64,000 nucleotides of DNA from Psilocybe cubensis (GCA_017499595.2 CM039004.1:2728001-2792000), one strand, 5' to 3'. Positions 1 to 64,000 are shown, counted from the stretch's first letter. Notes: generated by a model not told the origin, from the letters alone. Program-made: numbers and translations.

Positions 1-347
1 CTGATGCTGACAAAGCGGTGGCGAATGGTAAGCTTGGGCTCTGGTTAGACCATGCATCGTACAATTTCATTGATCCACCATCGTTCTAGACCTTTTGCAC
101 GCCGAACCTCTGAAGTAGGATGCTTATGCCCCTGTGGTGTTGGCATCGACACCCAGGAGCCTTGACCCATTGATATCAAGTTGATATATGATTTTTTGCT
201 GTCCTGGCTGGAACATCTACACCATCGCAATGCAATCCAAGAGAGAAAACTTTATGTACATTTAGTAATACATTTTGGGTATCAACAACGGACAATTATA
301 GTAGACTGACAGCGATCCTCAAGACAAAGTAGATTGGATTGTAAGAA

Positions 348-1884
<1,537 letters not shown>

Positions 1885-3286
1885 ATTAAATGTTCTGGTG
1901 ATTAGAATACAGATTGTATTGATAGTAGTCGATGTCGATAACTTTTCGAGTACTCGGGAGTCAACAAAGGCCAAGATCGAGTATGGTCGTGGTCACGGGG
2001 TCACTTTCTTGCGGCTTGCCTCGGCCATCACTTTGAAGTGCCGAACTACGTAAGCATGCTCACTTGAACGTTGTTGCCGTTTTCAAGACTTGCCAAATCC
2101 ACCAACAGTGGATCCATTCATTGTGCATTCAAGTGAGTAATTTACTTTGGGACTCGAGGAAAGTGCATAACTTTCTGACGTTTGGCATTCATTAAAATGG
2201 ACTCAAATAGGGGGCTCGATGGACGCCTTCTTTCGACACTGCTCCCTTTCAGCAGCTTTCAGCCTCAACTAGGCTTATCGCATCACAAGTCAAACCCAAA
2301 TATGCCCTGCTGAGTCTCGTGCTCTGAAGTAATGTATCGTTTTGGCTCTGCTCCTTGGCAATCCCCTGGTAAGATGTGAGTTATGGATCCAATAGCTGAC
2401 ACAAGTAATTTAAAGGCTATAGGTTAACATTTGTGGGGCACAGCTAATCATTTGAAATCCATAGTCAAATAGGCGATCGGAATCGACAAAGGTGTGCCTC
2501 AAGTCTGATCTAATGGATATCTCATTTAATAGTTAGATAGAGATCTGGAAGATTGACCTCCATTTGGACCCCGAGATGGAGGGAAAAACATAGCCTAGGT
2601 CAGTGTCTTCCTTTCGAGGCCAACCATAGGGCCTTTCTTGACTTCAAACGGCATGTTTGTGCAGACCCGATATAACCGGATAGCACGCCAAGATAGACTT
2701 TAAAGTAAAGGCTACCCCTCGAAGTCGCTCAGGGAAGTCAAAGCGTTTTGACAGAGTGTGCTATACCGACGCGACAAAATATGATGATGCCAGTGACTGT
2801 AGGTCCATTGTTCAAGCCTCAGTTCCGTAATTAGCGCCCGAGACGGGGTCAATTCCGTTCAATATCCGTTCATCGCAGTTGTGGAGCGCGGTGTACGACG
2901 TTCAACCAGAATCATGTGTAGTGAAGGCGACGACAAATCGTAGGCTCAGAGGGCACTCTGGAGCGATCTTGGCGAGTGACTGAACTGTCAGCACTTATTG
3001 GTTTACATCCAATTAACGCGTAGATCTATGATAATAGATGATAATGTGCTATCCCGTCTGAATATCTGGATATTTCAAATCTCAACAAATTGTATACAAG
3101 CCACCATCGGCTGGCCTAAAGGAGAAAAATTGTATCTGTTCATCCTTGTCTCCCAGAAGCTGGGCCACAATTGGAAGAATGTTCCTTCCCAGCGGAAGTT
3201 TATCTTCGTTTGCCGACTGAAGCATATAAGGACCTGCAATGACTCGTTTATTCCAATTCACATCGTATCCTCTCCAGCGATCCAGC

Positions 3287-4827
3287 ATGTCTGCTCCCTT
3301 CTGCCATCAATTTTCCCCGTCGTCAACTGGCCAGGACGGGAGGCGCAGACCCGGCGGTCGACAAATCGACACTGGTCGCAAAACATACAAGCTATGCACC
3401 AAGTCGCAAACAAAGAAAAGGGAACCGGTCTGGCCTCCCCTCCTAGAGTCTGCCTTACTCGAAGGTTAGCACCATTCCTGGCATCTTTCAACATTCAACG
3501 TATAACTCATCGTACATGAAGGTCTTGCGCTCTATGTGCCAACATCCACCAAGGATCCACGCTTACTATTGCGCTTCCCTCGTCGCAATGTCTGCATCTC
3601 AAAACACATCCAAGCGAAGACTGGGAAGTACCGTACACCTAAGCAGGTCGGCAGCCGACTTCAACAACTTCGGGAGACTTGCTGTGATAAATATAGTACG
3701 TTTGGTGCTCGTTCTTTGCGCCAATCATGGATCTAACGCTTCTTATCACCGTAGTTCTTGATCTCATCGGAAGTAAAGATTTTCAGCGGGATCGCGGCAG
3801 CAGCAGCGAGCGAACCGTCTCCGAATCCTCGTTTTCAACCTCTTCATATGAAGTTGGCCTCGTACATTCTGAGCCAACAACTCCCACATCAGTAAGAATC
3901 TCACTCATGATCCATATTTCTGCCTTTTCACCAGAAATTTAAATAGCCTGATGCGCCGAAGGGACTGTTTCCTGCTTTCTCCACACAATACACCACCGCA
4001 GTAGCTCTTACACTCTACGAATTCGATTACAGAACGGCCCAAACTGCCATGCGCCCTGTTATCAGCCTGGACCTCGATGAAACCGCCCTTAGCATCCCCT
4101 CTTCCTCGACTCCAGGGTTCATTCATGCCGCCGAAGTTCGATCCAGTGGGCCGATTTCACAGTGCTCTCCCGTTATCAGCTTTACTTCCAACCGGTTTTC
4201 GACCGAAGCGCAGTACCGCTGTGTCTCGGACGTGTATATCGATGGAAACCAGGTCTACAGCATGCCTGCGCACTTGCAGCTGTGTAGCGCCAGCTCGGAC
4301 GGAATGATTGTTTACAAGATGGAGCTTGGTAACGACGTCTGGGCGATTCTCACCAGGGACTCTGACGGTGCGTCTTTTATGCGTAGCCGTGCTTGATCAC
4401 GACCTTCGGTACTTACTCTTGATTAACAGTCTATTCATCTTATACCATGACGCAGAACATCTTTACGGTGTCTACTGGAACGATTCACGACGAGATTCCT
4501 GTGTTCTCTATCAGCTATACTCTAGAGCGGGGATTTAATGCTCCGGAATATGGGTCCACTGATATCATCCAACGTCCCATTGCCGCCTACGAGACTCAGT
4601 GGGCAACAAACGCATCATCCGGTGCTCAACCCGACTATGGATATGGCATCGACCTTTCCCCCGAGTCGCCTTTGGCCTACAGCTTTCCTGAAACTGTGGA
4701 TCTGGGTTACCAAGTGCCTCAGGTACCTCAACTCTCGGTCTTCTACCCACCTTCCAACGAATATCTCGGCCACCCACAGGATACTGAGGACTTCCAGTCT
4801 TACTATGATCCTTCTGGCCCCCTCTGA
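3287..4827 (+). CDS. TEA/ATTS-domain transcription factor (Tec1/AbaA-like family); multi-exon
   Basis: Exons join to GRKTYK...EPVWPPLLESALLEG-LALYVP...RFPRRNVCISKHIQAKTGKYRTPKQVGSRLQQLRETC, the fungal TEA signature (VWP..E.ALLE; RT.KQV.S.LQ.L). Introns start at ~3464 and ~3697. The last exon ends at TGA 4827. The start codon is inferred. Confidence 0.85.
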
Positions 4828-7054
4828 TGCTGTAACTTGTACCCTAATCACCTGGTGTGTATTGTACCATTATTATTTATTCTTAAACTGTCTCCGTCAG
4901 TACTTGTAAAATTCACGCCATCAGTATCTCAGCGCATTTTTTTACTCCACCCACACAGACATTTCCGCCTCTTGATAACAAGGCGCGGTAAAAAAATTAT
5001 TTATTATGTTCATTTTACTCCTCCCTTCCTTTACAAATTTTCTTCTTTTCGCTTCTTCTTCGGAAGATCTGTTGTGGTTTGTATATATACAGGAGACCAA
5101 GACCTGCTCTGTATCCGTCGCCGAAGCCGCCTTCCCCTCTTTTTTGACTCCTGAATAACTTATTGTTTTACCACTTGTACATCGTCCTCCAATATTTACA
5201 TTAGGCATCAATCATTTGTAATATCATTGTTCATTCCCCTATATTTTTTGGACCCAACACTGAAGGTATTTATGGCTGGTTTGTGCTAAAGCGAGGGTTA
5301 ATACGAGTGTTGGAAGTATCTCGGACAAATAAATTCACCAGTAAAACTATTCCCTATTCTGCAATGAAAATTGTAGAAGTCCCTTTCAAGTCACGTCTTG
5401 TTATCTTAACGTAGGGGGTTTCCCACAACTTCCAACTACCAAATAATCACTATCAAGAAACATCTAAGAGCTGATGGAAAAATTAACGCTGGCAGTGCCT
5501 AGTTTACTACGTAGAAGAACTGTCCCAAAGCCATCCTACCAGTACCATCTGATTATCTACCGGCGAGAAGGACGCCTATGTTGCCGAATGCGTACGCGTG
5601 AACACTGTACATACGTACACAGCAAATTCGGGAGCCGAGCCAGGACACGATGAAGAAACACCGATCATCAGCCCTTTACAGCCCTTTAATGAAAAACAAG
5701 CGCGTGAACTTGATGTGATTCACTTGCATCCCCGTTAGGAAAGTTGTTGACGCGAATGTTCCCTGTCGATGAGAACTGACGAAAACTCTGGATACTGCTG
5801 GTGTATTGGTTATTTTTTGGAAATGAGTCAGCAATCAGTTAAGGAACGCCCAAGGCAAGGCACTAAAAGATTGACAGAGATACCAGACGCCGTACGCCGT
5901 TATAGCACCTTTTGGCCATATGACTCCTACACTCGTCTGCTCATTTTACTGAGAAATCGAACTATGGTCAGCACAAGTTTAAAGAAAGAGCACGTCGTTA
6001 CATAAAATTGGCTATATCTTGTGCCGGAGCGGAAACCAACAACGTTGAATCGGCATATGGCTATGTCGATTACGAAATGCACGCCCGACGAGAACAGCCT
6101 CGAACGATTTCACCCAGTTTCACCCCCTCAAAGTTCCATCGCCGGTTATAAATTTTGGCGCTGTGTGTGCTGGAGAATTGACTGGCGAGAAAGTTAAGCC
6201 GGAATTTAGCAACGACTTCGTATGTATAGAGAAACACGCATACCGATAGGGGTATAGGAGCTCTCAATGAACTGCCATTATCATTGGCATCATCTATTGG
6301 CATCAAGTTTTAACGTTTGCTTCCGAATCGAAAGAAACCGATCATTTTTGGAATATTTTCTCGGAAGTAGATGTGCCATATGACGAAATCGACGTTGGAT
6401 TTTGTATAGGGTTATTCAAGCCGTATCTATGAGGCAATCGATAGAAAAGATCAAACTTGACACTTGTTCATTTTCTTATTAGTTTTGTAAGAACAACCTG
6501 TGTTATCTACAAATTAAAATCAAACTTTTTTAGAGTAATGATATTCGAAGGTGATTGGTAATCTCATCATCGATAATGGGTCTGTTCTCCACAGGTGTTC
6601 GTCGGGTGCAATTACCACAGACCCTGGAATTCTTCGAGAAAAGAAGTATGCTACAATAAAGGCTGGGATACCCAGACACCTCAATGGCGTCCTACGAAAA
6701 TCACTCAACGATATATCCCATAGAGATTACAAACTTCACTCATGATTATTATGGCTATTGGCATTGTGATAGGAGTCAATGATTTACTGTATGAACCCTC
6801 ATGGACCCTAACGTCAAGGCCAGATAGGGGCTAGACACTCCCAGCTAAATCACATGACTTCTTCCCGTGTGACAGGTGACATATAAGTTTGTGACTGTGA
6901 CTTGTTGAAGCTCAGACGCCTGCTCAAAGATTTGTTGCTTGAACCTCGCAATTCAAGTCCACAGGACAGACAAGAAAGGGATATGACTTGGAAATTTCGT
7001 TTCTGATCTTTGCATCCTTTGATAACGACGAGCTAGAGCTCCAATACCACCTTG

Positions 7055-7785
7055 ATGACGACCAACACCACACCATCTTGGCCCTCCTTATACAATCCTG
7101 GACGAGAAATCATACATATTGAGCACAATGAACCTATACAACCTGGCGGAGCTTATCTTTATAACGCAAACGGTAAGTTTTATAAAGTTATGCACACAGA
7201 TCTAAAAGGCTGATTAATTCTTTTAAGATATTTTCAGATTCACTCTCTACTGGACTTTAATTTTCTACACGCCTATATTTCTGGTTTGCGGACTGTATGC
7301 CTTTTGGAATTACTCGTTTCCACCGCCTACACGGCGAGCGTCTCGAGGCTCTCGCGATTCGTACCAACTTTCTTCAATGTTTTCTACCCAACCATTTTTA
7401 GACGCGGACACCCCATCCTTGCAACCGACCAAACCTCCCAAAACGAACGAACGAAGATCGAGAGTTGCATTTGCAATCATAATCTTGTTCACATTTTTAT
7501 TGTTGAGCGTTGCAGGAGCTGTCATTGGGTCTGCAATTATGGGGTTCGTTATGGCCGGTTTATTCAATGCGGCACATTTCAATATGTCGACGTAAGTGGC
7601 GCCTATCGCGACTTCTTCGGTTCTGGTTTTCACTCTTTTCTCTCTTAGATGGATACCATTCTTGCTTGCTATCATGCAGGTTGTAGTGGGCCTTTTGAGG
7701 TGGGTGTTTCTCGTTTCTTTTCGATCAACTCGTTGGCTACATATTTTATTTTAGCATATGGCCGTCAATTGTGGAAATCATCTGA
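7055..7785 (+). CDS. Small integral membrane protein, TMEM170-like fungal family; 4 exons
   Basis: MTTNTTPSWPSLYNPG...GGAYLYNAN/DIFRFTLYWTLIFYTPIFLVCGLYAF...AFAIIILFTFLLLSVAGAVIGSAIMGFVMAGLFNAAHFNMST/WIPFLLAIMQVVVGLL/SIWPSIVEII*. Several hydrophobic segments and canonical introns. Family name is from recall. Confidence 0.7.
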
Positions 7786-10079
7786 ATCTGGACTAGATCA
7801 TTCTGCTCTGATTTTCAGCAGTGAAGATTGTTAGAATCCATCATATGTATCAAGAAATCTTTGAATATGTCTTTCTAAACGCTTACCAGTTTACTGCCTA
7901 TCGCAATGACGTCAGATGTGGAGTCAGAAATGACACTATCTTGCGCGCTCAACCAAAGGAAGTATGTTAGTTCAATTATATCTGTTGGGGTTGCCTTAGA
8001 ACCAAAACCAACATATGATCATTGGCCTCGTTTAGGGATCGTCTTGCACCATCTTAGAGTATATGCTATAGCGAATTCATCGATCGCGATTGCGATGGAG
8101 CGTCCTGATCATTGTTTGCCTTTACAACAGATGCACTGATAGAAAGTACAGGGGCATGTGTAACGGCCTTTCAATGAGCTGCACTGGAAAATATCGAGGG
8201 CAACTATCCCTTTTCGTCACTCTCTGCTACATACCCCCGACCTGGTATAGCGTCCTGCGCTGTTGTCAATCGATTTGGTTAGCGAACTCCTCATTGTTAA
8301 TTCTGTGTCTATTGTTCCTGACGTACGTTTTAAGCTGAAAATTCTTACCGGCTTTCAGTCATTCTTCGGGGGTCTCATGTTTTGCGAATGTTCAATGTGT
8401 GGCATCTGGCTAGGTGAGCTGCAATTAGTAGGCGCCTTCGGAAAACCGATGATCTGGCCACGCTGCGAAACTAAAATCACATTGGCTCTACATTTTCCGT
8501 CGGGTCTTGACCCTCGTAGAGACCATTTCTCTGAACAAGTTGCAAACTTAGACTTCTTTCCTTTCTTTTTTTCCTTTATAAGCCCCAAACGTCCACTATC
8601 TATGCACCTGACATCTAATCTTTATAAAGAATATTGGGCGAGCAATTCTCTCAACCTTGGCCGCTTGGCTACCAGCAAATCAGCGGCGGCCTCTCGTCAG
8701 CAGCCAATCAAATTAATGAAATGTTGGCATGACGCCGCAATTGTGAGCCTTCTTCTGCTCGACTCAATGCTCATTCCTGTACCATTTCTTTATCTTTTCG
8801 TTCTTTCTACACGATCCTTATTGTTTAATCAAAGGCCATAGATGGTTTAGATTCTCTTTCCAGTGAATAGTTTGAACACCTCACTGCAAATATGCCTCTA
8901 GAGTCTCAACAAATCAATGTCTACATATTGGGAATAGGGGAATATAGGGGCCTAGTATTTGAAATACGAGCAAGAGCATCCGCAGGGAATGGCAGGGAAT
9001 GGCTAGCCTCTGAGTCCTTGTCCAAGCTCTGTGACCGCCAAACAGGTGTTCAGATCTCTCAAATTCTCGGTCCAGCCATCCATTGTTCCTTCCAAGTTCG
9101 TTCACTGACTTTTTTACCCCAGATCATCGTCATGATCCAGCGGCGCACTATTCGGCTTAACTCCGGGATACTACATCGTGCGTTGATACATCACAAGGGC
9201 AATTAAAAATTTAACTACGACCATAATCTATCACATTGACCCAATGTCCACAATAGTACAGTTTCAGGGTGTTACAGGCACTGAACGCAGGTTAATAACC
9301 TCTCCTTTAGTCAATCATACTATTTGGCTTTGGCAAAGCATGTGGAGGAGGTTCGAGGGTCATATGGATTTGGATCATATTCTTCAACTCGCCCAGTTAG
9401 CGCTAGCCAGCGATCGAATTTATCTTTCAGTCCACATTATCCCCAAAATCGCCTCCACATTTATGCACAGCAAAATAAGTCGATTCCTATTTCACTATAC
9501 GCCCTGGAGGTTTACTAACATCTGTGTTTGGATTATTTGGCTTGATGCTTCTCCTCATGATAAACACAAAAATCATGATCCTTGCTGTCAGGCGGCGGCG
9601 GTGGTGTCACTGGCCAGGCATCGATGGTCCGCTATTCAGGACCATACATATCTGAACATTCCTCTGGCTCATTCGCACTGCGCCGTTACTTTGCGCTGAG
9701 TGACCCTAAAATGCTACTAGCGATGAATCGTTTTGAATTTTTTAAAAAATGTACCTTGTTCGTCGCATTTCTCGTTGAAGGGTAGTTTCGGGGTACATTC
9801 TCGTTCGGCTTACGGTGTGGTGTTTTACTTCGCATATCGAAGAGGCATACTGCATTCCTTACCATGAAATCTCTTGTAGTCCCGGCGTGGATAGCACATT
9901 GTTTTCACGGTCGATATGATATCTGACTTTTCAACTACCATTTTATACTGAGTGAACGTCAAATCATATTGTAACATCTCTCAAGTCGCGCTTGACCTAC
10001 AGGACATCAACTATTGAATCTGTAAGGATTTCCGTTCTTTATATGATACTCTTTATATCATCTTGAGTTTTACTTGCTT

Positions 10080-11326
10080 TTAGGAAACAACACTTGCTGG
10101 AGGAGCATCGGGAGCACCCAGATCACTGATGGGCCCATTCTGAGCAGTGTTACCATTGGGTAGTGCAATATTGCCCCAAGACCCGCCTCCATACACTCCT
10201 TCGCTTATTGCCTGACTCCACTTTGAATCATCAAATCCAGGTTCAATGAATCCAGCAGGACTGGGAACCTCGGTGCTGTACCTCCAGCTGGAGTCCGTGC
10301 TCACAAATGCAGTTGTGCCGCAACCACACCCACAACCCTTGATTTGACCTGAAGCTATAACAGAAGCCGGGCCATTGTCATTGTGGGCATAGACGGCGAT
10401 GGTAATAGTATTGCTCGGTTCAAAGTCGACCTGGTATCGCTGAGCTATTGGGACAGTATTCGTGCCCGGTACGTAGTTGCGTCCAGAACCTACAACTCGG
10501 CCGTTGATGTAAAGCGTGTATTCGTTATCGGCAAAAATATCCATGGTGATGGTGTCTGCTAACTGGCCGGGAGGGAGAGTGACTACCTTGCGGAATGCGC
10601 GAGCACCCACAGGCGCATCTCCGGCGCTATCAACTTCGTTCGTCCAAATCCATGTAGCGGTTGTGAGGTCTGGGCCAGGATCTTGGGTCTCGGGAGGGAT
10701 GTTGATAACATAGGGGGGTTTATTCCAAGGCCCGGTGGTCAAGGGGCCTTGAACGAATGGAGCGGGCCATTTGCTGTCATCGTATGCGACTTGTTCGAAG
10801 CCTGCAGGTGCTCCTGCGATAGCGTGCCACTCGCTGTCGGTAACGATGGTCTCGGTGTATCCGTCGGTATAGCGGACTTGAATAGCAGCAATGGCACCAG
10901 CAGCGTTGCCTGCGTTGGATGCTGTGCCGGTGGGGACATTCTGGCCTTCGATGGCAAACACATTGCAGTCTGCAACCAGCGGCACACAATAACGGTGAGC
11001 ATTTCTGAAGTCATCGCCGGTCCCAATCTTGTTGCCGTTGACCCAGAAGGTAAAGGCGTTGTCGACGGTGACGAGGATGTTGGCAGAGAGAGGGGTTTTT
11101 CCAGCAGGTGGGTAGTAATCACGACGGAAAGTGGCATTGCCTGGAGGGTAGGTAACACCATCGGCAGCGCGTCCTGGGATCCATATCCACTGTGCGCCGG
11201 TGAAGTCAAGGGCGGCTACGACTGCTACATGGGCAGCCACTGCGCAAAGCGCTAAAATTCCTGATAGAAACAGTTGACATTAGCTTTTTAATGGATTTCT
11301 GGTGCAAATTACATACCTTTCAACAT
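10080..11326 (-). CDS. Secreted two-domain lectin, CBM67/alpha-L-rhamnosidase N-terminal-like (resembles Pleurotus lectins), paralog 1
   Basis: ATG 11326 (MLK), one intron 11316-11261, then a signal-peptide-like GILALCAVAAHVAVVAA. Two repeats of WIW...FR(R/K)...(V/A)DN..T..(V/I)NG...G..F...A...N..G.A...TDS.W...FDDS.W. Confidence 0.75.
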
Positions 11327-11397
11327 TCTCGATTCTTGTTCGGTGTCCAAGAGGATAAAGAGATGCTTTGTTCTCATAACCTTGTATGCCACCCTCT

Positions 11398-11404
11398 TTT
11401 TATA
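11398..11404 (-). promoter_or_regulatory. TATA box of lectin paralog 1
   Basis: TATAAAA on the minus strand ~72 nt upstream of the ATG, conserved at the same position in paralog 2. Confidence 0.55.
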
Positions 11405-13203
11405 TTCTCAATTTGTTGCTAATACTCTTATAGAGCCATCGAAATAATACTGTATCTTATGATGTTCAATCATATTTGCTGTCCATCGGCTTCTCGCTTT
11501 AACATATAGTTAAGCGCTGGCTTTACCGCCGAAGCAGAATAATTGACAAGTTGTCCTGTCGCTATAGACGATAGACTTATAAATCATCGACCTATCAACT
11601 ATCATCAGAACCATTTACTGTCTGTGTTGACGTGAACTATGCACTAGAAGACCACAATCCTTGTTCCATGGTTCCAAAGACGACAGATACTACTGAATTA
11701 ACGACTTTCCCCGCACTCAGTGAAGAAACTGAAATTCAAGTTACTTATCCCTTCAGTGTAAGTTCAGTATTGTGTAAGGTGACTATGGTTTCAAAAAAGT
11801 TTGGGTTACGTTTCTTGAATTCTTTGAAGTACGACATCCGCTAAATTGCCCTTCGGATGTTGCGTCGATTTCCCTAGACGATGACTCTGATTAAATGGTA
11901 CTAATTGCTATATGCCGCTCAACCAACCTTTGCAATTTCTAGTGCCAGTTTTCCTCCGCTATAGGTGAATCTATTGAGGACTCTGTTTTCCTTTAACATT
12001 TGAACCAAGTCGAACCTAGACGTAGTAATGATATAAACCGTAACCCAAGACTTTAATGTAACATGGCTCTGACCTTCGCCGATATTATCTCCGCCATGGT
12101 AGTGAAGTTTAATTTGCTCCAATGTCAACCCATCGGAAAGTTGTACATCTATAATTGTCGGGAAGTGGGATATACATAAGTAAAGAGAATCAATTTCCGT
12201 CAGTCATATTGATCAAACTCCATCGACAAGGAACGCTAGAAGATAATCCTCTTCGCGAATTTCGTACAATCGTTAGGATTAAGTGATAAATAATATGTAT
12301 GGATGACACTAATATGTGAACATTGGCAATAACACCGATTTCCTGATACACAGCCTTCCGGCGATTTTCATGTCCTTCACAAAGTCTGACTGTCAAGCTC
12401 TGTCGTAATGCGTACGTTAGTGTGAGTTTACCGCACTAGGCAAGTATGTACACCTTCCAAGACTCCAAGTCTTAAAGAACATTCAACGGTTTTTAATTAG
12501 GAGACATGTTGTTGTGGTTGTTCAATGTAGTATTGGAAGTCATCGCAAAAAAGTAAGCCACACATTTTATGCACTCAACCAACTTGAAGCATCTAATCAA
12601 CAGTGGATCAACAATTCCTTACCCTGGTGAAGCAAAGTCACTGATGCGAACTTCGCGAAGACTTGCAGATAACATCGGCTAGACATCGGCAACTAACATA
12701 AGAATGGACTTGCCGCACCAGCATTCATTGCAAACACGGAAATCACCGATTCGTCAGAAAGGAGATGGTCTGGGAAAAAGAACGATGGCAGTCAATAGTC
12801 AGTCTCTGACCTTCTCTGACCTGTCTCTGACTCTCTGTTCAGCCTATACGCCCTACTGGTATCACTCGTTCTGTAATCAACGCTACAAGCAATCGACGTA
12901 CTAAGGCGCACGAATTGGGATCTACTCCACCCTACTGTAATTTACCCGGGATACTAATGCCCTTCCGCGGTAGCTTGTGGTAAATTAGTAACGGTCAGAA
13001 ATGTCTCTCGACGCTCTCAACATGCGTGTTCTCTTTACCTTTGATGGATTCACCGTTTCATGGCCTCAATTCTCCGTCTCACAAATAAACTCAGAGAAAT
13101 ATTTAATCTGCATTCAATATGGATTCAAAGAAATTTACATTATTTCCAATGCTTATCGACCTCAACAAGCATAGGTCCTTCATTTCTATCCTGGCCAGGC
13201 ATT

Positions 13204-14428
13204 TCAGGAGACAACGCTGGCTGGAGGAGCATTGGGTGCCCCAAGATCTGTAATAGGCCCATTCTGTGCAGTGTTTCCAGTGGGAAGCGCAACCTTGCCC
13301 CAAGGAGCGACCCCATACGCGCCTTCACCGACGGCTTGGCCCCATTTTGAGTCGTCGAACCCAGGATTGATGAATCCGGCAGGGCTAGGGACTGCGGTGC
13401 TGAATTTCCAGCTGGAATCTGTGTTCACGACGGCGGTGTTACCACAACCACAGGCGCAACCCCTGATCTGGCCTGAAGCGAGGAGAGAAGCCGGACCACC
13501 GTCGTTGTTAGCGTATACGGCGATTGTGACGGTATTGCTTGGGATAAAATTGACCTGGTAACGCTGAGCCTGCTGGAAGCTGCGACCGGAACCTGCAACT
13601 CGGCCGTTGATGTAAAGTGTGTACTCGTTGTCCGCGACAATGTCCATGGTAATAGTGTCTGCTAATTCGCCGGGAGGGAGAGTGACCACCTTGCGGAATG
13701 CACGCCCACCGATGGGCGCATTCCCGCCCTTAACTTCGTTGGTCCAGATCCATGTAGCGGCAGTGAGATCCGGGCCAGGATCTTGTGCCTCGGGAGGGAT
13801 GTTGATCACGTTCGGAGGTTTGTTCCAAGGCCCGGTCGTCAGTGGTCCTTGTACAAATGGAGCGGGCCAGTTGCTGTCGTCGTATGCAACTTGTTCGAAG
13901 CCTGCAGGCGCACCTGCGATAGCGTGCCACTCGCTGTCGGTGACGATGGTCTCGGTGTATCCATCAGTATAGCGAACTTGAATAGCAGCAATGGCACCAG
14001 CAGCGTTGCCTGCGTTGGATGCTGTGCCGGTGGGGACATTCTGGCCTTCGATAGCAAATACGTTGCAGTCCGCAACCAGAGGTACACAATAACGGTGAGC
14101 ATTTCTGAAGTCATCGCCAGTCCCGATCTTGTTGCCGTTGACCCAGAAGGTGAAGACGTTGTCGACGGTGACGAGGATGTTGGCAGAGAGAGGGGTTTTG
14201 CCAGCAGGTGGGTAGTAATCACGACGGAAAGTGGCATTGCCTGGAGGGTAGGTAACACCATCGGCAGCGCGTCCTGGGATCCATATCCACTGTGCGCCGG
14301 TGAAGTCAAGGGCGGCTACGACTGCTACATGGGCAGCCACTGCGCAAAGCGCTAAAATTCCTGATAGAAACAGTCGACATTAGCTCGTTTTACTGGATTT
14401 CTGGTGCAAATTACATACCTTTCAACAT
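13204..14428 (-). CDS. Secreted two-domain CBM67-like lectin, paralog 2
   Basis: Same structure as paralog 1: ATG 14428, one intron after MLK, then a long second exon containing the listed 378-aa ORF. The N-terminal domain is nearly identical to paralog 1. Confidence 0.75.
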
Positions 14429-14500
14429 TCTCGATTCTTGGTCGATGTTCAAGAGGGTAAACGAGATGCTTTGTTCTCATAATCTTGTATGCCGCCCTCC

Positions 14501-14507
14501 TTTTATA
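14501..14507 (-). promoter_or_regulatory. TATA box of lectin paralog 2
   Basis: TATAAAA on the minus strand in a context homologous to 11398-11404. Confidence 0.55.
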
Positions 14508-15680
14508 TCTTCACTTGGCCACTAATGCTTCATACCCTTGCTAGAGTCAGTTCGATGATGCCAAGTCCCACTTCGGCTCTCGAATCCTTTGCGTTGTGCG
14601 TCTGTGGTACACTTGGACACATAGTTAAGCGCTGGCTTGGTCCTGGAATCAGATTTTTTGTCACATGTCCTGTAAAGATGGCATAGACTCTTCACTTTAC
14701 CGAACCATCAGACACGCTTGGAGCCATTCATTGTCTTGGTTGACATAAATTCTGCACTAGAAGGATACCATCCTTGTTCCAAAAAACGACAGATGTCACA
14801 CCAAACACTTTCTTTCTACTGAACCCAAAGGAAGTAACTGGAATGGAAGTTACTCAACTCCCTTTGTATGTTCCCTATTTCGTGAGCTGCTCTACTTTTT
14901 AAAAGACCGAGCTATTGACCAGATCAAAGTTGCTTCGACTGACCTTGCTAATGATTATCATCGAACGGTTCTGATTGTAGAACGCTATTAATGCGCAGCC
15001 AAATTTAAACCTTGTAAAATTCTAATAGTTGCCCCACCCTACGACCGCGTCTATCGATGGTTATATTTTCACTTTTAGGGCTCCACTTAACGTTAACTTG
15101 GACGCAATGCGGTGCTCCTGTGGTAGACTGGAATCTAAGTTTTTAATGTAATAGAAAAACATTGTACTATGATACTGAAACCGTAATAGGACGTACCGAG
15201 AGTCTAACCTTCTTGATCTCCATTCATGATCTATTCAATTGTTATAATTGTATGTCGGTATTGCAGGAATAAAAATCGATAAGTGCAGTGCGCCTGAGCG
15301 AATATCACGGACAACCATAGGCAAGTGATGGCTAGAGTGCTGCCTGCACTAGTATGTGAATACTGTGCATGAGGCCGGCATGCTGATGCACAGCCTTCCG
15401 GCCATTTTGTAGTGCTACTCCACTGAAAGCTAGTAGGTTGAGAGAGGCGTACGTTATACGGTTTGTAGAAAAGATCATTCAAGCAGGCCTATTTCCATGC
15501 CCAACATTCTAGCTGATAATGGATATGTAACTTGTCGGCTTGATGCCTACAGAGCAATAGTTCCGACCGAGATATACAATTGTCTTATTTATGATACAAA
15601 GTGTACATAAAAACAGATAGCAAAGTGAAAGAAAGCGTTGAGTAGATTATAAAAAAGAAGGAAGCTTAGAAAAGATGCCA

Positions 15681-18600
15681 TCATAGTTTCATGGACGAGA
15701 AAATAGTACCAAGGTCAATCCAGCGCCGTCCACAATTATTCAAATGTTTTTCTACACATTCGCCTAGACTTCGTAGTAGCACTTGATTTTTTGTGATGAT
15801 GGCAGTCAAGTCCGCTGTGAAATGTTCAAAATTAGTTTGAGCAGCATGAATGTACGCGTTCCGACTTACATCGATTTTCGGGCCTTGTTGAGTCAAGTGC
15901 CTTTTGAGTATCAAACAACGATACGTAAAACCTCAGTTGGTTATATAGTTGCGTGTCGGTATACTGATGAGTATCATGAGCTATATATCATTCGTCCTTT
16001 AGGGATAATAAGCTTTACCTCAAATGAAACCCTGCCTTTGCATTCGGTGCGCAAGCACCTTCGACCATATACACCCATCATCCGAGTGCGATTGTTGCAT
16101 GTCGGATCATCGCAAACGGTCCAACCTTGATAATACTTGGTTATAGACTCGCGTATCTGGATCTCCAGTTGTGTCAATAAGCTTCCCAAGCTAATTGTCT
16201 TTGTACATGATGGACACAATGGACCCGCTGGCTGCAAGATGTTGGCCTACAAGAGAGCGTAAATTACATTGCAATGGTATAAGAGGGTTTCTTTTCACCT
16301 CAGGGTCATTAAGCGGAAGAAAAGGAACCTTGACTTGACAGTGGCGACATCGGATGATGAACGGTAGTGCATCTCGGAAGCGTTCAGCGTCAGACATCTG
16401 TGAATCCAGACCAGAGAATACCCTTTCTTCCACTCCCGTAGACGTACGGTAGCGCATTGGATCGAGACCTACGCCATTCAAAATTAAGTTTGGCAATGAA
16501 ATGAAAAAGGGAAAACTTACCAAGACATTCTGCCAGACGTGCGCGGTCAGTGCCCTCAATAGGATCGCAGAGACGTTCAATAGGTGGCAGAATTTGGTGA
16601 GAGAGATAGTGATCGTAATCTAAAGGGAAAAAAAAATCAGAATCCAGGTTAAAAGACGGGAGAAGACAGCATACCGATCTTTAATGCAGACCCTGCTTTT
16701 CGAAGTTCGTCGGGGTGTTTGGCACGATCCGCCTGTCCAGTTTTCGAACTCTCTTCGCCTTCAGCCAAGCAAAAGATGTATGGTATGACGTCTCCATTTT
16801 TGGCTGAGCCACCTCTTTGCTTTATTCTCAAAGCGACTTGAACATGTGGTTGAGATTTGGCATCAGGGTAATCTTCAGGATTTTTTCCGAGACGCTGACA
16901 ATATCATGAGCGTAAGGTCCCGAGTTGAGATAGCATCACCAGTACCTTGAAGATAATGTAATCGTCCATCTTGATAGACCCACTGCGGACACTTTCCCCA
17001 ATATTTGTAAGATATTCGTGAATGTTCTCCACTACATTCTCGGTAGCTTCGCCAGAAAGAATTTGCTCAAGGACATATCTAGAGTGAGGTAAGAAATGCC
17101 CCGCGAGATAAAGACCCATTAGAGGACTCACTGAGAAACTTGTTTAGACAGAGCACAGTACTCTCGTCGTTTCATGTCGAGACCTTTAATTTCCGTGCTG
17201 GTTTTTGTACCGTCATCAACTTTAAGAGCAGCATACTTCTTCTTTTGGAGCAACAGCAGTCTCTGGAAAACACCATCAAGGTCGATCTCCAGCAGTTTGT
17301 ATCGATCGTTCACGGCCTTCTTGAAGAGCGCAGAGATCTTTAACGCCTCAGCAAGATCGGTTACATTCGAGTTGACGAACACCGAATCAGTATCTCCATA
17401 AACGACCTGATAACGAAACATAATCAGCATATATTCCAGAAAAAAATTAGAAATTATATACTTCAAGATTCAAACTCTCAGCCAACTCCTTGGTGTGCGT
17501 TAAAATCTCTCTTCCCTTGTGGGTAGTAAGAGCAGCAAGGGGCCGCGCGTAGAACCGTGAATATTCGAATCCAAGGCATCCGTACATACTATTGGCAGTC
17601 AGTTTCAGTGCCTGCTGCTTGATGTCGTACTGAAAGAGGTCAAATTTCAGAGATCGCCTTCAAAAAATGACCAAGATGTTTAGACGTTTGTCCTTACCTG
17701 GAGAAGCTGGGCCGCTGACGCGCTGCGATCTTTCATCAAAGATTTCACCTGCCGACGACGATTCACGAGGGTGGCAATAAGACGAGGGAGGACGCCCTGC
17801 GATACATCCGTCGACGGTGGCTCCGGTATACGTTCATCGCCGTTCTTCCATTGTTCAAGTCAGAAAGAAAAGTCACAAACAGAAAAAAATCAAAGACTAC
17901 CTCATCATCATCCACAGGTTCGACAGTGGTAAAATCGATGTTGTACTCTTGGATGATGCTTGGGTACAAGGAATTGAAATCCATGACGAGGATAAATTTG
18001 TCCCACAAGCCTCGCTTCGGTTCGAAGACTAGACCACCCTTGTATTTGTCGCGTTTCTTCCCGACTTTCTTCCCGCTTTGGCCTTGGCCCTGCTCGTCAT
18101 CGTCCTGAGGCTCCTCCTTGACAGCAACGGACTTCTTGCCGAAGGTTTTGTCAGGGCAGATGTACTTCAGTCGATGGAACTCGTGCAGAAGAATGTACTC
18201 GTTACGTTCTGCACGACCTCCGTTCAGAGTTTTGTTCCTGTGATATTATACATTTAAGCAATCGGGAAGAAAAAAATTCTAGGTGAAAAACGTACCAGGA
18301 GTTTCCAGCCAGATTTGTCAACTGTTTCGTCAGAGGCAGGATCTGCACCTTTGATGCGATAGCCATCTGGAAATGAGCGTCCAGTTCGCAATGGCGGACA
18401 AATTTGAGCATAGGCTCGGGCGATGACAGGCTTCCGTCGAGTTTGCTGGCGGTATCATCGGGATCGAAATCTTCGCGTTCAATGTTCAAATGTGTTTTAC
18501 ACATCTCCGTCATCGTCCAGGTCGTAGAGGCAATCATACTCTGTTCGTGATATTAAAAACAGAATTCCGTGCTGAAGCGGGGGACACGTACCTTTGCGCC

Positions 18601-20994
18601 ATCACTGGCGAGATCGCAGAGCAAACGACCGTTCAAAAACTTTAGATTTGAGCCCTGCTTGCCGATATTAGGCCACCGCGAACGCCTGAAACGTCCAAGA
18701 CGCGACCAATGATCGACCTTAAGATCGCGCATCCGATTCAACAGCACATCGAGCGACACTCCAAGGAAATCGTGGCCAACGATAATGTCAGGGTCAGCTT
18801 TGTGCAGTGTCACTTTGGTGGCAGGGGTAGTTTAAGTAGAAAATATTGATGAAATGGTAAGGGCGACGTACCCAATAGACTGCTCAACAACATCCTTTCA
18901 TTTTTCATCGGCATGATGGTCCCCTTAGCATTGCTTTTGGCCTCTCTTTCGAAATTTGTAGGGAAACGGTCCAGAGGACGAACAAATGTATGAACGGTAC
19001 ATTTCAGTTTCTCAGGAGGCGTAGCATCGTCAATTTGCACTGTTATCTCAATCCGTGAGGAAATAAGTGTTTCTCCAAGAATATATTACCCACTGTTGTG
19101 CCAAATTCTGGCAGTCGCGCAGACGACCTCTCGCTTGTTTTCTTGATGATTGACAACTGTACGCACACACAAACTCATAACATTGAGAGGCGGCTGTTCC
19201 TTCGGAGCATTAGCATCGGTCTCTGAGAATGGATTGAAATCCTTCGGGTCCGCTACTGTAACTTCGAGTTTGCACCACGAAACCTACGGATAGCGTCAGC
19301 AGGTTATCATGTATGAAAAGTGACTACGAACACCAGTGTTCTCTATCTGGGGGTTTTTAATGGTTATCCAGCAGGGACCCATGATTTTTCGTTTGAGAAC
19401 AAGGAGTTCAAAGGCACTAGTATTTGTACCCAGTATACGGGCGATGTTCTGACTTTCTGCGTTCATGGGTACTACAGGCTCTGTGAATGGTATGAGAGGC
19501 TGATCACATAGAGCAAGACACTGTACGGACCGTTAAAACCGTAGATAACTTTCATCCACTGAGCTTCGCCTCGTGGGATATCTTGCTCTCCAAACGCATA
19601 CTTACGCTTGACAAACTTGGCTCGATACGATTTTATTTTCATGGCTTTGCGAATCAAGTCGAAATCCTCGTCGATGTCTTCTTGGGTGGGGATAATGTCG
19701 GTTTCGTGGATATTTCCTTCCTCGTCTTGTTCAACACGCTTCTCTCGAGGTAGGACAAATAAGTTTCGCTTGATGCCCTCTACCTTCACGCAGCATGAGA
19801 TCCATGTACCAGAAGTCTTCTCTTTCAGCTTGCCGATAAAATAAAGTAGTCCATCCAACTCCATGTAATCAATCCAAAAGAATCGAAGTGAACCATCTTC
19901 CTCCAGAGCGGAAATGTTTGTCGAATTTGTCGAAGAAGAATTGCTCGTCGAAAGAGGGCCAAGGGTATCCTCGGACTCAACGGCTAGCGAGTCGTAGACA
20001 GATAGCCATGCAGGCTTTACGTCGGCTTCTTCTTTGAGTTTGGAGGTAGCAGCCTGAGGCGCAGGCTTTTTTGACAATGTAATTGCCGGTTCTTCGCGTT
20101 TGACTTGAGGTTTGACGTCGAAGTCGTCGTCCATGTCCATGAAATCATCCATGTTAATGTCGTCGTAAGAGCTGTCGAAGCCATCTGAGCTACCGTCGAC
20201 TTCAAGAGATGCCAGCCTTTCTGCTGCAGGAGTGATAGCTCCGTCCTCGGTACGCGTGCGTTTATTAGGGCTGCTAAAGGCATCATCGCTCAAGGTGTGA
20301 GCAATATCCTCTACAGGCCCGTCGGAAGAGGCGTCTGCGAATGGAGATTTCCGTCGATACGAGTGGCGATTATAACGCGGCTCTTCATACTCCGGCGATG
20401 GTTTACGTTTCCTTGAGGGCTTTGGAAGTGGTTCGGTGACCAGGTTATCAACATTTCCAAGTAGCGAAGCCATAAAATCGGCTTCTTGTTCTGCGGACAC
20501 GGCAGGGCGGTATGCGTTGATAGATGGAGCCACGGGAGGAGGAGGCTTAGGTTTGGCTTTTGGTTTCTCAGTTTTATTCTTCTTCTTTTTGTCTAAGGTA
20601 TAATCAGAAGGATTAGGTTAGACATAAATGTAGCTCACACACCTTTCTTTCTACCCTCTTCTTCAGAGTCATCTCTAAACTCTTCATCACCGCCTGCCCA
20701 GTCATCCATCCCATTATCAACATATCCTTCTGCACCATCGTCGACCACAAAGTCATCGCGTTGCAAACGTCCCTTGACTATCTTTTGGTACTGATCTTCC
20801 GAAACCTCATCGTAAATCTCGACATCTTCTTCCTATGGGGGTGAATAGCGCGGATGTCAGTGACTCGTGCCTCGCTGGCCAAACCTGTTTTCGCGACTGA
20901 CCTTGAAAACACGCGTTCCTCCTTCGCGAGCCCTCTTGTACTCCGCTAGTTTGTCGAGTTTCGACTTTCTTTCGCGTCGAGAACGGTCTGCCAT
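15681..20994 (-). CDS. POL1: DNA polymerase alpha catalytic subunit (family B); multi-exon
   Basis: Motifs [20 protein letters not shown] (region II), YGDTDS (region I), [13 protein letters not shown] (region III), C-terminal zinc finger (CPSC...CDDPTC...C), and N-terminal '[12 protein letters not shown]' typical of Pol alpha. ATG 20994 (MADRSRR), TGA 15681. Confidence 0.95.
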
Positions 20995-21076
20995 GCCTTC
21001 ACAGTGATTGTACCAAGCAGCAAGAGCGAGAGTGGTAATTGATTGACACGATTCGTCGGAGTTCAAAGCGGAGTTT

Positions 21077-21082
21077 ACGCGT
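21077..21082. promoter_or_regulatory. MCB (MluI cell-cycle box) ACGCGT upstream of POL1
   Basis: ACGCGT ~83 nt upstream of the POL1 ATG. MCB elements drive G1/S expression of POL1 in yeasts. A single hexamer could be chance. Confidence 0.4.
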
Positions 21083-21823
21083 TAAGTCACGTCACATACT
21101 CACTGAGTCACACCAGCAATACTTGGACCTTGCTTTTTTAAAAAATCAAGTATATTTTACTATACTAAACGATGCGCGATAGCAGTCCTGCGAGGTAGGC
21201 TACACCTACTTGGACCTTGCTTGATGACTATTAAAATTGTGGAACGAATTGGGAACGAATGGACGATTCTCAATGCTCAGTCTCGGCTTTCACTGGTCCG
21301 TCCAGCCAGCCTCGTCATTGCATTGGGCCGATGCACTTAATTCGACGCACATTGATCGGAACAGCCATTTACGCACTGCTGGCGCTCTGTGATTTCCGCC
21401 ACACGGTAGATTTTTAGCTCGCCTCCCCAAGTCTGTGTCTGACAATCATCATGAAATGAGGGGTAGATATCCTTAATTTTGAGCATGAACAAACAATTTT
21501 ACAATTTGGGGCTCTCAGAAATGAAGCCGAGACCCATTCGCGCAAGGACTACAGTCGACTCGCCCTCATAAAGAAGACATTCGGGTGCTCTCACAGACTC
21601 GGGCCTCCCTTTTATCTCCACTCAGTCAGAGCAACCCGCCATCACGTAAAATCCAAAATTGTCTGGACGAAACAGGATATTCTACTTCTATAACTCACTG
21701 AGGCTTCTAGAATTCATGTAATCCCTGCTTCGCAGTGTCCGTTGGCTACATAATGGCGGCAGTCGCCAGCGTGGTGAATGGTACCCACGAGCATTAAACC
21801 TCTTTGTGTAGCTGCAGCTCGAG

Positions 21824-24186
21824 ATGCTGGTCGACTATCGGTATTGTCGAGAAGTGCTTTTGCGTATCAAGAGGCCTATGTCCGCGATCTCCAACCATCT
21901 AGAGAACAACGGGAGTACACAAACTTTGGAATCGCTTATGTCGTACGGATTGGGATCGGGTCCAAATGGGAAAGTTATCTCTCAGATGCCATGCGCCAAT
22001 GCCTCCAACAAAGGTCCTGGAGCGGAACCCTGCGTCAATACAGGACTCATGGCTTGTTCCCAGGTACTTCTTCATATTAATGAACACTGCGACTGACCTT
22101 TTCAGCTTATTTGACTTTGTCTTAGTGCTCTTTGGTTAAGGTATGTGTTTCGTTCAGCGAATCCATCACCTCAGCGTCTAATCGAGCGTCCAGTATTGCT
22201 CAGGACGATGCCAACGTCAACACTGGTCCAAACATCGCCTTGATTGTGAACACCAGTACTTGCAACACGACTGGGAACCGGGCTGGATGTCTGAGAACAG
22301 ACGGCCATTACTCTCAGACTGCAAATTTCTCCCAGCGTCTTCTTCTGTCGACAACTTCAAAAATACAGGATTTCCCGCATATGACATCCTCCAGCTTCAG
22401 CATAACGAGGGCGAGCTCTATACCAAAGATCTCAAAATTTGCATGACAGGTAAGCGAATTGTGGATCCCATGTTGTCAAACTAACTCTGCAATTTCAACT
22501 ATTGCAGCTGCTAGTGATATTCGCAATCTTGTCCAAACCGTCAACCGTCTTCCGAATGGGTACCCGGGAAAAATCGATATTCTCCTCAACAACAGCAACA
22601 CGGTCGTTCTCAACCGGATGCTGGTCATCCTCTGTGCTCTTCTCACTCCTGGACCATCCATCGACGAATCTGCCGAACTGGCCCTGCATCTGATGTATTC
22701 TGCCAGCCTTCCTGAAACTGCGGCGTCGTACATGCGTTACTGCGTGAACACCATATACGGCGAAGAGCTTGCTGACGGAGAAATGTCCTTCCAAACAACA
22801 CTACGAACCCGCGGGCGTGGAAAACTATACTCTGCACAGCCAGCTTCTGGGATCAAAAAGCCAATGGAGATGTTTTCTTCAACATGCAGTCTCTCGAAGA
22901 CGATCGATGCAATGAGAGAAAGCCTGCAGGACCCTTTTCAGATAGACGATAGAGAGAAACTTTTGTCTATGCTTGTGCCGGGACACAGGCTCGCGCTTGA
23001 CAGGTTCTGGAAGACGGGCATTCTGGCACCATTCTCATTGGATCTCAAACCCTTCAAGTCACCGAACAGGTGAGCAACAAAAATGTAGTCGTCTGGTATT
23101 CTCAAAGCTAAGCATCTGAACACCAAACGTTCTAGATTAATGTTTTCTTCTCAAGGAGAATGGATGGGACTTAGCAGTGACATTAATCCACTGCACGGGT
23201 GGGACGTCTCAGCAGTACGAACCACGGGACTTCGATTTGGGCTCGACCCTACGGCAGACATAATTGGTTGTCTCTTCTTCCATATCAAATCCGAGCTTCG
23301 CGAGTTCTCTTTGCGAATGAAGGAGCTTAACATCAACCTCCATTTGCTGCAGTACGATTCTCGCCTCCTCTCTAAGGGCATCTCCATAGGGGTCCTGCCC
23401 GCCTTCTCTGACGCCTCCTTCGACCGCATCGATATTGGCGACATGTGCGACCAGATGGACAATCTCGCCGAGTGCCTCGCGGACTGGGGTCCGCTCTTGA
23501 ACAAAAATAACCCCGACTCCTGTTTGTTCATGCACTCCAAGCAATGGCACGAAGAATTTCCTAGTTCCATTGCGCGCAACAATCCTAGGGCAGCCAAAAT
23601 CCTCATGGAGCGATGTCAGACCATGCCTTCTCTGGTCCGTACTCGTCTTCTTTAATTATCCCTCTACCTTCCCTACCCCCCGAGTCGGCGTCGCTCACCC
23701 AGGCCCCGCTTCTCTTCTTAACTGATGATGTACCTTTCCTTAGAAATCCAAGCTGAAGTCGTTCTTCAAGACACCACAGGCGCCGTCTATCGTCCGCCTG
23801 ATGGCCTCCTTGGACGCGTTCGTAGATCATGAAGCCGCATTCCTTCGCTATTTGGAAGCCCAAGAAGCGGACGCCATCACAGCCAGCCTCGGTCTGTGCA
23901 TACGCCAGGTCCACAGCGTACACCCAAAGGTCGGGGAATGATCATATGAGCCTCAGTCTTCGCTGATACCTTTTTCTCTTCTATCAGAGAGTCGGAATCC
24001 CACTCACGTCCGCGCATCAAAAGTTGCCCAACCTCTCCAAGGAAGAGTTTTACGACCTGTGTAAGTGGCTCTCCTATCCATTCGCCATTCGAAGTCTGCA
24101 GCTGAGGCCATATGTGTATAGTCACGATCGGAGGCTCTGACCTTACCATACGTTTCGCGGAGTTTGTGTTTGCTGACCTTGAGTAA
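21824..24186 (+). CDS. MYND-type zinc finger plus DUF4470-like domain protein; multi-exon
   Basis: PCAN...PC...GLMACSQ/CSLVK/YCSGRCQRQHWSKHRLDC (MYND), followed by FPAYDILQLQHNEG, DIRNLVQTVN.LP, NRMLVILC and WRFDR-like 'SFDRID' segments typical of fungal DUF4470 proteins. TAA at 24184-24186. The start may instead be 21878. Confidence 0.75.
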
Positions 24187-24457
24187 ATGCCTTTGGAAAC
24201 GAGCAGCTCCTCGAATCATTTGTATATATAAATCCTTGAATTTTTAGATGGAAACAGGATGGTAATATATAACTGCCGGATGGAACACAGCACATATGGA
24301 CAATGCACAACTAAACCAAAATATTAGACACCATTGTAAAAGATATTTTTATAACTAGATATTCAACAAAAATATACGTACTTTCTCAGTCAAAACCAAC
24401 ACGGGTGGCTTGGACCTCAAAGGCACAGAGTGACCAAAATATCCTTGTTATACCTTG

Positions 24458-26513
24458 CTATGCATCCAGTCCTTCAATATTCGTACCAGGAGGACAGACA
24501 ACCTCCCAGGATAAAAGAAGGACAAGTTTCCCTTGGGCCTGCAGCGAACAAACCCAATTAAACTTGCCATCCTTTCCAACCTGCCCTGGATCCATCTCCG
24601 GCTCATCCGCGCCTTCCCACCGCGCCACTACCTGAGAGCTAATCTTCACTGGCTCCGGTACAATAATGACACCCTTTTTGTTCGCCTGAGGTAGTACGAG
24701 ACCCGGAGAGGTCAGGTTGACTGTAATATTGCTGTCCTCTGATACAGGCACCTGCTCGCGTACTTTCAGGTAGCTGATGGGCGTCGCTTTGGTGTTACTG
24801 ATGCTGATGCGTTGAGAAAAAAGGTACGTAGAGTTTCGGCGCGTAAAGCTGGGTTGAGTGACTTTCTTGCTACGAGGGTGATAGGTGATGCGAACTGCAG
24901 GGTCGATGCTGTTTTGTTATGTAAAACAGATATTAGAAAACGGGTGGTAGCTTTATGGGGACACGACTTACCCAAGAGGACAATCAAAACTTTCCTGTGG
25001 GCTAACAGTCGGGATATCAGAGCGCGAGATGAAACTTCCATTGACGTAGATGCTTGCTATGCCGCGTAAAAGGGTATATTCAGAGTCATTCTTTATTTTT
25101 GCCTATAAACCAAAGAGATAGATGAGAAATTATCAGAAAAAGGTAGACATGTAGGACATACAGTTAAATGAGCCTTTGGCGATTTTTTTGGGACCGTAAC
25201 CCAGGACATGGCTGCGTCCAAATACACTTCCATTATAGTCACGGTATGAGAAGCGCCGTCACTCGGAATCGTCATTAATCCAGGGACCGAGAACGTTGCA
25301 TTGATGTCCCCTTTCGATGTGACTGTCAAGCCTCGGGCCTTGATGTTGGGCGGTCGCGAACTATGCAGTCTTCCTCCTCCTCTAGGTGGACCTCCATCAG
25401 ATTCAGAATCGGAACTAGCTGCAGATTCTTTTCTCATTGAGTGGCCGCCGAACGTGTTAAGGCTGGAGGCAGCAGCACTTTTTCTCAGGTACTTTCCGTA
25501 CATGGGCTTATACATAGAAAGCGTCCATGGCTGCAATTCCGGGATATTGAGTCCTGTTGTGGGCGTCACTGTCTCCAAAGTCAATGGAATATCATTCCAG
25601 GACTAGATCTGGGAATTAGCTTTGGTAGGTTCTGAGCAGCGAGATAATTTCAATCACCTCTCCTGTATTTTGTGAGATGGCTGCTTTGTATATAAGCTTT
25701 ACCGCCTTTTCCTTGGTGTCCATTTTCACGTAGATAGCGTAAGTAGGGTCCCAGGTAGCGCTGGAAACAGCTGTCCCAAAGAGTTTAGACTACTAGTGAC
25801 CAAGACTTGATGAATGAGATAAAGCTGACCGTATTTCAAAACAATCTCAACGTCGCATTCTTTGTCTGCGACGAGAGTTATGTAGACACGTTTGCGCAGC
25901 TTATTATCCACTTTGACCTCGCCCAATGCTACTTGCTCTTGCTCAATGTCTCTAGTAACCTCTGTAATTTGCTCTTCCAAATCAAGCTGCTTGAGATCCC
26001 ATTCCTCTGCAGCCGCGTCAATTCCTCGCTGCAAATTGGCCAACTCATCTGCCTTGACATGTCGCACGGCAATACTGTTCTGGAAAGACTGAACTGCCGC
26101 GATCGCTTTATGGCACCGCATCAACGCTTTCTCCAACCGAATCTTCTGCTTTATCAAGTCTTCAAGACGATCAGAGGTCGTCATAGGACCCGAAGAAGGA
26201 ATATCGGAGAGTGAAACTTCATAAATTGTACATTGACCGCGACCTTCAACTCTGTAGCACATCCACTGAATTAAGTACCAGTTACCCTTATAAAAGAAAA
26301 TAAAGCGTACCGAAGAGAATCTGGGACCAGCACATCAGGAAGACCGGACACAATGACCTTATTGTCGCCTTTCTTGAGCTTTGGTTCAAAAACACGCGTC
26401 ACCTCCGCCAGGCCAGTATACAAGCTAACGTTCGCGATCTTGCTATCCGTCTGACACGACAGGCATACCTCACTGACTGCTCGGCTTGCATTTGCGATTG
26501 CGTTTGGAGGCAT
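24458..26513 (-). CDS. DUF4140/DUF4139 protein (MuiA/TIGR02231-like), intact original copy; 6 exons
   Basis: Exons join in frame: SKIANVSLYTGLAEVTR...GLPDVLVPDSLR/VEGRG...coiled coil.../AVSSATWDPTY...AAISQNTGE/SWNDIPLTLET...TIPSDG.../AKIKNDSEYTLL...FDCPLG/IDPAVRITY...REQVPVSEDSNITVNL...FNWVCSL...LSWEV. 'QNTGE.W' and 'QVPVS.D' are family motifs. Confidence 0.85.
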
Positions 26514-27156
26514 CCTTCACTTTGAGTAGTAGGGTGAAGGAAGAGACAGCTTGTGTCGTATTGAGTCATTGGTTCTGTTATAATTACGTTTGGAAGTCAG
26601 GGCTAGATCAGGGGCTCCAAGGTGTCAAACGCCAGCACAGCCCCTGACAGTATATCCAAGAACAGGTTGCTCGTCAGGTTAATGGCGACTTTTATGATTA
26701 AAGATATTCAAAGTCAGCTATGGTTGGAAGCAGGTGAAGTATGCCGTCAGTCAGCAAATACAGGCCCATAGTAAGCTGGCAGACAACAAAATGCCATTTT
26801 TTGTTTCCCACGCTTCCTGCCCGCGTATTTCCCTAATGCGCTGAATACCCCGTGCCGCATTCTTATCGTGTACTTGATTCTGCTTTGGTCAGGGTCCTCT
26901 GATTCAATTTCCTAGTGGAATTCATCAACTGCCCAAGCTAATTTTAATTCCACTCTGTAAATGCGAAATCGCAAGTCACTGTATTCATCCTTTCTTTGCT
27001 GCTTTCTTCTCTTTGCAGAGAGTTGGTCGCATACCCCCCACACAGCTCTAGTTGCCCCGCCGCTGTGGCCTTCCCACCACCTCGTTCTCGTCGACGACCG
27101 TCCAACATTTCCACAGCCCACGCACAATGCAGCAACCAGCGCCCCGTTCCACTGGG

Positions 27157-28908
27157 CTACAACGCATCTGACAGCATGGGTCAGTCAATGCATACCTCAT
27201 TTATTTGTTGCTTACCTTTTTTTTCAGTGGTGTTGGCGGCCTAGGACGCAAACACGGCTCGATCCTCAACACTGCGGCGCTGTGTAAACCGTCAGAGGGC
27301 CTCACGCGCCGGCGGATGTCACGATTGGGCTGTACAAGGGGGCGGGCTCGTGTAAGTCAATGAATTCCGTATTTATTTGTTGCTTACCTTTCTTTTCAGG
27401 GCATTCGGTGGACTAGGATGCACACGGCTCGATTCTCAATACGGCGGTATTGTATAAACCGTCAGAGGCAGAGGCGTCAGAGAGCCTCACGCGCCGGCGG
27501 ATGTTATGATTGGGCTCTAGAAGGGGGTGGGTACAGGTAAGTCAATGAATTGCTTATTTCTTCATTGCTTACCTTTGTTTTCAGCAGAGTTGGTGGCCTA
27601 GGATGCGTACACGGCTCAATCCTCGACATGGCGGCACCATGCAAACCGTCAGACAGACGCACTGGAACTTGCATTTCTGATAGTTGGGTTGCGAAAGGGG
27701 TGTTGGGTCCCGCCGCTACAAGACGTTACGGCCGGGCTGTAGAAGTGGCGGGCTTGGGTAAGTCAATGAAACCTAATTCCTTTATTACTTACCTTTCTTT
27801 TCAAGACATTCAGTGGTCTAGGACGCACACGGCGATGGGGTGGGTACAGGTAAGTCAATGCATTGCTTATTTCTTCGTTGCTTACCTTTCTTTTCAGGAG
27901 AGTTGGTGGCCTACTAGCATGCGTATACGGCTGTAGACCGTCAGACACGTCAGAGATGGCGGGGTGTTGGACCTGTGGAAGGGGCGGGCACAGGTAAGTC
28001 GATGAATTCCTCGTATTTGTTGCGTACCTTCATTCGCTGGGATGCCCAGGACACACGGCGACGAGACGTGGCTCAACTCTGGTGCGGCGGCAGCGCTGTG
28101 TAGATGTGTGTAGCCCGTCAGACACGTTGGAGACCTGTGCAATAGGACATACCTTTACCGGTGGCACGCAGCAGAGGGGTGTATGTGAGTACCATGCCAC
28201 ACCATTTCAATATTGATTGCTCACCTCTAACCACTACAAAGACATGCGTAACCGGCTCGATTATCGACACGGCGGCACCATGTAAACTGTCAGAGGCAGA
28301 GGCAGAGGCTTCAGAAAGCCTCACGCTGTGGTGGATGTTACGATGAGGCTGTAGATAGGGGCGGGCATGGGTAAGTCAATGAATTGACTGTTTCTTTGTT
28401 GCTTACCTTTCTTTTGAGTGGTGTTGGTGGCCTAGGATGCAAACATGGCTTGATTTTCGACACGGCGGCGCTGTGTAGACCGTCAGACACGTCAGAGGCA
28501 GACGTAAGGGAACATACATTGACCAATGGCGGGGTGTTGGACCTGTAGAAAGTGGCGGGCACAGGTAAGTCGACAAATTCCTCATTTCATTATTACTTAC
28601 CTTCATTCGCTGGGGTGTTGGTGGACTAGAACACACGGCGACAAGGCATCAACAAGATGCCACCAACGTGGCTTGACTCTGGTGCGGCGGCGGAACTGTG
28701 TAGACGCGTGTAGCCTGTCAGACGCGTCGGAAACTTGTGGAACGGGACGTACCTTTACGTGTGGCGGGCTGTAGAAGGGTGTATGTGAGTACCATGCCAA
28801 ACCATTTCACGGTTACTCACCTCTCGATGGCCCTCTCGATGGCCTGGCAAGAAATGGCGACGAGCGCCGGTGGTCAGCCAAATTCACAGTTTCAAGACCA
28901 TCACTCAC
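27157..28908. repeat. Array of ten ~36-nt palindromic intron-like cores separated by related exon-like spacers (unit 1)
   Basis: GTRAG...CTYAC-type cores start at 27180, 27352, 27537, 27758, 27850, 27994, 28185, 28371, 28565 and 28785. Spacers share ggtggcctagga/cacacggc/ccgtcaga motifs. Confidence 0.85.
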
Positions 28909-29024
28909 CTATGACAAGCTGCTGAGATGCGTCGCAGGAGGAGGCGGAGAGGAGAGGAAAGAACTCCTGAGATGAGCAGAGGAGGACGAGTGGGATGAGA
29001 AAAAGTGAGTACATTCACGTCCTC

Positions 29025-29031
29025 TTTTATA
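29025..29031 (-). promoter_or_regulatory. Candidate TATA box for a minus-strand micro-exon transcript
   Basis: TATAAAA on the minus strand, followed by a CT-rich leader (29005-28910) and a GTGAGT donor at 28908. Confidence 0.45.
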
Positions 29032-31415
29032 GTTTGCAAAGCACGCTGCTGTACGTACACCGGTACGCTATGCAATTTCGGGTTCTACCGTTGGTTTGCA
29101 GGGTCCAATTTTGGGATCAGCAAACAACTTGAACGCAAAGCGGGTGCTAGCCGAGTGTATCTACCGTAGGATACACTCCTGTCTGTCTGTAGAATTGGAA
29201 TAGATGTGTTTTCATGTTTTCGTGGACTGCGTGTTTGTCTATTTCAAGTTGATCTGAATGTTTGTTTCGAGCTTAATTCGAGCACTTCAACTTTCTCCTA
29301 CTTTCTTGATGCCCGTCAGGTCTGCGCTGGATAATACACCTCACATTTCAACCTTGGGACTCCAATCCCTTTGCGTTAGACCAGTACGTATAGTAAAAAT
29401 TTCACCGGAAACATGCTAATTCATGCAATTACAGATATCTGGAATAAATCCTCAACGTTACCCCTCGAGCTCTAGCTTCCAGCCTTGAATTCAGAACGCC
29501 GCTCGATCTTACGTTGGTGATATATTACCTACCCGAATACCAGGACCCCTAACGACCCAAATTTCCAGACGTTTTGAAATAGCGTTATTTCGGAAGATTG
29601 GGACGAGGAGAGGGATATGGGTGGCGTGCACATTTGCTGAGTTGTCTTGCAAAATTTCAAACGTTGGTGCCGTTTACTGAGTATTGCAAAGGTACCAGGG
29701 TGCTCTCTAGCTCACTTGGATGTTGCAATTGTACGTGGTTTTTTGTGCTCTAGTGTTGTTTTGCTAAAATCAATATCTGGCGTTCTCGGGAGATGGATAA
29801 AAAATTTTGTGTTCAAACTTCGAAATTATGAGAATGGGTACGTGAACTGGACTAGTACCTATTGATAGATTCAGGGATGATATGAATCCAGTTTAATTTT
29901 TGAGAGAAGAACGGCGGATTTGGGATGGAGGTGAAGATGTTCCGGAGGTGCATAGGGATGGTTCTGCAATGAAATTTGAAGTTGATCTGGGATAGGTCAA
30001 TTCTTCACTTACACAGGGGTATTATACTGACCTCGATAGTCCAGATAAACGGTTCAATGAATGGAACCAATGTAAAGTTGCGTACATTTGCAGTGAATGT
30101 ATTCTCTGACCATCGCGGATCCACAGCTTCACCAACGTTCACTCGCACCTACCAGTCATCACCCACATACCCAGACATCCCCTATTATCCCAGAACCACA
30201 TACAAAACCGCATTATTCGCGCGTACAAAGTGTACAGCGTACATGTATTGCCAGCGCACAAACAAGGTTCGTCGAGTTCACCGCGTCTTCCTCTCATTTC
30301 GCTCTGACAGATAGTTCGATCGGGTATGCAAGAGGTGTCGTAATCACTCTGAAACGCGACGGGGGCGAAAAGAAAGCGAGTTGAAAGGCTGGAAAATGGG
30401 TAAATGGGGAGGAGGAGTACATGTCCTCTCGGCATTGTACGCATTCTATTCGACATTCGAGCGGTCTGGGGCGGTGGGTTAGTGTTCAGGGTGACTGGGT
30501 ATGCAGGTGCGTATGTCGTCCGAAACGATTTCTGGTGTATTTGCGTCGCTTTTGTAGGTATGTGCTTTTGATTCAATTTGGTTTCCAGATTTTATTTGAA
30601 GATTTCATGAACATCGGGAGGGTTTATCGAGGTACAGTGACTCTTTCCTGTGCAATATAATGGAGTACAAAAGTTATAAAGTGCTACAAAGTGCTTAAAC
30701 TAGCTAACCACGTTGTAGGTAGATTTGGATCTGATGAGCTGTATCGTTAAAACTTGATATTTTCAATGAAAACTGACTACTTTCCTGTATTCTGGAGTGT
30801 ATATCAATAGGGGCTATGACTCTGCATGATGTGCATAGGTCTACCTAACGAGAAACAAGCGGAAAACCCTCCATTTCCTCCCACAACCGTTAATTGCAAT
30901 CCAGGCATTGGACTAAAAGCCGAGCGGGCACTAGCTTCAAAGAAGTTTGGTAACGTAAGTGATATATTTGCTTTCCATACAGTGAAGCATTGGAAACTGA
31001 TTGAATAGAAAACATGGCGAAATTGAACCGGGAAAGGAGGTGAGCATACTTTATTTGTAAATTTTTTGATTCTCCTTCCAAATTTTCTTCTGTCAGAGAT
31101 GAGAAACTATTGCATAAAGGCTGGGGAGAGTGTTAGGCTACAGATACATACGAGTTCTTTGAGTGTAAACATGTTTAAACGCGAATACACTTGTGTGTTT
31201 GCTTGCAAGATTGAAATGCTGTAATATAATCTGGTATTCTGAACTCCAATTGCGTACATTTTGATTAGTATTTACACTAGATTAGTCCTGTATAGCGCGC
31301 GCTTGAGCTATCAAGCCAATGCATAGGTAAAACGGATCTGAACAAGGTATGTTTAAGGCTGCAATAGTGAGTACATAGCGCTACATGGATGCCGGACATA
31401 AGTTCCCGGGCAGGA

Positions 31416-32062
31416 ACACACCTCTACGTCATTCTTCCGAGTCCAAACTTGAAGAGGAATGGCACAGTTTACGGATGGGATGTTTTGAAGTAATCCGGAG
31501 GAAAACAGAATCAGCGACTAACTTCTGGGAGAGTCTTGTCGTACTAAACGGCTTGAACATGAATATTATGACATACCTTTGCTGTGAAGGTGAGTTGTTA
31601 CGGATCTGGAAGCAATTTGGCGTTTGAAAACCTGATTTTAGGAGATACGTGGCACGGAATTGAACTTGAATTTGAGTTGATTTTAGCGAGATTTGTATTT
31701 TAATGGATTATGTGTTTACTGTACCTTTTACAGTAGAACCACACGACACTTCTATGTCATCCGTCTGAATCCAAACTTGAACAGGAATGGCACGGTTACG
31801 GATGGGATGTGTTGAATTAATCTGGAGGAAAACCGAGTCAGTGACTAACTTCCGGGAGAGTCTAGTTGTAGTAACCGACTTGAATAGGTGTATTATGATG
31901 TATCTTTGCTGTGAAGGTGAGTTTCTCCGGATCTGGAAGCGATTTAACCTTGGAAATTCTCAATTTAGGAGATACGTGGCACGGAATTCAACTGGAATTT
32001 AGCGGGATTTGTGTTTAAATTGGTTTTGTATTGACTGTCCCTTTTGAAGTGGAGCCACACGC
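31416..32062. repeat. Diverged ~320-bp direct duplication inside the unit
   Basis: tccaaacttgaa.aggaatggcac...ttacggatgggatg, ctttgctgtgaaggtgagtt and ttaggagatacgtggcacggaatt each occur twice in colinear order. Confidence 0.9.
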
Positions 32063-32423
32063 GACAAGGGATGGTCGCTATAAATGCCGAGAAATGAATG
32101 GGCGCCTAATCAAACCACTCGGTTAGTGCAGTCGGCTACAGTCTAATGTCATCATTTGTTGCAGAATGTTGCAGCGGAATCTGGGGATCAACGGACATAG
32201 GTGAGCGGTCAGGGAACAGAACCACGCTTGAAAATATACGCAATGGTCCGAAATGTGCGATTCCGGGCGACTTTGGTGTATTGCGTCACTGAAGCGACGG
32301 AGAAACGTCTCGAGGCCTGATTTTGTTCCGAGCTTTGTCATTCAAGAGCCTAATTCTGACCCTGAGAACCGTGCGATTGGTTTGTGGGCACCGACGAGCT
32401 GGATTTGAGATCAAGATCTCCAG

Positions 32424-33086
32424 GTAGGTGCATGGTTACTCACTAATTAACTGATACGCGCTAGCAGCAGGGATGTTTCGTCATTGATTTTGCGTGTTAT
32501 TTTGGATTTTGAAGCCCCTGTTCGACTTGTAGTACGATTTTCTTGATTTGAATTTGAAGTCTCCAAACCGTGTAGTGTATGTGAGTGTGGTGAATTCGAA
32601 TGTAATTTGAGTGGGGTTGGATTTTTGAACCTGTAACAAGCAAGTAACGAGGTTCAAAAATATACGAATTATTCAAAGATTTTCACGCACCAGCAAATTT
32701 GTATTCAATGTTCAATCGACGCTACGAAGGCGTGTCTATAAAATTAAGGTGAAAAGAACTGGAACGGGAGGATTTCCGAGTAGGTGCATGGTTACTTACT
32801 AAGTTAACCGATACGCGCTAGCAGCAGGATGTTTGGTCATTGGTTTTTCGCGTTATTTTAGATTTTGAAGCCCCTGTCGAGTTGTAATGAATGTAGAATT
32901 TGAAGATTCAGAACCGTGTATTCTGCCTTGGTGCGGTAGATTTTGATGTAATTTGAGTGCGAGGGGAAGGATTTTGAAAAGGTTCAAAATATACAAATTA
33001 TTCAAGGATTTTCACGCAGCAGCAAAGTTATATTCAATTACGAATTTGTGTCCATGAAAACAAAGTAAAAAAAGGTTGGGACGGGA
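32424..33086. repeat. Diverged ~356-bp direct duplication inside the unit
   Basis: gtaggtgcatggttact.acta...gatacgcgctagcagcagg occurs at 32424 and 32780; gattttgaagcccctgt and ttattcaa.gattttcacgca also occur twice. Confidence 0.9.
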
Positions 33087-33409
33087 GTGTACGTATACGT
33101 TGATAGGAGGAAATTGGATTAGAGCTACTAGAAGACTTTTGGCTTGTTTGTGTCAGGGATAGCGGAGCTTTAATACGTGACATATAAGTTGACTTGCCTT
33201 TTTTTTCTGCTAGGGATTGTATCCCGTCTTTATGCCAGTCCGCGGTGTTATGCCCTCCCCCTCCTAAATTCGATTTTTGGGCTTCCGCCGAGCTAGGTGT
33301 TCTGCAAGCCTCACCCGGGATCTTTACGACTCCTTTACTGAGTGCTGGTACGTGGAATTACCCCTAAACTGACTAAAATGTGCTCATTGCTGTATGCGTT
33401 GGCGCTTAG

Positions 33410-34225
33410 CATTCGAAATTTGAAATTTGGAGTTCCCGCGACCCGTGTATTCTTGCCACCGTTGACTGGGGATGCCAGCGTCTAGTCTTGTTCCCGCGAC
33501 TTTTCGCCATCGACACGTGAGTATTTGTGTCAAGACACATGAGAGGTATGTGTATTTATCGTGCATTGTGTTGTATTTGCTCACAGTTTGGCAGGATTCG
33601 AAATTCGAAATTTGGAGTTCCCGCGACCCGTGGTTTCTTCCTGCCGTTGAGTTGCAGTGCCAGCGTCCAGTCTTGATACTCAGAATTCCCGCAACCCGTG
33701 GTTTCTTGCCGCCGTTGAGTCGGAGTGCCAGCAACCAGTCTTGATATTCAGAGTTCCCGCAATTTGTGAGTTTTTCCCGCCATCGACTTGGAGTGCCTGC
33801 AACGGGTGAGTATTTGTGTCCAGACGAATGAGAGGTGTGACTTGTTGTTCCCGGTGCTGGTATGTGCTCTGCCTTGAGATTTGGTGTTTGGAGTTCCGGC
33901 GGCGCGTGAGTCTGCTCTATAGGTACGTGTTGCTGCCCCTGTGTTGTACAGTCTTGCGCTGACCGTATGGTCGGGGTCCTAAGATTTGAAATAAAGTTCC
34001 CGCAGCCACTTAGCCTCTCGCCATCTGGCTCATCTATCAAGACCCGACTGGATTACCGTATTACGAGTCGCTGTTTTATCAAGACACGGTGATGGAACTT
34101 CAATCGTGTGTCTCGACTTGATAGGTACGTGTCACTTCCCCTTGCTCTGACTGTATGGTTGGGGTTTTGAAGTTCCCGCGGGCACCTAGCCCCTTGCCAT
34201 CTGGCTCGTCTATCAAGACCTCAAT
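33410..34225. repeat. Cluster of short degenerate repeats (GAGTTCCCGC family)
   Basis: About ten (ga)gttcccgc-like motifs; gtgagtatttgtgtc x2; ataggtacgtgt x2; gccatctggctc.tctatcaagacc x2. Confidence 0.8.
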
Positions 34226-36445
34226 CTAGGGATCCCTTGATGATGCGCCCTTCTCGTTCTTTCATTCCCTTCTTTTTCTTTTTTTTTGTGTTTTATTTTG
34301 TAGTGGGACACCTTTGTAGTAGATAGCAAAAATGAATGCATGGCCTTTGGGCGGGGAGAGACTATGTCACTGAACAGTGCGAAAAATGGCAAAAAACTTC
34401 TATCTCTTTCACTCAGGGTCGTCTCTTTAAGGTATCTCGCCCCATATAAGGGTAAAACCAACACAACTTCTGACGTCATTTGCAGCGAACAAACCTTGCC
34501 ATCCTTTCCAACCTGCCCTGGATCCATCTCCGGCTCATCCGCGCCTTCCCACCGCGCCACCACCTGAGAGCTAATCTTCACTGGCTCCGGTACAATAATG
34601 ACACCCTTTTTGTTCGCCTGAGGTAGTACGAGACCCGGAGAGGTCAGGTTGACTGTAATATTGCTGTCCTCTGATACAGGCACCTGCTCGCGTACTTTCA
34701 GGTAGCTGATGGGCGTCGCTTTGGTGTTACTGATGCTGATGCGTTGAGAAAAAAGGTACGTAGAGTTTCGGCGCGTAAAGCTGGGTTGAGTGACTTTCTT
34801 GCTACGAGGGTGATAGGTGATGCGAACTGCAGGGTCGATGCTGTTTTGTTATGTAAAACAGATATTAGAAAACGGGTGGTAGCTTTATGGGGACACGACT
34901 TACCCAAGAGGACAATCAAAACTTTCCTGTGGGCTAACAGTCGGGATATCAGAGCGCGAGATGAAACTTCCATTGACGTAGATGCTTGCTATGCCGCGTA
35001 AAAGGGTATATTCAGAGTCATTCTTTATTTTTGCCTATAAACCAAAGAGATAGATGAGAAATTATCAGAAAAAGGTAGACATGTAGGACATACAGTTAAA
35101 TGAGCCTTTGGCGATTTTTTTGGGACCGTAACCCAGGACATGGCTGCGTCCAAATACACTTCCATTATAGTCACGGTATGAGAAGCGCCGTCACTCGGAA
35201 TCGTCATTAATCCAGGGACCGAGAACGTTGCATTGATGTCCCCTTTCGATGTGACTGTCAAGCCTCGGGCCTTGATGTTGGGCGGTCGCGAACTATGCAG
35301 TCTTCCTCCTCCTCTAGGTGGACCTCCATCAGATTCAGAATCGGAACTAGCTGCAGATTCTTTTCTCATTGAGTGGCCGCCGAACGTGTTAAGGCTGGAG
35401 GCAGCAGCACTTTTTCTCAGGTACTTTCCGTACATGGGCTTATACATAGAAAGCGTCCATGGCTGCAATTCCGGGATATTGAGTCCTGTTGTGGGCGTCA
35501 CTGTCTCCAAAGTCAATGGAATATCATTCCAGGACTAGATCTGGGAATTAGCTTTGGTAGGTTCTGAGCAGCGAGATAATTTCAATCACCTCTCCTGTAT
35601 TTTGTGAGATGGCTGCTTTGTATATAAGCTTTACCGCCTTTTCCTTGGTGTCCATTTTCACGTAGATAGCGTAAGTAGGGTCCCAGGTAGCGCTGGAAAC
35701 AGCTGTCCCAAAGAGTTTAGACTACTAGTGACCAAGACTTGATGAATGAGATAAAGCTGACCGTATTTCAAAACAATCTCAACGTCGCATTCTTTGTCTG
35801 CGACGAGAGTTATGTAGACACGTTTGCGCAGCTTATTATCCACTTTGACCTCGCCCAATGCTACTTGCTCTTGCTCAATGTCTCTAGTAACCTCTGTAAT
35901 TTGCTCTTCCAAATCAAGCTGCTTGAGATCCCATTCCTCTGCAGCCGCGTCAATTCCTCGCTGCAAATTGGCCAACTCATCTGCCTTGACATGTCGCACG
36001 GCAATACTGTTCTGGAAAGACTGAACTGCCGCGATCGCTTTATGGCACCGCATCAACGCTTTCTCCAACCGAATCTTCTGCTTTATCAAGTCTTCAAGAC
36101 GATCAGAGGTCGTCATAGGACCCGAAGAAGGAATATCGGAGAGTGAAACTTCATAAATTGTACATTGACCGCGACCTTCAACTCTGTAGCACATCCACTG
36201 AATTAAGTACCAGTTACCCTTATAAAAGAAAATAAAGCGTACCGAAGAGAATCTGGGACCAGCACATCAGGAAGACCGGACACAATGACCTTATTGTCGC
36301 CTTTCTTGAGCTTTGGTTCAAAAACACGCGTCACCTCCGCCAGGCCAGTATACAAGCTAACGTTCGCGATCTTGCTATCCGTCTGACACGACAGGCATAC
36401 CTCACTGACTGCTCGGCTTGCATTTGCGATTGCGTTTGGAGGCAT
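34213..36445 (-). CDS. DUF4140/DUF4139 gene copy 2, with a 3-aa deletion and a replaced, extended C-terminus
   Basis: Identical to copy 1 until GKDGK, lacks FNW, keeps VCSLQ, then reads across the repeat junction into MTSEVVLVLPLYG...IPRLRS*. May be non-functional. Confidence 0.75.
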
Positions 36446-39400
36446 CCTTCACTTTGAGTAGTAGGGTGAAGGAAGAGACAGCTTGTGTCGTATTGAGTCA
36501 TTGGTTCTGTTATAATTACGTTTGGAAGTCAGGGCTAGATCAGGGGCTCCAAGGTGTCAAACGCCAGCACAGCCCCTGACAGTATATCCAAGAACAGGTT
36601 GCTCGTCAGGTTAATGGCGACTTTTATGATTAAAGATATTCAAAGTCAGCTATGGTTGGAAGCAGGTGAAGTATGCCGTCAGTCAGCAAATACAGGCCCA
36701 TAGTAAGCTGGCAGACAACAAAATGCCATTTTTTGTTTCCCACGCTTCCTGCCCGCGTATTTCCCTAATGCGCTGAATACCCCGTGCCGCATTCTTATCG
36801 TGTACTTGATTCTGCTTTGGTCAGGGTCCTCTGATTCAATTTCCTAGTGGAATTCATCAACTGCCCAAGCTAATTTTAATTCCACTCTGTAAATGCGAAA
36901 TCGCAAGTCACTGTATTCATCCTTTCTTTGCTGCTTTCTTCTCTTTGCAGAGAGTTGGTCGCATACCCCCCACACAGCTCTAGTTGCCCCGCCGCTGTGG
37001 CCTTCCCACCACCTCGTTCTCGTCGACGACCGTCCAACATTTCCACAGCCCACGCACAATGCAGCAACCAGCGCCCCGTTCCACTGGGCTACAACGCATC
37101 TGACAGCATGGGTCAGTCAATGCATACCTCATTTATTTGTTGCTTACCTTTTTTTTCAGTGGTGTTGGCGGCCTAGGACGCAAACACGGCTCGATCCTCA
37201 ACACTGCGGCGCTGTGTAAACCGTCAGAGGGCCTCACGCGCCGGCGGATGTCACGATTGGGCTGTACAAGGGGGCGGGCTCGTGTAAGTCAATGAATTCC
37301 GTATTTATTTGTTGCTTACCTTTCTTTTCAGGGCATTCGGTGGACTAGGATGCACACGGCTCGATTCTCAATACGGCGGTATTGTATAAACCGTCAGAGG
37401 CAGAGGCGTCAGAGAGCCTCACGCGCCGGCGGATGTTATGATTGGGCTCTAGAAGGGGGTGGGTACAGGTAAGTCAATGAATTGCTTATTTCTTCATTGC
37501 TTACCTTTGTTTTCAGCAGAGTTGGTGGCCTAGGATGCGTACACGGCTCAATCCTCGACATGGCGGCACCATGCAAACCGTCAGACAGACGCACTGGAAC
37601 TTGCATTTCTGATAGTTGGGTTGCGAAAGGGGTGTTGGGTCCCGCCGCTACAAGACGTTACGGCCGGGCTGTAGAAGTGGCGGGCTTGGGTAAGTCAATG
37701 AAACCTAATTCCTTTATTACTTACCTTTCTTTTCAAGACATTCAGTGGTCTAGGACGCACACGGCGATGGGGTGGGTACAGGTAAGTCAATGCATTGCTT
37801 ATTTCTTCGTTGCTTACCTTTCTTTTCAGGAGAGTTGGTGGCCTACTAGCATGCGTATACGGCTGTAGACCGTCAGACACGTCAGAGATGGCGGGGTGTT
37901 GGACCTGTGGAAGGGGCGGGCACAGGTAAGTCGATGAATTCCTCGTATTTGTTGCGTACCTTCATTCGCTGGGATGCCCAGGACACACGGCGACGAGACG
38001 TGGCTCAACTCTGGTGCGGCGGCAGCGCTGTGTAGATGTGTGTAGCCCGTCAGACACGTTGGAGACCTGTGCAATAGGACATACCTTTACCGGTGGCACG
38101 CAGCAGAGGGGTGTATGTGAGTACCATGCCACACCATTTCAATATTGATTGCTCACCTCTAACCACTACAAAGACATGCGTAACCGGCTCGATTATCGAC
38201 ACGGCGGCACCATGTAAACTGTCAGAGGCAGAGGCAGAGGCTTCAGAAAGCCTCACGCTGTGGTGGATGTTACGATGAGGCTGTAGATAGGGGCGGGCAT
38301 GGGTAAGTCAATGAATTGACTGTTTCTTTGTTGCTTACCTTTCTTTTGAGTGGTGTTGGTGGCCTAGGATGCAAACATGGCTTGATTTTCGACACGGCGG
38401 CGCTGTGTAGACCGTCAGACACGTCAGAGGCAGACGTAAGGGAACATACATTGACCAATGGCGGGGTGTTGGACCTGTAGAAAGTGGCGGGCACAGGTAA
38501 GTCGACAAATTCCTCATTTCATTATTACTTACCTTCATTCGCTGGGGTGTTGGTGGACTAGAACACACGGCGACAAGGCATCAACAAGATGCCACCAACG
38601 TGGCTTGACTCTGGTGCGGCGGCGGAACTGTGTAGACGCGTGTAGCCTGTCAGACGCGTCGGAAACTTGTGGAACGGGACGTACCTTTACGTGTGGCGGG
38701 CTGTAGAAGGGTGTATGTGAGTACCATGCCAAACCATTTCACGGTTACTCACCTCTCGATGGCCCTCTCGATGGCCTGGCAAGAAATGGCGACGAGCGCC
38801 GGTGGTCAGCCAAATTCACAGTTTCAAGACCATCACTCACCTATGACAAGCTGCTGAGATGCGTCGCAGGAGGAGGCGGAGAGGAGAGGAAAGAACTCCT
38901 GAGATGAGCAGAGGAGGACGAGTGGGATGAGAAAAAGTGAGTACATTCACGTCCTCTTTTATAGTTTGCAAAGCACGCTGCTGTACGTACACCGGTACGC
39001 TATGCAATTTCGGGTTCTACCGTTGGTTTGCAGGGTCCAATTTTGGGATCAGCAAACAACTTGAACGCAAAGCGGGTGCTAGCCGAGTGTATCTACCGTA
39101 GGATACACTCCTGTCTGTCTGTAGAATTGGAATAGATGTGTTTTCATGTTTTCGTGGACTGCGTGTTTGTCTATTTCAAGTTGATCTGAATGTTTGTTTC
39201 GAGCTTAATTCGAGCACTTCAACTTTCTCCTACTTTCTTGATGCCCGTCAGGTCTGCGCTGGATAATACACCTCACATTTCAACCTTGGGACTCCAATCC
39301 CTTTGCGTTAGACCAGTACGTATAGTAAAAATTTCACCGGAAACATGCTAATTCATGCAATTACAGATATCTGGAATAAATCCTCAACGTTACCCCTCGA

Positions 39401-42400
39401 GCTCTAGCTTCCAGCCTTGAATTCAGAACGCCGCTCGATCTTACGTTGGTGATATATTACCTACCCGAATACCAGGACCCCTAACGACCCAAATTTCCAG
39501 ACGTTTTGAAATAGCGTTATTTCGGAAGATTGGGACGAGGAGAGGGATATGGGTGGCGTGCACATTTGCTGAGTTGTCTTGCAAAATTTCAAACGTTGGT
39601 GCCGTTTACTGAGTATTGCAAAGGTACCAGGGTGCTCTCTAGCTCACTTGGATGTTGCAATTGTACGTGGTTTTTTGTGCTCTAGTGTTGTTTTGCTAAA
39701 ATCAATATCTGGCGTTCTCGGGAGATGGATAAAAAATTTTGTGTTCAAACTTCGAAATTATGAGAATGGGTACGTGAACTGGACTAGTACCTATTGATAG
39801 ATTCAGGGATGATATGAATCCAGTTTAATTTTTGAGAGAAGAACGGCGGATTTGGGATGGAGGTGAAGATGTTCCGGAGGTGCATAGGGATGGTTCTGCA
39901 ATGAAATTTGAAGTTGATCTGGGATAGGTCAATTCTTCACTTACACAGGGGTATTATACTGACCTCGATAGTCCAGATAAACGGTTCAATGAATGGAACC
40001 AATGTAAAGTTGCGTACATTTGCAGTGAATGTATTCTCTGACCATCGCGGATCCACAGCTTCACCAACGTTCACTCGCACCTACCAGTCATCACCCACAT
40101 ACCCAGACATCCCCTATTATCCCAGAACCACATACAAAACCGCATTATTCGCGCGTACAAAGTGTACAGCGTACATGTATTGCCAGCGCACAAACAAGGT
40201 TCGTCGAGTTCACCGCGTCTTCCTCTCATTTCGCTCTGACAGATAGTTCGATCGGGTATGCAAGAGGTGTCGTAATCACTCTGAAACGCGACGGGGGCGA
40301 AAAGAAAGCGAGTTGAAAGGCTGGAAAATGGGTAAATGGGGAGGAGGAGTACATGTCCTCTCGGCATTGTACGCATTCTATTCGACATTCGAGCGGTCTG
40401 GGGCGGTGGGTTAGTGTTCAGGGTGACTGGGTATGCAGGTGCGTATGTCGTCCGAAACGATTTCTGGTGTATTTGCGTCGCTTTTGTAGGTATGTGCTTT
40501 TGATTCAATTTGGTTTCCAGATTTTATTTGAAGATTTCATGAACATCGGGAGGGTTTATCGAGGTACAGTGACTCTTTCCTGTGCAATATAATGGAGTAC
40601 AAAAGTTATAAAGTGCTACAAAGTGCTTAAACTAGCTAACCACGTTGTAGGTAGATTTGGATCTGATGAGCTGTATCGTTAAAACTTGATATTTTCAATG
40701 AAAACTGACTACTTTCCTGTATTCTGGAGTGTATATCAATAGGGGCTATGACTCTGCATGATGTGCATAGGTCTACCTAACGAGAAACAAGCGGAAAACC
40801 CTCCATTTCCTCCCACAACCGTTAATTGCAATCCAGGCATTGGACTAAAAGCCGAGCGGGCACTAGCTTCAAAGAAGTTTGGTAACGTAAGTGATATATT
40901 TGCTTTCCATACAGTGAAGCATTGGAAACTGATTGAATAGAAAACATGGCGAAATTGAACCGGGAAAGGAGGTGAGCATACTTTATTTGTAAATTTTTTG
41001 ATTCTCCTTCCAAATTTTCTTCTGTCAGAGATGAGAAACTATTGCATAAAGGCTGGGGAGAGTGTTAGGCTACAGATACATACGAGTTCTTTGAGTGTAA
41101 ACATGTTTAAACGCGAATACACTTGTGTGTTTGCTTGCAAGATTGAAATGCTGTAATATAATCTGGTATTCTGAACTCCAATTGCGTACATTTTGATTAG
41201 TATTTACACTAGATTAGTCCTGTATAGCGCGCGCTTGAGCTATCAAGCCAATGCATAGGTAAAACGGATCTGAACAAGGTATGTTTAAGGCTGCAATAGT
41301 GAGTACATAGCGCTACATGGATGCCGGACATAAGTTCCCGGGCAGGAACACACCTCTACGTCATTCTTCCGAGTCCAAACTTGAAGAGGAATGGCACAGT
41401 TTACGGATGGGATGTTTTGAAGTAATCCGGAGGAAAACAGAATCAGCGACTAACTTCTGGGAGAGTCTTGTCGTACTAAACGGCTTGAACATGAATATTA
41501 TGACATACCTTTGCTGTGAAGGTGAGTTGTTACGGATCTGGAAGCAATTTGGCGTTTGAAAACCTGATTTTAGGAGATACGTGGCACGGAATTGAACTTG
41601 AATTTGAGTTGATTTTAGCGAGATTTGTATTTTAATGGATTATGTGTTTACTGTACCTTTTACAGTAGAACCACACGACACTTCTATGTCATCCGTCTGA
41701 ATCCAAACTTGAACAGGAATGGCACGGTTACGGATGGGATGTGTTGAATTAATCTGGAGGAAAACCGAGTCAGTGACTAACTTCCGGGAGAGTCTAGTTG
41801 TAGTAACCGACTTGAATAGGTGTATTATGATGTATCTTTGCTGTGAAGGTGAGTTTCTCCGGATCTGGAAGCGATTTAACCTTGGAAATTCTCAATTTAG
41901 GAGATACGTGGCACGGAATTCAACTGGAATTTAGCGGGATTTGTGTTTAAATTGGTTTTGTATTGACTGTCCCTTTTGAAGTGGAGCCACACGCGACAAG
42001 GGATGGTCGCTATAAATGCCGAGAAATGAATGGGCGCCTAATCAAACCACTCGGTTAGTGCAGTCGGCTACAGTCTAATGTCATCATTTGTTGCAGAATG
42101 TTGCAGCGGAATCTGGGGATCAACGGACATAGGTGAGCGGTCAGGGAACAGAACCACGCTTGAAAATATACGCAATGGTCCGAAATGTGCGATTCCGGGC
42201 GACTTTGGTGTATTGCGTCACTGAAGCGACGGAGAAACGTCTCGAGGCCTGATTTTGTTCCGAGCTTTGTCATTCAAGAGCCTAATTCTGACCCTGAGAA
42301 CCGTGCGATTGGTTTGTGGGCACCGACGAGCTGGATTTGAGATCAAGATCTCCAGGTAGGTGCATGGTTACTCACTAATTAACTGATACGCGCTAGCAGC

Positions 42401-44412
42401 AGGGATGTTTCGTCATTGATTTTGCGTGTTATTTTGGATTTTGAAGCCCCTGTTCGACTTGTAGTACGATTTTCTTGATTTGAATTTGAAGTCTCCAAAC
42501 CGTGTAGTGTATGTGAGTGTGGTGAATTCGAATGTAATTTGAGTGGGGTTGGATTTTTGAACCTGTAACAAGCAAGTAACGAGGTTCAAAAATATACGAA
42601 TTATTCAAAGATTTTCACGCACCAGCAAATTTGTATTCAATGTTCAATCGACGCTACGAAGGCGTGTCTATAAAATTAAGGTGAAAAGAACTGGAACGGG
42701 AGGATTTCCGAGTAGGTGCATGGTTACTTACTAAGTTAACCGATACGCGCTAGCAGCAGGATGTTTGGTCATTGGTTTTTCGCGTTATTTTAGATTTTGA
42801 AGCCCCTGTCGAGTTGTAATGAATGTAGAATTTGAAGATTCAGAACCGTGTATTCTGCCTTGGTGCGGTAGATTTTGATGTAATTTGAGTGCGAGGGGAA
42901 GGATTTTGAAAAGGTTCAAAATATACAAATTATTCAAGGATTTTCACGCAGCAGCAAAGTTATATTCAATTACGAATTTGTGTCCATGAAAACAAAGTAA
43001 AAAAAGGTTGGGACGGGAGTGTACGTATACGTTGATAGGAGGAAATTGGATTAGAGCTACTAGAAGACTTTTGGCTTGTTTGTGTCAGGGATAGCGGAGC
43101 TTTAATACGTGACATATAAGTTGACTTGCCTTTTTTTTCTGCTAGGGATTGTATCCCGTCTTTATGCCAGTCCGCGGTGTTATGCCCTCCCCCTCCTAAA
43201 TTCGATTTTTGGGCTTCCGCCGAGCTAGGTGTTCTGCAAGCCTCACCCGGGATCTTTACGACTCCTTTACTGAGTGCTGGTACGTGGAATTACCCCTAAA
43301 CTGACTAAAATGTGCTCATTGCTGTATGCGTTGGCGCTTAGCATTCGAAATTTGAAATTTGGAGTTCCCGCGACCCGTGTATTCTTGCCACCGTTGACTG
43401 GGGATGCCAGCGTCTAGTCTTGTTCCCGCGACTTTTCGCCATCGACACGTGAGTATTTGTGTCAAGACACATGAGAGGTATGTGTATTTATCGTGCATTG
43501 TGTTGTATTTGCTCACAGTTTGGCAGGATTCGAAATTCGAAATTTGGAGTTCCCGCGACCCGTGGTTTCTTCCTGCCGTTGAGTTGCAGTGCCAGCGTCC
43601 AGTCTTGATACTCAGAATTCCCGCAACCCGTGGTTTCTTGCCGCCGTTGAGTCGGAGTGCCAGCAACCAGTCTTGATATTCAGAGTTCCCGCAATTTGTG
43701 AGTTTTTCCCGCCATCGACTTGGAGTGCCTGCAACGGGTGAGTATTTGTGTCCAGACGAATGAGAGGTGTGACTTGTTGTTCCCGGTGCTGGTATGTGCT
43801 CTGCCTTGAGATTTGGTGTTTGGAGTTCCGGCGGCGCGTGAGTCTGCTCTATAGGTACGTGTTGCTGCCCCTGTGTTGTACAGTCTTGCGCTGACCGTAT
43901 GGTCGGGGTCCTAAGATTTGAAATAAAGTTCCCGCAGCCACTTAGCCTCTCGCCATCTGGCTCATCTATCAAGACCCGACTGGATTACCGTATTACGAGT
44001 CGCTGTTTTATCAAGACACGGTGATGGAACTTCAATCGTGTGTCTCGACTTGATAGGTACGTGTCACTTCCCCTTGCTCTGACTGTATGGTTGGGGTTTT
44101 GAAGTTCCCGCGGGCACCTAGCCCCTTGCCATCTGGCTCGTCTATCAAGACCTCAATCTAGGGATCCCTTGATGATGCGCCCTTCTCGTTCTTTCATTCC
44201 CTTCTTTTTCTTTTTTTTTGTGTTTTATTTTGTAGTGGGACACCTTTGTAGTAGATAGCAAAAATGAATGCATGGCCTTTGGGCGGGGAGAGACTATGTC
44301 ACTGAACAGTGCGAAAAATGGCAAAAAACTTCTATCTCTTTCACTCAGGGTCGTCTCTTTAAGGTATCTCGCCCCATATAAGGGTAAAACCAACACAACT
44401 TCTGACGTCATT
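34481..44412. repeat. Tandem repeat unit 2 (9932 bp)
   Basis: Junction tgacgtcatt|tgcagcgaacaaaccttgcc at 34481 and again at 44413. Confidence 0.97.
37089..38840. repeat. Palindromic intron-like array (unit 2 copy)
   Basis: Copy of 27157-28908 at +9932. Confidence 0.85.
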
Positions 44413-46377
44413 TGCAGCGAACAAACCTTGCCATCCTTTCCAACCTGCCCTGGATCCATCTCCGGCTCATCCGCGCCTTCCCACCGCGCCACCACCTGAG
44501 AGCTAATCTTCACTGGCTCCGGTACAATAATGACACCCTTTTTGTTCGCCTGAGGTAGTACGAGACCCGGAGAGGTCAGGTTGACTGTAATATTGCTGTC
44601 CTCTGATACAGGCACCTGCTCGCGTACTTTCAGGTAGCTGATGGGCGTCGCTTTGGTGTTACTGATGCTGATGCGTTGAGAAAAAAGGTACGTAGAGTTT
44701 CGGCGCGTAAAGCTGGGTTGAGTGACTTTCTTGCTACGAGGGTGATAGGTGATGCGAACTGCAGGGTCGATGCTGTTTTGTTATGTAAAACAGATATTAG
44801 AAAACGGGTGGTAGCTTTATGGGGACACGACTTACCCAAGAGGACAATCAAAACTTTCCTGTGGACTAACAGACGGGATATCAGAGCGCGAGATGAAACT
44901 TCCATTGACGTAGATGCTTGCTATGCCGCGTAAAAGGGTATATTCAGAGTCATTCTTTATTTTTGCCTATAAACCAAAGAGATAGATGAGAAATTATCAG
45001 AAAAAGGTAGACATGTAGGACATACAGTTAAATGAGCCTTTGGCGATTTTTTTGGGACCGTAACCCAGGACATGGCTGCGTCCAAATACACTTCCATTAT
45101 AGTCACGGTATGAGAAGCGCCGTCACTCGGAATCGTCATTAATCCAGGGACCGAGAACGTTGCATTGATGTCCCCTTTCGATGTGACTGTCAAGCCTCGG
45201 GCCTTGATGTTGGGCGGTCGCGAACTATGCAGTCTTCCTCCTCCTCCAGGTGGACCTCCATCAGATTCGGAATCGGAACTAGCTGCAGGTTCTTTTCTCA
45301 TTGAGTGGCCGCCGAACGTGTTAAGGCTGGAGGCAGCAGCACTTTTTCTCAGGTACTTTCCGTACATGGGCTTATACATAGAAAGCGTCCATGGCTGCAA
45401 TTCCGGGATATTGAGTCCTGTTGTGGGCGTCACTGTCTCCAAAGTCAATGGAATATCATTCCAGGACTAGATCTGGGAATTAGCTTTGGTAGGTTCTGAG
45501 CAGCGAGATAATTTCAATCACCTCTCCTGTATTTTGTGAGATGGCTGCTTTGTATATAACCTTTACCGCCTTTTCCTTGGTGTCCATTTTCACGTAGATA
45601 GCGTAAGTAGGGTCCCAGGTAGCGCTGGAAACAGCTGTCCCAAAGAGTTTAGATTACTAGTGACCAAGACTTGATGAATGAGATAAAGCTGACCGTATTT
45701 CAAAACAATCTCAACGTCGCATTCTTTGTCTGCGACGAGAGTTATGTAGACACGTTTGCGCAGCTTATTATCCACTTTGACCTCGCCCAATGCTACTTGC
45801 TCTTGCTCAATGTCTCTAGTAACCTCTGCAATTTGCTCTTCCAAATCAAGCTGCTTGAGATCCCATTCCTCTGCAGCCGCGTCAATTCCTCGCTGCAAAT
45901 CGGCCAACTCATCTGCCTTGACATGTCGCACGGCAATACTGTTCTGGAAAGACTGAACTGCCGCAATCGCTTTATGGCACCGCGTCAACGCTTTCTCCAA
46001 CCGAATCTTCTGCTTTATCAAGTCTTCAAGACGATCAGAGGTCGTCATAGGACCCGAAGAAGGAATATCCGAGAGTGAAACTTCATAAATTGTACATTGA
46101 CCGCGACCTTCAACTCTGTAGCACATCCACTGAATTAAGTACCAGTTACCCTTATAAAAGAAAATAAAGCGTACCGAAGAGAATCTGGGACCAGCACATC
46201 AGGAAGACCGGACACAATGACCTTATTGTCGCCTTTCTTGAGCTTTGGTTCAAAAACACGTGTCACCTCCGCCAGGCCAGTATACAAGCTAACGTTCGCG
46301 ATCTTGCTATCCGTCTGACACGACAGGCATACCTCACTGACTGCTCGGCTTGCATTTGCGATTGCGTTTGGAGGCAT
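44145..46377 (-). CDS. DUF4140/DUF4139 gene copy 3 (diverged allele, replaced C-terminus)
   Basis: Same junction as copy 2. Substitutions versus copy 1 include ESAA>EPAA, PPRG>PPGG, LMRC>LTRC, LANL>LADL and ITEV>IAEV. Confidence 0.75.
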
Positions 46378-49300
46378 CCTTCACTTTGACTAGTATCCAC
46401 GAGGTCGACGTGTAGGGGGAAGGAAGAGACAGCTTGTGTCGTATTGAGTCATTGGTTTCGCCCTACAGCTGTTATAATTACGTTCGGAAGTCAGGGCTAG
46501 ATCAGGGGCTCCAAGGTGTCAAACGCCAGCACAGCCCCTGACAGTATATCCAAGAACAGGTTGCTCGTCAGGTTAATGGCGACTTTTATGATTAAAGATA
46601 TTCAAAGTCAGCTATGGTTGGAAGCAGGTGAAGTATGCCGTCAGTCAGCAAATACAGGCCCATAGTAAGCTGGCAGACAACAAAATGCCATTTTTGTTTC
46701 CCACGCTTCCTGCCCGCGTAATTCCCTAATGCGCTGAATACCCCGTGCCGCATTTTTATCGTGTACTTGATTCTGCTTTGGTCAGGGTCCTCTGATTCGA
46801 TTTCCTAGTGGAATTCATCAACTGCCCAAGCTAATTTTAATTCCACTCTGTAAATGCGAAATCGCAAGTCACTGTATTCATCCTTTCTTTGCTGCTTTCT
46901 TCTCTTTGCAGAGAGTTGGTCGCATACCCCCCACACAGCTCTAGTTGCCCCGCCGCTGTGGCCTTCCCACCACCTCGTTCTCGTCGACGACCCGTCCAAC
47001 ATTTCCACAGCCCACGCACAATGCAGCAACCAACGCCCCGTTCCACTGGGCTACAACACATCTGACAGCATGGGTCAGTCAATGCATACCTCATTTATTT
47101 GTTGCTTACGTTTCTTTTCAGTGGTGTTGGCGGCCTAGGACGCAAACACGGCTCGATCCTCAACACTGCGGCGCTGTGTAAACCGTCAGAGGGCCTCACG
47201 CGCCGGCGGATGTTACGATTGGGCTGTACAAGGGGGCGGGCACGGGTAAGTCAATGAATTCATCATTTCTTTGCTGCTTACCTTTCTTTTCAGGGCATTC
47301 GGTGGACTAGGACGCACACGGCTTGATTCTCAATACGGCGGTATTGAATAAACCGTCAGAGGCAGAGGCGTCAGAGAGCCTCACGCGCCGGCAGATGTTA
47401 TCATTGGGCTCTAGAAGGGGGTGGGTACAGGTAAGTCAATGAATTGCTTATTTCTTCATTGCTTACCTTTGTTTTCAGCAGAGTTGGTGGCCTAGGATGC
47501 GTACACGGCTCAATCCTCGACACGGCGGCACCATGCAAACCGTCAGACAGACGCACTGGAATTTGCGTTTCTGATAGTTGGGTTGCGAAAGGGGTGTTGG
47601 GTCCCGCCGCTACAAGACGTTACGGCCGGGCTGTAGAAGTGGCGGGCTTGGGTAAGTCAATGAAACCTAATTCCTTTATTACTTACCTTTCTTTTCAAGA
47701 CATTCAGTGGTCTAGGACGCACACGGCGATGGGGTGGGTACAGGTAAGTCAATGCATCGCTTATTTCTTCGTTGCTTACCTTTCTTTTCAGGAGAGTTGG
47801 TGGCCTACTAGCATGCGTACACGGCTGTAGACCGTCAGACATGTCAGAGATGGCGGGGTGTTGGACCTGTGGAAGGAGGTAAGTCAATGAATTCCTCATA
47901 TTTGTTGCGTACCTTCATTCGCTGGGATGCCCAGGACACACGGCGACGAGACGTGGCTCGACTCTGGTGCGGCGGCGGCGCTGTGTAGATGTGTGTAGCC
48001 CGTCAGACGCGTTGGAGACCTGTGCAATAGGACATACCTTTACCGGTGGCGCGCAGCAGAGGGGTGTATGTGAGTACCATGCCACACCATTTCAATATTG
48101 ATTGCTCACCTCTAACCACTACAAAGACATGCGTAACTGGCTCGATTATCGACACGGCGGCACCATGCAAACTGTCAGAGGCAGAGGCAGAGGCTTCAGA
48201 AAGCCTCACGCTGTGGTGGATGTTACGATGAGGCTGTAGATAGGGGCGGGCATGGGTAAGTCAATGAATTGCTTGTTTCTTTGTTGCTTACCTTTCTTTT
48301 GAGTGGTGTTGGTGGCCTAGGATGCAAACATGGCTTGATTTTCGACACGGCGGCGCTGTGTAGACCGTCAGACACGTCAGAGCCAGACGTAAGGGAACAT
48401 ACATTGACCGATGGCGGGGTGTTGGACCTGTAGAAAGTGGCGGGCACAGGTAAGTCGACAAATTCCTCATTTCATTGTTACTTACCTTCATTCGCTGGGG
48501 TGTTGGTGGACTAGAACACACGGCGACAAGGCATCAACAAGATGCCACCAACGTGGCTTGACTCTGGTGCGGCGGCGGAACTGTGTAGACGCGTGTAGCC
48601 TGTCAGACGCGTCGGAAACTTGTGGAACGGGACGTACCTTTACGTGTGGCGGGCTGTAGAAGGGTGTATGTGAGTACCATGCCAAACCATTTCACGGTTG
48701 CTCACCTCTCGATGGCCTGGCAAAAAATGGCGACAAGCGCCGGTGGTCAGCCAAATTCACAGTTTCAAGACCATCACTCACCTATGACAAGCTGCTGAGA
48801 CGCGTCGCAGGAGGAGGCGGAGAGGAGAGAAGAGAACCCCTGAGATGAGCAAAGGAGGACGAGTGGGATGAGAAAAAGTGAGTACATTCACGTCCTCTTT
48901 TATAGTTTGCAAAGCACGCCGCTGTACGTACACCGGTACGCTATGCAATTTCGGGTTCTACCGTTGGTTTGCAGGGTCCAATTTTGGGATCAGCAAACAA
49001 CTTGAACGCAAAGCGGGTGCTAGCCGAGTGTATCTACCGTAGGATACACTCCTGTCTGTCTGTAGATTTGGAATAGATGTGTTTTTCATGTTTTCGTGGA
49101 CTGCGTGTTTGTCTATTTCAAGTTGATCTGAATGTTTGTTTCGAGCTTAATTCGAGCACTTCAACTTTCTCCTACTTTCTTGATGCCCGTCAGGTCTGCG
49201 CTGGATAATACACCTCACATTTCAACCTTGGGACTCCAATCCCTTTGCGTTAGACCAGTACGTATAGTAAAAATTTCACCGGAAACATGCTAATTCATGC

Positions 49301-52300
49301 AATTACAGATATCTGGAATAAATCCTCAACGTTACCCCTCGAGCTCTAGCTTCCAGCCTTGAATTCAGAACGCCGCTCGATCTTACGTTGGTGATATATT
49401 ACCTACCCGAATACCAGGACCCCTAACGACCCAAATTTCCAGACGTTTTGAAATAGCGTTATTTCGGAAGATTGGGACGAGGAGAGGGATATGGGTGGCG
49501 TGCACATTTGCTGAGTTGTCTTGCAAAATTTCAAACGTTGGTGCCGTTTACTGAGTATTGCAAAGGTACCAGGGTGCTCTCTAGCTCACTTGGATGTTGC
49601 AATTGTACGTGGTTTTTTGTGCTCTAGTGTTGTTTTGCTAAAATCAATATCTGGCGTTCTCGGGAGATGGATAAAAAATTTTGTGTTCAAACTTCGAAAT
49701 TATGAGAATGGGTACGTGAACTGGACTAGTACCTATTGATAGATTCAGGGATGATATGAATCCAGTTTAATTTTTGAGAGAAGAACGGCGGATTTGGGAT
49801 GGAGGTGAAGATGTTCCGGAGGTGCATAGGGATGGTTCTGCAATGAAATTTGAAGTTGATCTGGGATAGGTCAATTCTTCACTTACACAGGGGTATTATA
49901 CTGACCTCGATAGTCCAGATAAACGGTTCAATGAATGGAACCAATGTAAAGTTGCGTACATTTGCAGTGAATGTATTCTCTGACCATCGCGGATCCACAG
50001 CTTCACCAACGTTCACTCGCACCTACCAGTCATCACCCACATACCCAGACATCCCCTATTATCCCAGAACCACATACAAAACCGCATTATTCGCGCGTAC
50101 AAAGTGTACAGCGTACATGTATTGCCAGCGCACAAACAAGGTTCGTCGAGTTCACCGCGTCTTCCTCTCATTTCGCTCTGACAGATAGTTCGATCGGGTA
50201 TGCAAGAGGTGTCGTAATCACTCTGAAACGCGACGGGGGCGAAAAGAAAGCGAGTTGAAAGGCTGGAAAATGGGTAAATGGGGAGGAGGAGTACATGTCC
50301 TCTCGGCATTGTACGCATTCTATTCGACATTCGAGCGGTCTGGGGCGGTGGGTTAGTGTTCAGGGTGACTGGGTATGCAGGTGCGTATGTCGTCCGAAAC
50401 GATTTCTGGTGTATTTGCGTCGCTTTTGTAGGTATGTGCTTTTGATTCAATTTGGTTTCCAGATTTTATTTGAAGATTTCATGAACATCGGGAGGGTTTA
50501 TCGAGGTACAGTGACTCTTTCCTGTGCAATATAATGGAGTACAAAAGTTATAAAGTGCTACAAAGTGCTTAAACTAGCTAACCACGTTGTAGGTAGATTT
50601 GGATCTGATGAGCTGTATCGTTAAAACTTGATATTTTCAATGAAAACTGACTACTTTCCTGTATTCTGGAGTGTATATCAATAGGGGCTATGACTCTGCA
50701 TGATGTGCATAGGTCTACCTAACGAGAAACAAGCGGAAAACCCTCCATTTCCTCCCACAACCGTTAATTGCAATCCAGGCATTGGACTAAAAGCCGAGCG
50801 GGCACTAGCTTCAAAGAAGTTTGGTAACGTAAGTGATATATTTGCTTTCCATACAGTGAAGCATTGGAAACTGATTGAATAGAAAACATGGCGAAATTGA
50901 ACCGGGAAAGGAGGTGAGCATACTTTATTTGTAAATTTTTTGATTCTCCTTCCAAATTTTCTTCTGTCAGAGATGAGAAACTATTGCATAAAGGCTGGGG
51001 AGAGTGTTAGGCTACAGATACATACGAGTTCTTTGAGTGTAAACATGTTTAAACGCGAATACACTTGTGTGTTTGCTTGCAAGATTGAAATGCTGTAATA
51101 TAATCTGGTATTCTGAACTCCAATTGCGTACATTTTGATTAGTATTTACACTAGATTAGTCCTGTATAGCGCGCGCTTGAGCTATCAAGCCAATGCATAG
51201 GTAAAACGGATCTGAACAAGGTATGTTTAAGGCTGCAATAGTGAGTACATAGCGCTACATGGATGCCGGACATAAGTTCCCGGGCAGGAACACACCTCTA
51301 CGTCATTCTTCCGAGTCCAAACTTGAAGAGGAATGGCACAGTTTACGGATGGGATGTTTTGAAGTAATCCGGAGGAAAACAGAATCAGCGACTAACTTCT
51401 GGGAGAGTCTTGTCGTACTAAACGGCTTGAACATGAATATTATGACATACCTTTGCTGTGAAGGTGAGTTGTTACGGATCTGGAAGCAATTTGGCGTTTG
51501 AAAACCTGATTTTAGGAGATACGTGGCACGGAATTGAACTTGAATTTGAGTTGATTTTAGCGAGATTTGTATTTTAATGGATTATGTGTTTACTGTACCT
51601 TTTACAGTAGAACCACACGACACTTCTATGTCATCCGTCTGAATCCAAACTTGAACAGGAATGGCACGGTTACGGATGGGATGTGTTGAATTAATCTGGA
51701 GGAAAACCGAGTCAGTGACTAACTTCCGGGAGAGTCTAGTTGTAGTAACCGACTTGAATAGGTGTATTATGATGTATCTTTGCTGTGAAGGTGAGTTTCT
51801 CCGGATCTGGAAGCGATTTAACCTTGGAAATTCTCAATTTAGGAGATACGTGGCACGGAATTCAACTGGAATTTAGCGGGATTTGTGTTTAAATTGGTTT
51901 TGTATTGACTGTCCCTTTTGAAGTGGAGCCACACGCGACAAGGGATGGTCGCTATAAATGCCGAGAAATGAATGGGCGCCTAATCAAACCACTCGGTTAG
52001 TGCAGTCGGCTACAGTCTAATGTCATCATTTGTTGCAGAATGTTGCAGCGGAATCTGGGGATCAACGGACATAGGTGAGCGGTCAGGGAACAGAACCACG
52101 CTTGAAAATATACGCAATGGTCCGAAATGTGCGATTCCGGGCGACTTTGGTGTATTGCGTCACTGAAGCGACGGAGAAACGTCTCGAGGCCTGATTTTGT
52201 TCCGAGCTTTGTCATTCAAGAGCCTAATTCTGACCCTGAGAACCGTGCGATTGGTTTGTGGGCACCGACGAGCTGGATTTGAGATCAAGATCTCCAGGTA

Positions 52301-54354
52301 GGTGCATGGTTACTCACTAATTAACTGATACGCGCTAGCAGCAGGGATGTTTCGTCATTGATTTTGCGTGTTATTTTGGATTTTGAAGCCCCTGTTCGAC
52401 TTGTAGTACGATTTTCTTGATTTGAATTTGAAGTCTCCAAACCGTGTAGTGTATGTGAGTGTGGTGAATTCGAATGTAATTTGAGTGGGGTTGGATTTTT
52501 GAACCTGTAACAAGCAAGTAACGAGGTTCAAAAATATACGAATTATTCAAAGATTTTCACGCACCAGCAAATTTGTATTCAATGTTCAATCGACGCTACG
52601 AAGGCGTGTCTATAAAATTAAGGTGAAAAGAACTGGAACGGGAGGATTTCCGAGTAGGTGCATGGTTACTTACTAAGTTAACCGATACGCGCTAGCAGCA
52701 GGATGTTTGGTCATTGGTTTTTCGCGTTATTTTAGATTTTGAAGCCCCTGTCGAGTTGTAATGAATGTAGAATTTGAAGATTCAGAACCGTGTATTCTGC
52801 CTTGGTGCGGTAGATTTTGATGTAATTTGAGTGCGAGGGGAAGGATTTTGAAAAGGTTCAAAATATACAAATTATTCAAGGATTTTCACGCAGCAGCAAA
52901 GTTATATTCAATTACGAATTTGTGTCCATGAAAACAAAGTAAAAAAAGGTTGGGACGGGAGTGTACGTATACGTTGATAGGAGGAAATTGGATTAGAGCT
53001 ACTAGAAGACTTTTGGCTTGTTTGTGTCAGGGATAGCGGAGCTTTAATACGTGACATATAAGTTGACTTGCCTTTTTTTTCTGCTAGGGATTGTATCCCG
53101 TCTTTATGCCAGTCCGCGGTGTTATGCCCTCCCCCTCCTAAATTCGATTTTTGGGCTTCCGCCGAGCTAGGTGTTCTGCAAGCCTCACCCGGGATCTTTA
53201 CGACTCCTTTACTGAGTGCTGGTACGTGGAATTACCCCTAAACTGACTAAAATGTGCTCATTGCTGTATGCGTTGGCGCTTAGCATTCGAAATTTGAAAT
53301 TTGGAGTTCCCGCGACCCGTGTATTCTTGCCACCGTTGACTGGGGATGCCAGCGTCTAGTCTTGTTCCCGCGACTTTTCGCCATCGACACGTGAGTATTT
53401 GTGTCAAGACACATGAGAGGTATGTGTATTTATCGTGCATTGTGTTGTATTTGCTCACAGTTTGGCAGGATTCGAAATTCGAAATTTGGAGTTCCCGCGA
53501 CCCGTGGTTTCTTCCTGCCGTTGAGTTGCAGTGCCAGCGTCCAGTCTTGATACTCAGAATTCCCGCAACCCGTGGTTTCTTGCCGCCGTTGAGTCGGAGT
53601 GCCAGCAACCAGTCTTGATATTCAGAGTTCCCGCAATTTGTGAGTTTTTCCCGCCATCGACTTGGAGTGCCTGCAACGGGTGAGTATTTGTGTCCAGACG
53701 AATGAGAGGTGTGACTTGTTGTTCCCGGTGCTGGTATGTGCTCTGCCTTGAGATTTGGTGTTTGGAGTTCCGGCGGCGCGTGAGTCTGCTCTATAGGTAC
53801 GTGTTGCTGCCCCTGTGTTGTACAGTCTTGCGCTGACCGTATGGTCGGGGTCCTAAGATTTGAAATAAAGTTCCCGCAGCCACTTAGCCTCTCGCCATCT
53901 GGCTCATCTATCAAGACCCGACTGGATTACCGTATTACGAGTCGCTGTTTTATCAAGACACGGTGATGGAACTTCAATCGTGTGTCTCGACTTGATAGGT
54001 ACGTGTCACTTCCCCTTGCTCTGACTGTATGGTTGGGGTTTTGAAGTTCCCGCGGGCACCTAGCCCCTTGCCATCTGGCTCGTCTATCAAGACCTCAATC
54101 TAGGGATCCCTTGATGATGCGCCCTTCTCGTTCTTTCATTCCCTTCTTTTTCTTTTTTTTTGTGTTTTATTTTGTAGTGGGACACCTTTGTAGTAGATAG
54201 CAAAAATGAATGCATGGCCTTTGGGCGGGGAGAGACTATGTCACTGAACAGTGCGAAAAATGGCAAAAAACTTCTATCTCTTTCACTCAGGGTCGTCTCT
54301 TTAAGGTATCTCGCCCCATATAAGGGTAAAACCAACACAACTTCTGACGTCATT
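44413..54354. repeat. Tandem repeat unit 3 (9942 bp, with a diverged internal patch)
   Basis: Junctions at 44413 and 54355. Net +10 bp from indels within ~44865-49086. Confidence 0.97.
47051..48781. repeat. Palindromic intron-like array (unit 3, diverged copy)
   Basis: Same cores with SNPs, a 9-bp deletion near 47877 and no 12-bp ctctcgatggcc duplication. Confidence 0.85.
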
Positions 54355-56319
54355 TGCAGCGAACAAACCTTGCCATCCTTTCCAACCTGCCCTGGATCCA
54401 TCTCCGGCTCATCCGCGCCTTCCCACCGCGCCACCACCTGAGAGCTAATCTTCACTGGCTCCGGTACAATAATGACACCCTTTTTGTTCGCCTGAGGTAG
54501 TACGAGACCCGGAGAGGTCAGGTTGACTGTAATATTGCTGTCCTCTGATACAGGCACCTGCTCGCGTACTTTCAGGTAGCTGATGGGCGTCGCTTTGGTG
54601 TTACTGATGCTGATGCGTTGAGAAAAAAGGTACGTAGAGTTTCGGCGCGTAAAGCTGGGTTGAGTGACTTTCTTGCTACGAGGGTGATAGGTGATGCGAA
54701 CTGCAGGGTCGATGCTGTTTTGTTATGTAAAACAGATATTAGAAAACGGGTGGTAGCTTTATGGGGACACGACTTACCCAAGAGGACAATCAAAACTTTC
54801 CTGTGGGCTAACAGTCGGGATATCAGAGCGCGAGATGAAACTTCCATTGACGTAGATGCTTGCTATGCCGCGTAAAAGGGTATATTCAGAGTCATTCTTT
54901 ATTTTTGCCTATAAACCAAAGAGATAGATGAGAAATTATCAGAAAAAGGTAGACATGTAGGACATACAGTTAAATGAGCCTTTGGCGATTTTTTTGGGAC
55001 CGTAACCCAGGACATGGCTGCGTCCAAATACACTTCCATTATAGTCACGGTATGAGAAGCGCCGTCACTCGGAATCGTCATTAATCCAGGGACCGAGAAC
55101 GTTGCATTGATGTCCCCTTTCGATGTGACTGTCAAGCCTCGGGCCTTGATGTTGGGCGGTCGCGAACTATGCAGTCTTCCTCCTCCTCTAGGTGGACCTC
55201 CATCAGATTCAGAATCGGAACTAGCTGCAGATTCTTTTCTCATTGAGTGGCCGCCGAACGTGTTAAGGCTGGAGGCAGCAGCACTTTTTCTCAGGTACTT
55301 TCCGTACATGGGCTTATACATAGAAAGCGTCCATGGCTGCAATTCCGGGATATTGAGTCCTGTTGTGGGCGTCACTGTCTCCAAAGTCAATGGAATATCA
55401 TTCCAGGACTAGATCTGGGAATTAGCTTTGGTAGGTTCTGAGCAGCGAGATAATTTCAATCACCTCTCCTGTATTTTGTGAGATGGCTGCTTTGTATATA
55501 AGCTTTACCGCCTTTTCCTTGGTGTCCATTTTCACGTAGATAGCGTAAGTAGGGTCCCAGGTAGCGCTGGAAACAGCTGTCCCAAAGAGTTTAGACTACT
55601 AGTGACCAAGACTTGATGAATGAGATAAAGCTGACCGTATTTCAAAACAATCTCAACGTCGCATTCTTTGTCTGCGACGAGAGTTATGTAGACACGTTTG
55701 CGCAGCTTATTATCCACTTTGACCTCGCCCAATGCTACTTGCTCTTGCTCAATGTCTCTAGTAACCTCTGTAATTTGCTCTTCCAAATCAAGCTGCTTGA
55801 GATCCCATTCCTCTGCAGCCGCGTCAATTCCTCGCTGCAAATTGGCCAACTCATCTGCCTTGACATGTCGCACGGCAATACTGTTCTGGAAAGACTGAAC
55901 TGCCGCGATCGCTTTATGGCACCGCATCAACGCTTTCTCCAGCCGAATCTTCTGCTTTATCAAGTCTTCAAGACGATCAGAAGTTGTCATAGGACCCGAA
56001 GAAGGAATATCGGAGAGTGAAACTTCATAAATTGTACATTGACCGCGACCTTCAACTCTGTAGCACATCCACTGAATTAAGTACCAGTTACCCTTATAAA
56101 AGAAAATAAAGCGTACCGAAGAGAATCTGGGACCAGCACATCAGGAAGACCGGACACAATGACCTTATTGTCGCCTTTCTTGAGCTTTGGTTCAAAAACA
56201 CGCGTCACCTCCGCCAGGCCAGTATACAAGCTAACGTTCGCGATCTTGCTATCCGTCTGACACGACAGGCATACCTCACTGACTGCTCGGCTTGCATTTG
56301 CGATTGCGTTTGGAGGCAT
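54087..56319 (-). CDS. DUF4140/DUF4139 gene copy 4 (replaced C-terminus)
   Basis: Translation identical to copy 2; a few silent SNPs near 55941-55985. Confidence 0.75.
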
Positions 56320-59300
56320 CCTTCACTTTGAGTAGTAGGGTGAAGGAAGAGACAGCTTGTGTCGTATTGAGTCATTGGTTCTGTTATAATTACGTTTGGA
56401 AGTCAGGGCTAGATCAGGGGCTCCAAGGTGTCAAACGCCAGCACAGCCCCTGACAGTATATCCAAGAACAGGTTGCTCGTCAGGTTAATGGCGACTTTTA
56501 TGATTAAAGATATTCAAAGTCAGCTATGGTTGGAAGCAGGTGAAGTATGCCGTCAGTCAGCAAATACAGGCCCATAGTAAGCTGGCAGACAACAAAATGC
56601 CATTTTTTGTTTCCCACGCTTCCTGCCCGCGTATTTCCCTAATGCGCTGAATACCCCGTGCCGCATTCTTATCGTGTACTTGATTCTGCTTTGGTCAGGG
56701 TCCTCTGATTCAATTTCCTAGTGGAATTCATCAACTGCCCAAGCTAATTTTAATTCCACTCTGTAAATGCGAAATCGCAAGTCACTGTATTCATCCTTTC
56801 TTTGCTGCTTTCTTCTCTTTGCAGAGAGTTGGTCGCATACCCCCCACACAGCTCTAGTTGCCCCGCCGCTGTGGCCTTCCCACCACCTCGTTCTCGTCGA
56901 CGACCGTCCAACATTTCCACAGCCCACGCACAATGCAGCAACCAGCGCCCCGTTCCACTGGGCTACAACGCATCTGACAGCATGGGTCAGTCAATGCATA
57001 CCTCATTTATTTGTTGCTTACCTTTTTTTTCAGTGGTGTTGGCGGCCTAGGACGCAAACACGGCTCGATCCTCAACACTGCGGCGCTGTGTAAACCGTCA
57101 GAGGGCCTCACGCGCCGGCGGATGTCACGATTGGGCTGTACAAGGGGGCGGGCTCGTGTAAGTCAATGAATTCCGTATTTATTTGTTGCTTACCTTTCTT
57201 TTCAGGGCATTCGGTGGACTAGGATGCACACGGCTCGATTCTCAATACGGCGGTATTGTATAAACCGTCAGAGGCAGAGGCGTCAGAGAGCCTCACGCGC
57301 CGGCGGATGTTATGATTGGGCTCTAGAAGGGGGTGGGTACAGGTAAGTCAATGAATTGCTTATTTCTTCATTGCTTACCTTTGTTTTCAGCAGAGTTGGT
57401 GGCCTAGGATGCGTACACGGCTCAATCCTCGACATGGCGGCACCATGCAAACCGTCAGACAGACGCACTGGAACTTGCATTTCTGATAGTTGGGTTGCGA
57501 AAGGGGTGTTGGGTCCCGCCGCTACAAGACGTTACGGCCGGGCTGTAGAAGTGGCGGGCTTGGGTAAGTCAATGAAACCTAATTCCTTTATTACTTACCT
57601 TTCTTTTCAAGACATTCAGTGGTCTAGGACGCACACGGCGATGGGGTGGGTACAGGTAAGTCAATGCATTGCTTATTTCTTCGTTGCTTACCTTTCTTTT
57701 CAGGAGAGTTGGTGGCCTACTAGCATGCGTATACGGCTGTAGACCGTCAGACACGTCAGAGATGGCGGGGTGTTGGACCTGTGGAAGGGGCGGGCACAGG
57801 TAAGTCGATGAATTCCTCGTATTTGTTGCGTACCTTCATTCGCTGGGATGCCCAGGACACACGGCGACGAGACGTGGCTCAACTCTGGTGCGGCGGCAGC
57901 GCTGTGTAGATGTGTGTAGCCCGTCAGACACGTTGGAGACCTGTGCAATAGGACATACCTTTACCGGTGGCACGCAGCAGAGGGGTGTATGTGAGTACCA
58001 TGCCACACCATTTCAATATTGATTGCTCACCTCTAACCACTACAAAGACATGCGTAACCGGCTCGATTATCGACACGGCGGCACCATGTAAACTGTCAGA
58101 GGCAGAGGCAGAGGCTTCAGAAAGCCTCACGCTGTGGTGGATGTTACGATGAGGCTGTAGATAGGGGCGGGCATGGGTAAGTCAATGAATTGACTGTTTC
58201 TTTGTTGCTTACCTTTCTTTTGAGTGGTGTTGGTGGCCTAGGATGCAAACATGGCTTGATTTTCGACACGGCGGCGCTGTGTAGACCGTCAGACACGTCA
58301 GAGGCAGACGTAAGGGAACATACATTGACCAATGGCGGGGTGTTGGACCTGTAGAAAGTGGCGGGCACAGGTAAGTCGACAAATTCCTCATTTCATTATT
58401 ACTTACCTTCATTCGCTGGGGTGTTGGTGGACTAGAACACACGGCGACAAGGCATCAACAAGATGCCACCAACGTGGCTTGACTCTGGTGCGGCGGCGGA
58501 ACTGTGTAGACGCGTGTAGCCTGTCAGACGCGTCGGAAACTTGTGGAACGGGACGTACCTTTACGTGTGGCGGGCTGTAGAAGGGTGTATGTGAGTACCA
58601 TGCCAAACCATTTCACGGTTACTCACCTCTCGATGGCCCTCTCGATGGCCTGGCAAGAAATGGCGACGAGCGCCGGTGGTCAGCCAAATTCACAGTTTCA
58701 AGACCATCACTCACCTATGACAAGCTGCTGAGATGCGTCGCAGGAGGAGGCGGAGAGGAGAGGAAAGAACTCCTGAGATGAGCAGAGGAGGACGAGTGGG
58801 ATGAGAAAAAGTGAGTACATTCACGTCCTCTTTTATAGTTTGCAAAGCACGCTGCTGTACGTACACCGGTACGCTATGCAATTTCGGGTTCTACCGTTGG
58901 TTTGCAGGGTCCAATTTTGGGATCAGCAAACAACTTGAACGCAAAGCGGGTGCTAGCCGAGTGTATCTACCGTAGGATACACTCCTGTCTGTCTGTAGAA
59001 TTGGAATAGATGTGTTTTCATGTTTTCGTGGACTGCGTGTTTGTCTATTTCAAGTTGATCTGAATGTTTGTTTCGAGCTTAATTCGAGCACTTCAACTTT
59101 CTCCTACTTTCTTGATGCCCGTCAGGTCTGCGCTGGATAATACACCTCACATTTCAACCTTGGGACTCCAATCCCTTTGCGTTAGACCAGTACGTATAGT
59201 AAAAATTTCACCGGAAACATGCTAATTCATGCAATTACAGATATCTGGAATAAATCCTCAACGTTACCCCTCGAGCTCTAGCTTCCAGCCTTGAATTCAG

Positions 59301-62300
59301 AACGCCGCTCGATCTTACGTTGGTGATATATTACCTACCCGAATACCAGGACCCCTAACGACCCAAATTTCCAGACGTTTTGAAATAGCGTTATTTCGGA
59401 AGATTGGGACGAGGAGAGGGATATGGGTGGCGTGCACATTTGCTGAGTTGTCTTGCAAAATTTCAAACGTTGGTGCCGTTTACTGAGTATTGCAAAGGTA
59501 CCAGGGTGCTCTCTAGCTCACTTGGATGTTGCAATTGTACGTGGTTTTTTGTGCTCTAGTGTTGTTTTGCTAAAATCAATATCTGGCGTTCTCGGGAGAT
59601 GGATAAAAAATTTTGTGTTCAAACTTCGAAATTATGAGAATGGGTACGTGAACTGGACTAGTACCTATTGATAGATTCAGGGATGATATGAATCCAGTTT
59701 AATTTTTGAGAGAAGAACGGCGGATTTGGGATGGAGGTGAAGATGTTCCGGAGGTGCATAGGGATGGTTCTGCAATGAAATTTGAAGTTGATCTGGGATA
59801 GGTCAATTCTTCACTTACACAGGGGTATTATACTGACCTCGATAGTCCAGATAAACGGTTCAATGAATGGAACCAATGTAAAGTTGCGTACATTTGCAGT
59901 GAATGTATTCTCTGACCATCGCGGATCCACAGCTTCACCAACGTTCACTCGCACCTACCAGTCATCACCCACATACCCAGACATCCCCTATTATCCCAGA
60001 ACCACATACAAAACCGCATTATTCGCGCGTACAAAGTGTACAGCGTACATGTATTGCCAGCGCACAAACAAGGTTCGTCGAGTTCACCGCGTCTTCCTCT
60101 CATTTCGCTCTGACAGATAGTTCGATCGGGTATGCAAGAGGTGTCGTAATCACTCTGAAACGCGACGGGGGCGAAAAGAAAGCGAGTTGAAAGGCTGGAA
60201 AATGGGTAAATGGGGAGGAGGAGTACATGTCCTCTCGGCATTGTACGCATTCTATTCGACATTCGAGCGGTCTGGGGCGGTGGGTTAGTGTTCAGGGTGA
60301 CTGGGTATGCAGGTGCGTATGTCGTCCGAAACGATTTCTGGTGTATTTGCGTCGCTTTTGTAGGTATGTGCTTTTGATTCAATTTGGTTTCCAGATTTTA
60401 TTTGAAGATTTCATGAACATCGGGAGGGTTTATCGAGGTACAGTGACTCTTTCCTGTGCAATATAATGGAGTACAAAAGTTATAAAGTGCTACAAAGTGC
60501 TTAAACTAGCTAACCACGTTGTAGGTAGATTTGGATCTGATGAGCTGTATCGTTAAAACTTGATATTTTCAATGAAAACTGACTACTTTCCTGTATTCTG
60601 GAGTGTATATCAATAGGGGCTATGACTCTGCATGATGTGCATAGGTCTACCTAACGAGAAACAAGCGGAAAACCCTCCATTTCCTCCCACAACCGTTAAT
60701 TGCAATCCAGGCATTGGACTAAAAGCCGAGCGGGCACTAGCTTCAAAGAAGTTTGGTAACGTAAGTGATATATTTGCTTTCCATACAGTGAAGCATTGGA
60801 AACTGATTGAATAGAAAACATGGCGAAATTGAACCGGGAAAGGAGGTGAGCATACTTTATTTGTAAATTTTTTGATTCTCCTTCCAAATTTTCTTCTGTC
60901 AGAGATGAGAAACTATTGCATAAAGGCTGGGGAGAGTGTTAGGCTACAGATACATACGAGTTCTTTGAGTGTAAACATGTTTAAACGCGAATACACTTGT
61001 GTGTTTGCTTGCAAGATTGAAATGCTGTAATATAATCTGGTATTCTGAACTCCAATTGCGTACATTTTGATTAGTATTTACACTAGATTAGTCCTGTATA
61101 GCGCGCGCTTGAGCTATCAAGCCAATGCATAGGTAAAACGGATCTGAACAAGGTATGTTTAAGGCTGCAATAGTGAGTACATAGCGCTACATGGATGCCG
61201 GACATAAGTTCCCGGGCAGGAACACACCTCTACGTCATTCTTCCGAGTCCAAACTTGAAGAGGAATGGCACAGTTTACGGATGGGATGTTTTGAAGTAAT
61301 CCGGAGGAAAACAGAATCAGCGACTAACTTCTGGGAGAGTCTTGTCGTACTAAACGGCTTGAACATGAATATTATGACATACCTTTGCTGTGAAGGTGAG
61401 TTGTTACGGATCTGGAAGCAATTTGGCGTTTGAAAACCTGATTTTAGGAGATACGTGGCACGGAATTGAACTTGAATTTGAGTTGATTTTAGCGAGATTT
61501 GTATTTTAATGGATTATGTGTTTACTGTACCTTTTACAGTAGAACCACACGACACTTCTATGTCATCCGTCTGAATCCAAACTTGAACAGGAATGGCACG
61601 GTTACGGATGGGATGTGTTGAATTAATCTGGAGGAAAACCGAGTCAGTGACTAACTTCCGGGAGAGTCTAGTTGTAGTAACCGACTTGAATAGGTGTATT
61701 ATGATGTATCTTTGCTGTGAAGGTGAGTTTCTCCGGATCTGGAAGCGATTTAACCTTGGAAATTCTCAATTTAGGAGATACGTGGCACGGAATTCAACTG
61801 GAATTTAGCGGGATTTGTGTTTAAATTGGTTTTGTATTGACTGTCCCTTTTGAAGTGGAGCCACACGCGACAAGGGATGGTCGCTATAAATGCCGAGAAA
61901 TGAATGGGCGCCTAATCAAACCACTCGGTTAGTGCAGTCGGCTACAGTCTAATGTCATCATTTGTTGCAGAATGTTGCAGCGGAATCTGGGGATCAACGG
62001 ACATAGGTGAGCGGTCAGGGAACAGAACCACGCTTGAAAATATACGCAATGGTCCGAAATGTGCGATTCCGGGCGACTTTGGTGTATTGCGTCACTGAAG
62101 CGACGGAGAAACGTCTCGAGGCCTGATTTTGTTCCGAGCTTTGTCATTCAAGAGCCTAATTCTGACCCTGAGAACCGTGCGATTGGTTTGTGGGCACCGA
62201 CGAGCTGGATTTGAGATCAAGATCTCCAGGTAGGTGCATGGTTACTCACTAATTAACTGATACGCGCTAGCAGCAGGGATGTTTCGTCATTGATTTTGCG

Positions 62301-64000
62301 TGTTATTTTGGATTTTGAAGCCCCTGTTCGACTTGTAGTACGATTTTCTTGATTTGAATTTGAAGTCTCCAAACCGTGTAGTGTATGTGAGTGTGGTGAA
62401 TTCGAATGTAATTTGAGTGGGGTTGGATTTTTGAACCTGTAACAAGCAAGTAACGAGGTTCAAAAATATACGAATTATTCAAAGATTTTCACGCACCAGC
62501 AAATTTGTATTCAATGTTCAATCGACGCTACGAAGGCGTGTCTATAAAATTAAGGTGAAAAGAACTGGAACGGGAGGATTTCCGAGTAGGTGCATGGTTA
62601 CTTACTAAGTTAACCGATACGCGCTAGCAGCAGGATGTTTGGTCATTGGTTTTTCGCGTTATTTTAGATTTTGAAGCCCCTGTCGAGTTGTAATGAATGT
62701 AGAATTTGAAGATTCAGAACCGTGTATTCTGCCTTGGTGCGGTAGATTTTGATGTAATTTGAGTGCGAGGGGAAGGATTTTGAAAAGGTTCAAAATATAC
62801 AAATTATTCAAGGATTTTCACGCAGCAGCAAAGTTATATTCAATTACGAATTTGTGTCCATGAAAACAAAGTAAAAAAAGGTTGGGACGGGAGTGTACGT
62901 ATACGTTGATAGGAGGAAATTGGATTAGAGCTACTAGAAGACTTTTGGCTTGTTTGTGTCAGGGATAGCGGAGCTTTAATACGTGACATATAAGTTGACT
63001 TGCCTTTTTTTTCTGCTAGGGATTGTATCCCGTCTTTATGCCAGTCCGCGGTGTTATGCCCTCCCCCTCCTAAATTCGATTTTTGGGCTTCCGCCGAGCT
63101 AGGTGTTCTGCAAGCCTCACCCGGGATCTTTACGACTCCTTTACTGAGTGCTGGTACGTGGAATTACCCCTAAACTGACTAAAATGTGCTCATTGCTGTA
63201 TGCGTTGGCGCTTAGCATTCGAAATTTGAAATTTGGAGTTCCCGCGACCCGTGTATTCTTGCCACCGTTGACTGGGGATGCCAGCGTCTAGTCTTGTTCC
63301 CGCGACTTTTCGCCATCGACACGTGAGTATTTGTGTCAAGACACATGAGAGGTATGTGTATTTATCGTGCATTGTGTTGTATTTGCTCACAGTTTGGCAG
63401 GATTCGAAATTCGAAATTTGGAGTTCCCGCGACCCGTGGTTTCTTCCTGCCGTTGAGTTGCAGTGCCAGCGTCCAGTCTTGATACTCAGAATTCCCGCAA
63501 CCCGTGGTTTCTTGCCGCCGTTGAGTCGGAGTGCCAGCAACCAGTCTTGATATTCAGAGTTCCCGCAATTTGTGAGTTTTTCCCGCCATCGACTTGGAGT
63601 GCCTGCAACGGGTGAGTATTTGTGTCCAGACGAATGAGAGGTGTGACTTGTTGTTCCCGGTGCTGGTATGTGCTCTGCCTTGAGATTTGGTGTTTGGAGT
63701 TCCGGCGGCGCGTGAGTCTGCTCTATAGGTACGTGTTGCTGCCCCTGTGTTGTACAGTCTTGCGCTGACCGTATGGTCGGGGTCCTAAGATTTGAAATAA
63801 AGTTCCCGCAGCCACTTAGCCTCTCGCCATCTGGCTCATCTATCAAGACCCGACTGGATTACCGTATTACGAGTCGCTGTTTTATCAAGACACGGTGATG
63901 GAACTTCAATCGTGTGTCTCGACTTGATAGGTACGTGTCACTTCCCCTTGCTCTGACTGTATGGTTGGGGTTTTGAAGTTCCCGCGGGCACCTAGCCCCT
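54355..64000. repeat. Tandem repeat unit 4 (truncated by the window edge)
   Basis: ORFs recur at +29806 relative to unit 1, and the sequence continues in register to the window end. Confidence 0.95.
56963..58714. repeat. Palindromic intron-like array (unit 4 copy)
   Basis: Copy of 27157-28908 at +29806. Confidence 0.85.

Follow-up and report, generated by a model that had tools for sequence, protein, structure and literature searches.

The analysed window comprises 64,000 nt of Psilocybe cubensis DNA (GCA_017499595.2 CM039004.1:2728001-2792000), and positions are counted from its first letter. The setting is fungal: spliced genes with GT..AG introns of 48-109 nt lie at 19000-26531, where RNA contigs from two runs with the same species label (X3 and X4) displayed both GT..AG and CT..AC joints. 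A gene at 24458-26334 on the minus strand, which matches the Pfam families DUF4140/DUF4139 and has an exon 99% identical to a protein labelled Psilocybe cubensis by its source, is the neighbour of a degenerate tandem array (Table 1). No recognisable gene was found across the ~8-kb stretch that holds this array. Aligned at 95% likeness and derived from a strain 1-2% different, the X3 and X4 RNA contigs did not cover any part of 26680-30500, which has no bearing on whether the array is expressed.

The array is itself part of a larger repeat. Starting at 24560 and reaching the window end, four head-to-tail copies of a 9,932-bp segment share 99.2-99.9% identity, and the array recurs once per segment (at about +9,932, +19,890, and +29,806). 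Differences between macro-copies 3 and 1 over 26700-29300 include deletions of 9 nt and 12 nt. Short-read contigs from two DNA runs recovered 26941-28927 with 0-1 differences; the broken frames of the array are therefore not assembly errors, and the sequence is sound. At 26801, 26940, 26970, and 30263, contigs of both DNA runs stop with identical unmatched continuations, which implies that, elsewhere in those genomes, the flanks of the array adjoin other sequences or exist as paralogous copies.

Array units are arranged head to tail in the manner of a minisatellite, and all ten align with one another and descend from a common ancestor. They fall into three subtypes, namely A (U0-U4 and U7), B (U5 and U8), and C (U6 and U9). 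As U7-U8-U9 repeats U4-U5-U6, a higher-order repeat of 570-600 nt is present. Together, these features support the spread by tandem duplication proposed in a preliminary description of this DNA. Tandem Repeats Finder reported a period of 185 nt, and spacings within the repeat families range from 92 to 221 nt. The units have diverged by 15-25% and carry frame-breaking indels. Each contains a core of the form GT.AGT...C..ACC, whose length from GT to ACC is 37 nt in seven cases and 36, 35, and 41 nt in one case each. Measured from GT to AC, the ten cores span 34-40 nt, seven of them 36 nt, in agreement with the preliminary description, and the example core quoted there from 27535 reads exactly as given.

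Table 1 Features of the tandem array, its cores and candidate introns, and its macro-copies
Feature	Position	Strand	Details
Degenerate tandem array	26990..28950	.	left partial unit plus ten units U0-U9, 92-221 nt each
Core U0	27180..27216	.	GTCAGT...CTTACC; minus candidate 27215-27168, 48 nt, CTGAC branch
Core U0, plus candidate	27180-27227	+	48 nt
Core U1	27352..27388	.	minus candidate 27387-27330, 58 nt; plus candidate 27352-27399, 48 nt
Core U2	27537..27573	.	sole perfect 7+7+7+7 palindrome; -14.2 kcal/mol as plus RNA, -15.1 as minus RNA; minus candidate 27572-27517, 56 nt, TAG; plus candidate 27537-27584, 48 nt
Core U3	27758..27793	.	minus candidate 27792-27737, 56 nt; plus candidate 27758-27805, AAG end
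Core U4	27850..27886	.	minus candidate 27885-27818, 68 nt, TAG; plus candidate 27850-27897, 48 nt
Core U5 (subtype B)	27994..28028	.	minus candidate 28027-27973, 55 nt; plus candidate 27994-28049, 56 nt
Core U6 (subtype C)	28185..28225	.	GTGAGT...CTCACC; first minus YAG 90 nt from donor 28224
Core U6, plus candidate	28185-28241	+	AAG end
Core U7	28371..28407	.	minus candidate 28406-28349, 58 nt; plus candidate 28371-28418, GAG end
Core U8 (subtype B)	28565..28601	.	minus candidate 28600-28543, 58 nt; plus TAG ~65 nt downstream
Core U9 (subtype C)	28785..28821	.	minus candidate 28820-28769, 52 nt, -16.1 kcal/mol as minus RNA
Core U9, plus candidate	28785-28851	+	AAG end
Non-palindromic canonical intron candidate	28844..28908	-	GTGAGT...GGCTGACC...CCAG, 65 nt; outside the repeat units
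Non-palindromic canonical intron candidate	28696..28752	-	GTACGT...CTGAC...ACAG, 57 nt
Non-palindromic canonical intron candidate	28471..28517	-	GTATGT...CTGAC...ACAG, 47 nt
Non-palindromic canonical intron candidate	28096..28152	-	GTATGT...CTGAC...ACAG, 57 nt
TATA-box-like octamer TATAAAAG	29024..29031	-	upstream of the array in minus orientation
CT-rich tract	28935..28965	-	between TATA-like box and first minus donor
Array, macro-copy 2	37089..38752	.	equals copy 1 over 26700-29300
Array, macro-copy 3	47051..48693 (approximate)	.	103 of 2,633 alignment columns differ from copy 1 over 26700-29300
Array, macro-copy 4	56963..58626	.	equals copy 1 over 26700-29300

Two core patterns matched 16 and 12 times in the window (0.00 and 0.01 matches expected from shuffles). 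These matches correspond to four and three distinct cores, each present in four near-identical macro-copies, so the tandem-duplicated occurrences are not independent of one another. A metagenome scan for the core pattern returned five loci, none alignable to the array, and a literature search on tandem repeats of Psilocybe cubensis returned nothing relevant.

The outermost 7+7 nt of the cores (AGGTAAG/CTTACCT) form Watson-Crick pairs in 61 of 70 cells and the inner 7+7 nt in 39 of 70, with perfect inner pairing confined to the core at 27537. It is the terminal 7+7-nt palindrome (GGTAAG/CTTACC) that makes the cores look spliceable in both directions, and its ten occurrences go back to one ancestral unit multiplied by tandem duplication. 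A caveat already attached to the preliminary description, the natural near-complementarity of donor and branch consensus, accounts for ends that read as donor on one strand and as branch site on the other, given that a GTAAGT 5′ splice site is complementary to an ACTNAC branch. Such donor/branch self-complementarity is absent from the 12 RNA-supported introns of the window, unlike the array cores.

The canonical splice signals are distributed very unequally between the strands. Within 26950-29020, the minus strand carries 13 copies of the canonical branch motif CTGAC and the plus strand a single one. A strict intron pattern (GT[AG]NG[TC]...CT[AG]A[CT]...YAG, at most 110 nt) matched six times on the minus strand and never on the plus strand; Markov simulations gave a mean of ~1 such match, and six were reached in 0 of 300. 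Both counts are inflated by the shared descent of the units and stand for perhaps 3-4 independent motifs, not 13. Downstream of each of the ten minus core donors, a YAG lies at 48-90 nt (48-68 nt in nine), distances covered by the local intron length of 48-109 nt among the 12 RNA-supported introns. On the plus strand, a YAG is similarly placed for six of ten donors, and AAG or GAG takes its position in the remaining four. When the sequence features of U2-type introns were applied (GT...YAG, a donor of the local class, CTNAY 10-30 nt before the acceptor, and local length range), the minus strand provided the ten core candidates and four further candidates of 47-65 nt. On the plus strand, the branch would be CTTAC or CTCAC. 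The six minus candidates of the preliminary description, each with ACAG at its 3′ end, measure 58, 56, 55, 58, 58, and 52 nt. Its six plus candidates are indeed exactly 48 nt long, but two of them end in AAG (27805) and GAG (28418). Given these strand differences, the sequence does not support its proposal of an orientation-independent intron unit.

Sequence conservation within the array follows the same signals. Over the 175 columns of the array, the least variable 7-mers, read on the minus strand, are the 5′ splice site and the branch motif: the rate of non-consensus letters was 0.043 for AGGTAAG and 0.048-0.063 for CTGACGG/TGACGGT, compared with an array mean of 0.269. The conserved CTGACGG is not part of the cores; ...TACACAG comes after it, and in three units a GTATGT or GTACGT ahead of it completes candidates for ordinary introns of 47-57 nt. 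In core U5, the minus donor GTACGC breaks the palindrome but leaves a usable donor of a class found in real introns here. Three observations speak against a minus-strand reading at this level: (i) in 15 rows, the plus motif GT.AGT shows the same invariance as the minus donor, at 5 of 6 positions; (ii) several predicted minus exons measure only 16-27 nt; and (iii) substitutions between copies 3 and 1 are divided evenly, with 19 in minus candidate introns and 18 in exons by hand tally.

The RNA-supported introns at 19040-25829 themselves contain loose donors (GTCCGT twice, GTTCGT, GTCGGG, GTGATT, and GTCAGC), and their branch motifs include CTCAC and CTCAT. Splice-site consensus is consequently a weak filter in this genome.

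Judged from these sequence features, the locus is tentatively explained, with somewhat less than even confidence, as a multi-intron unit of the minus strand that is probably non-coding or decayed and was built by exon-intron duplication, the plus-strand introns being its mirror image. We infer transcription and splicing from the minus strand. The lineage-specific, degenerate array would have arisen through repeated duplication of a ~190-nt module with one short intron, and some units would carry a second short intron beside the first. The putative transcription unit would lie upstream of the DUF4140/DUF4139 gene and in the same orientation. In keeping with a minus-strand unit, the TATA-like octamer TATAAAAG and the CT-rich tract are found immediately ahead of the array in this orientation. 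In each core, the presumed minus 5′ splice site AAG|GTAAGY is the reverse complement of the presumed minus branch region ACTTAC, which fits RCTNAC, so that the same 36 nt again show GTAAGT...CTTAC when read on the plus strand. Likewise, the apparent polypyrimidine tract and acceptor of the plus strand, ctttcttttcag, would be the antisense of a purine-rich minus exon end (CTGAAAAGAAAG|GT). The second caveat of the preliminary description fits best here, according to which the plus acceptor might merely be the antisense of codons for LKRK; the presumed minus exon end that it mirrors reads ...AAAAGAAAG|GTAAG. The plus-strand introns would accordingly be reflections rather than working introns.

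That the plus strand is the sole sense strand, with the 48-nt units as its introns, appears the least probable of the explanations considered. Perfect CAG|GTAAGT donors in four cores and the length of 48 nt, constant over six candidates, are in line with it. Moreover, when the introns of the preliminary description were spliced out, the longest frame was on the plus strand (174 aa, spanning five plus junctions, vs 122 aa on the minus strand). However, a start codon is missing from the region around its beginning, and homologous units are read in different frames. The acceptor is weakened or lost in four of ten units, and the single CTGAC of the plus strand stands against the 13 of the minus strand.

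Predicted hairpins of the cores are modest, ranging from -5.7 to -14.2 kcal/mol as plus RNA and from -2.3 to -16.1 kcal/mol as minus RNA. The best stem has 14 pairs with a bulge (-14 to -16 kcal/mol), while most cores reach -4 to -10 kcal/mol. Compared with dinucleotide shuffles, z was -2 or lower for eight of ten cores as plus RNA and for six of ten as minus RNA. For the 12 RNA-supported introns of the window, the fold z was at least -0.54 (mononucleotide shuffles), which marks the array cores as unusual for this genome. If G-U pairs are included, the inner arms pair in 54 of 70 cells on the plus strand vs 43 of 70 on the minus strand. Owing to the G-U pairs, plus RNA forms the somewhat more stable hairpin on average, which agrees with the plus strand as sole sense strand and counts against the minus-strand reading. 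In subtype C, one pair is changed in both arms, from A-T to G-C.

In a further explanation, both strands would be transcribed and each would excise the same palindromic core, with the hairpin possibly serving in both RNAs, an arrangement we consider very improbable. In line with it, the two facing ends of the core are both consensus donors and equally invariant, the hairpin exceeds shuffled sequences on both strands in most cores, the subtype C pair is changed on both sides, and the six plus candidates share a length of exactly 48 nt, which 1 of the 12 real introns also has. Yet a YAG acceptor is missing from four of the ten plus candidates, the plus strand contains no canonical CT[AG]A[CT] intron and no promoter-like feature was seen on it, and homologous plus 'exons' fall into different frames. 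The compensatory change of subtype C is a single event common to two duplicated units, and shuffle controls for covariation can be exceeded without structure when sequences are related, as the tool itself warns. Overall, nothing specific favours two-way splicing. A bidirectional cassette, in which the ~36-nt palindrome is excised from both transcripts of a convergently transcribed tandem array, is likewise hardly probable; here, hairpin pairing between the 5′ splice site and the U1-like ACUUACC of the branch region would modulate splicing or promote module duplication. Palindromes with GGTAAG arms call for caution, since they imitate introns on either strand.

Neither strand provided a convincing reading frame. 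In the fully spliced minus model, frames do not go beyond 93-119 aa. Eight ORFs of the window served to train a codon model, which recognised the true frame for 42 of 48 held-out chunks; every frame of the array scored at most +0.01 bits per codon. The minus frame ending in ...LK[RKT]K|GTAAG ranked first of six in five of nine inter-core segments and near the top elsewhere, with scores of -0.16 to +0.01 bits per codon vs 0.144 ± 0.14 for true frames. The best plus scores were -0.06 to -0.24, a further point against the plus strand as sole sense strand. Under a loose splicing rule (GTNNG...YAG, 44-110 nt), the minus strand gave a frame of 416 aa and the plus strand one of 449 aa, compared with 99-170 aa in control regions. 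As array-long frames arise on both strands, this test does not discriminate between them; the minus loose model is the more coherent, with modules in a single frame that each end in LK[RKT]K.

An improbable explanation, though less so than splicing from both strands, is a minus-strand gene for a secreted protein built of repeats, each module with a dibasic LKRK-type site at its end; the gene would be split by many short introns with degenerate donors. The 416-aa frame runs from ATG 29014 through the whole array, begins with a hydrophobic N-terminus, contains four modules ...SDGLHxAAxSxIxPCxHPRPPTxLKxK in one frame, and exceeds what the same loose rules yield in control regions. Moreover, the length of some indels is divisible by three: 15 and 21 nt when units are compared, 9 and 12 nt when copies are. 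Against a protein of this kind, the plus strand yields 449 aa by the same loose search, the fully spliced minus model remains short, and the codon score is lower than in real genes. Its ATG lies just 10 nt downstream of the TATA-like box. The differences showed no clear three-base periodicity (0.312, 0.283, and 0.249). Set against the 416-aa model, copy 3 brings two stop codons, and 17 of 26 changes are non-synonymous; with 9 of 26 synonymous changes vs 25-34% expected, the comparison of copies 3 and 1 revealed no constraint at the protein level. Kex2-processed repeat proteins have one open frame, a signal peptide, and repeats split by dibasic sites. The array was rejected as a member of this class, as the canonical-intron frame from ATG 29014 stops after 65 aa and the loose model needed to reach 416 aa is over-fitted.

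Homology searches did not return a homologue, which likewise counts against a protein. Protein word searches gave no candidate for the minus ORF 28338-28586 (proteins of 45-144 aa searched) and 11 candidates, none significant, for the plus ORF 27541-27936 (proteins of 72-230 aa searched). In a HMMER search of the minus ORF against 1.84 billion representatives, the sole hit, P0001 (E = 1.2e-7), was spurious: it is the 1,384-aa translation of another tandem repeat, and its score is the sum of 15 identical repeats. A single stretch of it shares 10 of 26 residues with the minus ORF (pairwise E = 0.004). The array ORFs had no match in Pfam. For the whole window, Rfam returned nothing at gathering score, with a lone chance match at 28978-29033 (E = 9.5). 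The tRNA search found none, and a tRNA- or SINE-like reading of GGCTCGATCC was rejected.

The main rival to the minus-strand reading is an untranscribed, essentially neutral intergenic minisatellite in which duplication multiplied the splice-ended palindrome of one ancestral unit, and whose conserved motifs reflect recent homogenisation or roles at the DNA level rather than splicing. We rate this as unlikely, though clearly less so than a secreted protein. It would account for divergence between units proceeding at about the same rate in cores and spacers, which also speaks against the minus-strand reading. Similarly, it would suit the lack of any matching homologue, Pfam family, or RNA family, the failure of canonical introns to give an array-wide frame, the substitutions between copies 3 and 1 without protein-level constraint, and the ~8-kb surroundings without a recognisable gene. 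It is at odds with the concentration of the lowest variability at the 5′ splice site and CTGAC branch motif against a background of 27% non-consensus letters, with the marked strand asymmetry of canonical intron matches, and with a TATA-like box in matching orientation. Transcription from the minus strand would, in turn, yield a transcript that is either non-coding or derived from a decayed or very young gene.

If the minus-strand reading is true, the array is a clear case of intron number growing through tandem duplication of an exon-intron module, and it would provide a short fungal intron with complementarity between its 5′ splice site and its branch region. It would then represent a natural test of how donor-branch pairing affects U1/U2 recognition. 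If the array is untranscribed, it is an ordinary lineage-specific minisatellite.

As in tandem exon-intron duplication within genes, the units are arranged head to tail with the same intron-like module at the same place, and the higher-order repeat of U4-U6 and U7-U9 is typical of unequal crossing-over. Unlike such cases, the array has neither a continuous frame nor a homologous protein, and its units are 15-25% diverged with frame-breaking indels. The nearest parallels on record are symmetrical (stw)introns of the Hypoxylaceae; introners and introner-like elements are others. According to PMC8469720, symmetrical stwintrons and their 'type-2 cropped' sister introns have 45-55-nt inverted repeats around a 10-nt palindrome (WTTCTAGAAA), are at least 93 nt long, occupy new positions in many unrelated ascomycete genes, and are genuine introns on the coding strand only. 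On that account, they resemble the array cores as short, hairpin-capable fungal spliceosomal introns with terminal inverted repeats. The array differs in its arms of 7-15 nt, its cores of 35-41 nt, its confinement to one tandem array, and its apparently basidiomycete host, and a 10-nt palindrome of this type is absent from the cores.

Introners, as presented in PMC9860276, PMC3609843, and PMC7789003, are introns that resemble one another in sequence, in many cases combine inverted repeats with a stable predicted structure, and are dispersed over many genes, commonly with target-site duplications; the same sources describe introner-like elements as exceeding regular introns in length. Among fungi, introners were found in Pezizomycotina only, according to PMC9860276. 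To judge from these descriptions, the array shares the similar intron sequences, inverted repeats, and stable predicted structure, and differs in showing no dispersal in the window, no direct repeat in its flanks, and candidates of ordinary intron length. All core matches in the 64-kb window lie within the four arrays, the cores are not flanked by direct repeats as a target-site duplication would leave, and most candidates (48-68 nt) are as long as regular introns here, so that the introner-like source considered in the preliminary description was not upheld. Where testable, the defining features of the related families, as far as these sources set them out (long terminal repeats, dispersal, and target-site duplications or extra length), are absent from the array.

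In mirtrons, the intron folds into a pre-miRNA-like hairpin whose stem comprises about 20 pairs or more. With stems of at most 14 pairs, the best of them bulged, the cores were rejected as mirtrons, and the mirtron-like source suggested earlier is not supported.

Further observations concern the surroundings of the array. The left boundary of the 9,932-bp segment falls within the final exon of the DUF4139 gene, and because of this position the C-terminal reading of the gene is altered in copies 2-4 (ORF 34213-34848 vs 24458-24916). In DNA run X2, read depth over the 9,932-bp unit was 183 vs 76 in the left flank (~2.4x), and contigs break at the boundary. In DNA run X1, a single contig spans it, and the amplification may thus be strain-specific. 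Macro-copy 3 has insertions of 19 nt and 11 nt in the 5′ region of the DUF4139 gene (26440-26720 and 46304-46620 compared), a form with which an X3 RNA contig agrees. A 22-nt loose end of an X3 contig at 26531 was considered as an upstream exon and rejected, as it corresponds to the copy-3 allele with the 19-nt insertion. In another X3 RNA contig, 128 nt at 22063-22192 (ends GT..CC) are replaced by 13 other letters, probably a strain difference rather than an intron. An unrelated second tandem repeat at 33618-33803 has a period of 68 nt, 2.7 copies, and 83% matches. Finally, two segments of ~1.3 kb at 10078-11405 and 13202-14508 are 85.6% identical, and each contains a minus ORF of ~390-399 aa starting CQLFLSGILALCAVAAH; they look like a diverged tandem gene pair.
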